Source: Antedon mediterranea | Taxonomy: Eukaryota > Animalia > Echinodermata | Assembly (NCBI RefSeq): GCF_964355755.1 | Contig: NC_092672.1 | Coordinates: 2,728,001 to 2,792,000 of the forward strand | Direction of reading: 5' to 3' | DNA length: 64,000 bases | Shown: positions 1-64,000 of the stretch, in pieces | How the letters are laid out: every line of letters begins with the position of its first letter | Numbering within the stretch: position 1 is the stretch's first letter | Notes under the pieces: model-generated | Told to the model about the DNA's origin: nothing | Seen by the model: the letters and a program-made list of their open reading frames with translations, nothing else | Databases searched by the model: none | Position numbers and translations under genes: made by a program

Positions 1-461
1 TACCTACTCTAGTAATAATATAGTGCTTGATGAACAATTTATACAGATTTTTGTTCTATGTGGCTGCAGACATTGAGTCAGATAGATCCAAATAAAATGA
101 ACGAATTTGAAAATGAAAATCATAATTATATCTAGCTGCTGCAGCTGTTTTGATTACGCGTATGATGTAGACACGCGCACGACAAGGAAGCTGAATATGG
201 ATGAATTTGATTATCACGACCAAATATATAACTAAATCAAAGTTTATTTCTTTAAAAACTACAATTTAAATAACAAATTATTACTAAACAATTTTTATAA
301 CATGTCTATTAATTACATGTCATTTTTATCACAGATACAATTCTATTTTTTAATTACAATATTGACACTTAAGTACTGCGAATTTTACAAAATTAATGCG
401 CTCTTTATATGAATTGAGACGTAGTACATACTACTGTAGTAGGCGGATGATGATCGTGAAA

Positions 462-3058
462 TTATTTATAATAGAACAATATTCTTCTCTTTAAACACTC
501 TTCGGTCAAGTAATTGATTACATCACCTGATAGATTGCAATCCCGCATGTAAAGCTCCCTCAGCTTAGGACACATAATGAGTAATGAAGACAATGAATTA
601 ACAATGTTGTGAAGGTTATTTCGAGAGATATCGAGAATATCTAATGGCAATTGAACTTGTTTGTGAGAACAGTCTGTACTCAAGTGATTGATGACATCAA
701 CTGATAGATTGCAATCCCGCATGTAAAGCTCCCTCAGCAGCTTAGGACACATAATGAGAAATGAAGACAATGAATTAACATCAATGTTGTGAAGGTTATT
801 ACCAGAGATATCGAGAATATCTAATGGCAATTGAACTTGTTTGTGAGAACATTCTGTACTCAAGTGATTGATGACGTCAACTGATAGATTGCAATCCCGC
901 ATGTAAAGCTCCCTCAGCTTAGGACACATAATGAGAAATGAAGACAATGAATTAACATCAATGTTGTGAAGGTTATTACCAGAGATATCGAGAATATCTA
1001 ATGGTAATTGAATTTGTTTGTGAGAACATTCTGTACCCAAGTGATTGATGACGTCGCCTGATAGATTGCAATCCGGCATCCAAAGCGCCCTCAGCTTAGG
1101 AGACATAATGAGTAATGAACACATTAAATTAACATCAATGTTGTGAAAGTTATTACCAGGGATGTTGAGATAAGTTAATGCTAATTGAACTTGTTTGAGA
1201 GAACATTCTGTAACAAAGTGTTTGAATGCATCAGAGTCTCCTATTAGATTCTTAATAATCGTTCGTTCGTCACATTCAGCTATGGCTAAAATGTGTGCAA
1301 TTACTTTTCCCTTGCATTCCCCTGCCATCCTACCACTACTAAAACGCTCGATTTTTTCATCAAAATCCTCCATGCAATAAAGTTGCATAATCAGACGTAT
1401 GAAATGCCCATCACATTGTACATCTGGAAAAATGTGTTTAATAAACAATCTTATGGAATTAGCTATATCGTCCAAATGATTCTTTATTTCTAAATTTTGA
1501 ATGTGATTATTTAATTCATTTATCACATCATTTCTTTGTTTTTTAACAAAATTTAAATGAGCTGGTAGAGAACGGTATGTTGACAAATTATTTGTTATCC
1601 AATGCTTTAAAAATACATTAGCGTTAGCACCAAGGAAACCAATTGCAAACTCTCTTGCTTTGTATAAATACTCACTTTCTCTTATCACCTCCCATTCTTT
1701 ATCATCCAATGGTGCAAGTAATCGTTTTATATCTGTGTTACATCCACACTTCATACCTTTACTTTCACATAATTTACACTCACCCCATGTATTATCATCA
1801 AATGGTGTAAGTAGCCGTCTTACATCGTCTTCGCATTCAAACTTCAAACCTTCACTTTCACATAATTTGCTCAAGTACAGTCCTACCAATGACTCAACTA
1901 TCAACTTGTGGGGTGGCATGAAAACACTTTCAAAGTTAGATTTTAAAATTGGTGCTTCTTCGTAAACAAATCCAAGTTTGACGGCCATGTCAACCAAGTC
2001 CTTATTCGAATGTGTATTATTCAAATCTTTTCTGTTTATTGAAAGTTGATTTTGTTTTAAGCTTTTATACATACACTTTCCTAGCAAAACCATAGCGTAT
2101 ACATACTTCGCTGGGGTGTCTTCAAATTTAGAAATTTTGGCAAATTGTTTTTGTTTGTTAAATTGATTTAAAATACTACGGAAAAGTTGCTTGAAAAGAT
2201 CAGAACTGTCACTAGGAAGACTTTGATCGTTTTCCCATAGCATACAGATTGAAAGAAGTGACATTGGGTTTTTGCACATTGAATATGCTTCTGGATGTTT
2301 TGGAAAATAATTAGTTTGATTATATAATTCCCTTTTAAGCGATTCTCCCAATTGCGGTTCTCTAAAATATTTAAAATATTTATCAATATACTCCCATATC
2401 CTCTCTTGATTAAATCCCTTAACTCTTACATGTACGTTACACTCTCTTTTAAATTCATCTATGTTTTCTGATCGTGAAGTAAGTATCACAGTACTTTTTT
2501 TAAAGTTGTCTTTTCTGAAAAGACTAATAACGCTTTGATTATTAAATCTCAATTCATCTAATCCGTCTAGTAGCAAAACAATTTTGTCTTCAAGTATCTT
2601 TATACATTTCTTAATTAACCGTGGATCTTCTGGGAGATCTGTCTCTAAATTGAAATCTGTCATATCCAGTTGCTTTACAATTAAATCATAGATATCGGCA
2701 TCTTTTTCCAAATCTCTCAGACATAAAAAAAATACAATTTTACCTTCAAAGATATTATTAGATTGATTAGGTGTGGCCCACATGTATGATAAATGTCTTA
2801 ATATGGTAGTTTTACCAATTCCACCTTCTCCTTCTATGAGAGCTTTACATCCAGGTTTAGAACTGATAACATCAATCTCTTCTTCCAATGTTGTTGGGTT
2901 GCCTCCTTTATTGTTTTCAGTTTCCTTCTGTAGTTCCATATCGGTAAACATCTGTGAAATGTCAACTTTGTATCTATTATTCATTATTGCAGGTGTAAAT
3001 ATACTGGCCTGGCTGCACTTGTCCGTTTGTATTTTAATCAGATATGTTTGTATCTTTT
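462..3058 (-). other. Single large terminal exon of NLR1 encoding NACHT, helical domains and all LRRs
   Basis: 868-aa ORF 462..3068. The acceptor ttttag is at 3059-3061 on the minus strand, so the ORF-track start codon is intronic. Confidence 0.9.
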
Positions 3059-6000
3059 CTAAAAACAACGAAAGTTATTCAATAGAGAGAATCTTATACT
3101 TAATCATATTCTATTAAGCATTTTATATATTATTATTATTATTCTTGATATAAATTCATCTTAATTACCGTATTTATTTATATTTTGTTTATTTTAGTAG
3201 GCCTAAGTTGGTAACAATTATAGTGGTTAGGTTGTACTTTTTACAGGCCTAGATAATGTCCATCCTGAAATATTTTATAAAAAATTGCTATAATATTAAT
3301 TTATTATAGCAATTTTAAACTATTTACTTAATAGCAGACTCTGTGGTATAGATATTTGTATTGTGCTTTTTGTAAATTATTAAGGTTTTAGAGGGCGACA
3401 AACACATTTTCTTTACTATCAGAAACAGAAAACTGTAATTGATCAAGAGGGCAGCAAACCGAAAAATAAATTTATCACAAATCAATACTGTAGATGTACG
3501 TTCAGGCCGGTAGACCACGATATTTCAGATTTAAATCAAACTAACTCGGTCAAAAAACGATATATGTATGTAAGTTTCATATTTAGTTGTTAATTTCTTA
3601 ATTTTCGCTGCAATAAAAGAGTTGTTCATATGCGAGCGACTGCACTGAGAGAAACAATTTAATTGTTGAAATACGATTGTTGGAATGAGGTGTAGACAAG
3701 AGGAATTGTTCTATATTGTAATTATATAATATCATACTAATCCTAATTATAATTACATTGTTCATGTTTTTTTCTTTTATAAGACTTGTTTAAAACTTAA
3801 CTCAATAAATCAAAATTTACAACAAGAAATTTTCTACTGCATAAAAAAATCGTCTTATTTAATTATACAATACATTCTAATAACTAACCTGTTTCTGACT
3901 CAACCTTATTCTGCGTTTCTTGTCCTTTGTTACTAGTAGTCGACACATCCACTGTTTAATAAATAAATAAATAACTGTCTTAATAATTATTATCAAACCG
4001 ACCTTATTACTTTACAATTATTCTACCGCATAATAAACTTCTTTATAGGAGAAAACTTTTAGAGTTTACAGTTATTAACTAACCTGTTTCTGCTTTTTGC
4101 GTTCCTTGTTCTTCGTTACTAGTGTTCGGCACATTTACTGTTTAATGATAAATTAGAATAGATAAATAGTTTAGTTAATTAAAAATAATTATAAATTTCA
4201 TAATATATAAATACAATTCTAATATAAAGAAATACAGTTTTCATTGCAGAAATATTCCAATTTAAGTAGTCAAGATATATTGCAATTAAGGTCTTTTTTT
4301 ACCAAAAAAAAAAAATCCTTTTTAGTAACGCACTTGTATATAGAGGGCGACAAACACAAGTTGAAATCAATCAGAAGGAGAAAACTTCAATCTCTGTACT
4401 GACATGATCGGAAATGACGTCAAACTGGTTTTTTTATAAACCAAAAGAGACAATAGGCCTAACCAAAGTAAAACAAGACTAAATATTCAACAAAATCCGA
4501 GATTAGATACATTTTACAGAGAGCATAAATTTAGAAACCTTCCACCCATTGAATTGTAATATTATTTGTTAATCTGTAACTCACCAGTTTCTGATTTAAC
4601 TTCTTTTTGTGTTTCTTCGTTAGACCTACCACTGGTCGGCGGCACTTCCTCTGTTAATAAAAATAACAGGAGAAATCTGAATTTACAATAATTTTAGGGA
4701 TTCATTTAAGCATAAATAATATCTAATTAAGATATAAAAAAACCTAAACCATTCGAATTAAATTCAAATAATGGCCAAACGAGTTTTGTTACATATTAAA
4801 CAAATCAATGGTGATGTGATTGATTGTTGTTTTCCCCGTAAATATTTGTAGTATGCCCTGCTCAACCTACCAGTTGATTTTAGAGTCAAAGTTTTCTAGA
4901 TTTATAATAATCCTTCTTTTCACAAATTTGTTGAATTAGATTAGGAATGATGAATGGAATGTATTTGTGGTTGATTTGGCTTCAATAATATCATCTCTAT
5001 ATTATATTTGTTCAATAATTGAAAACATGCCTCTGGATATCAATCAATCAATCAATTTATTTGGAAATTGCACCTTTACATCGGTGGCACACACAGTAAG
5101 TGGTGCATCCATATTAAACACAATTAACATAAAATGACGGATACTTAAGCTAATTTACAAAGTTAAAAAATTTAAAAAAAAAAATTTAAAATTAGTACTA
5201 TATACTGTGGCAATATTTGTATGAGTTGATACATCATTTTAGTTAAATATATAGATATTGGTTCCATGTGTGTTAAGGAACCTCCATCTTTTATCGGTTT
5301 TCTCAATCGTCATATTCATTTATTTACAATAAGGTAAGTATAAAAAATGATGATAACGTTGTATCTTAATGAGTAGTTATTAAGCTATCGTCTAATAAAG
5401 GTGTTAATAACACTACCAAATATTGACTGGAAAACAATCACAATTATACAATATGTCGTGTTACGACTTGTTTGGTTCACACTAACGTAACGCAATAATG
5501 TAGACCCAACGCAAGCGAATAGACCAATGATAAGCGACAGTTTGAATAATGCATCGCTTGTGATTGGTCAATTCACGACGTTGCTAAATATTTAATGTAT
5601 ATCTCCAGGCCTCATAACAGTAACTAACCTGTTTCTGATTTAACTTCTTTTCGTGTTCCTTCATGACTACTGGTCGTCGGCAAACAATCTGAATTAATAT
5701 TAAGAGCGCAATTCAGCATAGAATAATTTATACAAAAAAAAACTATTTACCATTATATACACATTACCAACAAAATGAAATCATTTTGTTATTGTTTACT
5801 GTATGGCCAAACAGTTGTGACTAACCTGTTTCTGACTTCATATCTGTTCTCATTCTTGTGTTACTACTATGCACTTCTGATAGATAAAAACAAATACAAT
5901 GACTTTTACCTAATGAATAAAATGATTATTTCTAGATATTGTTTATTTTCAAAATAATACGTTTGTGAATGTTATTCAAATTGAATTGTATTATGTTATG

Positions 6001-7852
6001 GTTAATGTAGGCCCTATATACTGTAAATACAATACCTGATTCTGACTCAGACTCGTTCGCCTGCCTATTTTTCCTTTCTGTCATTTTGGATCCGCCGCTG
6101 TTATCCTCTGCTTGTATTCCTGGTTCGTTGTTAGGTCTACAACTGGTGGTTGGCATTTGTTCTGTTTAAAAGAATAAACTGAATTTACAATATGGTATCT
6201 ATCTCGTGAACAACCAATGATCGGAGTATAAAATCAGCTAATAATAACGTATTAATTTGGAAATTAGTTAGGTTTATAGAGGGCGACAAACACAATTTGT
6301 GATCGACAAAAAGTAAATCACAAATCTGAAATAAACCAACACAAAACCGTATATCATATTTATTCGAACAAACGCCTCTCTCAAATAAACGCCCCATTAA
6401 AACAACATTTTGTATGTAGGCCTACAAAGTAGAATTTATTGACTTTCATGATCTCTACAATTTAGCAAACATATTAATTATATTGATACAATTGTTAATT
6501 TTGTTACAATAACGGATTTTGTTATATCCGACTGCACAATGAGGTGTAGGCTATAAGACATGAATTGTTCTAATACTAGATATAATGTTTTTTTTCGTAC
6601 AGTACAGAAAACATAATTACTATTACTAATAACTCACTTGTTTCATGTTCTACCTGTACTATTTGTTCTTCGTCACTGGTGTTCGGTGCATTTACTGTTT
6701 AATAAGAAACAATACAAATACAAATAAATGATAAAATAATAATATTCTACTCCATCAAATCAAATTGGGAGCCTTAGTATAAAAATAAGATTAATTATAT
6801 TAGCGGCGGTAAACACGGGCATATATTTGTTGGTCATTGTGTGTACCTTTTTTATTCGGACATAATGCGTTGAAACACCGGTTCTCGTCAGATTACCGGA
6901 AGTTAAGCAATTCGTTGGCCTGGTTGCGTTTGGAAATACCTCCGTCTGGAAATATCGCGTCGGCTGCTGTTATAGACCAGTGGTGAAATGATGGGAATCG
7001 ATAGCTAGGATAGGCATGAGTTCGTCCATATCTGTACCATGCTGATTGTTGTGTCATTAGGCAAGATATGCTTTACTCTCTCATTGCTTTGTTCTAATCC
7101 AATTCTAAGTTACGCTTGGGGACGATAATAACTAGGCCTACTACCTTTAATGTGGATGTTTTACACATAGGCTATTCATATAGTATTCTTCAATTAATTA
7201 TTTGTTTGCTAATTCGTTCCTGTTACATACCTTGTGTCAGGCATTTCATCGTTGATGCCACTCCAATTTTGTTAAGAATGTTAATAAACTCTTCTTTTCT
7301 TTCTTCACAAAGTATTTGTCTTTGTTCCAAGTCTATAATCATACTCCAAGAGTCTTCATAATTCTTTAATGGATTGTTGAAGAGTGCATCAATTTTCTTA
7401 ACAGCAGCCTTTCTTAGTTCGTTTCCAAAATCTGCAATCCAGTGTCGATATGGGGTGAAATTTATAATTTGTATTTCTTGAACTTCGAAGAAAGATTGTT
7501 GAAAAACGTTGATAGCTCCAAACGTTTGGGTTACTTTTATCGTTTCATAAAGTAACTCCAGATTGCCTGGGCTTAAACGCCCTGTTTTCCTCAATGCATT
7601 CAGTAGATCTATCGTTGTGTTGGCTTTGTCTATGTCTGCTACTGAAATTAAATCGTGGTATAAAACCTTCAGCTGTCTGACGAGGTTGTTTTTATCATAC
7701 CATTCTGAAAAGTTCACCAAGTCCACATTAAAATCTATTTCTAAAAATATAAAAGTGGGAAAAAGAGAAGATTAGAAAAAACATTTTTAAAATTGTTCTA
7801 CTCGATGCAATACAAAAAAGACTATTTATTGTTTGTTACCTGTTGCCGCCAT
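462..7852 (-). CDS. NLR copy 1: tandem-DED + micro-exon linker + NACHT + LRR, about 1198 aa if all exons are included. Exons in transcript order: 7840-7852, 7231-7740, 6638-6694, 6036-6161, 5826-5876, 5629-5688, 4585-4650, 4084-4137, 3889-3951, 462-3058
   Basis: Walker A GEGGIGKT, Walker B LLLDGLDE, sensor-1 LTSR, winged-helix His (PPHKLIVE) and C-terminal LxxLxLxxN/C repeats. Every listed exon has GT-AG borders with phase-1 junctions, and the sum (3597 nt) is in frame. Confidence 0.88.
500..1200 (-). repeat. Four tandem ~177-bp (59-codon, two-LRR) units in NLR1
   Basis: The anchor ctgatagattgcaatcc recurs at 527, 701, 881 and 1058 (periods 174, 180, 177) and the units are near-identical in DNA. 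Confidence 0.9.
3889..6694 (-). other. Array of seven paralogous symmetric micro-exons (57, 126, 51, 60, 66, 54, 63 nt) encoding the NLR1 linker
   Basis: Each has a cag acceptor and a gttagt, gtgagt or gtattg donor, a length divisible by 3 and no stop. Shared peptide pattern x-V/M-P-x-T-S...E-V-K-S-E-T. Confidence 0.8.
5466..5585. mobile_element. Decayed Harbinger-like MITE, same family as 56136-56341, in an NLR intron (paralogous copy at ~32512-32630)
   Basis: Shares ttggttc(a/c)cacta..cgtaacg, aacgcaagcg..accaatga and gcttgtgattggtcaattcac with 56136-56341. Confidence 0.55.
6853..7135 (+). mobile_element. 5S rRNA-derived SINE (SINE3-like) or 5S pseudogene with a SINE body
   Basis: 6853-6970 resembles animal 5S rRNA (gttgaaacaccggttctcgtc.gat.accg..agttaagcaa) but is degenerate at box C. 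It is followed by a tgttgtgtc.ttaggcaag motif resembling SINE central domains. Confidence 0.7.
7231..7740 (-). other. NLR1 exon encoding tandem death effector domains (170 codons)
   Basis: DED1 pattern LKVL..DLIS..DLLNAL..GRLSPGNLELLYE. DED2 starts FTPYRHWI..GNEL and includes LEQRQIL, resembling caspase-8/cFLIP tandem DEDs. Confidence 0.75.
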
Positions 7853-8411
7853 GATGTCAATTCAGTTTTCTATCTTCATTTCTGAAAAGCAAAATTTTTG
7901 TTTTTACAATAAATGCTGTCAAACCATGTCACCAGTGCTTTTCAGAGTAGACCTCTCTTTTTAAGTTACTTATTATGTCCCTCTACTTCTGTTCATTCAT
8001 TGCCTTAAAGAGTTCCCTCTGCTAAGGAACAGTTAAAATGTTCATTTTCTTCCCAATGGTTAGCTGTTAAGGACAAAATAAACTAAGTTCTCAACAACTA
8101 ATGATGTGAATTCAAAGTATATCTGATAACATAGGCGTTTGCGCTGATTAGAGCACCAAACAATGGTATGATGGACAAAGGTTACGTTTATGGTGTATGG
8201 CGTGATGTCTAATCACTAAATAAATACACTTTTAACTTTTATAAATGTGTTTACTTCCATGCTATAAGTCACGTAGTCAGAGCCCTATTTTCTACCCTGC
8301 CCCTGTACCCCTCAATTATCTTTTTTTTGCGAAGAGCCAAAAATACGTAAACAATGGAAATACAGTGGTCTATATTAATATTGATTATGACCATGATGTA
8401 TCTACAAATGT

Positions 8412-8745
8412 TATCTATAATCATACTCCAAGCGTCTTCATAATTCTGTAAGGGATTATTGTAGAGTGCATCAATTTTCCTAATGGCAGCCTTTCTGAAT
8501 TCGTTTCCAAAATCTGCAATCCAGTGTCGATATGGGGTGAAATTTATACTCTTGATTTCTTGAACTTCTTCAAGAACAGATTGTTTATGTTTTGTTTTAC
8601 ACCAACCTGTTGGTTACTTTTATTGTTATATAAAGTAATGTAAAATTGTCTGGTCTAAATGTCCTGTTTTCTTTAAATCATCCAGTAGTTCTTTCGTTCT
8701 ATTGGCTTTGCTTTGCTACTGAAAAAAATTAACGTAGTAACAATG
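8412..8745 (-). pseudogene. Decayed copy of the tandem-DED exon
   Basis: Aligns with 7333-7670 (for example the identical tcgtttccaaaatctgcaatccagtgtcgatatggggtgaaatttata) but has indels and truncated ends. Confidence 0.85.
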
Positions 8746-8924
8746 GTCTGTTGGTAAGGACAAATGTTACGTTCATGGTATGCCCAGGTGCATGGCGTGT
8801 CTAATCAATAAATAAATACACTTTTAACTTTTATAAATGTGTTTACTTATCTGATGGCACTGCTCTCGCCCCTGGACCCCCTCCACTCGATGGCACGTTT
8901 TCGTGAAGAACCAAGGTACTGTAT

Positions 8925-9045
8925 GTGAAATTGGGAAAATCTATTCTATTTAAAACCTAACAAAGTTATAGTCTGCTGCCCTCTACACATTTCAGTTAGT
9001 GCAACTTTTGACAAGATACTGTACGCATCATGGTTTTAAATTGAT
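8925..9045 (+). pseudogene. GSTK1: Relic of GSTK1 last exon and 3' UTR
   Basis: gtgaaattgggaa...aaagttatagtctgctgccctctaca.atttcagtt matches 26405-26480. Confidence 0.65.
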
Positions 9046-10080
9046 AGTATTAATATTGGTTATGAAAATGAACGTTTTAACGGTATAAACTTAAGCATTC
9101 AGCAATAAGTTGCATTGTATTTAAGTACAGTTCAAATCATTAAAAATAGGCATACACATATCTCTGACAAAACCTAATAACACAACCATGGACTACTATT
9201 AAACAAATCGAGGCAAAACTCCATTGACGCGGAGGAACAGTCACTCTATATTAATCAATAATACCTTCAAATTGGCCCAATTGTATTTTTTTCTTTTTAA
9301 AACTATATTGTTTTTGTTTATGTAGGTTATTTTGAATAATTTACTTTCATATGTTCTCTATAGTATAGTATTCAATTTAGTTGCATTTGGAGATAAATAA
9401 AGGTACAAAAAATATATAACGATGAACATTTAAAAATAAAAAGCTCCATGATCTAACTCATGTCTAAGGTATGGTTCATGCCTAAAATGTTTTTTTTAAC
9501 TGGCTGTTCTTAAATAACACTACCTGGATATAACGCAGTCTTGCTAAACCCTTGTATAGAATTATTTAAAGATTTCAGAAACTAAAAAGTATGTTGAAAA
9601 ACAAACTGTATTTATTATGTATTGCCACCTCTAGGCCTATTGGATTTTTTTTGCTCATACCATTTTCGCAGTACGTCTAGAGCCGATCCAGGTCTGCTTG
9701 AAGGAGGTGCAATGGAATCAGAAGAAGGCTAGATATCACAGTTATCGACGACACCAAAGTTAAATAATTGTGTACAAGATAACCACATAACTATATTATT
9801 ATTATTTAACTTTTACTTATTTTTTTCTTTTTACTTTTATTTATCATTATTTAAAGGAAGTAAAAAATATCATGGCATCATAGTCTAATGACCACGTTTT
9901 TTAAATGTTTTTTTTTTGTATTGCGATTTTTATTTAAACTTGTCTTCAAAGATAATATTTAATTCCTGTGTTGCGCCGTCTCCTTATTTTACACGCACGC
10001 TACCATGTTAACAAACTTTTTTTTAACGACAGCGTCTCGGGCAGCGTCTATACTATTTGTTTTAGGCCGCGCCTCCCTAT

Positions 10081-10193
10081 AGCTCTGTCTACACTATCAA
10101 ACTACTTTGAAATGGTAGTTCTATGACATCATCATGTCCATATGGACACATCACACTTTTTGTCACATAGAGTTTGACAGTGTAGACAGAGTT
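10081..10193. mobile_element. Harbinger-like MITE (paralogous, more complete copy at 59877-60036 with TAA TSD)
   Basis: TIR agctctgtctacactatcaaact / agtttgacagtgtagacagag. Confidence 0.7.
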
Positions 10194-10430
10194 CAAACAT
10201 CACGTCGCGATAGTTGTTTCAAAATACCCGCGCACAAAAACCAAGCAGCCAAGTAATGCGTGCGTAACTATTAGGAAGAGCAAGAGCTCAAATCATAAAT
10301 GTTACATTAATGATTATTGATTAACTAATCAGTGTAAAATAACAAATATTCGACCAGATAGAGGACAACATTTTAGCCTCAACGCGTCAAATGTTTGTGG
10401 TCTTCGTCTAAAAATCTAGGCCTGTGTGTG

Positions 10431-11233
10431 CATCCAGATGGATGATATATATGTTATGCGCGATTTGAACGATTTGCGCAATTTGAAATTGCGCAAAAAA
10501 AATCCTTGCGCAATTTGAATTGAAACATGTGTTTCAAATTGCGCAAGCAACGTATTAAATTGCGCAAGTAATCTGCAAATTGCGCAAGGTTTTTCGACAG
10601 ATTGTGAAATCATGCACACCCATATTTTTATAGTAATTTCTAAGAATGATTCAAAATTAAAGATAAATATCGCATTTCCTTATTTTAGTAGTGCAAATAT
10701 TGTTATAAGTTAGCATACCGTCGAAGAACCGACGAAGGAAAACGAAGCGGTGGTGTTCCACCAGGCGGGCGCGGCGCGGGCGGCCGGCTATACTACTCTA
10801 GCCTAGCTAGGGTCTGGACTACTGATACTGACAAGGTTACATATTAAAAACTTAAAAAGTGAGTATTAAACATTATCTTCATTGAAATGGTCTTATTTAT
10901 ATAATAAAATACTAAATGTTAAACTCCTCTGCCTAGTAGGCCTAGCCTAGCCATGTATGGGAAAATTTACAGTTCGTTTTCAAATTGCGCAAAGGTGTCA
11001 TATTGCGCAAGAACTATCTTGCGCAATTTACAAATTGTGCAGCGCAATTTAAAATTGCGCAAAGATTTTCTTGCGCAATTTGGAATTGCGCAAGTTGATT
11101 GCGCAATTTGAAATTGCGCAAAAAAATCCTTGCGCAATTTTAAGAATTCTTTGCGCAATTTCAAATTGCGCAACGATTTTTTTGCGCAATTTCAAATTGC
11201 GCAAATCGTTCAAATCGCGCATAACATATACAC
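10431..11233. mobile_element. Foldback/MITE with TTGCGCAA-rich terminal inverted arrays
   Basis: TIR tatatgttatgcgcgatttgaacgatttgcgcaatttgaaattgcgcaaaaaaa is mirrored at ~11180-11231. The paralogous site near 60280 is empty. Confidence 0.8.
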
Positions 11234-12192
11234 AAGTCATTCCAAGTCAGCCTGAGGAGAGTATGCCCAGCCGGCGAACTACCACAGGAGTCATGCAGTT
11301 CAAACTCAGTGGCATGGTGAGTTAGCCTGCCTACATTGGTGTCAATCTAAGTACATAAAACCTTTATTGAATATGATATTTTATACTTATTTATTCATTT
11401 TACTTTAATTTACAATATCATTCTATTTTATAATATATTTTTTTTGGAAGAAGGAAGTCTGTTTTACTAACTTTATGGGAAATTCGGAGGTTGTTGTTGG
11501 TACATACTTAATCTGAAAAAGGATGCATTCTTTCAATGGCGCAGATCCGTTTTTAATACTTTTAGTCTACTTATGCTGGGAGGGCCAGGGGGCCGCCAAG
11601 GGCCCCTTGTTGGGGTACAGGGGGCGAATCCCCCTTGGAAGACTGGCTCTTTGTTTGAGTAATTTATAGGTTGTTTCAATCGATTTGTGAGAACATACAA
11701 ATTCCGCTCGGAAGAATACAATTATTTTTGCGGGTTACGCACTTTTTAGGCACTGGTCCCTTTAGGCAAAGTTGAGCTGCCGACCAAAGAATGTATTTAC
11801 CCAAAAATCCCTCTAGGCAATGGTGAATAAAGACAATGTTGAGTAAAGACAATGTTGAGTAAAACCTTTATACTCAATAATGATGGCGAGTACCTGGCCC
11901 GGTTTTCACGATGGGTCAACTTTGCGCCATAATATTTAGACTAGAATTTTTCTTTGGTTGAATCATGGATTAAGGAATCCCTTAATCCATGATTGAATAT
12001 GCCATTTTAATGTCACAATAGTTATTCACCAACAAAATTATTTACCTTACAAAATTGTAACATAGTCAAATTGTCGGTCAGAAAATGTTTTTTTTTTAAT
12101 TTAACCATTTATGGTTTTTTTTTTTTGAAATAATTATTTATTAAGATTTTATTAATCTTCATTTTTAAAGTTTTTGGGAGAAAACACATCTT

Positions 12193-15100
12193 TAAACTAA
12201 TTTCTTTATGATCATACAATCTTAAGTACAATCAAAATTTCAAAAATTTAGACGAACAAAACAGAGAAAAAAAAGAGTTCTACTGTAGCATGTAGCTTTT
12301 ATTAATCTGAACACTAGAGGGCACTATTACATTCAACAGATACTTCTTTCAGTTCTCTTAGTATATCATGTGACCTTAGTATATCATGTGACTAAAACAT
12401 GCTTTAAAATGTTTGTACAGAACATGATACTTTAAAAAGTAAATAATTAAACAAAAGTTCCATATAAGGTAATATGTCTTCCATATACCTGATTTGTTTA
12501 GTGGAATGATACTAATAATAGCTACACTACTTTTATATGACAAATTTAATACACGTATAAACATCCCTACATACAGAATCACTGTTGTTACCATCTACAC
12601 AAGCTAAACATTTGGTATTCAATATTCTTTGATAAATATTTTTTTAACAAAAAAGAAAGTGAACATAATTTTAACATTTTTTTCTTATTTAGCATTGTGA
12701 TTGATGCTACCATATCCATTCATCATCCTATGCCTACCATAAAAGGGAAGACTATAGGAATTATTTGTAGGCTAAATACAACAAAAATATTTATACAATA
12801 TTTTTAGTCACAATATATAGCGACGTCTAAAGACACTAAACAAATTTGGCAAGTAGTTTACAGTATAATAATAAATAATTGAGAAATTCTCATAAAACAC
12901 TATTAAAATAATATTTTTGTATTTAAATTACGTTTTTTTTTTTGCATTTTACATGATTGCTTTAGGTTGCTTAATTTGCATACCAATTATTCAGTTTTGT
13001 TGACGGATGAGAATTTATAGATTTGGTCACATTTCATTAAGTTTTATTACTGTTTTAGAAAAAAATGATCATGGAAAAATTGGTGTGCATTAAAACAAAA
13101 ATTAATTTCTTTAATTGTTATATTCTGTTGTGATTAGTAATCAATAATTTGTGATTATAAATAGTGGGTATAATAAAACAAAATGGTGGTTCATTTAACT
13201 TTAATTAAGAATTAAAACGATAAAACATGTTTATTACGATCAATATTATCACATGAAAAGCCTATGCAATAATGTGATAATGTACTAAACCCCAAAACAA
13301 ACATGAAATTGCATTCATAAGTGGCGCGGCATGTAACAACATAGCCTGGTGATACATTCAATGTATTATTCCTGTGTGACTGATATTCAACCATTCCTTG
13401 TTCCAATTATCCTATATCCTCAATAGATAATGTATCTCCCTGAAGATACAACTAATAATTAGCAAGTCTTTTTTTTTTACAAAATAAGTTAAAGAAAATT
13501 TAAATATATTGTTTGTATATTCAATTTCACACCATAGTACTTTATCATTTTAGTGTGAACATTATACTCTCATTACGAAAGGCTACAAATATCATAAATA
13601 ATATATTACAATCTATACATGGCGTTCCCATCCGCTTTATATATAATAACATAAGTGACTTATTAACTACATATACTAATTAGGTGGTGTATTAAACATA
13701 AAGCTACTGTACTTAATAAATAGTGAGTGAAAAAAAATAGACACATGCAATAACTTGGAACATCTGAAATTTATGGAGTGCCCCCTCTATTTGGATGACT
13801 CAGAAACAAATGTAGGCTTGGTAGTCCAGCTTGCATGGTAACAGAAGTAGGTCGGTTCCTTGTAATCAAGTTATAATGAGAACATGCGATTCCCAACACA
13901 CATTCTCCATGGGGGAAAATTCCATACGAAAAGAGTAAGAGTAAATCAGGTCGAGGCAAATGACAAAGATAGGCATTGGGAAGAAACCTCTGGGAACCGA
14001 TTAGGGACATCACCATTTGGGCATTTTTTTTTTAAAGCAATGCGACATGCATTTACATTAACACTACTTTGCTTCAAATTCTAATCCTGTTCAGTTAAGT
14101 TTACAAGTAACCAATATCAATGTCCCGTATCAATGCGCAAAACAGTATATGTACCATTAGCTCTGCCCAAAGCTTATTACCATTAACTAGGTCATTTACC
14201 ATCTACACCCAAATTTAAAAACCCCAAATATTTGTTAATAAATAGCAATAAACACATGGTATGAAAAATGAGTCTTAAAATAACCACAAAAAATGTATAA
14301 ATAAATTATAAAAAATATTACTAAATATACAAAATAGTTCTTTAAAATTATTTGCTTTCGCTAAGTTGGATATGATATATCTCTTTTACAGAAATCAATA
14401 TGTTAAATCTTGATTAAATTTCACGTAATTTTTCAGCACCATTATTTACTGCCTTGTCGGGCCTAACAACATGTTTAATAAATGTGACACACTTATCGAC
14501 AAGTCACTATACATTTGAAAACATGAAATGAAAAATGCAAAGTAATTAGGAGAAAGCATGGGTGAAAATGATCACGACACCTTTTTTACACTAAGGCAAA
14601 TTCGTTGTAGTCTTGTCAACACAAATAAATACCTTAATGTTTGATATCATGACAGTTTTATTCATGTTTAATAGATCAACAGGAAACAAGATAGTAATAA
14701 GTGTTTTAAAAAAATAAGTTTTAAAATTTCCCCAAAAAATACTGAATTATTTTATTGGGAGTAGTAGTAGATAATTTCTTTCAATAAACATTATTTATGT
14801 TCATATTAGGTTAAAAAAGGAAAAATTAACGAATAGGGCCTATTCGTTAATTTTTTAAGCCTACATTTATTTTGAACAAATAAATTAAAAATTAAAATTT
14901 CACCATTATTGTGAGTAATTAATAATAAAAATGTATATAAATATATATATATATACATTTTTTAATATGTTGGAATGTAAAAATAATTGTGTACATTTTA
15001 AATATTCATAATAAAAATCAGTTACATTATTTATTTAAACACTAATATTTAATTTAAATAAAACAATTGTATACTATAACATTAGGAATTAAATGGGCTG

Positions 15101-15408
15101 AGTTTATTAAAAGTAAAATTTTATATAAAAATGATTCTATTGTAATTTGAAACTCTGATGAATTGAATATTTCATTGGAAAGAATAAAAAAAAAAATTAC
15201 GATTCATTTTTTACAACAATCTTAACTTGTTATTTATTTCCTCAATCTAGAATTTGAGTAAATTATTTTGTTAAAATTTCGGCAACAAATTAGAAGTAAC
15301 AAATAGATACAGATAGATGGATATCACAATTTAATAGTGAAAATTGGTAGACGGGTAAAACAAACCAGATTTATACTTAAGTTGCACCAAAAGCTATTGA
15401 ATGTATTC
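12193..15408 (+). repeat. Segmental duplication, near-identical to 60843-64000
   Basis: The two stretches match line by line with only scattered SNPs and short indels. Confidence 0.95.
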
Positions 15409-17509
15409 ATGGCTATGTATAACTTTCAAACACTAATTTAGTCACGAATGTCTCAAAATACCCAACGTAATGAAATCCACGAATTGAGATTTGGGATATT
15501 TCATTCAGTTAACTGGCTTTAACTGACCCCATTCTAATAAATCCAAAGTATTTTTTTACAGTTTGAAAAATGCAAAGTTTTAGAATTCTAAAATAGAATA
15601 AATAACTGTTAAAGTGTTATAATATTTTAAATAACTTGAGCACCTTTCAAAAAAAAGTTAATAAAAAATGCCATAAAACATTTTTTTTAAATAACACTTG
15701 TTTCGACACAATTTGCAAATGTTTTATTTGAGATAGAGTTGTAAATTTAATATGTTACTAGATAGAAAACCAAAAGTATTTATTATGAGTCCATCATGTA
15801 TATCATGTGTGCAGGGCACAGGCATTCATGACACTAATAATAATGTGAGAAAATGTATAAAGTATATTTTATTGGGCAAGAGAAGGCTAAGTTATACACT
15901 GTTAAGAAGTCAATACTTTAGCTGTTCTATTGTCAAAAATGTTGGCGTGTTTTTAATACAACCTGAATAAAAAATAGCGTACGATTATTATACTTAAAGA
16001 ATGGAGAAATAAGTTACAAGTACATAACTGCAAGGAAACAAATGGTTGTTTTTATCTATTTTGAGATGTTTCTTTGTAAGGTTGCTTTCTCCATCCTTAT
16101 GGTACTGTACCTTTCCTCAGTGTTGTCGAGGAAATGCTTCCCTAAATCGGGGTGGCAAACCTTGCAATTACACTGGATTACCTATGCAAAAACTTACGTC
16201 ACTTATAAGGGCAATACTGATCACTGCAATTTAAAAAGGGCAGACATTTTTATTCTTTGAGTTTATGATTGTTAGTTCGGAGCTTTATGTGGGAAAGTAA
16301 ATATATATAGTTGTAGAATCGGTGACCTTTAGAGATTTTACTGTAAATACTTAAATAGAAGTGCCTGGTTTGAAAGATGCAATGTGAATGGGAACTTAAC
16401 AATGATATTAACATGTTTATTTTAAGATGTATGCTAACAATTGTATATTTCTATTGACTGCTCTACTATAATATATTCTGTGTAATCAAAATATGTATTT
16501 TATATTTTAATATGAGTTGATGTGTGCAATAATGCATTAATAAAAATGAAGAAGCTGGATTCGTCAAACCAACTTGTGTCACTTAACCATTTTAAATGTT
16601 AAATGTAAAGACAGAATTTGTACATGATTACATGTACTTTATTTGTCTATTTGGTTTTTAAGTAAATTGAAGAGTACGAAATATTATTGTACGATTTTGT
16701 TATAGGCGGACCCAGGATGGAGGGGGGGGGGGGGAGGGGGTTTGGAGTTTCCAGATCTCCTCCATGTGCAGAGGTAATCAAATCTACTGATTGTTATTGC
16801 ATATGTCAATTGAAGTATTGCCGACCTCTGACATATCTGTAGACTGTCACAAGTCTTATACTATGTTAGGCCACCCCTCAGGACGTGTTTTGATTTTGTC
16901 TAAAGTATTATACGTATGAAACGCCATTTTTGCCAAAATATTTATAACCTAGACTAGCTTATAAACCAAAGTTTGCTTGCTTGTAGCTGTGTTCATTAAT
17001 TATAAAAAGAAATAAGTATGTTTCTATACATACCGACCCACAACCCCTCCTCTGACAAAACTCTGTTACCTGGGGAAAGTTTTCAGAATACATTAAACAA
17101 TTTGATTTTGGCCTTAAGTATTAAGCGGACTTGGCTTGCCATACTCAGGTATCCAGTTTACTAGGTGTTTCTTTTATGATATTGTAGTAGGATAACACAC
17201 ACAAAACAAAAGGGGACAAATTAATAGTTTATGTCATTTATTCCACTAATATAAATATAAAATTATGTTTAAAATTGATTTAATATAATATTGCATATTA
17301 TCAATTTAAGTTTTAAGACATTTGCTGCAGCACGCCTACCTGTCCAATATGGTTATGCTGTTACAGAATTTTTGGTAAAACCGATACTCAACATTTTATA
17401 ATTAAGCACCCGTATTATTGATTTTTATTTATCTTTTTTTTATCTCCTGCGTGTCTACCATATACTTTATATTTTATTGGTAATTGAATAATTAAATTAA
17501 AGGCCAACA

Positions 17510-19670
17510 TCAACTTCTTGAGACAGGCTGCTTTGTTGAATTGCCAGAACTCGCTTTGATATCCAACACCTGTTTAACAGTTGGAGTGTACATTTCCCGT
17601 AAAACCACTTTCAAGCATTCGTCCGTCGCTATTGCTGACAAACCCCAAACTTTGTGCGCACCTCCTAGAAATACCGGCATAGTGTATGTGAAGCTTGATT
17701 GTGTGGGCGTTGCAGGTTCTCGAAAACGGGTATAACGGGTGAACAGTGGGTCTGAAAGGACAGCGATGGGGATGCTGAATATACTTGTAACCTGTATATA
17801 CAAAAAAAAGTACAAAGAATTTGATTGGTGAAAAGTTCTATAGCAGAAAACACTGCTTTTGATTGGTGGGATGTTTTATAACAAAAGATTCTGTTTTTTG
17901 ATTGGTGGGATTGTTTCAAAACAGAACATTATTATTATTTGTCTGTTAATTAGGATATTTCATAACAGCAAATACTGCGGAAGGTTCTATATAGAAAACA
18001 CTGATTTGATTGGTGGAATGTATTGTTTTTTAAAAAATGCTGTTATTTGATGGAATGTTGTGGAATGTTTCATAACCGAAAACACTGTTATTTGATTGGT
18101 AGAATTTTTCATAAAAGAAAATACTGTTATTTGATTGGAGGAATGTTTCATAATTAGCAAATGCTGTTATTTGATTGGTGGAATGTTTCATAACAGAAAA
18201 CCGTGTTATTTGATTGGTGGAATGTTTCATAACAGAAAACCCTGTTATTTGATTGGTGAAATGTTTCATAACAGAAAACCCTGTTATTTGATTGGTGAAA
18301 TGTTTCATTAGCAAATGCTGTTGTCTGATTTGTTTTTAACCTCACTCACCTCTGATTGATTAAATTTTACTTGATCCAATTCAATTTTTCCTATGTTACA
18401 TAAAACTGGAGTTACTGCAATTGTCTTGGTCTGTTGAAATAATAAAAATAAAAAAAAACAGAGGGTGAAAAGTTAGCCATTGTTTTTTTTAGACCATTGT
18501 TACAGGGCCTTTAGGATGGTGCTATTTATTATACCATCCCGGTATTGTGTGGTAGTATTACATCAAAAGTACATACATAGTCTGGAATAGGGTTTAGCTT
18601 TCCCCAGACTTCCACAGAGCTTGGCAGGATATCTATCTCCTCATGCATTTCTCTCAGACCAGTTGAAATGATGTCAGCATCACCTTCCTGCCATTTACCT
18701 CCTGGAAAACTGAAAAACAAAGAGAGAATGGAAAATAATTACTCGCTTACCAATTCCAAAGTATTGGGTTCAAATCCTGTCCAATGGCAATTGTTGTTCT
18801 GAGAGACATCATGTATGCTACAGAGAATCCTAACTGTATGACTGCATCAGGATTATGACATTTTAATTAGATATAATGGTCAAGTTCAGGTTTACTTGCG
18901 CTAATGCACAGCTAGAGGCAAGACTATCTTTAGGGCTAGATTCAACCATGGACCTATAAATTAGAAGTCCATGGTTCAACTAATGATAATGCACTTGTCA
19001 ATTGTATTGCCCACTTTGTGACCCCTTTCATTTGTACAATGTGCATCATACCTTATGAATACCATGATGCATGCACCCCTGTTTAAAAAATGTGACTTAC
19101 CTTTAGGCGACCATGACGCATCCATTTTGATGCACTGTTACCATGTTGTTTATGATATGATGGGTGGGTGGTAAAGTGACGGACATTGACACACCATTGT
19201 TCATTGATGTGACGTACCATCTACTGTAGGTTTTTTGATGCACCCCAGTGTCAATAATTATTTGTAATGATGCATCCATGACGCGGGTCGTGTGGGTCAC
19301 AATTGACAAGTGCATATAAGCGTTGCCGTGTCCTGGACTAACCCTAAAGACAATCTCGGTGTGATAAAGTGCAGTAGCGTCGATTGACCTACCTAACTTG
19401 ACCTCTATGAGATTTAAGCTCTGTTGACCTTAGAGTGAATAAGATGGATGGTTGATTGTTCACTGTACACATTGGGATACAAACGGCTGCATTTAATTTC
19501 AACCCTTTCAACATTCTTCTTAGAGGATGTACTTGGTCCATTATCTTTATTGCTCTTTCTTTGTTGTTTGACGAGAAAACATTTTCTGTTATCCAAGAAG
19601 AGGATGTTCTGTTGCAATAGTGACAACTACGCAGGGAAAAGACAACTTGATACCGAAGTGACCGGTACAT
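17510..19670 (-). CDS. NUDT8: NUDT8-like mitochondrial CoA diphosphatase, copy A, 257 aa. Exons 19393-19670, 18577-18709, 18350-18430, 17510-17791
   Basis: CoA motif LFTLRSTELKSHRGQVSFPGG, Nudix box GGKWQEGDADIISTGLREMHEEIDI, C-terminal KVWGLSA and an Arg/Ser-rich N-terminal presequence. GT-AG introns keep the frame. Confidence 0.92.
18040..18330. repeat. ~33-bp intronic tandem repeat (ctgttatttgattggtggaatgtttcataacagaaaa), shorter in copy B at ~47700-47870
   Basis: Directly visible tandem units, which also explain the repetitive spurious ORFs here. Confidence 0.85.
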
Positions 19671-20061
19671 GCTTGCAAACGTTAAATTTTATTGTAAATA
19701 AATCCTAAGATGCATGGTTGAACCTGATAAATAAAATAAAAATAATCATATTATTATAGTAAATTAGTTGAAAACAGCATATTAATTAAACGTTTGAAGA
19801 CGGTGTTCTTTCTGAGTGCTATTAAGATGTCAACGACTAGGCCACTTCTACTCTACTAATAAAATTATATTAGTTAGTAATTACTAATAATAATTATAAC
19901 ATTAATACTGTAATACTGAAATTGCACAGCTGGTTTACCACACTGGCACCGTACTTGCCACACCCCTGCCAACAGTCACAAGCTATATGCAAAAAAGTGC
20001 AGGTACTCTTTATCAGGATATCCTAGGTAGGCCTACTACTAGCCTACTAAAGCTACTACTG

Positions 20062-21085
20062 TTCTTGATAACAGACAACAAAGAGTCAAAGTGCGTCATG
20101 CTTCGTCCAGTTGGGCTGATGTAATTAGTGGAGTTCCACAAGGCTCGGTGTTGGGCCCTACATTGTTTGCATTATATATAAATGACCTACCAAAGTATGT
20201 GTCTAGTCATATAAAGCTATTTGCTGATGATACAAAGATCTACTCAGTAGTTAACAACAGAAATGATGGGCAATTATTACAAGAATCTTTAAACAATGCA
20301 CTGCAGTGGAGTAAAGAATGGATGTTGGCTTTTAATAAAAGCAAATGCATGGTGATGCACTTCGGGCATTCAAATGTTCATTTTAAATACCAAATAGATG
20401 AAGTTGAACTGGAAACAGTTGAGAAAATAAAGGACCTAGGAGTACTAATTACTAATGACTGTAAACCAAGCCAACACTGCGCCAAAGTATCTCAGCGGGC
20501 CATGAACTGTTTAAGAAGCATCAGAAGGACTTTCGTATATATGGATAAGGATTGTTTTAACGTCATCTACAAGCATTATGTACGCCCACATCTCGAATTT
20601 TGTGTTCAAGTATGGAATCCGTATCTTCAAAAGGACATAAATGTAATTGAAAGAGTACAACGTCGTGCGACTAAATTAGTTCCATGTATCCGTTCATATT
20701 CATATGAAGATCGTTTAAAGTTTCTTGGCCTAACAACCTTGTATGACAGAAGAATTCGAGGTGACCTGATTGAAGCATATAAAATTGTTAAAGGTTTCGA
20801 GGGTGTAGCCAAGGATGACTTTTTCCAAATGAGAAGTAACATTAGCAGAATTACTCGAGGGCATCACCTGAGATTTTTCAAGCCTACTTTCCATAAAGGA
20901 TTGAACTGTAGAAGACATACCTTCTCGCAACGAGTAATTAACCATTGGAACAGTTTACCAGCCGACGTTGTCAATTCTGAGACCGCTAATACCTTCAAGA
21001 ATCGCATCGACACAATGTAGTTGATATGGGGTTTAAAAAGGCACATCGCCTAAACTTTCCCATTATAACTAAACTAAACTAAACT
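20062..21085 (+). mobile_element. 5'-truncated CR1-type LINE (C-terminal RT part of ORF2, stop at 21020)
   Basis: GVPQGSVLGPTLF, FADD, IERVQRRATKLV, RRIRGDLIEAYKI and TRGH motifs, short 3' UTR and (aaact)n tail. Absent from the paralogous region at ~57140-57190. Confidence 0.93.
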
Positions 21086-21110
21086 GTACTACTGCCTACT
21101 GTACTGAAGG

Positions 21111-21781
21111 GGATCCAGTCAAGTCGCCCCATCGCAAAGTCGCCCCATACAAAGTCGCCCAATACAAAGTCGCCCCATCGCAAAGTCGCCCCAAAACAAA
21201 GTCGCCCCGGCACAGTCGCCCCATCGCAAAGTCGCCCCATTACAAAGTCGCCCCAACGCAAAGTCGCCCCAACGCAAAGTCGCCCCATCGCAAAGTCGCC
21301 CCATCGCAAAGTCGCCCACGCAATTCGGTATGATTATGAAGCGCCGCCGCTAGTAGTACGCTATTTTCCCTCTGGTAAGCGCACGTTAGTGCGACCGCGG
21401 AGTGATTGTCGGGGTTTCCTCTCTGATGATGGGGGAGGGGGGGGGGGAAGTGCGTGCCGATCGTGTGACCTGAGACTACATAGCGGGGCTTCCCCTTTTA
21501 TGCCTACACGTTCCGTGTTTTGTGTATCATTGTGACATTTTACGCACTTGTAAACTATTTTTTTAACGTTTTGGGGCGACTTTGCGATAGGGCAACTTTG
21601 TGATGGGGCGACTTTGCGATGGGGCGACTTTGCGTTGGGGCGACTTTGCGATGGGGCGACTTTGCGATGGGGCGACTGTGTCGGGGCGACTTTGTTTTGG
21701 GGCGACTTTGCGATGGGGCGACTGTGTAAGGGGCGACTTTGTATGGGGCGACTTTGCGATGGGGCGACTTGACTAGCATCC
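21111..21781. mobile_element. Foldback MULE-like MITE with inverted arrays of a 15-16 bp unit (caaagtcgccccatcg)
   Basis: TIR ggat.c.agtcaagtcgcccc at both ends and 9-bp TSD tactgaagg / tactgaagt. Confidence 0.85.
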
Positions 21782-22119
21782 TACTGAAGTACCAGGGATG
21801 TAGGTCCCTCCCTGGTACTATCTGGTAGTAGGCCTAGGTAGCTAGAGTAGTAGTACATACAAGTACCCCCTCCCATGGAGTATGCTCCTCCACCACCACC
21901 ACTACTAATAATAATACCTGCGCTGCGCTGTCATTCATTTCAAATCAATCATTTTGTCAAATGATTGTTCAAAAAACACAACTCGTTAAATAACGGGATC
22001 TTGTTTTGTACTTCTTCAATGTGTTAATTTACTATAAATGAAACAACAACAGTGTTTTTTGTTTGTTTTTATACTATAAATACCTAGGCCCTAGGCCTGC
22101 ATACCTACGGTATCCTACT

Positions 22120-22360
22120 GCAATACTGCATTCCTCCTCTCTAAACGACTTTTTTGATCTGTGATCTGTTGTTGTTTATTGTTTATCAATATTGCGCCCT
22201 CACCGCCGACGGAGAGAAGTTCGCGAGAGTGTAGGCCTCGCCTCCTCCGATCCTAGTATAGAGCCACTCTCCTAGGTGGGAAGTATGGACTTTCTGCGCA
22301 ACAAAACTCAACTGGCTGGCAGCAGAGAGGACTAGGCCAGGGCCTAACTAAATAAAGAAA
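22120..22360. promoter_or_regulatory. Putative bidirectional promoter for NUDT8-A (minus) and GSTK1 (plus)
   Basis: GC/CpG-enriched patch directly upstream of the GSTK1 ATG. NUDT8-A has a splice acceptor at ~19724 upstream of its ATG, implying a more distant 5' UTR exon whose position is inferred. Confidence 0.45.
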
Positions 22361-25300
22361 ATGGCTGCGCCTATAAAAAAAACGATAGAGTTGTTTTACG
22401 ACGTTATATCACCATATTCTTGGCTTGCATTTGAAGTAATTATTAATAATAATACACTTCAAAATCTTAGTCTTGACTCTTATTACTTAGTCTTAGCTAC
22501 TCTAGCTACAAACTAAAACTAAAACTTAAAAGGCAAGCTAAGTCTAGCCTAGCTAGGCTTAGTCCTCCCATGCATGGAGAGTAAAGGTCCTGCTCCTGGA
22601 GGCCTAGCTAGGCCCTAGTAGTATAGATTTTAGGCCAGACAAGAGGCCAGGCTAAAATAAAAGGCTGTGCTGTATGCTCTTCTGTCTGCGTAGGAGCTAG
22701 GCTTACTGGCTACTAGCTAGGCGGGCCAACAAACAGTGTTACAACACGGGTGTCACGAAAGCTCAGACCACGAAAGCTCAGACCCCCTAAGACCTAAGAT
22801 CACGAAAGCTAAGACCCAACACCTAAGATTACAAATAATAAGATATACTACAGCTTAAAAACAATACTTGTTTATCCATACATAATTTTAAACACAGTAG
22901 GTTTCATTTATTACCATAAATATAATTTAATACTACCGCAAAACATAGATAAACTCACATTATTTTCGCCCGTTGAGTAAATGTATATTTTTTCTTTACA
23001 ACAAACAAACTTGACGGGTTGTTTGTTGGTATATATTTACTCCATTGTGTTGGTTCAGAGGATGTTTTTCTTACGCACCTGCCTTTCTTGTACAGTATTT
23101 TGACTCCAAATTTGTTGACTAACTTTATCCTGAACACCACACTTTAAAATTAGGACTTATAAGTACTTTCAGAAGGAGAAACACATAATAACAAATAAAT
23201 AAATCCTTTAAATTGATGATTTTACAGATGTGTTTCTTTGTACTGTATACTGTAATGACAATGTAACTCCTCGAGCTCCCATGCTCAATGTTTTTGTTTC
23301 TATGGAGCGCCAAAAGAGCAACAATAATAGTACAAGTATAAAAACAGAAAGAAAACGAAACAAAAAAACTTATCATGATTTTTAAATTAAAATTTATTTG
23401 CCAGTATTTATTTCTTCGTACTTGCATGATTATACTATTATCATTACAATTTTGATTTTACATTGTTCCATCCACACTGTAGATGGACTCCACAGAGTTT
23501 TCAGCCCTCTATATAATTTTTGCTCTTTTGACGTTCCATAGAAACAAAAACATTGAACATGGCCCATGGGGTAGGCCTACTGTACTGTAGGCTAGTCATT
23601 TTGTGTGCGAGAAAAACGTCTGTAAAATCATCAATTTAAAAATGTATTTGTTACTTTTTATGTGATTCTTTTTCATGAAAGTGCCAATTCTAAGGTGTGG
23701 TATTCAGAATAAATGTTGGGAGTTAAAATACAAGGCAGGTGCGAAAGATAAATATTTGTAATCTTAGGTGTTGGGTCTTAGCTTTCGTGATCTTAGGTCT
23801 TAGGGGGTCTGAGCTTTCGTGGTCTGAGCTTTCGTGACACCCGTTACAACACGTCTTTTTTTAGATATGGTCTTCCCAGCATTGAACATTGTTTGACAAT
23901 TGTCTAGTAGCATGATCATTTATTCATTGCATTGTTTTGTTTGTTTTTTTTTGCATTGAAAGTTTTCTATTTTGGGACGGCCAACAATCAATCATTGACA
24001 TTTACATTGAATAATTATTATTTATTGTTTTAGATATTAGGAAGGTACAGGCAAAGATGGAATATAGACTTGCAATACAAGCCGTTTTTTCTAGGAGGTA
24101 TAATGCAGGGAGCAGGTGATATAACATTTGTTATTTCTATACTGTATCAAGGTCTGAAGCATACATGCCAACACTTCCATTTTTGGCTCATATCTCGGCC
24201 AAATATTGTGCTCAATAGCTGTGCTGTAAAAAAATGTCGTTTATCGTTCATTGACCTTCACACCAAGTGTACCTAAACTAGCACCTGATTAATAATAGAG
24301 TTTACGATTTTTTATTTATTTTTTTTTCTGTTTATACGTTTATTAATATGGATGATATATCCGAAATAAAAAGAAATTGAAATTGAATAATAAGTATAAA
24401 CTAAGATAGTTTGAGTAGCATTCTATAGGATTTTACTTGTAATATTTAGATGTGGTGAAACTTAAAGACCCCTTCCCTGCAATTTTGGACGTTTTTTGGA
24501 AAATGATACATATATATCACTTTAAAAACATTAAACCATGTCATTCCTTGTCTTAAATGTACTTTTTATGGTAAATTATGATAAAAAGTGAGAAACAATG
24601 CACTACCTAAGTAGCTCGCGGCGATCGACCTCTCGTGGACGGTCTTAGGCCTAGCCTAGCTAGGCTTAGTTTTGTAGGCCTAGCTGGTAAACATCGGTAA
24701 CGTACGAACATCGTACGCGAGCTATATACCTAGCCTGACGTTGTATAGTTGCTGCATTAATTGTCTTTCTATTTTTGCCAGACTCCGTTGATACAAATTG
24801 GGGAAAACCCGGTATTTTCGCTGAAAAGTTAGGAGTCTTCCATTTGTTTTGGCCTCACGATCGATCGAAAAGTGGGCGAATTACAGGTGAAAAACAAAAA
24901 TATCAATCCGCGCGCAATGCATTTTGGGATTTATAGCGGGCCGCTATAATTATTAGAATCGACTTATTTTTCACATTTTTAACCGTTTAAAGACGAAAAA
25001 AGTTATCGCAATAGGACCATATAGTATTATTTTTACATTAAATATAGTTTGTGATCTTAAATTAGATCTAAAAAACGTAGGGAATGGGGCTTTAACTTAT
25101 TTTTACATTTTTCAGATAATAAGCCGCCAGGGTTGAATCCAATGAAAGCAGTGTACATGTTTGATGACTTAGCAATGCAACGTGATTACACCGGTGTTCT
25201 GTTTTCAAAATCCGTCCCAACGTCATTCTTTGAACAAAGTAAGTTTGAAGGTTTGCATGGCGAAGACAAACAAAGGTTCAGGGATATCATGTTACCGTAC

Positions 25301-26448
25301 CACAAAACTGACTTTTAAATGTGTTAAGAGGATTAGAGTTTCTCTAAATGTATTAAATTATACTTTGTTACAGTTTTGATAAATGTCATTTTGTCATTCT
25401 AGGTTCTTTGACGGCACAGAGATTTTTGACCGTTGTAAATGACCAACATCCAGATGACCTTGAAGAAGTATCAAGACAATTATGGATAAGAATGTGGTCA
25501 AAGGTCAACTAGTTCAAACATTTATTATTTATATATAATATAATTATATTAACTTAAAATGTATACATCTCAGACTAAATTTTCCCCATATTAGTATATG
25601 TTCCCAATTTTAAAACAATCGAACCGCAATGGAATATATAATTTTATTGACTTATCTTATTATTACATAAATATTATAATATTATATATTACATATATAA
25701 ATTTTAGATAATTTTTTTTAACAGAATAAAGATATTACAGATCCCACATCCGTTCTTGAGGTATGTGAATATCTATTTTTTTTTTTTTACTTTTTTTTTG
25801 CAATCAAAATTACAAAAAGCTGGATTAATATTTTTGTTGATTGGGATGAAAATTTAAATTTAATATTATATTACATGATATTTATTGTCATATCAAATCT
25901 ACATCTTCAATTATTTTTAGGCAGCCCAGGCTGCTGGAATGTCTGAAGAGGTTGCTAATAAATGCATGTCAGAGGTCAAAGATCAATCAACAAACGAAGA
26001 GTTAAAAAGAATAACGGGCATTGCACTCGAAAGTGGTGTAAGTAGTTTGAATTTAAAGTTTATTTTATTTTTTAAATTAATTCAATTTACAGTATATATT
26101 GGCGAGTCTGTTGTATACAATTACATATTCAAATAAAAAACGTGATTTTAATTTGTAGGCATTTGGCGCACCATGGATATTAGCTCACAATGACGGAGAA
26201 GTAAAGACATTTTGGGGAACAGATAAAATACCTCTTTTAGCTCATGTAATAGGTAAAAACGCAAACAAATTATCAAATACTTGTAGTAGGCATACGTATT
26301 TTAGTATTTTAAAATCACTGTATTATTATCAGTATTGTCATCATATCTTTGTCAATGTTTTCATTAGAAATTAATACTGTGATAATATTATTTTATACTT
26401 ACAGGTGAAAAATGGGAAGGTCCATTAAAACCATCATCAAAATTATAG
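22361..26448 (+). CDS. GSTK1: Glutathione S-transferase kappa 1, 223 aa. Exons 22361-22435, 24034-24115, 25116-25238, 25403-25503, 25725-25760, 25921-26037, 26159-26252, 26405-26448
   Basis: MAAPIKKTIELFYDVISPYSWLAFE (catalytic Ser in SPY), NKPPG, GAFGAP, FWGTD and GEKWEGPLKPSSKL* (PTS1). Collinear with vertebrate GSTK1, and all junctions are in frame. Confidence 0.95.
22748..23842. mobile_element. MULE-like non-autonomous element in GSTK1 intron 1
   Basis: TIR gggtgtcacgaaagctcagacc and perfect 10-bp TSD gttacaacac. An inverted sister copy is at 45933-47009. Confidence 0.9.
24466..25091. mobile_element. Kolobok-like (TTAA-specific) non-autonomous element in GSTK1 intron 2
   Basis: ttaa|agaccccttccct ... 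agggaatggggct|ttaa. Absent from the pseudogene intron at ~41960. Confidence 0.75.
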
Positions 26449-28231
26449 TCTGCTGCCCTCTACAGGTTTCAGTTTGTCAAACTTTTTAAACAAGATCAAC
26501 ATTACTGCTGTTTTAATCAAAAATTGTATCATGGTTTTAATTGTGATTGTAAATAATATTTGTAGTTATCTATTATATTCATTGCAACCACTATTTTTAA
26601 TTCATCATTACAAGAAACCAATTTAGGATGTAATATTGTAAAAAATTGATTATAACCAAACCTTTAAAATTTATGAATACTGTATTAAAATCAACGATAT
26701 TTTATAAACAATATATAATATAAACGGTGACTTTGTTGTAAAATAATGTGTAACATTAAAGTAAAGGAATTATCACCAGTTTATTTGCATAGTGTATAGT
26801 TTTTATTGAAACAGCTAAAATATATATTAATCGAAGACTTAGACCTTTACAAAAAATGACAGAAATTAAATTTAGAGTAAGTTAGGTCCATCCCCTCAAA
26901 CACTCTCCCCTGCCAAACCATTGTATTGTCTCTATTATAACACTACATCTGTATCCTCACTTTAAAGTGATCTGAGCATCTCGCAAATAGTAAATCAAAA
27001 ACACTCCTTGTATTAGAATTATTAGGTTGGCATTTTGACTGAACTTTAAAAAATAACATTTTAATTTACTTCTGGTTTAATTGATTAGGAGGAGATGGAT
27101 AGATTTTTGAATGTTTTTATTAATTTGTTTTTTAATGGGTTTGCTACTAAAGCTCTGTCCACACTGGAGAGCAAGAAGTGTGATGAATTGTAAAGCTCTG
27201 TATTTACACTTTATGTGACATTATGATGTCATATCTCTAACATATTTGGGCATATCACACTTGTTTATATTTAGACTAAAAAAATGAAGTGATTTTGGGT
27301 GACAAAGGGTGGACCTCGCGAAACTAGTGCTACCCCTCCCACTGGACCTGCCCCTGATCACATGATTATGACATCATGGTCTCTGCAGGTTTATTTTTGA
27401 CATACTGTAGACATCACACAATACTAAGAAAAGATAACATTTAAAAAAACTTTATTATTAATTTTGTCCTCAAGAAAAAGTTATTTTACTTGAGTCATTG
27501 GAACAACGTTCATAATAATTAACATTACTATCAATATCAACAATAATTACATAAAAATATTCCAAAAACTTAACAATAATATACAAAATAATAATATTTA
27601 ATAAGTATACACAGATGGAATATAACCGTACAGAACATATTACTTTAAAATGACAATTGTTATTTATTAATAATTATACTGCAAAGTAGATTATTAATAT
27701 ATTATTAAATGATTTAATTTTTGTTTTCTTATAATAACCATTATATAATACTATAGGCATTCATACACAACTATCACATAATGTAATCACTGTATACACA
27801 TTCACATTCACTACAAATGAAATCTATCAAGATATAAGTTCTAGACCTATTTAGGCTAGGCCTAGGCCTACAGAGTTTTCAGCTAGTATACTATAGTATA
27901 GTTGCAGCTGTTTTGACTACGCGTATGATGTAGACACGCGCGCGACAAGGTAGATGAATATGGATGAATTTGATGATCGCGACCAAAATATATAACTAAA
28001 ACAAAATTTATTTCTTTAAAAACCACAATTATAATAACAAATTATTACTAAACAGTTTTTATAACATATCAATTAATTACATGCCATTTTTAGATTTACA
28101 GATACAATTCTATTTTTTAATTACAATATTGACACTTGTATACTGCGACTTTTACAAATGCGCTCTTTATATCAATTGGGATGTAGTGTACATTTACATA
28201 CTGTAGTTATTGGCGGATGATGATCGTGAAT

Positions 28232-31200
28232 TTAATAACAGAAAGGTATCTTTCTCTTCAAACACACTTCGGTCAAGTAATTAATTTTTTCACCTGATAG
28301 ATTGCAATCCCTCATGTTAAGCCACTCCAGCTTAGGACACATAATGAGTAATGAAGACATTGAATTAACATCAAGGTTGTGAAGGTTATTACCAGAGATA
28401 AAGAGATAACGTAGTGCTAATTGAACTTGTTTGAGAGAACATTCTGTACCCAAGTGATTGATGACGTCACCTGATAGATTGCAATCCCTCATGTCAAGCA
28501 CCCTCAGCTTAGGACACATAATGAGACACAGTGAATTAACATCAATGTTGTGAAGGTTATTACCAGAGATATCGAGATAACGTAATGCTAATTGAACTTG
28601 TTTGAGAGAACATTCTGTAACGAAGTGTTTGAATGCATCAGCGTCTTTTAATAGATTCTCAATAATCATGTATTCGTCATATTCAGCTATGGCTAAAATG
28701 TGTGCAATTACTTTTCCCTTGCACTCCCCTGCTATCCTACTACTACTAAAATGCGCGATTTCTTCATCAAAATCCTTCATGCAATAAAGTTGCATAATCA
28801 GACGGTTGAAATGTCCATCACACTGTTCACCTGGACTTATGTGTTTAATAAAAAATCCTATGGAGGTAGCTATATCGGCCGAAGGATTCTTTATTTCTAA
28901 ATCTTGAATGTGATAATTCAAAGCATTTACCACAGCATCTTTATGGTTTTTTTTAACAAACTTTAAATTACTCGGCAGAGAGCGATATGTTGACAAACTA
29001 TTTGTAACCCAGTGCTTTAAAAAAGCATTAGCGTTAGCACCAAGGAAACCAATTGCAAACTCTCTTGCTTTGTTTAAATACTCACTTTCTCTTATCACCT
29101 GCCATTCAGTATCATCCAATGGTGTAAGTATTCGTCTTACATCTTCTGTGAATTCATTCTCGATACCATCACTTTCACATAATTTGCTCAAGTACAGTCC
29201 TACTAATGACTCAACTATCAACTTGTGAGGAGGCATGAAAACACTTTCAAAGTTAGATTTTAAAATCGGTGCTTCTTCATAAACAAATCCAAGTTTTACG
29301 GCCATGTCAATCATATCTCTTGTAGAATGTGTATCATTCAAATCTTTCATGTTTATTGAAAGTTGATTCTCTTTTAATTTTTTATACATACATTTTCCTA
29401 ACAAAATCATAGCATGTATATATTTTGCTGGAGTGTGTTCAAATTTAGAAATTTTGGCAAATTGTTTTTGTTTGTTAAACTGATTTAAAATACTACGGAA
29501 TAGTTGTTTAAAAAGATCAGAACTGTCACTAGGAAGACTTTCATTATCCTCCCATAGAATACAAATTGAAAGAAGTAACATCGGGTTTTTGCACATCAAA
29601 TAGGCTTCTTCATGTTTTCTCCCAGCCAAATAACTGTGAATATCCAACTCTTCTTTAAGCGACTCTCCCAATTCTGGTTTTCCAAAATACTTAAAATGAT
29701 TGACAATATACTTACCTATACTATCTTTGTTAAACCCCTTAACCCTTACATGTACGTTGCACGATTTTATGAAATAATTGATGTTTTCTGATCGGGACGT
29801 AAGCACTACAGTACTTTTTTTAAAGCTATTCCCGCTGAAAATTCTGGTTATGGTTTGATTATTAAATCTTAATTCATCTAATCCATCTAGTAGCAAAACA
29901 ATTTTGCCTTCATGTATCTTTATAAATTTCTTAATTAACCGTGGATCATTTGGGAGATCTGTTTCTAAATTAAAATCTTCCATATCCAGTTGCTTTACAA
30001 TTAGGTCAAATATGTTATCACCTTCTTCTAAATCTCGTATACTTAAAAAAAATACAATTTTACCTTCAAATGCTTTAATTGATTGACATGGAGTGGCCCA
30101 GTTGAATGATAAATGTCTTAATATGGTAGTTTTACCAATACCTCCCTCGCCCTCTATAAGAGCTTTACATCCAGGTTTAGAACTGATAACATCAATCACT
30201 TCTTCTAATGTTGTTGGTTTGCTGGTTTCTTTATTGTTTTCACTTTCCGTTAGTAATTCCATATCGGTAAACATATGTGAAATGTCAACTTTGTATATAT
30301 CATTCATTGTTGCAGGTGTAAATGTACTGGCCTGTTTGCACTTTTCCGTTTGTATTTTAATCAGATATGTTTGTATCTTTTCTAAAAACAAAGAAAGTTA
30401 TTCAATAGAATATTATACTTAATCATATTCTATTAAGCATTTTATATATTATTATTATTATTCTTGATATAAATTCATCTTAATTACCGTATTTATTTAT
30501 ATTTTGTTTATTTTAGTAGGCCTAAGTTGGTAACAATCATAGTGGTTAGGTTGTTCTTTTTACAGGCCTAGATAATGTCCATCCTGAAATATTTTATAAA
30601 AAATTGCTATAATATTAATTTATTATAGCAATTTTAAACTATTTACTTAATAGCAGACTCTGTGGTATAGATATTTGTATCGTGCTTTTTGTAAATTATT
30701 AAGGTTTTAGAGGGCGACAAACACATTTTCTTTACTATCAGAAACAGAAAACTGTAATTCATAAAGAGGGCAGCAAACCGAAAAATAAATTTATCACAAA
30801 TCAATACTGAAGATGTACGTTCAGGCCGGTAGACCACGATATTTCAGATTTAAATCAAACTAACTCGGTCAAAAAACGATATATGTATGTAAGTTTCATA
30901 TTTAGTTGTTAATTTCTTAATTTTCGTTGCAATAAAAGAGTCAACCTTTTTCTGCGTTTCTTGTCCTTTGTTACTAGTAGTCGACACATCCACTGTTTAA
31001 TAAATAAATAAATAACTGTCTTAATAATTATTATCAAACCGACCTTATTACTTTACAATTATTCTACCGCATAATAAACTTCTTTATAGGAGAAAACTTT
31101 TAGAGTTTACAGTTATTAACTAACCTGTTTCTGCTTTTTGCGTTCCTTGTTCTTTGTTACTAGTGTTCGGCACATTTACTGTTTAATGATAAATTAATAG

Positions 31201-34200
31201 ATAAATAGTTTAGTTAATTAAAAATAATTATAAATTTCATAATATATAAATACAATTCTAATCTAAAGAAATACAGTTTTCATTGCAGAAATATTCCAAT
31301 TTAAGTAGTCAATATATATTGCAATTAAGGTCTTTTTTTACCAAAAAAAAAATCCTTTTTAGTAACCACTTGTATATAGAGGGCGACAAACACAAGTTGA
31401 AATCAATCAGAAGAAGAAAACTTCAATCTCTGTACTGACATGATCGGAAATGACGTCAAACTGGTTTTTTTATAAACCAAAAGAGACAATAGGCCTAACC
31501 AAAGTAAAACAAGACTAAATATTCAACAAAATCCGAGATTAGATACATTTTACAGAGAGCATAAATTCAGAAACCTTCCACCCATTGAATTGTAATATTA
31601 TTTGTTAATCAGTGTAACTCACCAGTTTCTGATTTAACTTCTTTTTGTGTTTCTTCGTTAGACCTACCACTGGTCGGTGGCACTTCCTCTGTTAATAAAA
31701 ATAACAGGAGAAATCTGAATTTACAATAATTTTAGGGATTCATTTAAGCATAAATAATATCTAATTAAGATATAAAAAAACCTAAACCATTCGAATTAAA
31801 TTCAAATAATGGCCAAACGAGTTTTGTTACATATCAAACAAATCAATGGTGATGTGATTGATTGTTGTTTTCCTCGTAAATATTTGTAGTATGCCCTGCT
31901 CAACCTACCAGTTGATTTTAGAGTCAAAGTTTTCTAGATTTATAATAATCCTTCTTTTCACAAATTTGTTGAATTAGATTAGGAATGATGAATGGAATGT
32001 ATTTGTGGTTGATTTGGCTTCAGTAATATCATTTCTATATTATATTTTTTCAATAATTGAAAACATGCCTCTGGATATCAATTAATCAATCAATTTATTT
32101 GGAAAAATTGCACCTTTACATCGGTGGCACACACAGTAAGTGGTGCATCCATATTAAACACAATTAACATAAAATGACGGATACTTAAGCTAATTTACAA
32201 AGTTAAAAAATTAAAAAAAAAAAATTAAAAATTAGTACTATATACTGTGGCAATATTTGTCTGACATGAGTTAATACATCATTTTAGTTAAATATAGAGA
32301 TATTGGTTCCATGTGTGTTAAGGAACCTCCATCTTTTATCGGTTTTCTCAATCGTCATATTCATTTATTTACAATAAGGTAAGTATAAAAAATGATGATA
32401 ACGTTGTATCTTAATGAGTAGTTATTAAGCTATCGTCTAATAAAGGTTTTAATAACACTACCAAATATTGACTGGGAAACAATCACAATTATACAATATG
32501 TCGTGTGTTACTTGTTTGGTTCACACTAAGGTAATGCAATAATGTAGACCCAACGCAAGCGAATAGACCAATGATAAGCGACAGTTCGAATAATGCATCG
32601 CTTGTGATTGGTCAATTCACGACGTTGCTTAATATTTAATGTATATCTCTAGGACTCGTAACAGTACGGTAACTAATCTGTTTCTGATTTAACTTCTTTT
32701 CGTGTTCCTTCATTACTACTGGTCATCGGCACTTCCACTTTATAAATATATAATTAACAGAAAACAATCTAAATTAATATTAGGAGCGCAATTCAGCATA
32801 GAATTAATTTATATATAAATACTATTTCCATTATAATTATACACATTACTAACAAAATGAAATCATTTTGTTAGTGTACGTCTATACATATTGGTAACAA
32901 AATTAACAATTTTCTGACTTCATATCTGTTCTCATTCTCTTGTTACTACTATGCACTTTCTCTTATAAATAAAAACAAATCTAATGACTTTTACCTAGTG
33001 AATGAAATGATTATTTCTAGATATTGTTTATTTTCAAAATAATACGTTTGTGAATGTTATTCAAATTGAATTGTATTATGTTATGGTTAATGTATATACT
33101 GTAAATACAATACCTGATTCTGACTCAGATCCGTTCGTCTGCCTCTTCTTCCTTCCTGTCATTTTGGATCCGCCGCTGTTATCCTCTGCTTGTATTCCTT
33201 GTTCGTTGTTAGGCCTACAGCTGGTGGTTGGCAATTCTTCTGTTTAAAATAACAAACTGAATTTACAATATTATCTATCTTGTGAACAACCAATGATTAG
33301 AGTATCAATCCAGCTAATATACAACATTACGTATTAATTAGGTTTTTATAGAGGGTGACAAATAAAATATGCTCAACAGAAGGCAGTAAAATAAAAAAAA
33401 AATAAAAAATCTGTAATAGATGTTTAGTCAGCGATCTTTCAGATTAAATACAAAACCGTATATCAAATTTATTCGACTAAACGCCTCCCTTTGAATACAC
33501 GCCTCTCTCAAATAAACGCCCTATTAAAACATCGTTTTGTATGTAGGCTTACAAAGTAGAATTTATTGACTTTCATGATCTCTACAATTTAGCAAACATA
33601 TTAATTATATTGATGCAATTGTTAATTTTGTTACAATAACGGATTTTGTTTGATAATTAGTTCCTGTTACATACCTTGTGTCAGGCATTTCATCGTTGAT
33701 GCCAGTCCAATTTTGTTAAGAATGTTAATAAACTCTTCTTTTTTTTCTTCACAAAGTATTTGTCTTTGTTCCAAGTCTATAATCATACTCCAAGAGTCTT
33801 CATAATTCTTTAAAGGATTGTTGAAGAGTGCATCAATTTTCTTAACAGCAGCCTTTCTTAGTTCGTTTCCAAAATCTGCAATCCAGTGTCGATATGGGGT
33901 GAAATTTATAATTTGTATTTCTTGAACTTCAAAGATAGATTGTTGGAAAACTTTGATAGCTCCAAACGTTTGTGTTACTTTTATCGTTTCATAAAGTAAC
34001 TCCAGATTGCCTGGGCTTAAACGTCCTGTTTTCCTCAATGCATTCAGTAGATCTATCGTTGTGTTGGCTTTGTCTATGTCTGCTACTGAAATTAAATCGT
34101 GGTATAAAACCTTCAGCTGTCTGACCAGGTTGTTTTTATCATACCATTCTGAAAAGTTCACCAAGTCCACATTAAAATCTATTTCTAAAAAAATAAAAAG

Positions 34201-34289
34201 TGGGAAAAAGAAAAGATTAGAAAAAACATTTTAAAATTGTTTTCGATGCAATACAAAAACACCATTTTTTGTTTATTACCTGTTGCCAT
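28232..34289 (-). CDS. NLR copy 2: tandem-DED + reduced micro-exon linker + NACHT + LRR, about 971-989 aa. Exons 34280-34289, 33675-34184, 33114-33239, possibly 32908-32961, 31623-31688, 31125-31178, 28232-30381
   Basis: Same NACHT motifs as copy 1, an uninterrupted 719-aa ORF, an intact DED exon and phase-1 junctions. Confidence 0.87.
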
Positions 34290-34849
34290 TTTGTCAATTC
34301 AGTTTTCTATCTTTATTTCTGAAAAACAGAATTGCTGTATTTAAGATAAATGCTGTGCATCCGTTTTTCAAATTGAAGACCTTCTTTAAACAAGAAATAT
34401 TTCTTACAAAAAAACGCTGCTCGCTTATTGACTTATTCACTTTGGTTCATTTTATTGCTAAGGTCAAGTCGGGGGTCACTTCATCACGCCTAGATACATG
34501 GACTGTTTTAATAATAATTCATTGATTTATCTGACACCAAATTACAGTATTATATAATATCATGGGACTCATAAATACCAGAAATGCTTTGGGATTTGTC
34601 ATTCAACCGTTAGACTCTTTTCCCAGACGTTTTTGGGTCTAGCAGGTGGGACCTATAAATTATGGTGGAGTTTACATTTTCGCAAAAATGTCAGTCCCTC
34701 AGTACTAAAACTGCTGCTGCTTTATATCGGATTACGTCATCTCTTGTGACGTAGCGGGCTAAAGCAGCAGCGTGAAAAATGTTTAAAATTAAACAATAGG
34801 CCTAATGTAAATAAATAATTTTGTTTGACAGATCCAGTAAAGAATTTAC

Positions 34850-34960
34850 TCACATTCTTTAGCTTTCGCCATCTTGGCTGATGGCTTGATCACAAGTGAT
34901 CCGGTCCACTGCTACTTCCTGGAAATCTGATGTTATTGTTTCTATATGACGTCATACTTT
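34850..34960 (-). promoter_or_regulatory. Putative first exon and promoter of NLR2 with YY1-like, STAT GAS and CRE motifs
   Basis: Donor gtgagt at ~34850, caagatggcg on the minus strand at ~34867-34876, TTCCTGGAA at 34916-34924 and TGACGTCA at 34947-34954. Confidence 0.5.
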
Positions 34961-36619
34961 TTCGTAGCAATGATGTGTATACGTGATATGATATATTGCT
35001 GAACGTTTCCTCTTGTTTATTTCTTGAGATCCCCTTAATAGGAGTGTCCCCTGAATATAGGTGCCTAAAGGAGGTGAATACTTAATTTTAACTACTGTAA
35101 ATACAGAACGTCTATTAAGAGGACACCCACTTCATTAGATCTAGTTAATAATAATAATTCAAACCTAAAACTATTTCAAAAGATGACAGAGGAGAAAAGA
35201 CCACGGTCACCTGGATTACCACGTGACACGATGTTGGAATCGTAAAAGGACAGTTTATCACAATTAAAATGTTTGTTCTGTTCTCGTGTTGTTTGTGGCG
35301 AAATTAGCAAAACAATTAATATATCTTTCTTTCTTTCTTTCTTCTATCTTTCTTTCTGAAAAAATGATGTAAATTCAACATAGCTGATAAAATATGGCGA
35401 TTAGCACATTTTACATTGGTGGTATGGACAAAGGTTATTCATGTGCATGGCCTGATGTCTCAATAAAGTTATACGTAACGTAACGTACGATGAGAGTAAA
35501 TAAAGAATTACAAAATACGCCATGAGAACGGAGGCCAGACACAACATTGAATTGGTGGCTCGTATATGAGTGGCAATAAGCATTATAGTGATCAATTTTA
35601 GCTTTTTTCCCCCAACAATGGACATTTTAAGATGAGTAAATTACAATTGCATATTTGGTCTATATATATTTCCATCCAAGGAAAACGAAACTCTTCGCAC
35701 ACAAGAAAACAAATGTAGCACGAGTAAGTATTGCACTCACTACAGCGCACCATGTTTGATGAGTTGATTTGTTACAATACACATGAGCTATCAATATGTG
35801 TTGTACTATATAGTGTACTAAAGCATAGACTGAGAGATAGGGACATATACAACACTGTAGCTGTACTATGCTTGCACAGCCACTAAAATGCTGAGCTCAG
35901 TCTGAAATGGTAATTATTATAGGGAGTCTAAAAATTACAATTATATTTAGAAGAAATTAAGTTGACAGAGGTCCCAACTTAGAAAAATGAAAGTCAGAGG
36001 CGTGGCCAAACCAACAATAGACGATCCTTGAATCAGGGCCTTGCTTTAATTCAGAATCACCAAAATATGATCTTTGTTATCACCCGTCGGCGGATCCATG
36101 GTTTAATTAAAAAACAGACTATTTTACAATAAATTAAATTGCGAACTTACATTTTTAGCTTTAAAAGTGAATTTGACTGGAAGATCTCATAACTTGTAAT
36201 AACAGGAATACATAACGATAGGCCAACAGTCAATATTTGTGACGATTTCATACCAGTTACTGTACCACTCCTTTTAACGGGTCAACTTTAATATGTGTAT
36301 TCATATCACATATTGACGTTGGCCATGACGTCACAAAAGCTTTTCACGGTTTATGCATTTCTTTCCTTATAATGCACAATACACGATTACGAAAGTCTGT
36401 AGATATTTTATTAAAAAATCCACACAAGTTATTTATAGAAAAGACACAGAATCATTTGAAATAATTTATATATTTAAAATAAAGTTGTATATACCCACAT
36501 AATAATAAACACATTTGATTAAACCCTTGTTTAAGACTTAAATGCACTTTTTTCAACTTTAAATTTACCTAAATTTGAGATAGCATTTAACATACGAACG
36601 TTTCAGTACTGTAATCGAA

Positions 36620-36837
36620 AGAGCGACAAACTGAATAGCCACAACTAAAATACAATAACGTCTACACCCCGACGACGACGACGAGGATAAAAAGAGCGCG
36701 ACACACTGAATAGCCACAACTAAAATACAATAACGTCTACACCCCGACAACGACGACGAGGATAAAAATAGCGCGAAACACAATAGCCACAACTAAAATA
36801 CAATAACGTCTACACCCCGACGACGACGACGAGGATA
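36620..36837 (+). repeat. Three ~72-75 bp tandem units containing (gac)n
   Basis: aatagccacaactaaaatacaataacgtctacaccccgac occurs three times. The duplicate has a single unit at ~40385-40430. Confidence 0.85.
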
Positions 36838-37373
36838 CAAATTAATAGGCTACTACAATAGTAGTTTCTCCTTGGTATATATTGTGTCAGTCAGTACGCA
36901 CCTAGGAGACTGATGATCAAATCTGTCATCAAAATGACAGGTACAGTGTATTAAACAATTTGTAGCCAACTCCCAGAGTGATCATTTTTACAACATTTTG
37001 AAGTATAGTAAAGTGTAAGGTGTGATAAATTCACAGATAGGTTATTCGATCGCCAGGATTGTTTTAGATGGTCACGTGTGCACATAATGTTAAGTTGTCT
37101 ATTGCAGCGTCAATCGTACCTGCATCCTTACATTGGATATCAGCATGAGTGGTAAGCCAATAGTCACTATTATGGTGTGAAGTTATCGAGCTGTGCATTC
37201 CTATTGGCCCGGTACCGTGAGTTTAAACGCCATATTTTGTGTCGAAACAATCGACCATCTAAGAGCATTATTGCACTGTTGAATTTAATGTTATACGTTG
37301 TGAATATAACATCAACGGTTGGGGATATCAAAGCTTTGTTATACGTTACGAATGACAATACTCTATGTATATA

Positions 37374-38708
37374 CATGGATTAAAGAATAGAAGGATATGC
37401 ATCAACGTGAGATCAAGGGTTCCTTGACTCTCGCCGACAGACCGCGGACCGCCCACAATGTTATCAGTTTAATTAACCGCATGGTAACAACGAAACGGTC
37501 GCGTGCCTATTATATTGTTTACTGCACATGTGCAACGACATTTAACCTTGTTGGCTACGCTTCTTTCGCACGTTCTTTGGTGGCATGATGTTTTAGCGCT
37601 AGCAACAATGGCGACGAACAATTTATACGACGACGAATTTAGTTATAACCTTTCTGATGAGGAATTGTAGATGCTATAATTGTAATTAGTATAGGTTTCT
37701 GCCGCGATTGATCTACGCTAATGTTTTTATGACCTGTAGTAGCCCTACATCTGAGACAATAGGCCTAACTATTTGTTGTCTCATCCTCCTACATGTAAAA
37801 TTACAAAATCAGCAAGGATACTAGGCCTAGGCTTTCTAGGCTTACTAGTAAACCATATGATTTGCCGACATTGATACTGCCTAGGTAGACAACGTGTAAT
37901 CATGATCTATATACTCACCGTTGTCTTACTTCTTGTGTGAATAATAATACGTACTTCGTTTGTTCGTGATTAAGTTTGCCCTGCGTGTACTTTTCAAAAG
38001 GACCGCTAGGTAACGAATCGCAACTATACATAGCCAGCCAATCCCGGATCAGGGATCGCTGTTTTCATTCAATTAGACCCGGTGATTGGATGTGATGTGG
38101 ATGACATAACCACTAGCCAATCACCAGGCACTACAATTTAAATATAATCACATCGATAATTAAGGAGATTTATGAAGAAACCACTGCTTAGCCATTTATT
38201 AAAACCACGATTGTTGCATGGGTGAACACCGGCCACGCTAACAACATACATGGTCAAATGCATAATTTAATATTCTATAGATTAACGCAATTTTTAATGA
38301 CAGAAGATGGCAGGCAAATAATGATAATTTAAATATAAAAATTGCATATTTTATTAATATTACCAACTACTTAAAATTACCAGTCGTAAGAAAGTGAACT
38401 TTTCGTAGTCCGATTGTGATGAAACTAAAACAGAATTATTCAGCAATATATTTTTGTTGTCAATTAATCATCGACGCAGACATGTCAATAGAACATTCAG
38501 ACTGCGCATACGATTTCTACATGGTTACGTTTTGGTCTAAAAAAATGTAACAGTTGATTCGCAGCGTTTTACAGAGGGCCGCGGTTAGAGACACGGGGTT
38601 CAATGAACGTGTTTGTTTGATTGGCAGCAGTGCTTTAGTATAGGCAAGCGCGTTGTAAAATCGTTTGATGTCACCGTCGATGCATATCCTTCTATTCTTT
38701 AATCCATG
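37374..38708. mobile_element. P-element-like non-autonomous DNA transposon (1335 bp)
   Basis: TIR catggattaaagaatagaaggatatgcatc, perfect 7-bp TSD gtatata, and an empty site in the duplicate at ~40952. The superfamily is inferred from CATG termini and TSD length. Confidence 0.8.
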
Positions 38709-41567
38709 GTATATACAAAGGATATCAAGTAACAGCCTCTGATTGGATGCTGACTTGCACAAGATGTCACTTGTTATGCAAATTAGCATAGTAGAATAAT
38801 AGTTACTGGAACAGGATATAGGTATTTTAACCTGTACAGTATACTAGTCGTACAGAATATGGGCTATGAGGGTATAATTGTTGTACACCTTAGCTAAAGG
38901 AACAACTAAGGATATTTCAGTTGTGCACTTAAAAAACACCCAGTACGACGTGAGGACATATCGACACTAAGCACTGTATAATAATGTACTATAAGAGTGA
39001 TGCGTGCTATTTAATCATTTTGTTAGGCTTTGTGAACATGTATAATTGTGTTAGATCATTTTAGATTTGTAATATTACCGATATAATTATTTACTAGAAA
39101 ATGTTTATTGTATATTCATTATGTTAGGCCTACTATAATTTTGGTCGTCGTCGAGGAAGAGGAGACTGATGATATAGGGACAGCCACGTGACAATTCATA
39201 GGGATATACACGTGACAATTCATAGGGATAGCCACGTGACAATATTTATAGGGTCATGTTATACGTTACGAATGACAATACTCTATGTATATGCAAAGGA
39301 TATCAAAGTTTTATTTGAGAGGCGTTTATTCAAATAAATACCATCCTAATAATTAATACATTATTTAATTTAAACATCTTTTGAAACTAACTTCAGTGAC
39401 AGAGTGGGCCGTTTCGGCTCAAGAAAGAAGACATTACAGCTTGCAACATGGGCAGACATCTCGGTCCTAACGGGACACAGATAGCCTACAGTTATTCCTG
39501 CCAGCTTACTCAATATATAAAACTCGGCATCGGGATTTCACTCGATTTTAAACAAAATGTCTTATCATCAAATCTCCCTATGTAATTTTATAATACTATT
39601 CCCCACAATATATTCCGATTCTTTATGGCGTATATTTAATTTGATCTTTATTAATTTGCAGTATAATTTTTATTTTTTAATTATTCTACTACATCCGGGA
39701 TCTGCTTAAATCACCAAAATACGATATTTGTTATCACCCATCGGCGGATCCATGGTTTAATTACAAAAAAGACTATTTTACAACTCTCAACATTATTCCC
39801 TTCCTATACCATCAAACGTACAACATAAACTATAAATACTTTTAGGTTTGACAATTATAAATCTAAATTGCAAACTTACATTGTTGGCTTTAAAAGTGAA
39901 TTTGACAGGAAGATATCATAACTTGTAATAACAGGAATACATAATGATAGGCTTACAGTCAATCTTTGTGACGGTTTCATAGCAGTACTGTACCACTCCT
40001 TTTTACGGGTCAAATTTAATATGTGTATTCATATCACATATTGACGTTGGCCATGACGTCACAAAAGCTTTTTACGGTTTATGCCTTTTCTTCCTTTATA
40101 ATGCACAATACACGATTACGAAAGTCTGTAGATATTTTATTAAAAAATCCACACAAGTTATTTATACTTATAGAAAAGACACAGAATCATTTGAAATAAT
40201 TTAATTTATATATTAAAAAAACCCCGTAGAAGTTGTATATACCCACATAATTATAAACACATTTGATTAACCCTTGTTTAAGACTTATCTTAAAAATGCA
40301 CTTACAGTTTTTTTCATCTTTAAATATTTACTTACATTTGAGATTTACGAACGTTTCAGTATACTGTAATCGAAAGAGCGACACACAATAGCCACTAACT
40401 AACCTCTCACATCCCGACGACGACGAGGATACAAATTAATATGCTATACTACAATAGTAGTTTCTCTATGGTATATATTGGTGTCAGTCAGTACGCCCCT
40501 AGGGCTGATGATCAATCTGTCATCAAAATGACAGGTACAGTGTATTAAACAATTTGTAGCAAATTTCCAAATTGATCATTTTTACAACATGTTGAAGTTC
40601 AGTAAAGTGTAAGGTGTGATAAATTCACAGATAGGTTATTCGATCGCCAGGATTTTTTTAGAAAGTTACGTGTGCACATAATGTTAAGTTGTCTATTGCA
40701 GCGTCAATTGTACCTGCATCCTTACATTGGATATCAGCATGTGGTAAGCCAATAGTCACTATGGTGTGGAATGTATCGAGCTGTGCATTCCTATTGGCCC
40801 GATGCGTTTAAACGCCATATTTTGTGTCGAAACAATCGACCATCTAAGAGCATTATTGCACTGTTGAATTTAATGTTATACGTTGTGAATATAACATCAA
40901 CGGTTGGGGATATCAAAGCTTTGTTATACGTTACGAATGGCAATACTCTATGTATATGCAAAGGATATCAAGTGACAGCCTCTGATTGGATGCTGACTTG
41001 CACAAGATGTCACTTGTTATGCAAATTAGCATAGTAGAATAGTTATTGGAACAGGATATAGGTATTTTTTGTACTAGTCGTACAGAATATGGGCTATGAG
41101 GGTATAATTATTGTACACCTCAGCTAAAGGATATTTTAGTTGTGCACTCAAAAAACACCCACGTGAGGACATATCGACATTAAGCACTGTATAATACTGT
41201 ACTATAAGAGTGTGCTGCGTGCTATTTATTCATTTTGTTAGGCTTTGTGAACATGTATAATTGTGTTAGATCATTTCAGATTTGTAATATTACCGCTATA
41301 ATTATTTACTAGAAAATGTTTATTGTATATTCATTATGTTAGGCCTACTATAATTATGGTCGTCGTCGAGGAAGAGGAGATGATATAGGGACAGCCACAT
41401 GACAATTCATAGGGATATCCACGTGACAATTTATAGGGTCATGATCCATGCGACAGTTCTCATTATTGTAAGTTGCTACACATTGTCACTTATTTTGCAA
41501 TCATTTTCAATTTTATTTTTTTATTAATGCCATTATTTAGGATTAGGCCTATTTCTTGTTGTTTTAG

Positions 41568-44198
41568 ATATTAGGAAGATACAGAAAAAACTTGAATATA
41601 GACTTTCAATACAAGCCATTTAGGTGGTATATAATGTATTGTCAATAAAGGTCGTTGTGTCCCATTTATGTAGAGATTCAATGTACAACCATAGAAACCT
41701 TTTGTTTTTACAACTCATCATGTCCATAATACAGGACAAGTCGAAAATTCATTCTATGCGCATACAGAAAAATGAGCATGCGCAGAATGACTATTAGACT
41801 CAATAGCTGTGCTGTAAAAACAAAAGTGGCTAAGTGTTTCGTTCGTTCACCTTCACACCAAGTGTATCTAAAATAGCACCTGATTAATTTGTATACGCAA
41901 AGGCAGTTTGAGTAGCATTCTATAGGATTTTACTTGGAATATTTAGATGTGGTAAAACTTCACTTATTTTTTAATTTTTCAGATAATAAGCCGCCAGGGT
42001 TGAATCCTATGAAAGCAATGTACATGTTTGATGACTTAGCAATGCAACGTAATTACACCGGTGTTCCATTTTCACAATCCGTCCCAACGTCATTCTTTGA
42101 AAAAGTAAGTCAAAAGAAATTACGAAAACATGAAGATTGTTTGAAGGTTTGCATGACGAAGAAAAACAAAGGTTGGGGCATATCATGTTACCGTACCACA
42201 AAGGTTGGGGCATATCATGTTACCGTACCACAAAGGTTGGGGCATATCATGTTACCGTACCACAAAGGTTGGGGATATCATGTTACCGTACCACAAAGGT
42301 TGGGGATATCATGTTACTGTACCACAAAGGTTTGGGGATATCATGTTACTGTACCACAAAGGTTGGGGGATATCATGTTACCGTACCACAAAGGTTAGGG
42401 GATATCATGTTACCGTACCACAAAGGTTGGGGAATATCATGTTACTGTACCACAAAGGTTGGGGGATATCATGTTACCGTACCACAAAGGTTGGGGAATA
42501 TCATGTTACCGTACCACAAAGGTTGGGGGATATCATGTTACCGTACCACAAAGGTTGGGGATATCATGTTACCGTACCACAAAGGTTGAAGGGATATCAT
42601 GTTACCTTACCACAAAGGTTGGGGGATATCATTTTACCGTACCACAAAGGTTGGGGCATATCATGTTACCGTACCACAAAGGTTGGGGGATATCGTGTTA
42701 CCGTACCACAAAGGTTGGGGCATATCATGTTACCGTACCACAAAGGTTGGGGGATATCATGTTACTGTACCACAAAGGTTGGGGATATCATGTTACCGTA
42801 CCACAAAGGTTGAGGGATATCATGTTACCGTACCACAAAGGTTGAGGGATGTCATGTTACCGTACCACAAAGGTTTGGGGATATCATCTTACCGTACCAC
42901 AAAGGTTGGGGGATATCATGTTACCGTACCACAAAGGTTGGGGGATATCATGTTACCGTACCACAAAGGTTGAGGGATATCATGTTACCGTACCACAACG
43001 GTTGGGGATATCATGTTACCGTACCACAAAGGTTGGGGCATATCATGTTACTGTACCACAAAGGTTGAGGGATATCATGTTACCGTACCATAACGGTTGG
43101 GGATATCATGTTACCGTACCACAAAGGTTGGGGGATATCATGTTACCGTACCACAAAGGTTGGATGGATATCATGTTACCGTACCACAAAACTGACTTTC
43201 AATGTGTTGGGAGGATTAGAGTTTCTCTAAATGTATATTAAATCATACTTTGTTACAATTTATAAATTTCATTTTGTCATTCTAGATTCTTTGACGGCAC
43301 ATAGATTTTTGACCGACATCCAGATGACCTTGAAGAAGTATCAAGACAATTATGGATAAGAATGTGGTCAAAGGTCAACTAGTTCCAAGCATTTATTATT
43401 TCTATATAATATAATTATATTAACTTAAAAATAATTTTTTTAACAGGATAAAGAAATTTCAGATCCCACATCCGTTCTTGAGGTATGTGAAGATTAAATT
43501 TTTTTTTATAAAACTTTTTTTTTGGCAATCAAAATTACAAAAAACTGGATTAATATTTTTGTTGATTGGGGTGAAAATTTAAATTTAATACTATATTATG
43601 ATATATGATATGATATCTATTGTCATATCAAATCTACATCTTCAATTATTTTTAGGCAGTCCTGGCTGCTGGAATGTCTGAAGAGGTCGCTAATAAATGC
43701 ATGTCAAAGGTCAAAGATTAATCAACAAAGGAAGAGTTAAAAAGAATAACAGGCAATGCACTCGAAAGTGGTGTAAGTAATTTGAATTTAAAGTTTATTT
43801 TTTATTTTTAAAATTAATTCAATTCACAGTATATATTGGCGAGTCTGTAGTATACAATTACATATTCAAATAAAAAACGTGATTTTAATTTGTAGCCATT
43901 TGGCCACCATGGATATTAGCTCACAAAGATGGAGAAGTAAAGACATTTTGGGGAATAGATAAAATACCTCTTTTAGCTCATGTAATAGGTAAAAACGCAT
44001 GCAAATTATCAAATAATACTTGTAGTAGGCATACATTTAGTATTTTAAAATCACTGTATTATTAGCAGTATTGTCATCATATATTTGTCAATGTTTTCAT
44101 TTTCATTAGAAATTAATACTGTGATAATATTTTTTTTAACTTTTATACTTACAGGTGAAAAATGGGAAGGTCCATTAAAACCATCATCAAAATTATAG
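41568..44198 (+). pseudogene. GSTK1: GSTK1 pseudogene (exons 2-8)
   Basis: Exon 1 not found, exon 2 3' end disrupted, 13-nt deletion in exon 4, TAA at 43719-43721 in exon 6 and a 1-nt deletion in exon 7. The last exon is identical to the functional copy. Confidence 0.92.
42167..43190 (+). repeat. Minisatellite, about 32 units of 31-33 bp (caaaggttgggg(g/c)atatcatgttaccgtacca)
   Basis: Head-to-tail units without spacers. Confidence 0.95.
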
Positions 44199-45680
44199 TC
44201 TGCTGCCCTCAACAGATTTCAGTTTGTCAAACTTTTTAAACAGATCAACATTACTGTTATTTTAACCAAAACATTGTATCATGGTTTTCATTGTGATTAC
44301 AAATAACATTTGATTGTTTTTATCTACCAATATTATCTTCAGTGAGACCACTATTTTTAATTCACACTACAGAACATCAATTTAGGGTTTATTATTGTGA
44401 AAAATTGATTATAACCAAACTTTTATAATTTATGAATACTGTATTAAAATCGATATTTTATAAACAGAATATATTTATAAATGATGACTTTGTTGTAAAA
44501 TAATGTGAAACATTAAAGTAAAAGAATTATCAGCAGTTTATTTGCATAGAGTTTTTATTGGAATAGCTGAAGTAAAAAAATGACAGAAATTAAATTTAGA
44601 GTAAGTTAGGTCCATCCCCCCATCCATTGTATTCTCTCTATTATAACACGACATCTGTATCCTCACTTTAAAGTGATCTGAGCATCTAGAAAATAATTAA
44701 TCAAAAACACTCTTTGTATTAGAATTATTAGGTTGGCATTTTGACTGAACTTATCACTGGTACAAACTGAACATAAAGCATTACTTTACTGTGCAAAATA
44801 TTAAAAAATAACATTTTTGTTTACTTCCGGTTTAATTGATTAGGAGGAGGTGGATAGATTTTTTAATGAAAGTTTGTAATAATTGGTTTTGTTATGGGTT
44901 TGCTACTAAAGCTCTGTCCACACTGGGGATCAGCAAGTGCGATCAATTGTAAAGCTCTTTATTTATACTTTATGTGACACTCAGTTAAATATAGTTATAG
45001 TTATATAGAATCGGTGACTTTTATAAATATCTATAATTTTCTTTGAATGAATGATATTAACATGTTTATTTTAGGGTGTATGCTAACGCAAACTCTGAGA
45101 AACCTTGGGAGAAAGTATTGTCATTGAATAGTTGGGTACTGTGATTGGTCAGTTAAATTCCAGGGCAACACACATGCACAGTACAAACTCCCAAGACATC
45201 TTGGATGAAGAAAACAGGCCTCAAAGGTGTGTTTTTCTCCCGAGTTCAACAATGGACACCTGCGAAATCTCGGGAGATTTTCCTCAAAATTGTCTTCACA
45301 CTATGCAAACCTGGTTACAACTTGTTACATTTTTGCAGATGTGAAAAGGGTATTAGAAAACTAAGTTTTTTTGATGTACACATTTTTGTTACACTCTAAT
45401 CCTGATAAAAATTCATTATCATCCTGGAAAAGTAGTTCTCAGCAATACAACAAAACAGGACAAATTAGTAGTTTATATAACAACATTTATTCCACTAAAA
45501 TAAATATAAAATATCAAACCTGATTTAATTTTATTGTATAATATTATCAGTTAAAACATGAGACATTAATGTTAAATACTGATATTCAATATTTAGCACT
45601 TAGTTTATTAACTTCTGTTTAACTTTTCTTTAAAATATTATATTATAAATGGGGGAAAGATAAAAGGAAAATAAGGGAAA

Positions 45681-45756
45681 GCCAAAGGTCAATTGAAGGC
45701 CAAAGGTCAATTGAAGACCAAAGGTCAATTGAAGGCCAAAGGTCAATTGAAGACCA
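45681..45756 (+). repeat. Four 18-bp tandem units (ccaaaggtcaattgaag(g/a))
   Basis: Directly visible. Confidence 0.85.
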
Positions 45757-45932
45757 TCCAACATTTGACTACAAAGTATTAAATTGTTAGATGTAGATGC
45801 TAGAAAAATCTTTATATCAGTTTCACATTTTAAATTTTGTTATATACTTGTGCATGATAACGACCATTTTCAAGTTATCAACATCCTTACTTTTTGTTTC
45901 AGTCTTGTCTATTGATGCTGATGTCACAAAAG

Positions 45933-47009
45933 GGGTGTCAAACCTAAGACCACGAAAGCTAAGACCCCTAAGATAAGACCTAAGATCACGAAAGCTAAGA
46001 CCCAAGACTTAAGATTACAAATATTTATCTTTCGCACCTGCCTTGTATTTTAAATCCCAACATTTATTCTGAATACCACACCTTAGAATTGGCACTTTCA
46101 TGAAAAAGAATCACATAAAAAGTAACAAATACATTTTTAAATTGATGATTTTACAGACGTTTTTCTCGCACACAAAATGACTAGCCTACAGTACAGTAGG
46201 CCTACCCCATGTTCAATGTTTTTGTTTCTATGGAACGTCAAAAGAGCAAAAATTATATAGAGGGCTGAAAACTCTGTGGAGTCCATCTACAGTGTGGATG
46301 GAACAATGTAAAATTAAAATTGTAATGATAATAGTATAATCATGCAAGTACGAGGAAATAAATACTGGCAAATAAATTTTAATTAAAAAATCATGATAAG
46401 TTTTTTTGGTTCGTTTTCTTTCTGTTTTTATACTTGTACTATTATTGTTGCTCTTTTGGCGCTCCATAGAAACAAAAACATTGAGCATGGGGAGCTCGAG
46501 GAGTTACATTACAGTATACAAAGAAACACATCTGTAAAATCATAAATTTAAAGGATTTATTTATTTGTTATTATGTGTTTCTCCTTCTGAAAGTACTTAT
46601 AAGTCCTGATTTTAAAGTGTGGTGTTCAGGATAAAGTTAGTCAACAAATTTGGAGTCAAAATACAAGAAAGGCAGGTGCGTAAGAAAAACATCCTCTGAA
46701 CCAACACAATGGAGTAAATATATACTAACAAACACCCCGTCAACTTTGTTTGTTGTAAAGAAAAAATATACATTTACTCAACGGGCGAAAATAATGTGAG
46801 TTTATCTATGTTTTGCGGTGGTATTAAATTATATTTATGGTAAAAATAAATGAAACCTACTGTGTTTAAAATTATGTATGGATAAACAAGTATTGTTTTT
46901 AAGCTGTAGTATATCTTAGAATTTGTAATCTTAGGTCTTGGGTCTTAGCCTTCGTGATCTTAGGTCTTAGGGGGTCTTAGCTTTCGTGGTCTTAGGTTTC
47001 GTGACACCC
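45933..47009. mobile_element. MULE-like non-autonomous element, inverted sister of 22748-23842
   Basis: TIR gggtgtca and perfect 10-bp TSD gtcacaaaag. The internal sequence is the reverse complement of the GSTK1 intron copy. Confidence 0.9.
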
Positions 47010-47183
47010 GTCACAAAAGCTTATTAAAATCTTGATTTAACTGTATCTTCATATCAGCCAAAATAGCACGCCCTCTGTATTTTGCTCAGTCTCTGAGCAC
47101 TTAATTTTGTTTAGATCTTTTTAGTAAAAATCCTGTCCACTGTATCTGATAATTGAATAAGTAAAACCTAAAAAAGTACATCA

Positions 47184-50100
47184 TCAACTTCTTGATACAG
47201 TCTTCTCAGAATCGTCCGAACTCCTTTTTGTCTTTAAGGCTGTTTGTACAGATTGAACACCTGCATACAACACCTGTTTAACAGAGGGAGTGTACAACTC
47301 ACGTAGAAGCACTTTCAAGCATTCATCCGTCGCTATTGCCGTCATACCCCAAACTTTGTGCGCACCTCCTAGAAATACGGGCATAGAGTATATGAAGCTA
47401 AAATGTGTGGCCGTTTCAGGTACTCGATAACGGGTATAACGAGTGAACAGTGGGTCTGAAAGGACAGCGATGGGGATGCTGAATATACTTGTAATCTGTA
47501 TGTACAAATAAAAGTAAAAAGAATTTGATTGGTGAAAAGTTCTATAGCAGAAAACACTGATTTTGATTGGTGGGATGTTTTATAACAAAAGATTCAATTT
47601 TTTTTATTGATGGGATGTTTCAAAACAGAAAACTGTTATTTGTCTGTTAGGATATTTCATAATAGCAAAATACTGTTATTTGATTTGCGGAAGGTTCCAT
47701 AAAACACTGCTTTTGATTGGTGGAATGTTTCATAACCGAAAACCCTGTTATTTGATTGGTGGAATGTTTTACTTTAACAAAATGCTGCTATTTGATTGGT
47801 GGAATGTTTCATAACAGAAAACCCTGTTATTTGATTTGTGGAATGCTTCATTAGCAAATGCTGTTATCTGATTGTTTTTACCCTCACTCACCTCTGATTG
47901 ATTAAATTTTACTTGATCCAATTCAATTTTTCCTATGTTACATAAAATTGGAGTTACTGCAATTGTCTTGGTCTGTTGAAATAATTGAAAAATTAAAAAA
48001 ACAGAAGATGAAAGTTAGCCATTGTTTTTTTTAAAACTATTGTTACAGGGCCTTATACATCCCGGTATTGTGTGGTAGTATTACATCAAAAGTACATACA
48101 TAGTCTGGAATAGGGTTTAGCTTTCCCCAGACTTCTACAGAGCTTGGCAGGATGTCGATCTCCTCATGCATTTCTCTCAGACCAGTTGAAATGATGTCAG
48201 CATCACCTTCTTGCCATTTACCTCCTGGAAAACTGAAAAACAAAGAGAGAATGGAAAATAATTATTGATATATTAAGTGGAGTTTTTTAGCTGTGATACC
48301 TCGCTTACCAATTCCAAAGTCTTAGGTTCAAATCCTGTACAATGACAATTGTTGTTCTGAGAGACATATGTACAGTATACTACAGTCACGAATCCTAACT
48401 GTATGATTCATGATTGCATCAGGATTATGATATTTTAATTAGATAAAATGATTGAGTTCAACTTTACTTGCGCTAATGCGCAGCTAGAGCTAGATCTTTA
48501 ATTAAGGCTAGGTTCAACCATGGACCTATAAATTAGAAGTCCATGGTTCAACTAATGATAATGCCCTTGCCAATTGTATGACCCACAAGACCCCCGTCAT
48601 TTGTCCGTATGTGCGTTATACCTTTGAATACCATAATGCATCCGTGCGTAAAAAAATGTGACTAATAATTTATGTTTTCCTGTCGACGAATCGGCGATCT
48701 CCTACGTAATCATTGAAATGTTAACGATTTACAGGAAAAGGTAATTTTTTAACTAACAACGACGGTACAAAACGTCGGCGATTTACAGGAAAAGGTGTAA
48801 TAATCGACGGTAATCGACGCTACAAGTTGCAATCGTTGACAATCGCAAGAGTTGAATCCAGTTCAACTCTAGCGCAATATCGCAACGCTAAAACGTAAGA
48901 ACTGACCAATCATCTTGGAGATGCAGCACATGACGTCACGATGGAAAATTCTGCTGACTGCATTTATTTTTGTTGCATCGCGGCCAAAGCTAGGTCTTGC
49001 CAAAGTGACTATAAAATAATGTTTCGGAAATTAGGTGTGGGGATATTAGGTTAGGTATTTGGGCTAGGATAGGCCTACTGAAAACGAACAACCATCCGTA
49101 TAGAGATATTCAAGCCGTTTTATCATTTACCTCTGAATTAAACTTGAATACATTGCACTGAAGTGCAATACATTCAACTTAAGTGCAATTACATTCGACT
49201 TCAGTGCAATACATTCGACTTAAGTTTAAATGATTTGCACTGAAGTTGAATACAAATTTTAATTAAACTTAAGTTAAATACAATTGCACTGAAGTCATTT
49301 TGCCCAATTCGACTTCAGTGTAATTGTATTTCACTTCAGTGCAATACGATCGTGTTTTGGTTGATTTCACTTAAGTGTAATGTGATTGGTCCGTGTGTTT
49401 ATTATCGTCCTATTAACATTAAGTAATTTTGATTGGTCCGTGCGTTTTATTATCATGGTTTGCCCACGCCACGGCAGGCGCGCAAGTTCACTACACAGTG
49501 AGCCTAGGCCTATAGTAAACATTCTTTGGAGATTGGCTTTATTTAGACCAAACAATGGTGGATAATTGTAATGTAGATATGATTTCATATAAAAATTAAG
49601 CATGGATGATGTCATGTGATGTTATCATTGGCATCTCTTCATCATTTAATAGAAAGCGCACCGTGCTTCTACGTGTCCAATTTTATTCCAAATCTGCTAA
49701 AAATGTTATTTTCTGAACCTGTTTTCTTCATGTTTTATTTCGATAACGTCATCATACCAAAAATAAGAACATATTTGGGTCTCTTAATTTCACCTATGCT
49801 ACACATAGATAGATAATATTTACTGTATAATATATTCTATGATGGCACATACTAGGACAACTCAACAGATATAAGCGTATATCAGGTCATAGAATGGCAT
49901 ACATTAACGTTATGATCTCATTATTTTAACGTATTTTTTAGAATTAAAATGTAAGTAAAATTATCTTTCATTACACTGATCACTTTTCGTCAAAGTTACT
50001 TTATTTGCCCTCATTTTTAAATTTTCATGGTGACAATCATATTTGGCTACAAAATTCCATAGTGTTTGTATTCATTCCAATCTGTATAGATTTGACAATT

Positions 50101-53100
50101 TCCTGCTGTCATTGTCGTCAAAATTCCTGAATAGAACCTGATAAACCTGGGCATTTACACAATATAGGTTGCAACACACCTTTTACGACCTTGTATAGAT
50201 AATTCTAGGCCTTAGCCGATCGAGTGACGTCATTATTGCAAGAAGCGATCTATAGAAATACACTCAAACTGACCAATCACATTATACTTAAGTTCAAATG
50301 TTGGCAAATACAGTCAACCAATAACGTCCACTTATGTTAATGCATCACAGCAAGGCAATCTTGGATACAGTTCGGACGGGACTGAAACTACCGTGTACTT
50401 CCAACTGTGAGGTCGCGTGTGACAATTAACTTACGCCTCTGGCTATAAAAAATTAGAAAACCATCGGGACGAAAAATCCACCAACTTTACTGGTTGTTTC
50501 AATCCCATTCCAATTACACGCTGCCTCGGGGTGTATAATTAATCAAGCGTTAACGGGGTCATGTCAAATCGCGACCTCAAATAAGCTTTCTTATTGTTTA
50601 ACAATTATTATTGTTTAAAATGTTTTTTTTTCGTTAATGCGAATGTATATCTATTGTTTTGTAAAATTATATATAAATAATCAACTCGTTGGTTTTTTTC
50701 CGGTGACCTGAACTTGCGAATCGGTGGCTTATAATGTACATGTAACGGCAGGGAGTTCTGTATTGTGGTAGCCTGGTGTCTGTGAATTACCACATCAACC
50801 GTTCGGGTGTGTAGAAAGCGACGACCTCGAATTGGACGACCCCAACGACCCGGGCGACCTCGAATTGAACGACCTCGAATTGAACGACCCATAACACGAA
50901 ACCGACGACCCCTATAGCCTAGCCTAGCCTAGGCCTAAGTGTGGTATAACATCCCGAAGCCGAACATAGAAAAAATACAGAAATATCGCCATTTGATACT
51001 GATTGTGTCGACACGAACAAACGAAAAGATATGGAACGCCAAGAGTGCATCATTAAAACTGCATTCGACATATTAAAAAGAAATTAAAAAGAAATAAATA
51101 TTATACAACACATGGTTAAACCATGGACGTATAATTACATCTCGTCTTCTTATAATGAACACTATAGGCCTACCAAGCAGCGTAACATGTGCATGGGGGG
51201 ATATGACCGGTTGGGCCGCCGACAAATTGAGCCGCCGGTAATTTCTATGACACGGCCAGTGCGTCTTTTACGACATTTCGCGTAGTGATAGAGTGGTGTC
51301 CTAGTAGGCCCTACATAAGTTCATGGTCTTTAGGTTTATTGTGTCATGAAAATAAATAATAATTACATACTACAATTTTGTTGGTTTGAAACAGCAAAGG
51401 AAAGTAGTCATATTTAATAATTTAATTGTTTTTAATCTTTCAAGGTAAAAATGCAGTGCACTCCATAATATTTTTCTCGCGTGTATGCCTACCACGTAAA
51501 ATCACGTTGTCTCTCAGGACTAATAGAGTATTGATATTCTTCGAATGAGGTTAAATAATTATTTTTAATTTACTATCTTTTAATATCATATTTTATTGAA
51601 TTTTACAATGTTAATACACAAAATATTTTACTAAAAAACGGTGATTTTATGCAATTATTTTACATCAACTGCCGCCTGAGGGGGCCGGGCAACATGTTTA
51701 CGTTATTTTTGGCTAAAAACGATCATTTTCGGTCATGTTTTAGGCCTTATATTTTGGAATCTACAAGTCAGATATTCATAATTATTTCTCTTTAATTATA
51801 ATATTTAATAATATATACTAAAAACCGTGATATATAAACTTTGGAATATACATCGTTATATCTAATAATTAATATAAATAGAACTTCTATTAAATAGAAA
51901 CGAGCACCGGCGAAAGTAAGCATTTGGCGTTTCATAGAAAATAACGTTTTTCTGGCGGCGCCTCAACTTGTCGGCGGCTCAACTTGGCCTAATCCTGCAT
52001 GGGGAGGGCCATAAGAAAGCTTTACATTTCACACATGCATTGTATACGGTCAAACCATGGAGGTATTTTTATACCTCCATGGTCAAACCGTCAAACCTTC
52101 CCTGCCGCTGAAAAAGGGGCCTGGTTTGCCATGTTTATGATATTTCGTGTGCTAATCGAGTCGAATGCAGTTTTAATGATGCACTCTTGGCGTTCCATAT
52201 CTGTTCGTTTGTTCGTGTCGACACATTCAGTATCAAATGGCGATATTTCTGTATTTTTTCAATCAATTGCTTGCTTGCGAGTATTATATACGGTATGGTT
52301 TAAAGATCTTTGGTTATGTTCGGCTTCGGGATGTTATATCATACTTAGGCTAGGCTAGGCTATTATAGGGGTCGTCGGTTTCGTGTTGTGGGTCGTCCAA
52401 TTCTAGGTCGTCCAATTCGAGGTCGCCCGGGTCGTTGGGGTCGTCCAATTCGAGGTCGTCGCTTTCTACACACCCTCAACCGTTCGGCTCGCACGATAAG
52501 AGGGGTACAGTGCGTGTTAAATGGAATTTTTACAACAATTGTTCGGCTCGCACGATGAATACACGTGGTAATTTTTACAAGAGGGGTACAGTGCGTGTAC
52601 ATTAAATGGAATTTTCACAACAATAGTTCGGCTCGCACGATAAATACACGTGGTGATTTTTACAAGAGGGGTACAGTACGTGTACATTAAATCAGGGGTG
52701 GCGCCAGGATCTTCCCGACGCGGGGGCTACATTCCCCGACGAGGGGGCTATGCGAGCGAAGCGAGCATCACTAGGCTGGGGGCCAGGGGGGGCGCCAAGG
52801 GCCCCCGGTGGGGGTCCAGGGGGCGAAGCCCCCGGAAGCAACGCGTTCTAGCGTCATTTGAGGTCATTTTAATCAGATTTAGGGTAGCCATTTTTTATAA
52901 TGCATAAATAAAATACTAAAATACTGCGTGCAAAAAAACGATGCGCGATGACTGTTTCAATCTATATTTTTCAATTTAAAAAATAAAAGTTCAAAGAAAA
53001 TTTAGAAAAATAGAGTTTTGGAGGTCCCGGAAATTGAACTTATTATACTTCAAAACATGAAACAAAATATATAAGTCCCTATCAAGGTTGTGACTGAGCT

Positions 53101-56100
53101 AAGAAATGTTGAAAAATAGAGATGTTAGGTCCCGGAAAATGCACTTCTTGTACTTCGAAATATGACCAGCTTTATTGTTGGGGCTGAGCTAAGAAACTGT
53201 TTAAAACTAGAGCTGCAGGTCTTCAAAAAATTGCATTTTATACTTCGGAAAAATCAGGCCTAGAGGCTTAAAAAAAGCAAGCGTAGACCTTTTTCAGTCG
53301 GGGAAATAAGTTTATTCCTCCCAAGTGTATGCGTGCGTACCATCTGGACTCCCGAGTGGTGAGAAATTCATGACATACAGGACATTGAAAATGTAATAAC
53401 TTAGCTATAATAAGATGTTGGCTAAGCGAAAATGGCATGTTTTTTTGTTTAGTAATGGATGAAAAATGTTTTTTAGGTGCCCCACGGTACAGAAGGTTAC
53501 TTGTAAATTTAAAAAATTGGTGAACATACGAACAATTAACATAATTCGTTTTTGCTGTAGTGTAGCAGTACACGATGTAACCGTCAGTAAACTTCGCCTG
53601 GAAAATAACTACAGTACACATTTTGGTCCCTGGATAGAACATGATATCACGCGTCTCGACCCAACGTTGAACGATTCGTACAAAGGGATACCGCCAGACA
53701 AGTGCGAACCTAGCTATTGTTTAGTAGTAAGTTAGATCGCTGGCAATAATGAATGCATATAAAGTGCATAATATCACTCTGACGTAGGCCTACTCTCACG
53801 GTCAATGAAACGTCGCGGTTTTCTAGGCGCTGAAGCAAGCTAGCTACGAAGTGAACGCGAACGCTTTTTACTGTATATTATATTCCCCGACAAAAAGTAC
53901 CCGTGTTCCCTTCGGTAACCGTCGGTAAACTTCGCCTAGAAAATAACTACATTACACATTTTGGTCCCTGGATGGAACTCGATATCACGCGTCTCGACCC
54001 AACGTTGAACGATTCGTACTGAGGGATACCGCCAGACAAGTGCGTACCTAGCTAATGTTTAGTAGTAAGTTAGATCGCTGGCAATAAATGAATGCATAAA
54101 AGTGCATAATAGCCCTCTGACGTACTCTCACGGTCAATGGAACGTCGTAGTTTTCTAGGCGCTGAAGCTATATGAAGTGAACGCGAACGTTTTTTATTGT
54201 ATATTATATTCCCCGACAAAAAGTACCCGTGTTCCCCGACGGGGGGGCTAGGCTCCCCGACGAGGGGGCTAGAGCCCCCGTAGCCCCCCCCCCCCCCCGC
54301 TGGCGCCACCACTGCATTAAATGGAATTTCCACAACAATACTTCGGCTCGCACGATAAATACACGTGGTGATTTTTACAAGAGGGGTACAGTGCGTGTAC
54401 ATTAAATGGAATTTCCACAACAATAGTTCGGCTCGCACGATAAATACACGTGGTGATTTTTACAAGAGGGGTACAGTACGTGTACATTAAATGGAATTTC
54501 CACAACAATAGTTCGGCTCGCACGATAAATACACGTGGTGATTTTTACAAGAGGGGTACAGTGCGTGTACATTAAATGGAATTTCCACAACAATAGTTCG
54601 GCTCGCACGATAAATACACGTGGTCAACAAACAACATACGTTAGCAGGATTTTCGATCATTATTTATTTAAAAAGTAAATTGTATTCGATGTATTATAAA
54701 TATATAGGTCTGGTTGTCGATTGAAAAATAATAATTGAACGATTTGCGCGCGAAACGACATGCAATATCCAGTTGAATTTGTCAACACGCCATGTCAATT
54801 GATATGGGTCGACGCACAGAGGGCGCTTTTTTGACCTAAGAATTCCGATCTTAATTGGTTTCGTGTCAGCTTACCGGTACTTTGTTTATTCGTACGAACG
54901 TCGTATGGGTTTTACCCCAAGGGTAAAAACCAAATAAACGTGTATTTCAATCGCCGTACGAACACGATCTGATTGACCCGTTTGTTATTTGGTCTTTCTC
55001 CTATGACCTAAACACCTTTGATGGCCAATCACGTTTACTTAATATAAATACACCAAACGGACCAATCACACATTGTTGACAATTAAAGTTAAGTTGAATG
55101 CAATTCGAGTTAACTGCAATTCATTTGCACTAAACTTTGAATACAATTCGAGTTAAGTGTAATACAATTGCAGTTAAGTAGCCTACAATGCAATTTAACT
55201 TCAGTGCAAATAAAATGTATTGCACTTAAGTCGAATGTATTGCACTTAAGTTGAATACAATTGCACTTCAGTGCAATGTATTCAACTTAAGTTTAATTCA
55301 GAGGTAAATGATAAAACGGCAATTGCCATAGGCCCACGTCTCCTGCACTGTGAGCAGCCTACTACTAGTACTAAAGCCTGTTTTCCTGTCGACGTTATTC
55401 GACGCTATCGTTAACAAAAATCGGCGATCTTCAACGTAAACATAGAAATGTTAACGATTTACAGGAAAAGGGACTTTTTTAACTAACGATGACGATACAA
55501 AATGTCGCCGATTTACAGGAAAAGGTGTAATAATCGACGGTAATCGACGCTACACAAGTCGCGATCGTTGACAATCGCAAGAGTTGAATCCAGTTCAACT
55601 CTAGCGATATAGCAACGCTAAAACGTAAGAACTGACCAATCATCATGGCGATACAGCACATGACGTCACATAATTGATGGCAAATTCTGCTGACTACATT
55701 TATTTTTGTTGCATCGCGGCGCGGTCAAAGCTAGGCCTAGCCTTCCCAAAGTTACTATAAAATGATGTTCCGGAAAGTAGGCGCGGGGATATTAGGTAGG
55801 TCAAAGTCTTTAGCCTAGTCCAAAATGCTATTTGGACTAGGATAGGCCTACTGAAAACGAAAAACCATCAGTATAGAGATATTAGTATGCCTAGGCCCAC
55901 GTGTCCTACACTGTGAGCCTACTGCTAGAGGCAGGGGAGTCCTCTATTCATTTTTGCGCGTTACGACGACGTCGAGAAAGAAGACCGGAGTTTCAACTCT
56001 AACGTTCAACGCTAGAAATCAGATGTTCGCGCTATCGTTAACATTTCAACTTGATCGTTTTCAAACGATTGTCGTTGAACTTTTAAGGATTAACGATGAT

Positions 56101-56846
56101 AGCGTCGACTAATGTCGACAGGAAAACAGGCTTAAAGCTTGGTTCCCACTAGAACGTAACGTAAGGACGTAAACGCAACGCAAGCGTTTTAACCAATGAC
56201 AAGCGAAGTTATAGACAGTTTTAGCAATCACAAGCGAATAAGCCATCGCTTGTGATTGGTCAATTCACTTGCGTTGCGTTACGTCCTTGTGTTGCGTCGG
56301 TGGGAAAAGGGAATTTACAACTCCCTGGTGGGAACCACGCTTTATAGAGGCAGTGGAATCCTCTATTCATTTTTTCGCATTACGACGACGTCGAATTGAT
56401 CGTTTTAGAACGATCGTCGTTGAACTTTTAACGATTAACGATGAATGATGATAGCGTTGACAGGAAAACAGGCTTAAGTCGACAGGAAAACAGGCTTTAG
56501 GTGACCGTGACGCACCCATTTTGTCATGGACTAACCCTAAAGACAATCGGTAGCGTCAATTGACCTACCTAACTTGACCTCTATGCGATTTAAGCTCTGT
56601 TGACCTTAGTGTGAATAAAATGGATGGTTGATTGTTCACTATACACATTGGGATACAAACGGCTGCGTTTGATTTCAACCCTTTCAACATTCTTCTTAGA
56701 GGATGTACTTGGTCCATTATCTTTATTGCTCTTTCTTTGTTGTTTGACGAGAAAACATTTTCTGTTATCCAAGAAGAGGACGTTCTGTTGCTATAGTGAC
56801 AACTTCGCACGGAAAAGACAATTTGATACCGAAGTGACCGGTACAT
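47184..56846 (-). CDS. NUDT8: NUDT8-like copy B, 267 aa. Exons 56569-56846, 48100-48232, 47892-47972, 47184-47495
   Basis: All four exons are open with intact splice sites and the same Nudix box as copy A. The C-terminal tail is longer and divergent. Confidence 0.88.
50805..52475. mobile_element. MULE-like element with long TIRs
   Basis: TIR gggtgtgtagaaagcgacgacctcgaattggacgacc extending ~260 bp, with 10-bp TSD tcaaccgttc. Confidence 0.88.
51199..51995. mobile_element. MULE-like element nested within 50805-52475
   Basis: Imperfect TIR ggat...gttg(g/a)gccgccgacaa.ttgag and 9-bp TSD tgcatgggg. Confidence 0.75.
52483..54623 (+). repeat. 85-bp tandem repeat array split by a hAT insertion (52483-52692 and 54315-54623)
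   Basis: Unit ttcggctcgcacgataaatacacgtggtgatttttacaagaggggtacagtgcgtgtacattaaatggaatttccacaacaatag. Confidence 0.88.
52693..54314. mobile_element. hAT-like non-autonomous element with an internal ~340-bp direct repeat
   Basis: TIR cag(g/t)ggtggcgccag, perfect 8-bp TSD cattaaat, and 53577-53910 repeated at 53915-54235. Confidence 0.88.
55375..56132. mobile_element. Complete Harbinger-like MITE inserted into an older copy of its own family
   Basis: taa|agcctgttttcctgtcgac ... gtcgacaggaaaacaggct|taa. The body matches 48673-49110 and 56345-56474. Confidence 0.82.
56136..56341. mobile_element. Harbinger-like MITE
   Basis: TIR agc(t/g)tggttcccac(t/c)ag flanked by taa / tta. Confidence 0.75.
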
Positions 56847-58814
56847 GCTTGCAAACGAGAAAATTTTATTGTAAATAAATCCTAAAATGCTTGGTTGAAC
56901 CTGATAAATAAATAAAAATAATCATAGTAAATTGGTTGTTCTTTCCAATCGGGTGCTATAAGACGTCACGACTAGGCCACTACTACTACTCTACTAATAA
57001 TATTAGTAATAATTATTACATTAATAATACTGAAATTGCACAGCTGGTTTACCACACTGGCACCGTACCGTCCCGCAGATATCCTGCCACACCCCTGCCC
57101 ACAAAAATCTATATGCAAAGTTCAGGTACTCTTTATCCTAGCTAGGCTTACTCTACTACTAGGCATAGTACTCCACTCTGTAGTACCTCCTGCGCCTTAC
57201 TACAGCAACGCACGTATCTTGGCTGCCTAAAACTTGTTTTAAACTATACTGCTCTACTGCTGTAGGCCTATGTAATGTACCGACAAATCAAATAAATCAT
57301 TGTCAAATTATTTTTCGAAGAACACAAATTCGTTAAACAATCAACGAACGGGATCTTGTACTTCTTTCAACGTGACATTGTTAATAGCAAAAATGTGTTA
57401 ATTTACAATAAATATACAATATAAAACAGTGTTTTTTGTTTGTGTTTATACTCTAAATACCAGGTCTACCTACCTACCTGCAATTGCTGTACGAACTCTA
57501 ACTAAACGACTTTGATTGGGTCCTACTAAATACCACCAGATACCAGCAGATACCTACCAGAGCAACAAATCCTACCACCAGAAAGCAGCCACCTGTTTAG
57601 AATTATTAATGGTATATTACAAATTTTAATTCTTTCAGAAACTGATAAAATTGAAGTTAGAAGCAACTCCTCCCTGTTAAAAGTCGAATGTCTCGCCGTC
57701 GCAATTCCAGAATCGAATTCGTTCGATCTTATAATCCGTGTCTGTTGTGTATTGTATTCAGCGGTCAACATTACCGTGTGGCGCTATAATGCATTTATTT
57801 GGTCAAATAAATTCATTTATTATTTATTTCATTCCAGACCAACAGCGAAACATCGCCACTACTCAGGCCGGTTAAAATCTTAATAAAAACTACTTTAGAT
57901 AAACAATTTAAATCATTAAAACAAGATGACATCGATCGAATATAGAAAAACGATATTTCAGGTTAAAAGTGATGTAAAATAATAGAATGGAAAGAAGCGA
58001 TCAATATTGGTGCTATTACTTAGGGAATTATATCGCATTTTGGTCAAATAAAATCAGAAATCATTTTCTGTACACTATAACATTTAATAATAAATAAAAC
58101 TAATGTTTACACATTTTTTGTCTTTTAAAAAAAAATGAAACCATAGAATTGACTAGAACGGTCATTTCAGTATTATGTTTAATAATGCGTGTGTCTTTTT
58201 GATCATCTATAATTGTACCCAAAGTATTTATTCATACACAATCCAAATGTTATCGATTTTCATGTAATTAAAAAGAATTGTTACAAAAATACAACAGAAA
58301 ATGACGCACAGAAATTCAAGGCTATTTATTTCAAAACAAGGTTGAATTGGATGACATGACTTCCAAAAAATGTCGATTTACTAAAGGAAAGATTCTTTAA
58401 AGAAAATCTTGATTTTGGTAAAATACGCTATTTTGCCGCCGAAATCAAACACATGTTAGCCGTTTGAGTGGATTGAAATTCTAGTGAGTACATTAACAAT
58501 ATTAAAATTAGCAACTGACTGGGAAACATTAAAAGTAGCCGACCTGATTGACAAGATAAAGGATCGTGAAACCAAAAAGTCATTTTAACCCTTTTGTATG
58601 ATAAACTTCCAACAATGTTATTTGTTATATGTTACTTTTTGCCATACGAATACGATAAAAATATAAATCGGCGTAATGAAAGAAATCGCGCAACGGCGAT
58701 TGGTGTATTTTTTTGTACCAATTTTTTAAGCTGTCGTACATATTTCTCCAGATGCTGTAGCTTACATATATATATGTAAGCTATAGCTATACAGCTTATA
58801 ACATTACAACTAAC

Positions 58815-58894
58815 CTGTTTCTGATTTAACTTAACTTCGTCATCTCCATGACTTCGTGTTCCTTGGTTTTCGTTACTACTGGTCGGCATTTCAC
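58815..58894 (-). pseudogene. Orphan NLR linker micro-exon, frameshifted
   Basis: cag acceptor, gttagt donor and peptide EMPTSSNENQGTRSHGDDEVK. A 5-bp ttaac duplication makes it 80 nt instead of 75. Confidence 0.75.
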
Positions 58895-59119
58895 CTGATT
58901 TAATAAATAAATAACAGAATGAAATTCGAATACCGTATACAGTGCTAAATAAAAAAAAGAGAAAGAAATGAAATACTTCGTCTTCTTTTATAAAAACACA
59001 CCTAGTGTAGCATGTGCAGATTTTCCAAGACAATCTTTAAACCTAGTAATTCTTATAGAAGGTTTTCTGTATCTAATACGAATACAACATCTGTGAATTC
59101 AAATTTATTCAGTTCATCA

Positions 59120-62100
59120 TAATCAATAAATAAATACACTTTTAACTTTTATAAATGTGTTTACTTCCATGCTATAGTCACGTAGTCAGAGTCCTAATTT
59201 CTACCAACTCGAATCTGATAGCCCTGCTCTCGCGGCGCCCCTGGACCCCCTCCCCTCGATGGCAATTTTTCGTGAAGAACCAAGATCGGTTCAAATGGGA
59301 AAGTCAATTCTATCCAACAAAAACAAAGTTATAGTCTGCTGCCCTCTACAGATTTCAGTTAGTAAAACTTCAGAAATATTTAAAGATTTTATAAACTAAA
59401 AAGTATGTTGAAAACGAATATACTGCAACTGTGTTTATTATGTATTGCACTACTGTATTGTATTTTTGTCACTCATTTTCACTGTTTAGAGCCGATCCAG
59501 GTCTGCTTGAAAGAGGTGGTGCAATGGAATCAGAAGAAGGCTAGATATCACAGTTATCGACACCAAGATGTAAAATAATTGTGCATAAGATAACCACATA
59601 ACTATTATTATTATTTAACTTTTACTTATTTTTTCCTTTTTTTTACTTTTATATATCAATATTTAAAGGAAGTCAAAATATCATGGCATCATAGTTTAAT
59701 GACCACGTTTTTTGACCATGTTTTATTTTGTATTGCGCTTTTTATTTAAACTTGTCTTCAAAGATAAAATTATAATCTGGAATATTTTGCGCCGTCTCCT
59801 TATTTTACACGCACGCTAACATTACCGAACTTTTTTTAACCACAGTGTAACTATTATTTAGGCCGCGGCTCCCTAAAGCTATGTCTACACTATCAAACTA
59901 CTTTGACAAAAATTGTGATGTGCCCATATATGGGAGTGCTATGCTTAAATATGGTAGTTCTGACATCATCATGTCCATCTATATATGGGCACATCACATT
60001 TGTTGTCACTTAAAGTTTGACAGTGTAGACAGAGCTTAATTAAAACAACACGTCGCGATTTTTGTTTCAAAATACCCGCGCACAAAAATCCAGCAGCCTA
60101 TGCGTGCCTATTATTAGGATTAACAAGAGCTCAAATCATAATTAATGTTATCGTAACGATTATTGCATAACTAATAAGTGTAAAATATAAAATCTTCGAA
60201 CAGATAGAGGACAACATTTTAGCGTGAAATATTCAAATGTTTGAGGTCTAAGTCTTCGTCTGAAAATCTAGGCCTGTGTGTGGAAAAAAGTCATTCCAAG
60301 TCAGCCTGAGGAGATACGCCCAGCCGACGAACTAACCGCAAGAGTCATGCAGTTCAAACTCAGTGGTGAGTAAGCCTGCCTACATTGGTGTCAATCTAGG
60401 AGTACATACAACCTTTATTGAATATGATATTATACTTATTTACTTTAATTTACAATATCATTCTATTTTATAATATATTATACTATTTTTGTTGGAAGAA
60501 GGAAGTCTGTTTTACTATCTAACTTTATGAGAAATTCGGAGATTGTTGGTAATCTGAAAAAGGATGCATTCATTGAACGGCGCAGATCCGTTTTTAATAT
60601 CGGAGGGGGGGGGGGGGGAGGCACGTATAAAAATGAAATACTTTTTAGTACATTTAGGCTGTCATGCACGTCATAGAAGTCATACTTTCTATTCATTTTA
60701 ACAATTTAATGATTTTTCTGTTGGGAGTGTGAGGGGGACAGTCCCCACTAAAAATATGTGGGAGGGGGAGACATGTCCCCACCAGGATCTGCGCAGGTGA
60801 TTCCTTGGCAATTAAACTAATTCCTTGGCCCCTGTAGGCAATTAAACTAATTTCTTTATGATCATACAATCATAAGTACAATCAAAAGTTCAAAAATTTA
60901 GACGAACAAAACAGAGAAAAAAAAAGAGTTCTACTGTAGCATGTAGCTTTTATTAATCTGAACACTAGAGGGCACTATTACATTCAACAGATACTTCTTT
61001 CAGTTCTCTTAGTATATCATGTGACCTTAGTATATCATGTGACTAAAACATGCTTTAAAATGTTTGTACAGAACATGATACTTTAAAAAGTAAATAATTA
61101 AACAAAAGTTCCATATAAGGTAATATGTCTTCCATATACCTGATTTGTTTAGTGGAATGATACTAATATAGCTACACTACTTTTATATGACAAATTTAAT
61201 ACACGTATAAACATCCCTACATACAGAATCACTGTTGTTACCATCTACACAAGCTAAACATTTGGTATTCAATATTCTTTGATAAATATTTTTTTAACAA
61301 AAAAGAATGTGAACATAATTTTAACATTTTTTTCTTATTTAGCATTGTCATTGATGCTATCATATCCATTCATCATCCTATGCCTACCATAAAGGGGAAG
61401 ACTATAGGAATTATTTGTAGGCTAAATACAACAAAAAATATTTATACAAATATTTTTAGTCACAATATATAGCGACGTCTAAAGACACTAAACAAATTTG
61501 GCAAGTAGTTTACAGTATAATAATAAATAATTGAGAAATTCTCATAAAACACTATTAAAATAATATTTTTGTATTTAAATTACGTTTTTTTTTTTGCATT
61601 TTACATGATTGCTTTAGGTTGCTTAATTTGCATACCAATTATTCAGTTTTGTTGACGGATGAGAATTTATAGATTTGGTCACATTTCATTAAGTTTTATT
61701 ACTGTTTTAGAAAAAAATGATCATGGAAAAATTGGTGTGCATTAAAACAAATATTAATTTCTTTAATTGTTATATTCTTTTGTGATTAGTAATCAATAAT
61801 TTGTAATTATAAGTAGTGGGTATAAATACAAACTTGATGGTTCATTTAACTTTAACAATTAAAACGATAAAACATTACGATCAATATTATCACATGAAAA
61901 GCCTATCCAATAATGTGATAATGTACTAAACCCCAAAAAAACATGAAATTGCATTCATAAGTGGCATTTAACAACATAGCCTGGTAATACATTCAATGTA
62001 TTATTCCTGTGTGACTGATATTCAACCATTTCTTGTTCCAATTATCCTATATCCTCAATAGATAATGTATCTCCCTGAAGATACAACTAATAATTAGCAA

Positions 62101-64000
62101 GTCTTTTTTTTTTACAAAATAAGTTAAAGAAAATTTAAATATATTGTTTGTATATTCAATTTCACACCATAGTACTTTATCATTTTAGTGTGAACATTAT
62201 ACTCTCATTACGAAAGGCTACAAATATCATAAATAATATATTACAATCTATACATGGCGTTTCCATCCGCTTTATATATAATAACATAAGTGACTTATTA
62301 ACTACATATACTAATTAGGTGGTGTATTAAACATAAAGCTACTGTACTTAATAAATAGTGAGTGAAAAAAAATAGACACATGCAATAACTTGGAACATCT
62401 GAATATTATGGAGTACCCCCTCTATTTTGATGACTCAGAAACAAATGTAGGCTTGGTAGTCCAGCTTGCATGGTAACAGAAGTAGGTCGGTTCCTTGTAA
62501 TCAAGTTATAATGAGAACATGCGATTCCCAACACACATTCTCCATGGGGGAAAATTCCATACGAAAAGAGTAAGAGTAAATCAGGTCGAGGCAAATGACA
62601 AAGATAGGCATTGGGAAGAAACCTCTGGGAACCGATTAGGGACATCACCATTTGGGCATTTTTTTTTAAAGCAATGCGACATGCATTTACATTAACACTA
62701 CTTTGCTTCAAATTCTAATCCTGTTCAGTTAAGTTTACAAGTAACCAATATCAATGTCCCGTATCAATGCGCAAAACAGTATGTACCATTAGCTCTGCCC
62801 AAAGCTTATTACCATTAACTAGGTCATTTACCATCTACACCCAAATTAAAAAAACCCAAAATATTTGTTAATAAATAGCAATAAACACATGGTATGAAAA
62901 ATGAGTCTTAAAATAACCACAAAAAATGTATAAATAAATTATAAAAAATATTACTAAATATACAAAATAGTTCTTTAAAATTATTTGCTTTCGCTAAGTA
63001 GGATATGATATATCTCTTTTACAGAAATCAATACGTTAAATCTTGATTAAATTTCACGTAATTTTTCAGCACCATTATTTACTGCCTTGTCGGGCCTAAC
63101 AACATGTTTAATAAATGTGACACACTTATCGACAAGTCACTATACATTTGAAAACATGAAATGAAAAAATGCAAAGTAATTAGGAGAAAGCATGGGTGAA
63201 AATGATCACGACACCTTTTTTACACTAAGGCAAATTCGTTGTAGTCTTGTCAACACAAATAAATACCTTAATGTTTGATATATATCATGACATTTTTATT
63301 CATTTTTATTAGATCAACAGGAAACAAGATAGTAATAAGTGTTTAAGAAAAATAAGTTTTTTAATTCCCCTAAAATATACTCAATTATTTTATTGGGAGT
63401 AGTAGTAGTAGATAATGTCTTTCAATAAACATATATTTATGTTCAAATTAGGTTAAAAAAGAAAAAAACAACGAATACATTTATTTTAAACAAATAAATT
63501 TCATCATAATATTGTAATTACTAATAAAAAAAATGTATATAAATATATATACAATTTTTAATATGTTGGAATGTAAAAATAATTGTGTACATTTTAAATA
63601 TTCATAATAAAAATCAGTTACATTATTTATTTAAACACTAATATTTAATTTAAATAAAACAATTGTATACTATAACATTAGGAATTAAATGGGCTGAGTT
63701 AAAAAGTAAAATTTTATATAAAAATGATTATATTGTAATTTGAAACTCTGATGAATTGAATATTTCAATGGAAAGAATAAAACAACATAAAGATTCATTT
63801 TTGACAACAATCTTAACTCGTAATTTATTTCCTCAATCTAGAATTTGAGTAAATTATTTTGTTAAAATTTCGGCAACAAATTGGAAGTAACAAACAGATA
63901 CAGATAGATGGATATCACAATTTAATAGTGAAAATTGGTAGATGGGTAAAACAAACCAAATTTATACTTAAGTTGCACCAAAAGCTATTGAATGTATTCA
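59120..64000 (+). repeat. Paralogue of 8210-15408, including a second GSTK1 last-exon relic at ~59290-59370
   Basis: Moderately diverged up to ~60600 and near-identical from 60843 to the window end. Confidence 0.92.

Follow-up and report, generated by a model that had tools for sequence, protein, structure and literature searches.

Duplicated frame-preserving linker exons between tandem DEDs and NACHT in a feather star NLR gene probably vary mainly between gene copies

Introduction

Does an array of short exons, any of which could be skipped without a frameshift, diversify a receptor by splicing, or does its variety lie mainly between copies of the gene? The question is raised by an NLR gene on the minus strand of contig NC_092672.1 of the crinoid Antedon mediterranea, a feather star. 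All coordinates below are positions in the 64,000-nt stretch of that contig that was analysed (the window). The gene, here copy 1, has the order DED-linker-NACHT-LRR, and its tandem paralogue, copy 2, lies in the same window. The original prediction was that seven paralogous exons of 51–126 nt between tandem DEDs and NACHT form a splice-level diversification module with up to 128 inclusion patterns.

Our analysis points to a different emphasis. The seven exons are probably duplicates of one frame-preserving exon and encode a predicted unstructured spacer between the DEDs and NACHT, with variety arising mainly between gene copies, as units are lost from or added to the DNA, and with skipping within a gene only occasional.

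Results

Structure of copy 1

Copy 1, all of it on the minus strand, begins with a start exon (7840..7881) that carries an ATG (Met-Ala-Ala-Thr) and a phase-1 donor, and a matching N-terminus is found in the copy 2 RefSeq protein P0099. It is followed by a single tandem-DED exon of 510 nt, phase 1-1 (7231..7740), and the gene ends in a single NACHT-LRR exon (462..3058) in which repeat analysis resolved four 177-nt LRR repeats. A decayed, frameshifted partial DED exon lies upstream of the gene on the same strand (8392..8709). The linker units between the DED and NACHT exons are E1 (6638..6694, 57 nt), E2 (6036..6161, 126 nt, an extended unit), E3 (5826..5876, 51 nt), E4 (5629..5688, 60 nt), E5 (4585..4650, 66 nt), E6 (4084..4137, 54 nt) and E7 (3889..3951, 63 nt).

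The predicted exon properties were confirmed for all seven units, which have AG/GT ends, are phase 1-1, divisible by three in length and free of stops, and are paralogous to each other, flanks included. Their common frame symmetry follows automatically from the tandem duplication of one symmetric exon. The label of micro-exon fits less well: the exons are short, but 51–126 nt lies mostly above the usual size limits for that class. A candidate-exon rule returned eight matches in copy 1's 4165 nt (the seven exons and a second E3 acceptor) whereas 65,210 control nt gave four, which predicts 0.26 for a stretch of that length; the contrast is overstated because the donor list of the rule was tuned on E1–E7. 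When joined in silico to the start, DED and NACHT-LRR exons, 128 of 128 unit subsets kept an open frame, giving proteins of 1039–1198 aa.

The position of the array between tandem DEDs and NACHT also stood. NACHT was identified by Pfam PF05729 (77.5 bits, cut-off 26.7) and the C-terminal LRRs by PF00560 (LRR_1; 26.6 bits, cut-off 20.6). The Pfam DED score of 34.7 bits (E 2e-8) falls just under the curated cut-off of 35.9; the model of the DED exon (pLDDT 89.5) matches the tandem DED of caspase-8 with a TM of 0.81, and the N-terminus is thus predicted to fold like the caspase-8 tandem DEDs. No Pfam match to FISNA or B30.2 was obtained at E <= 0.01 in either copy. All three parts of a tripartite NLR occur in one transcript for copy 2 (P0099), while the RefSeq model of copy 1 (P0001) begins at an internal Met of the NACHT-LRR exon and has neither DED nor linker. 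In P0099 the linker (residues 173–249) has a pLDDT below 50, which suggests a disordered, unstructured spacer between the tandem DEDs and NACHT. Linker length ranges from 13 to 284 aa among 21 RefSeq proteins.

Support for individual units

The units were compared with 75 crinoid RefSeq proteins and with X1, a run presumed to be RNA and kept as contigs, some of which contain introns. E5 is 100% identical to a unit of P0099, and X1 joints use both of its splice positions. E6 is 94% identical to a P0099 unit and its acceptor position is used in X1 joints; E7 is 90% identical to a unit of P0021, and X1 joint 3957/4093 fits its acceptor. E2 has counterparts in P0099 (83%) and P0004 (80%). The donor positions of E3 and E4 are used in X1 joints 5682/5826 and 4650/5629, the latter with the ancestral E4 acceptor. 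That acceptor was lost from copy 1 through a 31-nt deletion, and the AG that stands in for it further upstream is in frame by chance. E1, absent from copy 2, reaches 50% at best against the 75 RefSeq proteins. Neither RefSeq nor X1 gave transcript support for E1 or for copy 1's E4 acceptor. X1 has no cover at E1 and E2, which is no sign of silence given that it consists of contigs of presumed RNA, some with introns. Of the 384 X1 contigs compared, only 6 are at least 99% alike, and no transcript was assignable to copy 1.

These observations bear on a reading that we regard as unlikely, namely that the array of copy 1 is partly dead, E1, E4 and perhaps E3 being pseudo-exons and E2-E5-E6-E7 the working linker, or that only the NACHT exon of copy 1 is expressed, as in the RefSeq model. 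The loss of the ancestral E4 acceptor and the want of a RefSeq or RNA match for E1 are in line with it, as is P0001, and no separate DED-plus-linker protein in the range 100–319 aa turned up when one was sought. However, GT donors and triplet lengths are kept in 7/7 units, the DED exon is intact with a dN/dS of 0.17, and a related transcript splices in units of the E3 and E4 types.

Unit loss in copy 2 and in the wider family

Copy 2 (28232..34320, minus strand; RefSeq XP_071945142-145) uses only E2, E5 and E6. In its DNA, E1 is absent, the E3 donor is degenerate, the E4 donor has changed from GT to AT and the E7 donor is deleted, and all four RefSeq transcripts carry one fixed linker, E2-E5-E6, exactly its three intact units. 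A scan of the 64,000-nt window with a profile of the unit gave 14 matches: seven in copy 1, six in copy 2 and one orphan on the minus strand (58815..58894) with no DED or NACHT alongside. The orphan, the single case of a unit that is not part of an NLR, is 80 nt long and so does not keep the frame. Much of the window is duplicated at about 77–95% identity, and uncollapsed alleles were considered as an account of the two copies; the dS of 0.5 in NACHT favours paralogues.

The two genes have diverged as a mosaic. Their identity is 96–99.5% over 2980 to 5579 and 79–83% in the NACHT core, and dS rises from 0.06 in the DED to 0.53 in the nucleotide-binding domain. The histories of DED, linker and NACHT differ, the DED and linker being near-identical and NACHT distant, and among the family the DED and NACHT trees disagree at P0013 and P0108. 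Subfamily proteins carry different fixed subsets of units (P0004 with E2-E5-E7-like units, P0021 with an E6-like unit and E7, P0102 with one E3-like unit), although these subsets were read from RefSeq proteins and might be splicing choices. DNA contigs from one sample contain joints that drop E1 (6517/7201), E5-E6 (4044/5621) and E5-E7 (3151/5548), each seen in 3/3 DNA-type runs with a short side of only 21–30 letters.

How much is spliced

The claim of splice-level diversification held in part. Among related crinoid NLRs in RefSeq, four of eight multi-isoform loci, in two crinoid genera, have isoforms distinguished by entire linker units. One locus varies by a 21-aa unit, another by a three-unit block, a third by a 16-aa unit and the fourth, in Anneissia, by a 29-aa unit, so that splicing is not negligible. 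Nine joints were found in X1, four of which fell off splice sites and were set aside (4407/4751, 4797/7191, 5877/7300 and 6303/3446). Joints connecting units link neighbours in order (E3 to E4, E4 to E5, E5 to E6), and the donor position of the DED exon, 7231, appears in a joint of a paralogue. A joint from the DED to the position of E6 resembles a five-exon skip; from the letters of the adjacent joint and its equal depth, we infer that it belongs to the P0021 gene.

Variable exon clusters of the Dscam type and of the CD44/CD45 type also equip an immune receptor with exons that are tandem paralogues or symmetric in frame. In Antedon, by contrast, units are joined to each other both in RefSeq proteins and in X1 joints, which means that the array is not mutually exclusive with one unit per transcript as in the Dscam type, and no large isoform repertoire was seen in related loci.

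The strongest form of the prediction, in which each unit is a cassette exon skipped independently of the others and one gene yields tens of linker isoforms that tune signalling by cell type or challenge, appears improbable to us. It can draw on the 128 open subsets, on the isoform differences above and on the known splice-level control of the NLRP3 LRR exons and the ASC linker (in the available part of PMC6642158). Against it, no locus shows more than two unit combinations and one loses three units en bloc, copy 2 is fixed in 4/4 transcripts, four further loci have two or three transcripts for a single protein (P0005, P0006, P0036 and P0047), and the X1 joints keep exon order. Splicing in 128 ways is thus unlikely, even if short-read annotation may under-call isoforms.

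Discussion

Possible role of the spacer

If the units are indeed duplicated spacer exons that vary mainly between genes, intact units would be spliced in order by default. The spacer could free the DEDs from the NACHT oligomer so that they recruit a DED caspase or adaptor, and the length of the spacer perhaps sets an activation or localisation property for each gene. That unit sequence matters instead of length, through short motifs (nuclear import signals, phosphorylation sites, membrane-binding helices or protease bait) such that unit gain and loss alter where or how the receptor triggers, is compatible with this explanation but very unlikely. Of the 21 linkers, 6 contain the motif K-(K/R)-x-(K/R), where shuffles gave 2.5 (P 0.013), although the motif was picked after viewing the sequences and the linkers are related; it is lacking from the P0099 linker and, by eye, from the copy 1 units. 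Shared units have a dN/dS of 0.40 (five synonymous and eight non-synonymous changes), and in NLRP3 the linker exon governs the formation of cages as well as binding to the Golgi (PMC13226650, available part), whereas the paralogues here lose units freely. A protease-bait role for Gln-Gly sites was dropped, the pair not being conserved across units.

A swap joint between sensors

The phase-1 introns with their repeated flanks may serve as exchange points, by unequal crossover or gene conversion, through which the DED-plus-linker module would pass from one NLR to another and to sensors of other kinds. In gene models outside the window, the DED-plus-unit module is also found on fibrinogen-domain membrane proteins, whose DEDs do not form a single clade (p-AU 0.017). 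A bolder proposal, possible though doubtful, is that the phase-1 array is a swap joint by which crinoids exchange the caspase-8-like tandem DED and its spacer units among NLRs and also attach them to sensors unrelated to NLRs. On this proposal, cell-surface receptors that combine an outer domain of fibrinogen type with tandem DEDs in the cytoplasm have arisen twice in this way, a death-receptor-like lectin made from NLR parts; unit skipping would then be a second, splice-level layer.

Comparison with known NLR families

No account of crinoid NLR linker exons or DED-TM-fibrinogen proteins was located by title or the start of the abstract, in a search that covered only a minority of subscription journals. 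The layout itself is known from zebrafish. Groups 2–4 of the NLR-B30.2 (NLR-C) family encode several peptide repeats of ~30 aa ahead of NACHT, with one exon per repeat (bioRxiv 10.1101/027151 = PMC4852459), with a death fold beside the repeats in group 2 (bioRxiv 10.1101/027151). Repeat types shuffle between groups and gene conversion differs by gene part (PMC4852459); splicing is unmentioned in the main text (bioRxiv 10.1101/027151). By analogy of layout, the Antedon units are likewise single-exon, upstream of NACHT, and vary and shuffle between genes. The zebrafish genes differ in having a PYD-like fold, FISNA and B30.2 where Antedon has a tandem DED and a single NACHT-LRR exon, and in zebrafish it is NACHT that is homogenised within groups (PMC4852459), whereas in Antedon homogenisation affects the DED and linker, and NACHT is the part that diverges.

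In human NLRP3, as in Antedon, a short exon encodes the effector-to-NACHT linker. Without this exon 3 the protein can still work, but its oligomer state and location are altered, and natural skipping of the exon was not observed, according to the available part of PMC13226650; splicing of the LRR exons, as far as the accessible text of PMC6642158 goes, is a natural splice-level tuning of an NLR. NLRP3 thus has one linker exon and natural splicing in its LRR exons, whereas Antedon has an array and its LRRs lie inside the NACHT exon.

Death-fold NLR expansions in sponge (PMC3879445), sea urchin and amphioxus (PMC2858798) and holothurian (PMC8913654) resemble the Antedon family, in the portions of these sources available, in lineage-specific expansion, DEATH/CARD/DED N-termini, N-terminal shuffling and, in some clades, NACHT and LRR on one exon; those same portions describe no linker exon array and no crinoid genes. 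By its layout, the Antedon array is a new, convergent variant of the one known in zebrafish NLRs.

Conclusions

The array adds a convergent invertebrate case in which exon gain and loss are visible between two neighbouring genes, and it is a warning that a frame-symmetric exon array alone is no proof of splice-level diversification. A greater surprise, met along the way, is a group of proteins that combine tandem DEDs, a transmembrane part and a fibrinogen domain and have N-termini from these NLRs; if their gene models are real, they would form a direct link from surface pattern recognition to DED signalling.

Structure of the linker exons

Between the tandem-DED exon and the NACHT-LRR exon of copy 1, the NLR at 462-7881 (minus strand), seven symmetric exons (E1-E7) of 57, 126, 51, 60, 66, 54 and 63 nt lie where the original prediction had placed them, all in phase 1-1 and with AG/GT ends. 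They are mutually paralogous, flanking sequence included. In-silico joining left the frame open in 128 of 128 exon subsets, confirming that any of them could be skipped without frameshift. A candidate-exon rule, which had been tuned on these same exons, gave eight matches in the array region against 0.26 expected from 65,210 nt of control sequence. The DED exon product is predicted to fold as tandem DEDs, with caspase-8 nearest (pLDDT 89.5, TM 0.81). Residues that are polar, charged, Gly or Pro make up 82% of the joined linker units. When copy 2, the tandem paralogue at 28232-34320 (minus strand), was modelled at full length, its linker (residues 173-249) had pLDDT below 50. Both copies sit within a larger rearranged duplication.

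The linker units are, as a family, real exons, with E2, E5, E6 and E7 resembling RefSeq protein units at 83-100%. Exon support for copy 1 itself is weaker, because its RefSeq model (P0001) starts from a Met inside the NACHT exon, E1 had no match above 50% in the RefSeq protein comparison, and a 31-nt deletion took out the ancestral acceptor of E4, at which X1, a putative RNA run drawn as contigs from another sample, splices.

The best matches of the NACHT reading frame were RefSeq proteins of the feather star Antedon mediterranea, one of them identical (P0001), followed by dozens of paralogues from Antedon and Anneissia. RefSeq models place in-frame introns inside the NACHT exons of copies 1 and 2; these remove 84 aa in P0001, and in P0008 they remove 55 aa that take in the P-loop. 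A decayed partial DED exon lies at 8392-8709, upstream of the copy 1 start exon. The crinoid NACHT proteins P0049, P0051, P0046, P0048 and P0125 have, judged by eye, a strongly hydrophobic segment ahead of NACHT (scored in P0049, P0051 and P0048 only); one has EGF domains and some have DED-like N-termini. The linker of P0042 contains an OTU domain.

Elsewhere the window holds part of the reverse transcriptase of a LINE-like element (20043-21020, plus strand; Pfam RVT_1) with duplicated sequence on its flanks, a minisatellite (42166-43190; 32-bp unit, 32 copies, 93% matches) and an exon (56565-56921, minus strand) resembling a Nudix/CoA pyrophosphatase N-terminus, for which no convincing Pfam match was found.

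Splicing of the array

X1 contains nine joints, each bringing together two window positions. Three skip GT-AG introns precisely at predicted sites (4137/4585, 4650/5629, 4137/7231), 5682/5826 and 3957/4093 are consistent with unit variants, and four of the nine lie off splice sites. The joints between units follow genomic order (E3>E4>E5>E6). A joint from the DED exon to the E6 position would amount to a five-exon skip; a joint of equal depth has letters matching a separate gene, P0021, whose model has such a linker, and we infer that the DED-E6 joint belongs to P0021 rather than copy 1.

Copy 2 is the best available test of combinatorial splicing. It lacks E1, its E3 donor is degenerate, its E4 donor has changed from GT to AT, and a deletion crosses its E7 donor. 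All four of its RefSeq transcripts (XP_071945142-145; P0099) carry E2-E5-E6, that is, every intact unit and no others.

As a rule, RefSeq isoforms derive from RNA-seq evidence. Among the eight crinoid NLR loci whose differing isoforms were compared, whole linker units differed at four (single units of 21 and 16 aa at two of them, a block of three units at another and, in Anneissia, a 29-aa unit); the others differed in a single linker residue (one locus), at the N-terminus (two) or inside NACHT (copy 2). None of the eight had more than two unit combinations. P0100 and P0019/P0101, isoforms of one locus, share linker and NACHT and have two different DED exons, which would mean either that the effector exon is alternative or that the model was joined wrongly; paralogue mis-mapping may account for P0100.

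Because copy 2 is fixed, the X1 joints run in order, four loci differ by whole units and no locus exceeds two combinations, limited unit skipping is likely and 128-way use of the units is unsupported. The feature is real and was well spotted, and its interpretation was overstated.

Source of linker variety

Genes of the subfamily carry the same ordered units in different subsets, with linkers of 13-284 aa in 21 proteins. DNA contigs from a single sample include joints, on short anchors, that lack E1, E5-E6 or E5-E7. Identity between the two copies is 96-99.5% over 2980-5579 and 97-98% in the DED exon versus 79-83% in the NACHT core; dS is 0.06 for the DED versus 0.53 for the nucleotide-binding domain, and the LRRs have a dN/dS near 1. 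The DED and NACHT trees conflict, with long branches flagged: P0013 has its NACHT in the P0024/P0101 clade (99/98) and its DED in a distant class (100/100). An orphan linker unit of 80 nt (58894-58815, minus strand) is out of frame, with no NLR around it. The subsets, mosaic identity, tree conflict and orphan fit a process in which units would be born and lost, together with conversion or unequal crossover, under selection that maintains the frame.

Across 1780-7920 and 29095-34356, the NACHT core is far less alike than the introns and DED, and the first 35 codons of the NACHT exon differ by eight non-synonymous and no synonymous changes. The orphan unit, frameshifted, sits downstream of a duplicate of copy 1's upstream region. 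Linker repeats of P0006, P0010, P0022, P0034, P0040 and P0041 (Anneissia and distant Antedon) have basic motifs resembling nuclear import signals, present in 6 of 21 linkers versus 2.5 in shuffles.

The DED module on other proteins

Searching with the DED exon recovered Antedon proteins in which tandem DEDs and a short linker are combined with a hydrophobic segment (mean hydropathy 3.27), read as transmembrane (TM), and with a fibrinogen C domain, at no fewer than five loci on three A. mediterranea contigs outside the window (P0109-P0122). P0121 shares its DED and linker unit with a P0024-like NLR (99/98), whereas the DED of P0109-type proteins is a different one. A single DED origin among these proteins was rejected (p-AU 0.017), and the DEDs have two independent origins. 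Their Ser/Thr stalk differs among isoforms (P0119, P0120, P0111).

Among 46 DED-bearing matches chosen from the best 150, the module's other partners were caspase, Roc-COR, TIR, Rel, RIG-I helicase, deubiquitinase and ankyrin. Given these partners, recruitment of a DED caspase would be its likely output. In P0178, P0203, P0231, P0159 and P0243 the same tandem-DED class is joined to caspase, Rel homology, RIG-I helicase, Roc-COR and deubiquitinase domains.

Comparison with known systems

Among the papers listed by our searches, judged by title and opening of the abstract, none dealt with linker exons in crinoids or with DED-TM-fibrinogen proteins. N-terminal domain shuffling and NLRs with DED or DEATH domains are both known from invertebrates (PMC3879445, PMC2858798, PMC8913654). 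Alternative splicing affects the ASC linker and the LRR exons of NLRP3 (PMC6642158). The 40-aa NLRP3 linker exon controls cage formation, and natural skipping of it was not seen (PMC13226650). As in the crinoid array, zebrafish NLR-B30.2 genes have repeats (~30 aa), one exon each, upstream of NACHT, shuffled among groups with gene conversion acting; the main text of that report does not mention splicing, isoforms or phase, and its supplements may give exon phases (bioRxiv 10.1101/027151). The crinoid array is a new, convergent version of this already known NLR layout.

What the first reader, a model, noticed from the sequence alone, without database searches (positions are those of the whole stretch)
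28232..30900. NACHT-LRR exon is more divergent than the adjacent intron
Seen: intron 30415-30940 is almost base-identical to 3095-3620, while just across the acceptor the exon has dense replacements (DKCSQASIFTPAIMNNRY versus EKCKQASTFTPATMNDIY; YMWATPNQSNNIF versus FNWATPCQSIKAF). Inference: either recent gene conversion or recombination put a shared 5' module (DED plus linker) onto different sensor exons, or strong diversifying selection acts on the exon. The single-exon NACHT-LRR behaves like a swappable cassette.
Basis: partly seen in the sequence, partly recalled or inferred. Interest (0 to 1): 0.7.

Follow-up and report, generated by a model that had tools for sequence, protein, structure and literature searches.

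The report
Feather-star immune genes swap intron DNA
Two neighbouring feather-star immune-sensor (NLR) genes differ by only 1.3% over a 2.1 kb mostly intronic stretch but by 14% in the adjoining sensor exon, likely because that stretch was recently copied from one gene to the other by gene conversion, an ordinary process in duplicated gene clusters.

Summary
Observation confirmed. Genes A (462-7852) and B (28232-34289) are intact tandem DED-NACHT-LRR paralogues of Antedon mediterranea. Exon dS is high (0.29-0.36) and dN/dS 0.34-0.47, so diversifying selection on a young duplicate is excluded.

The near-identical part is not a whole 5' module. It is a 2.1 kb patch with two edges: intron 1, exon 2, upstream DNA and the 3' flank are all 9-12% divergent. 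The exon is not swapped as one cassette either: dS is 0.55 in the NACHT core and 0.13-0.19 on either side, and the closest paralogue changes along it. Across the family, DED and exon trees do conflict (AU p about 1e-5).

Best reading: patchy interlocus gene conversion in an NLR cluster, as in red/green opsins, lettuce RGC2 and zebrafish NLRs. Whether selection holds the edge at the exon is open. I found no paper on crinoid NLRs; this scan noted similar patterns on other DNA (abalone TRIM, feather-star ankyrin genes). Low to modest interest.

The parts
30345..32480 (-). Recently homogenised tract of gene B (about 2.1 kb; gene A counterpart about 3022-5435): 3' half of intron 2, micro-exons 3 and 4, remnant of micro-exon 5, last intron, first 36 nt of the big exon
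   Evidence: 28 of 2090 mismatches in 30382-32480; 3' edge 30337-30358, 5' edge 32445-32714
28232..30381 (-). Gene B NACHT-LRR exon (phase 1 acceptor at 30381/30382)
   Evidence: Pfam NACHT 71.8 bits, LRR_1 30.2 bits; spliced model identical to P0119
29150..30169 (-). NACHT plus following helical core: oldest block between A and B
   Evidence: dS 0.551, dN 0.123, omega 0.22 over 338 codons
30170..30343 (-).
   Evidence: dS 0.134, dN 0.120, omega 0.89, not different from 1
28235..29149 (-). C-terminal helical region and LRRs of gene B
   Evidence: helical part dS 0.185, omega 0.73; LRR units pN > pS in 8 of 10 unit pairs
33675..34184 (-). Gene B DED exon (likely tandem DED)
   Evidence: Pfam DED E 2e-8, 34.5 bits, cut-off 35.9; c-FLIP tandem-DED chains E 6e-4; 10 of 510 differences to A
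34280..34289 (-). Gene B first coding exon (start codon)
33114..33239 (-). Gene B linker exon 2, outside the tract
   Evidence: 11 of 123 differences to A; 41 of 42 residues shared with paralogue P0005
31623..31688 (-). Gene B linker micro-exon 3 (66 nt)
   Evidence: AG/GT ends, in P0119
31125..31178 (-). Gene B linker micro-exon 4 (54 nt)
   Evidence: AG/GT ends, in P0119
30942..30999 (-). Remnant of micro-exon 5 in gene B; its donor is lost with about 275 bases that gene A has
   Evidence: alignment, splice sites; absent from P0119
462..3058 (-). Gene A NACHT-LRR exon
   Evidence: Pfam NACHT 77.5 bits; matches P0004 at 100% outside that model's gap
3059..7852 (-). Gene A 5' part: start exon 7840-7852, DED exon 7231-7740, linker exons 6036-6161, 4585-4650, 4084-4137, 3889-3951
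   Evidence: all AG/GT, phase 1; joined in a script they give an open frame of 1142 aa
27900..28231 (-). 3' flank of gene B, used as background divergence
   Evidence: 32 of 320 differences to A

Best explanation
Genes A and B are tandem DED-NACHT-LRR (NLR) paralogues in which a 2.1 kb mostly intronic patch is nearly identical, likely because it was recently overwritten by interlocus gene conversion, while the NACHT-LRR exon kept older divergence. Shown: three age layers between the copies (tract 0.014; flanks, intron 1, exon 2 and exon ends about 0.10-0.19; NACHT core dS 0.55), purifying selection on the core, and conflicting relationships along the proteins. Inferred: the copies arose by tandem duplication (the 0.11 layer); mispairing of paralogues in the cluster lets patches be copied; the core of one gene came from, or has long been kept like, a more distant paralogue; the tract is one or several overlapping recent events. 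The result would be mosaic receptors that share a signalling end and vary in core and LRRs. Donor and direction are not known.
For: Two-edged tract, 28 of 2090 against 10-11% on both sides (p = 7e-14 and 3e-17). Exon dS 0.32 (bootstrap 0.26-0.40), omega 0.39 (0.30-0.50); ML omega 0.34. Four-fold sites: 22 of 81 in the core, 6 of 72 downstream, p = 0.003. Contigs of a second organism label are closer to gene B than gene A is in 5 of 6 exon and 3'-flank pieces (one tie), but further than gene A is in 2 of 2 pieces inside the tract (17 v 2, 12 v 6). Closest paralogue switches inside the exon in 6 of 7 triplets at p < 0.05, 4 of 7 after Bonferroni. DED and exon trees reject each other's placing of P0020 (p-AU 1e-5 and 4e-7). 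A second duplicated, non-coding block of the window shows the same two levels (11-14% then 0.5-3.7%).
Against: Only two copies are held as DNA, so donor, direction and number of events cannot be fixed. Second-organism pieces are short, unphased and only the longest few of about 9000 were shown; one piece across the tract's 5' edge is a near tie (11 v 10). Triplets were picked after seeing and are protein-level, where rate differences can add signal. The four genes that share the DED module also form one clade in the exon tree (90/94), so they are a subfamily, not captures of unrelated exons. The tract edge falls suspiciously close to the acceptor, which neutral conversion alone does not explain.
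Confidence: 0.75

Rival explanations
1. Conversion is frequent along the whole gene, and selection removes tracts that enter the NACHT-LRR exon, so divergence piles up there (opsin-type 'peak of divergence'). This adds to the best explanation more than it replaces it.
For: Edge 23-44 nt inside the exon; core dS five times the flank level; omega near 1 in the pre-NACHT part and pN > pS in 8 of 10 LRR unit pairs; precedent in PMC3924837 (passages).
Against: Intron 1, half of intron 2 and the 3' flank are not homogenised either (10-11%); exchanges do occur inside the exon; no partition has omega significantly above 1; the boundary was picked because it was striking.
Confidence: 0.3
2. A single unequal crossover at the acceptor joined one gene's whole 5' module to another gene's NACHT-LRR exon (cassette swap).
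For: Sharp edge near the acceptor; DED 98% identical in A and B; all coding introns are phase 1; P0020 has discordant DED and exon.
Against: The 5' part is not uniformly young: intron 1 11%, exon 2 9%, upstream 12%; the exon is itself a mosaic. At least two crossovers would be needed.
Confidence: 0.07
3. Young duplication with strong diversifying selection on the exon.
For: 167 replacements in 711 codons; first 50 codons have 11 replacement and 2 silent changes.
Against: dS is about 20 times the tract divergence; omega 0.34 overall and 0.22 in the core; the 3' flank is 10% divergent.
Confidence: 0.02
4. Assembly artefact: one intron sequence was placed in both genes, or the genes are two alleles.
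For: Tandem repeats of this kind are hard to assemble; run X1 may be the source of the assembly and is not independent.
Against: The copies differ by 28 substitutions and several indels in the tract. X1 pieces unique to B have depth 46 and 45.5; tract pieces have 64, 66.5 and 74.9, near the 69, 77 and 81 expected from two real copies (depth is a rough measure). Flanks and intergenic DNA are too different for alleles.
Confidence: 0.05
5. The tract is conserved by purifying selection on regulatory or splicing elements.
For: It holds three micro-exons.
Against: 2 kb of 27% G+C intron at 1.3%; gene B lost about 275 bases and an exon donor within it; the second organism differs there by 3.5-7.7%.
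Confidence: 0.03

Closest known systems
Human red/green opsin genes and leaf-monkey RNase1 duplicates (PMC3924837, passages read)
   Same: Tandem paralogues whose introns are more alike than the exon, through conversion.
   Different: There the flanking introns on both sides are homogenised and the selected sites are known; here only one 2.1 kb patch is young and no selected site is shown.
Type I plant NLRs, lettuce RGC2 (Kuang et al. 2004, not read; as described in PMC9406545, PMC3782705 and PMC4683639, passages)
   Same: Clustered NLRs, frequent sequence exchange, chimeric genes, introns homogenised.
   Different: Plant NB-ARC receptors studied across many accessions; here an animal NACHT family with one haplotype in hand.
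Zebrafish NLR-B30.2 family (10.1101/022061, passages read)
   Same: Expanded animal NLR cluster, NACHT on one large exon, domains with different synonymous divergence explained by conversion, shuffled N-termini.
   Different: In zebrafish NACHT is homogenised within groups; here NACHT is the most divergent block and the DED and linker are shared.
Invertebrate death-fold NLR expansions: sponge, sea urchin, amphioxus (PMC3879445, passages read)
   Same: DEATH/CARD/DED-NACHT-LRR layout and N-terminal domain shuffling.
   Different: Described from protein trees over long times; here a recent DNA tract is visible.

Membership tests
Metazoan NLR | NACHT domain | tested here: met
   PF05729 71.8 and 77.5 bits, cut-off 26.7; GEGGIGKT and LLLDGLDE present (Walker A and B labels recalled)
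Metazoan NLR | C-terminal leucine-rich repeats | tested here: met
   PF00560 30.2 and 26.6 bits, cut-off 20.6 for the whole protein; no single stretch passes alone
Metazoan NLR | N-terminal death-fold domain on the same transcript | tested here: met
   DED E 2e-8 (just under the curated cut-off), c-FLIP hits E 6e-4; spliced gene B equals annotated protein P0119. For gene A the join is my prediction; the annotated model P0004 starts inside the big exon.
Metazoan NLR | Ligand sensing and oligomerisation | not testable with these tools
   No functional data
Interlocus gene-conversion tract | Bounded stretch far more alike than its flanks | tested here: met
   1.3% against 10-11% on both sides
Interlocus gene-conversion tract | Paralogues closer than orthologues inside the tract, reverse outside | tested here: met
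   2 of 2 pieces inside, 6 of 7 outside with one tie, one straddling piece a near tie; short unphased contigs
Interlocus gene-conversion tract | Non-reciprocal transfer with known donor | not testable with these tools
   No genome held; a double crossover cannot be excluded
Opsin-type peak of divergence kept by selection | Low divergence on both sides of the exon | tested here: not met
   3' flank 10%
Opsin-type peak of divergence kept by selection | Tract ends enriched at the selected region across copies | not testable with these tools
   Only two copies as DNA
Exon-cassette shuffling | Exon exchanged as one unit with breakpoints in introns | tested here: not met
   Edge inside the exon; age and nearest paralogue change along it
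Exon-cassette shuffling | Compatible intron phases | tested here: met
   All coding introns phase 1 in both genes

The most novel reading that the evidence does not exclude
Crinoids run an NLR subfamily on a 'one signal, many sensors' plan: conversion keeps a common tandem-DED and linker end, while selection stops it at the entrance of the NACHT-LRR exon, so that NACHT cores stay distinct (and may not co-assemble) yet feed one caspase-8-type pathway: the mirror image of the zebrafish pattern.
Probability: 0.2. Interest if true: 0.5.

Novelty: new member of a known kind. Interest (0 to 1): 0.25.

Why it matters
It shows that the mosaic evolution known from plant NLR clusters, fish NLRs and opsins also shapes NLRs in crinoids, for which my searches found no paper. 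Practically, protein trees and duplication dates for this cluster will mislead, since one gene pair carries ages from 0.014 to 0.55. It would matter more if tract ends proved to cluster at the NACHT acceptor, which would point to what selection keeps different between invertebrate NLRs.

Tried and rejected
No whole genome is held, so paralogues were compared as proteins only. No RNA holder was listed; X7 is a guessed RNA run, and its one piece that ends exactly at the acceptor (30183-30381, no differences) is a weak hint only. Reads were laid on 27600-33300, so the DED exon and most of intron 1 were not checked in other runs. No listed X1 piece bridges the tract edge by 31 letters on both sides. 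The 'last LRR+cap' row was out of register by one codon and is dropped; one search replaces it, without gene A's last unit. The LRR row depends on which repeats are paired. My first spliced model of gene B had one acceptor 3 nt off; corrected. Conversion of the DED exon between A and B was considered and is not shown (6 of 109 silent sites against 39 of 352 in intron 1, p = 0.10). One of 7 triplets gave no signal (p = 0.13). Trees used 12 rows with a full-length DED match; P0005 and P0011 (37 residues only) and genes without this DED were left out. Searches with no useful result: (0 papers each; listing only), PMC12674619 (passages, nothing on intron homogenisation), PMC6771003 (passages; intron diversity lower than LRR). 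Nearby earlier findings: none. No fold or complex was run, as the question is about DNA history.

Full report
What is there. The window holds two minus-strand genes of the same layout, A (462-7852) and B (28232-34289), 20 kb apart. Each has a short start exon, a 510-nt DED exon, three or four small linker exons and one large NACHT-LRR exon; all coding introns are phase 1 with AG/GT ends. Pfam gives NACHT and LRR above their cut-offs and DED just under; the DED exon also matches c-FLIP tandem-DED chains (E 6e-4). The spliced gene B equals the annotated Antedon mediterranea protein P0119 letter for letter, and gene A's exon matches P0004. Many relatives lie on the same 38.96 Mb contig, so this is an NLR cluster of a feather star.

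The observation. The change point is 30345 (support 30337-30358), a few dozen bases inside the exon. The near-identity extends 2.1 kb upstream (28 of 2090) and then stops at about 32445-32714. Outside it the copies differ by 11.0% (5' half of intron 2), 8.9% (exon 2), 11.1% (intron 1), 11.7% (upstream) and 10.0% (3' flank). The DED exon differs by 2.0%, which purifying selection can explain (omega 0.17; silent sites not significantly below intron 1, p = 0.10).

Selection or exchange. Counting gives dS 0.287 and dN 0.135 for the exon; without the LRRs dS 0.32 (0.26-0.40) and omega 0.39 (0.30-0.50). A codon model gives dS 0.362 and omega 0.34. Silent divergence is thus some twenty times that of the tract, which excludes a young duplicate driven apart by selection. 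Within the exon the ages differ: dS 0.134 before the NACHT, 0.551 in the 338-codon core (omega 0.22), 0.185 after it; four-fold sites agree (22 of 81 against 6 of 72, p = 0.003). Omega is near 1 in the pre-NACHT part and pN exceeds pS in 8 of 10 non-independent LRR unit pairs, which fits relaxed or diversifying selection at the ends but is not significant.

Relatives. Four genes with a full DED module (A, B, P0013, P0120) share it at 94-98% while their exons are 65-77% identical; in other pairs DED is no better conserved than the exon (P0017/P0020: 60 against 84%). In trees of 12 rows P0020 joins these four by its DED and P0017 by its exon; each data set rejects the other's grouping (p-AU 1e-5 and 4e-7). 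The four still form one clade by their exons (90/94), so they are a subfamily. Along the exon the nearest paralogue changes: A is nearest P0013, P0002 or P0005 up to about residue 300 and B after; B shares residues 41-100 with P0013 at 93%. Permutation tests on 7 triplets, chosen after seeing that table, give p < 0.05 in 6 and pass Bonferroni in 4.

Other runs. Contigs of four runs were laid on 27600-33300. X1 has no difference to the window in 5 of its 8 listed pieces and may be the source. Its two B-specific exon pieces have depth 46 and 45.5, its three tract pieces 64, 66.5 and 74.9; two real copies predict 69, 77 and 81. The tool warns that depth is no copy number, so this is support against an assembly artefact, not proof. 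Runs X5 and X6 carry another organism label; their 16 listed pieces cover 10 distinct ranges. In the six exon and 3'-flank ranges they are closer to gene B than gene A is in five (11 v 37, 5 v 29, 18 v 43, 13 v 41, 12 v 25) and tie in one (26 v 26); upstream of the tract likewise (35 v 60). Inside the tract the order reverses (17 v 2, 12 v 6); a piece across the 5' edge is 11 v 10. This is the pattern expected if the tract was homogenised after, and the exons split before, the two organisms parted; the pieces are short, unphased and a small part of all laid.

A control in the window. The duplicated non-coding block 8849-15409 / 59213-64000 is collinear and shows the same two levels: 11-14% in its first 2 kb and 0.5-3.7% over about 12300-14700; it has no ORF above 97 codons. 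Young patches in old duplicates are therefore not confined to the NACHT acceptor, although I cannot exclude another origin for that block, which runs off the window.

Mechanism. Most likely A and B arose by tandem duplication (the 0.11 layer), and paralogues in the cluster have since exchanged patches: an old one that left the NACHT cores far apart, and a recent one that overwrote 2.1 kb of intron and linker exons. Gene B then lost about 275 bases with the donor of micro-exon 5 (paralogues P0005 and P0013 have this exon). The ages and the tree conflicts are shown; conversion as opposed to two crossovers, the donor, and any role of selection in fixing the edge are inferred or open.

Known cases and novelty. 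Introns more alike than exons through conversion is described for red/green opsins and monkey RNases (PMC3924837, passages) and for lettuce RGC2 NLRs (second-hand in PMC9406545; PMC3782705; PMC4683639). Domain-wise conversion is described for zebrafish NLRs (10.1101/022061, passages) and N-terminal shuffling for invertebrate NLRs (PMC3879445, passages). Searches for Antedon with NLR (0 papers) and crinoid, NACHT, NLR, echinoderm (5 listings, none on this by title; not opened) found no account for crinoids; subscription journals and supplements were not seen. Earlier unreviewed notes of this scan report similar patterns on other DNA; I did not test them. Verdict: real, well explained, a new instance of a known process; interest 0.25.

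Noticed in passing
window 29977-30141 (-): Annotated isoform X2 of gene B (P0001) lacks 55 residues inside the big exon, matching a 165-nt GT-AG stretch whose removal takes out most of the P-loop; if real, an NLR isoform unable to bind nucleotide. No RNA check was possible.
   Followed up: partly
window 1424-1675 (-): The annotated model of gene A (P0004) omits a 252-nt in-frame GT-AG stretch of the open exon and starts inside the exon, without the DED.
   Followed up: partly
window 8392-8724 (-): Broken second copy of the DED exon just upstream of gene A, 80% identical in DNA, with frameshifts and stops.
   Followed up: partly
window 8210-15409 and 59120-64000: Collinear duplicated non-coding block, 11-14% divergent at one end and 0.5-3.7% over about 2.4 kb; may be the upstream region of these genes or of a further copy.
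   Followed up: partly
proteins P0115-P0118: The same DED module (61-66% identity) heads Antedon proteins with a fibrinogen domain (PF00147); P0115 and P0116 show a hydrophobic stretch in between, suggesting DED-membrane-fibrinogen receptors.
   Followed up: no
window about 1690-1790 (-): Gene A has a 31-residue tandem duplication after the NACHT core that gene B lacks, and two more LRR units.
   Followed up: no
window 10448-11230: Element with 54-nt perfect terminal inverted repeats and many TTGCGCAA palindromes, MITE-like, present in only one copy of the duplicated block.
   Followed up: no
window 20043-21020 (+): 325-codon frame resembling a LINE reverse transcriptase end (likeness recalled, not searched).
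   Followed up: no
window 42166-43190: Tandem array with a unit near 32 nt, open in three frames.
   Followed up: no
window 32566-32620: Short high-copy repeat (very high depth in all four runs) close to the 5' edge of the homogenised tract.
   Followed up: no
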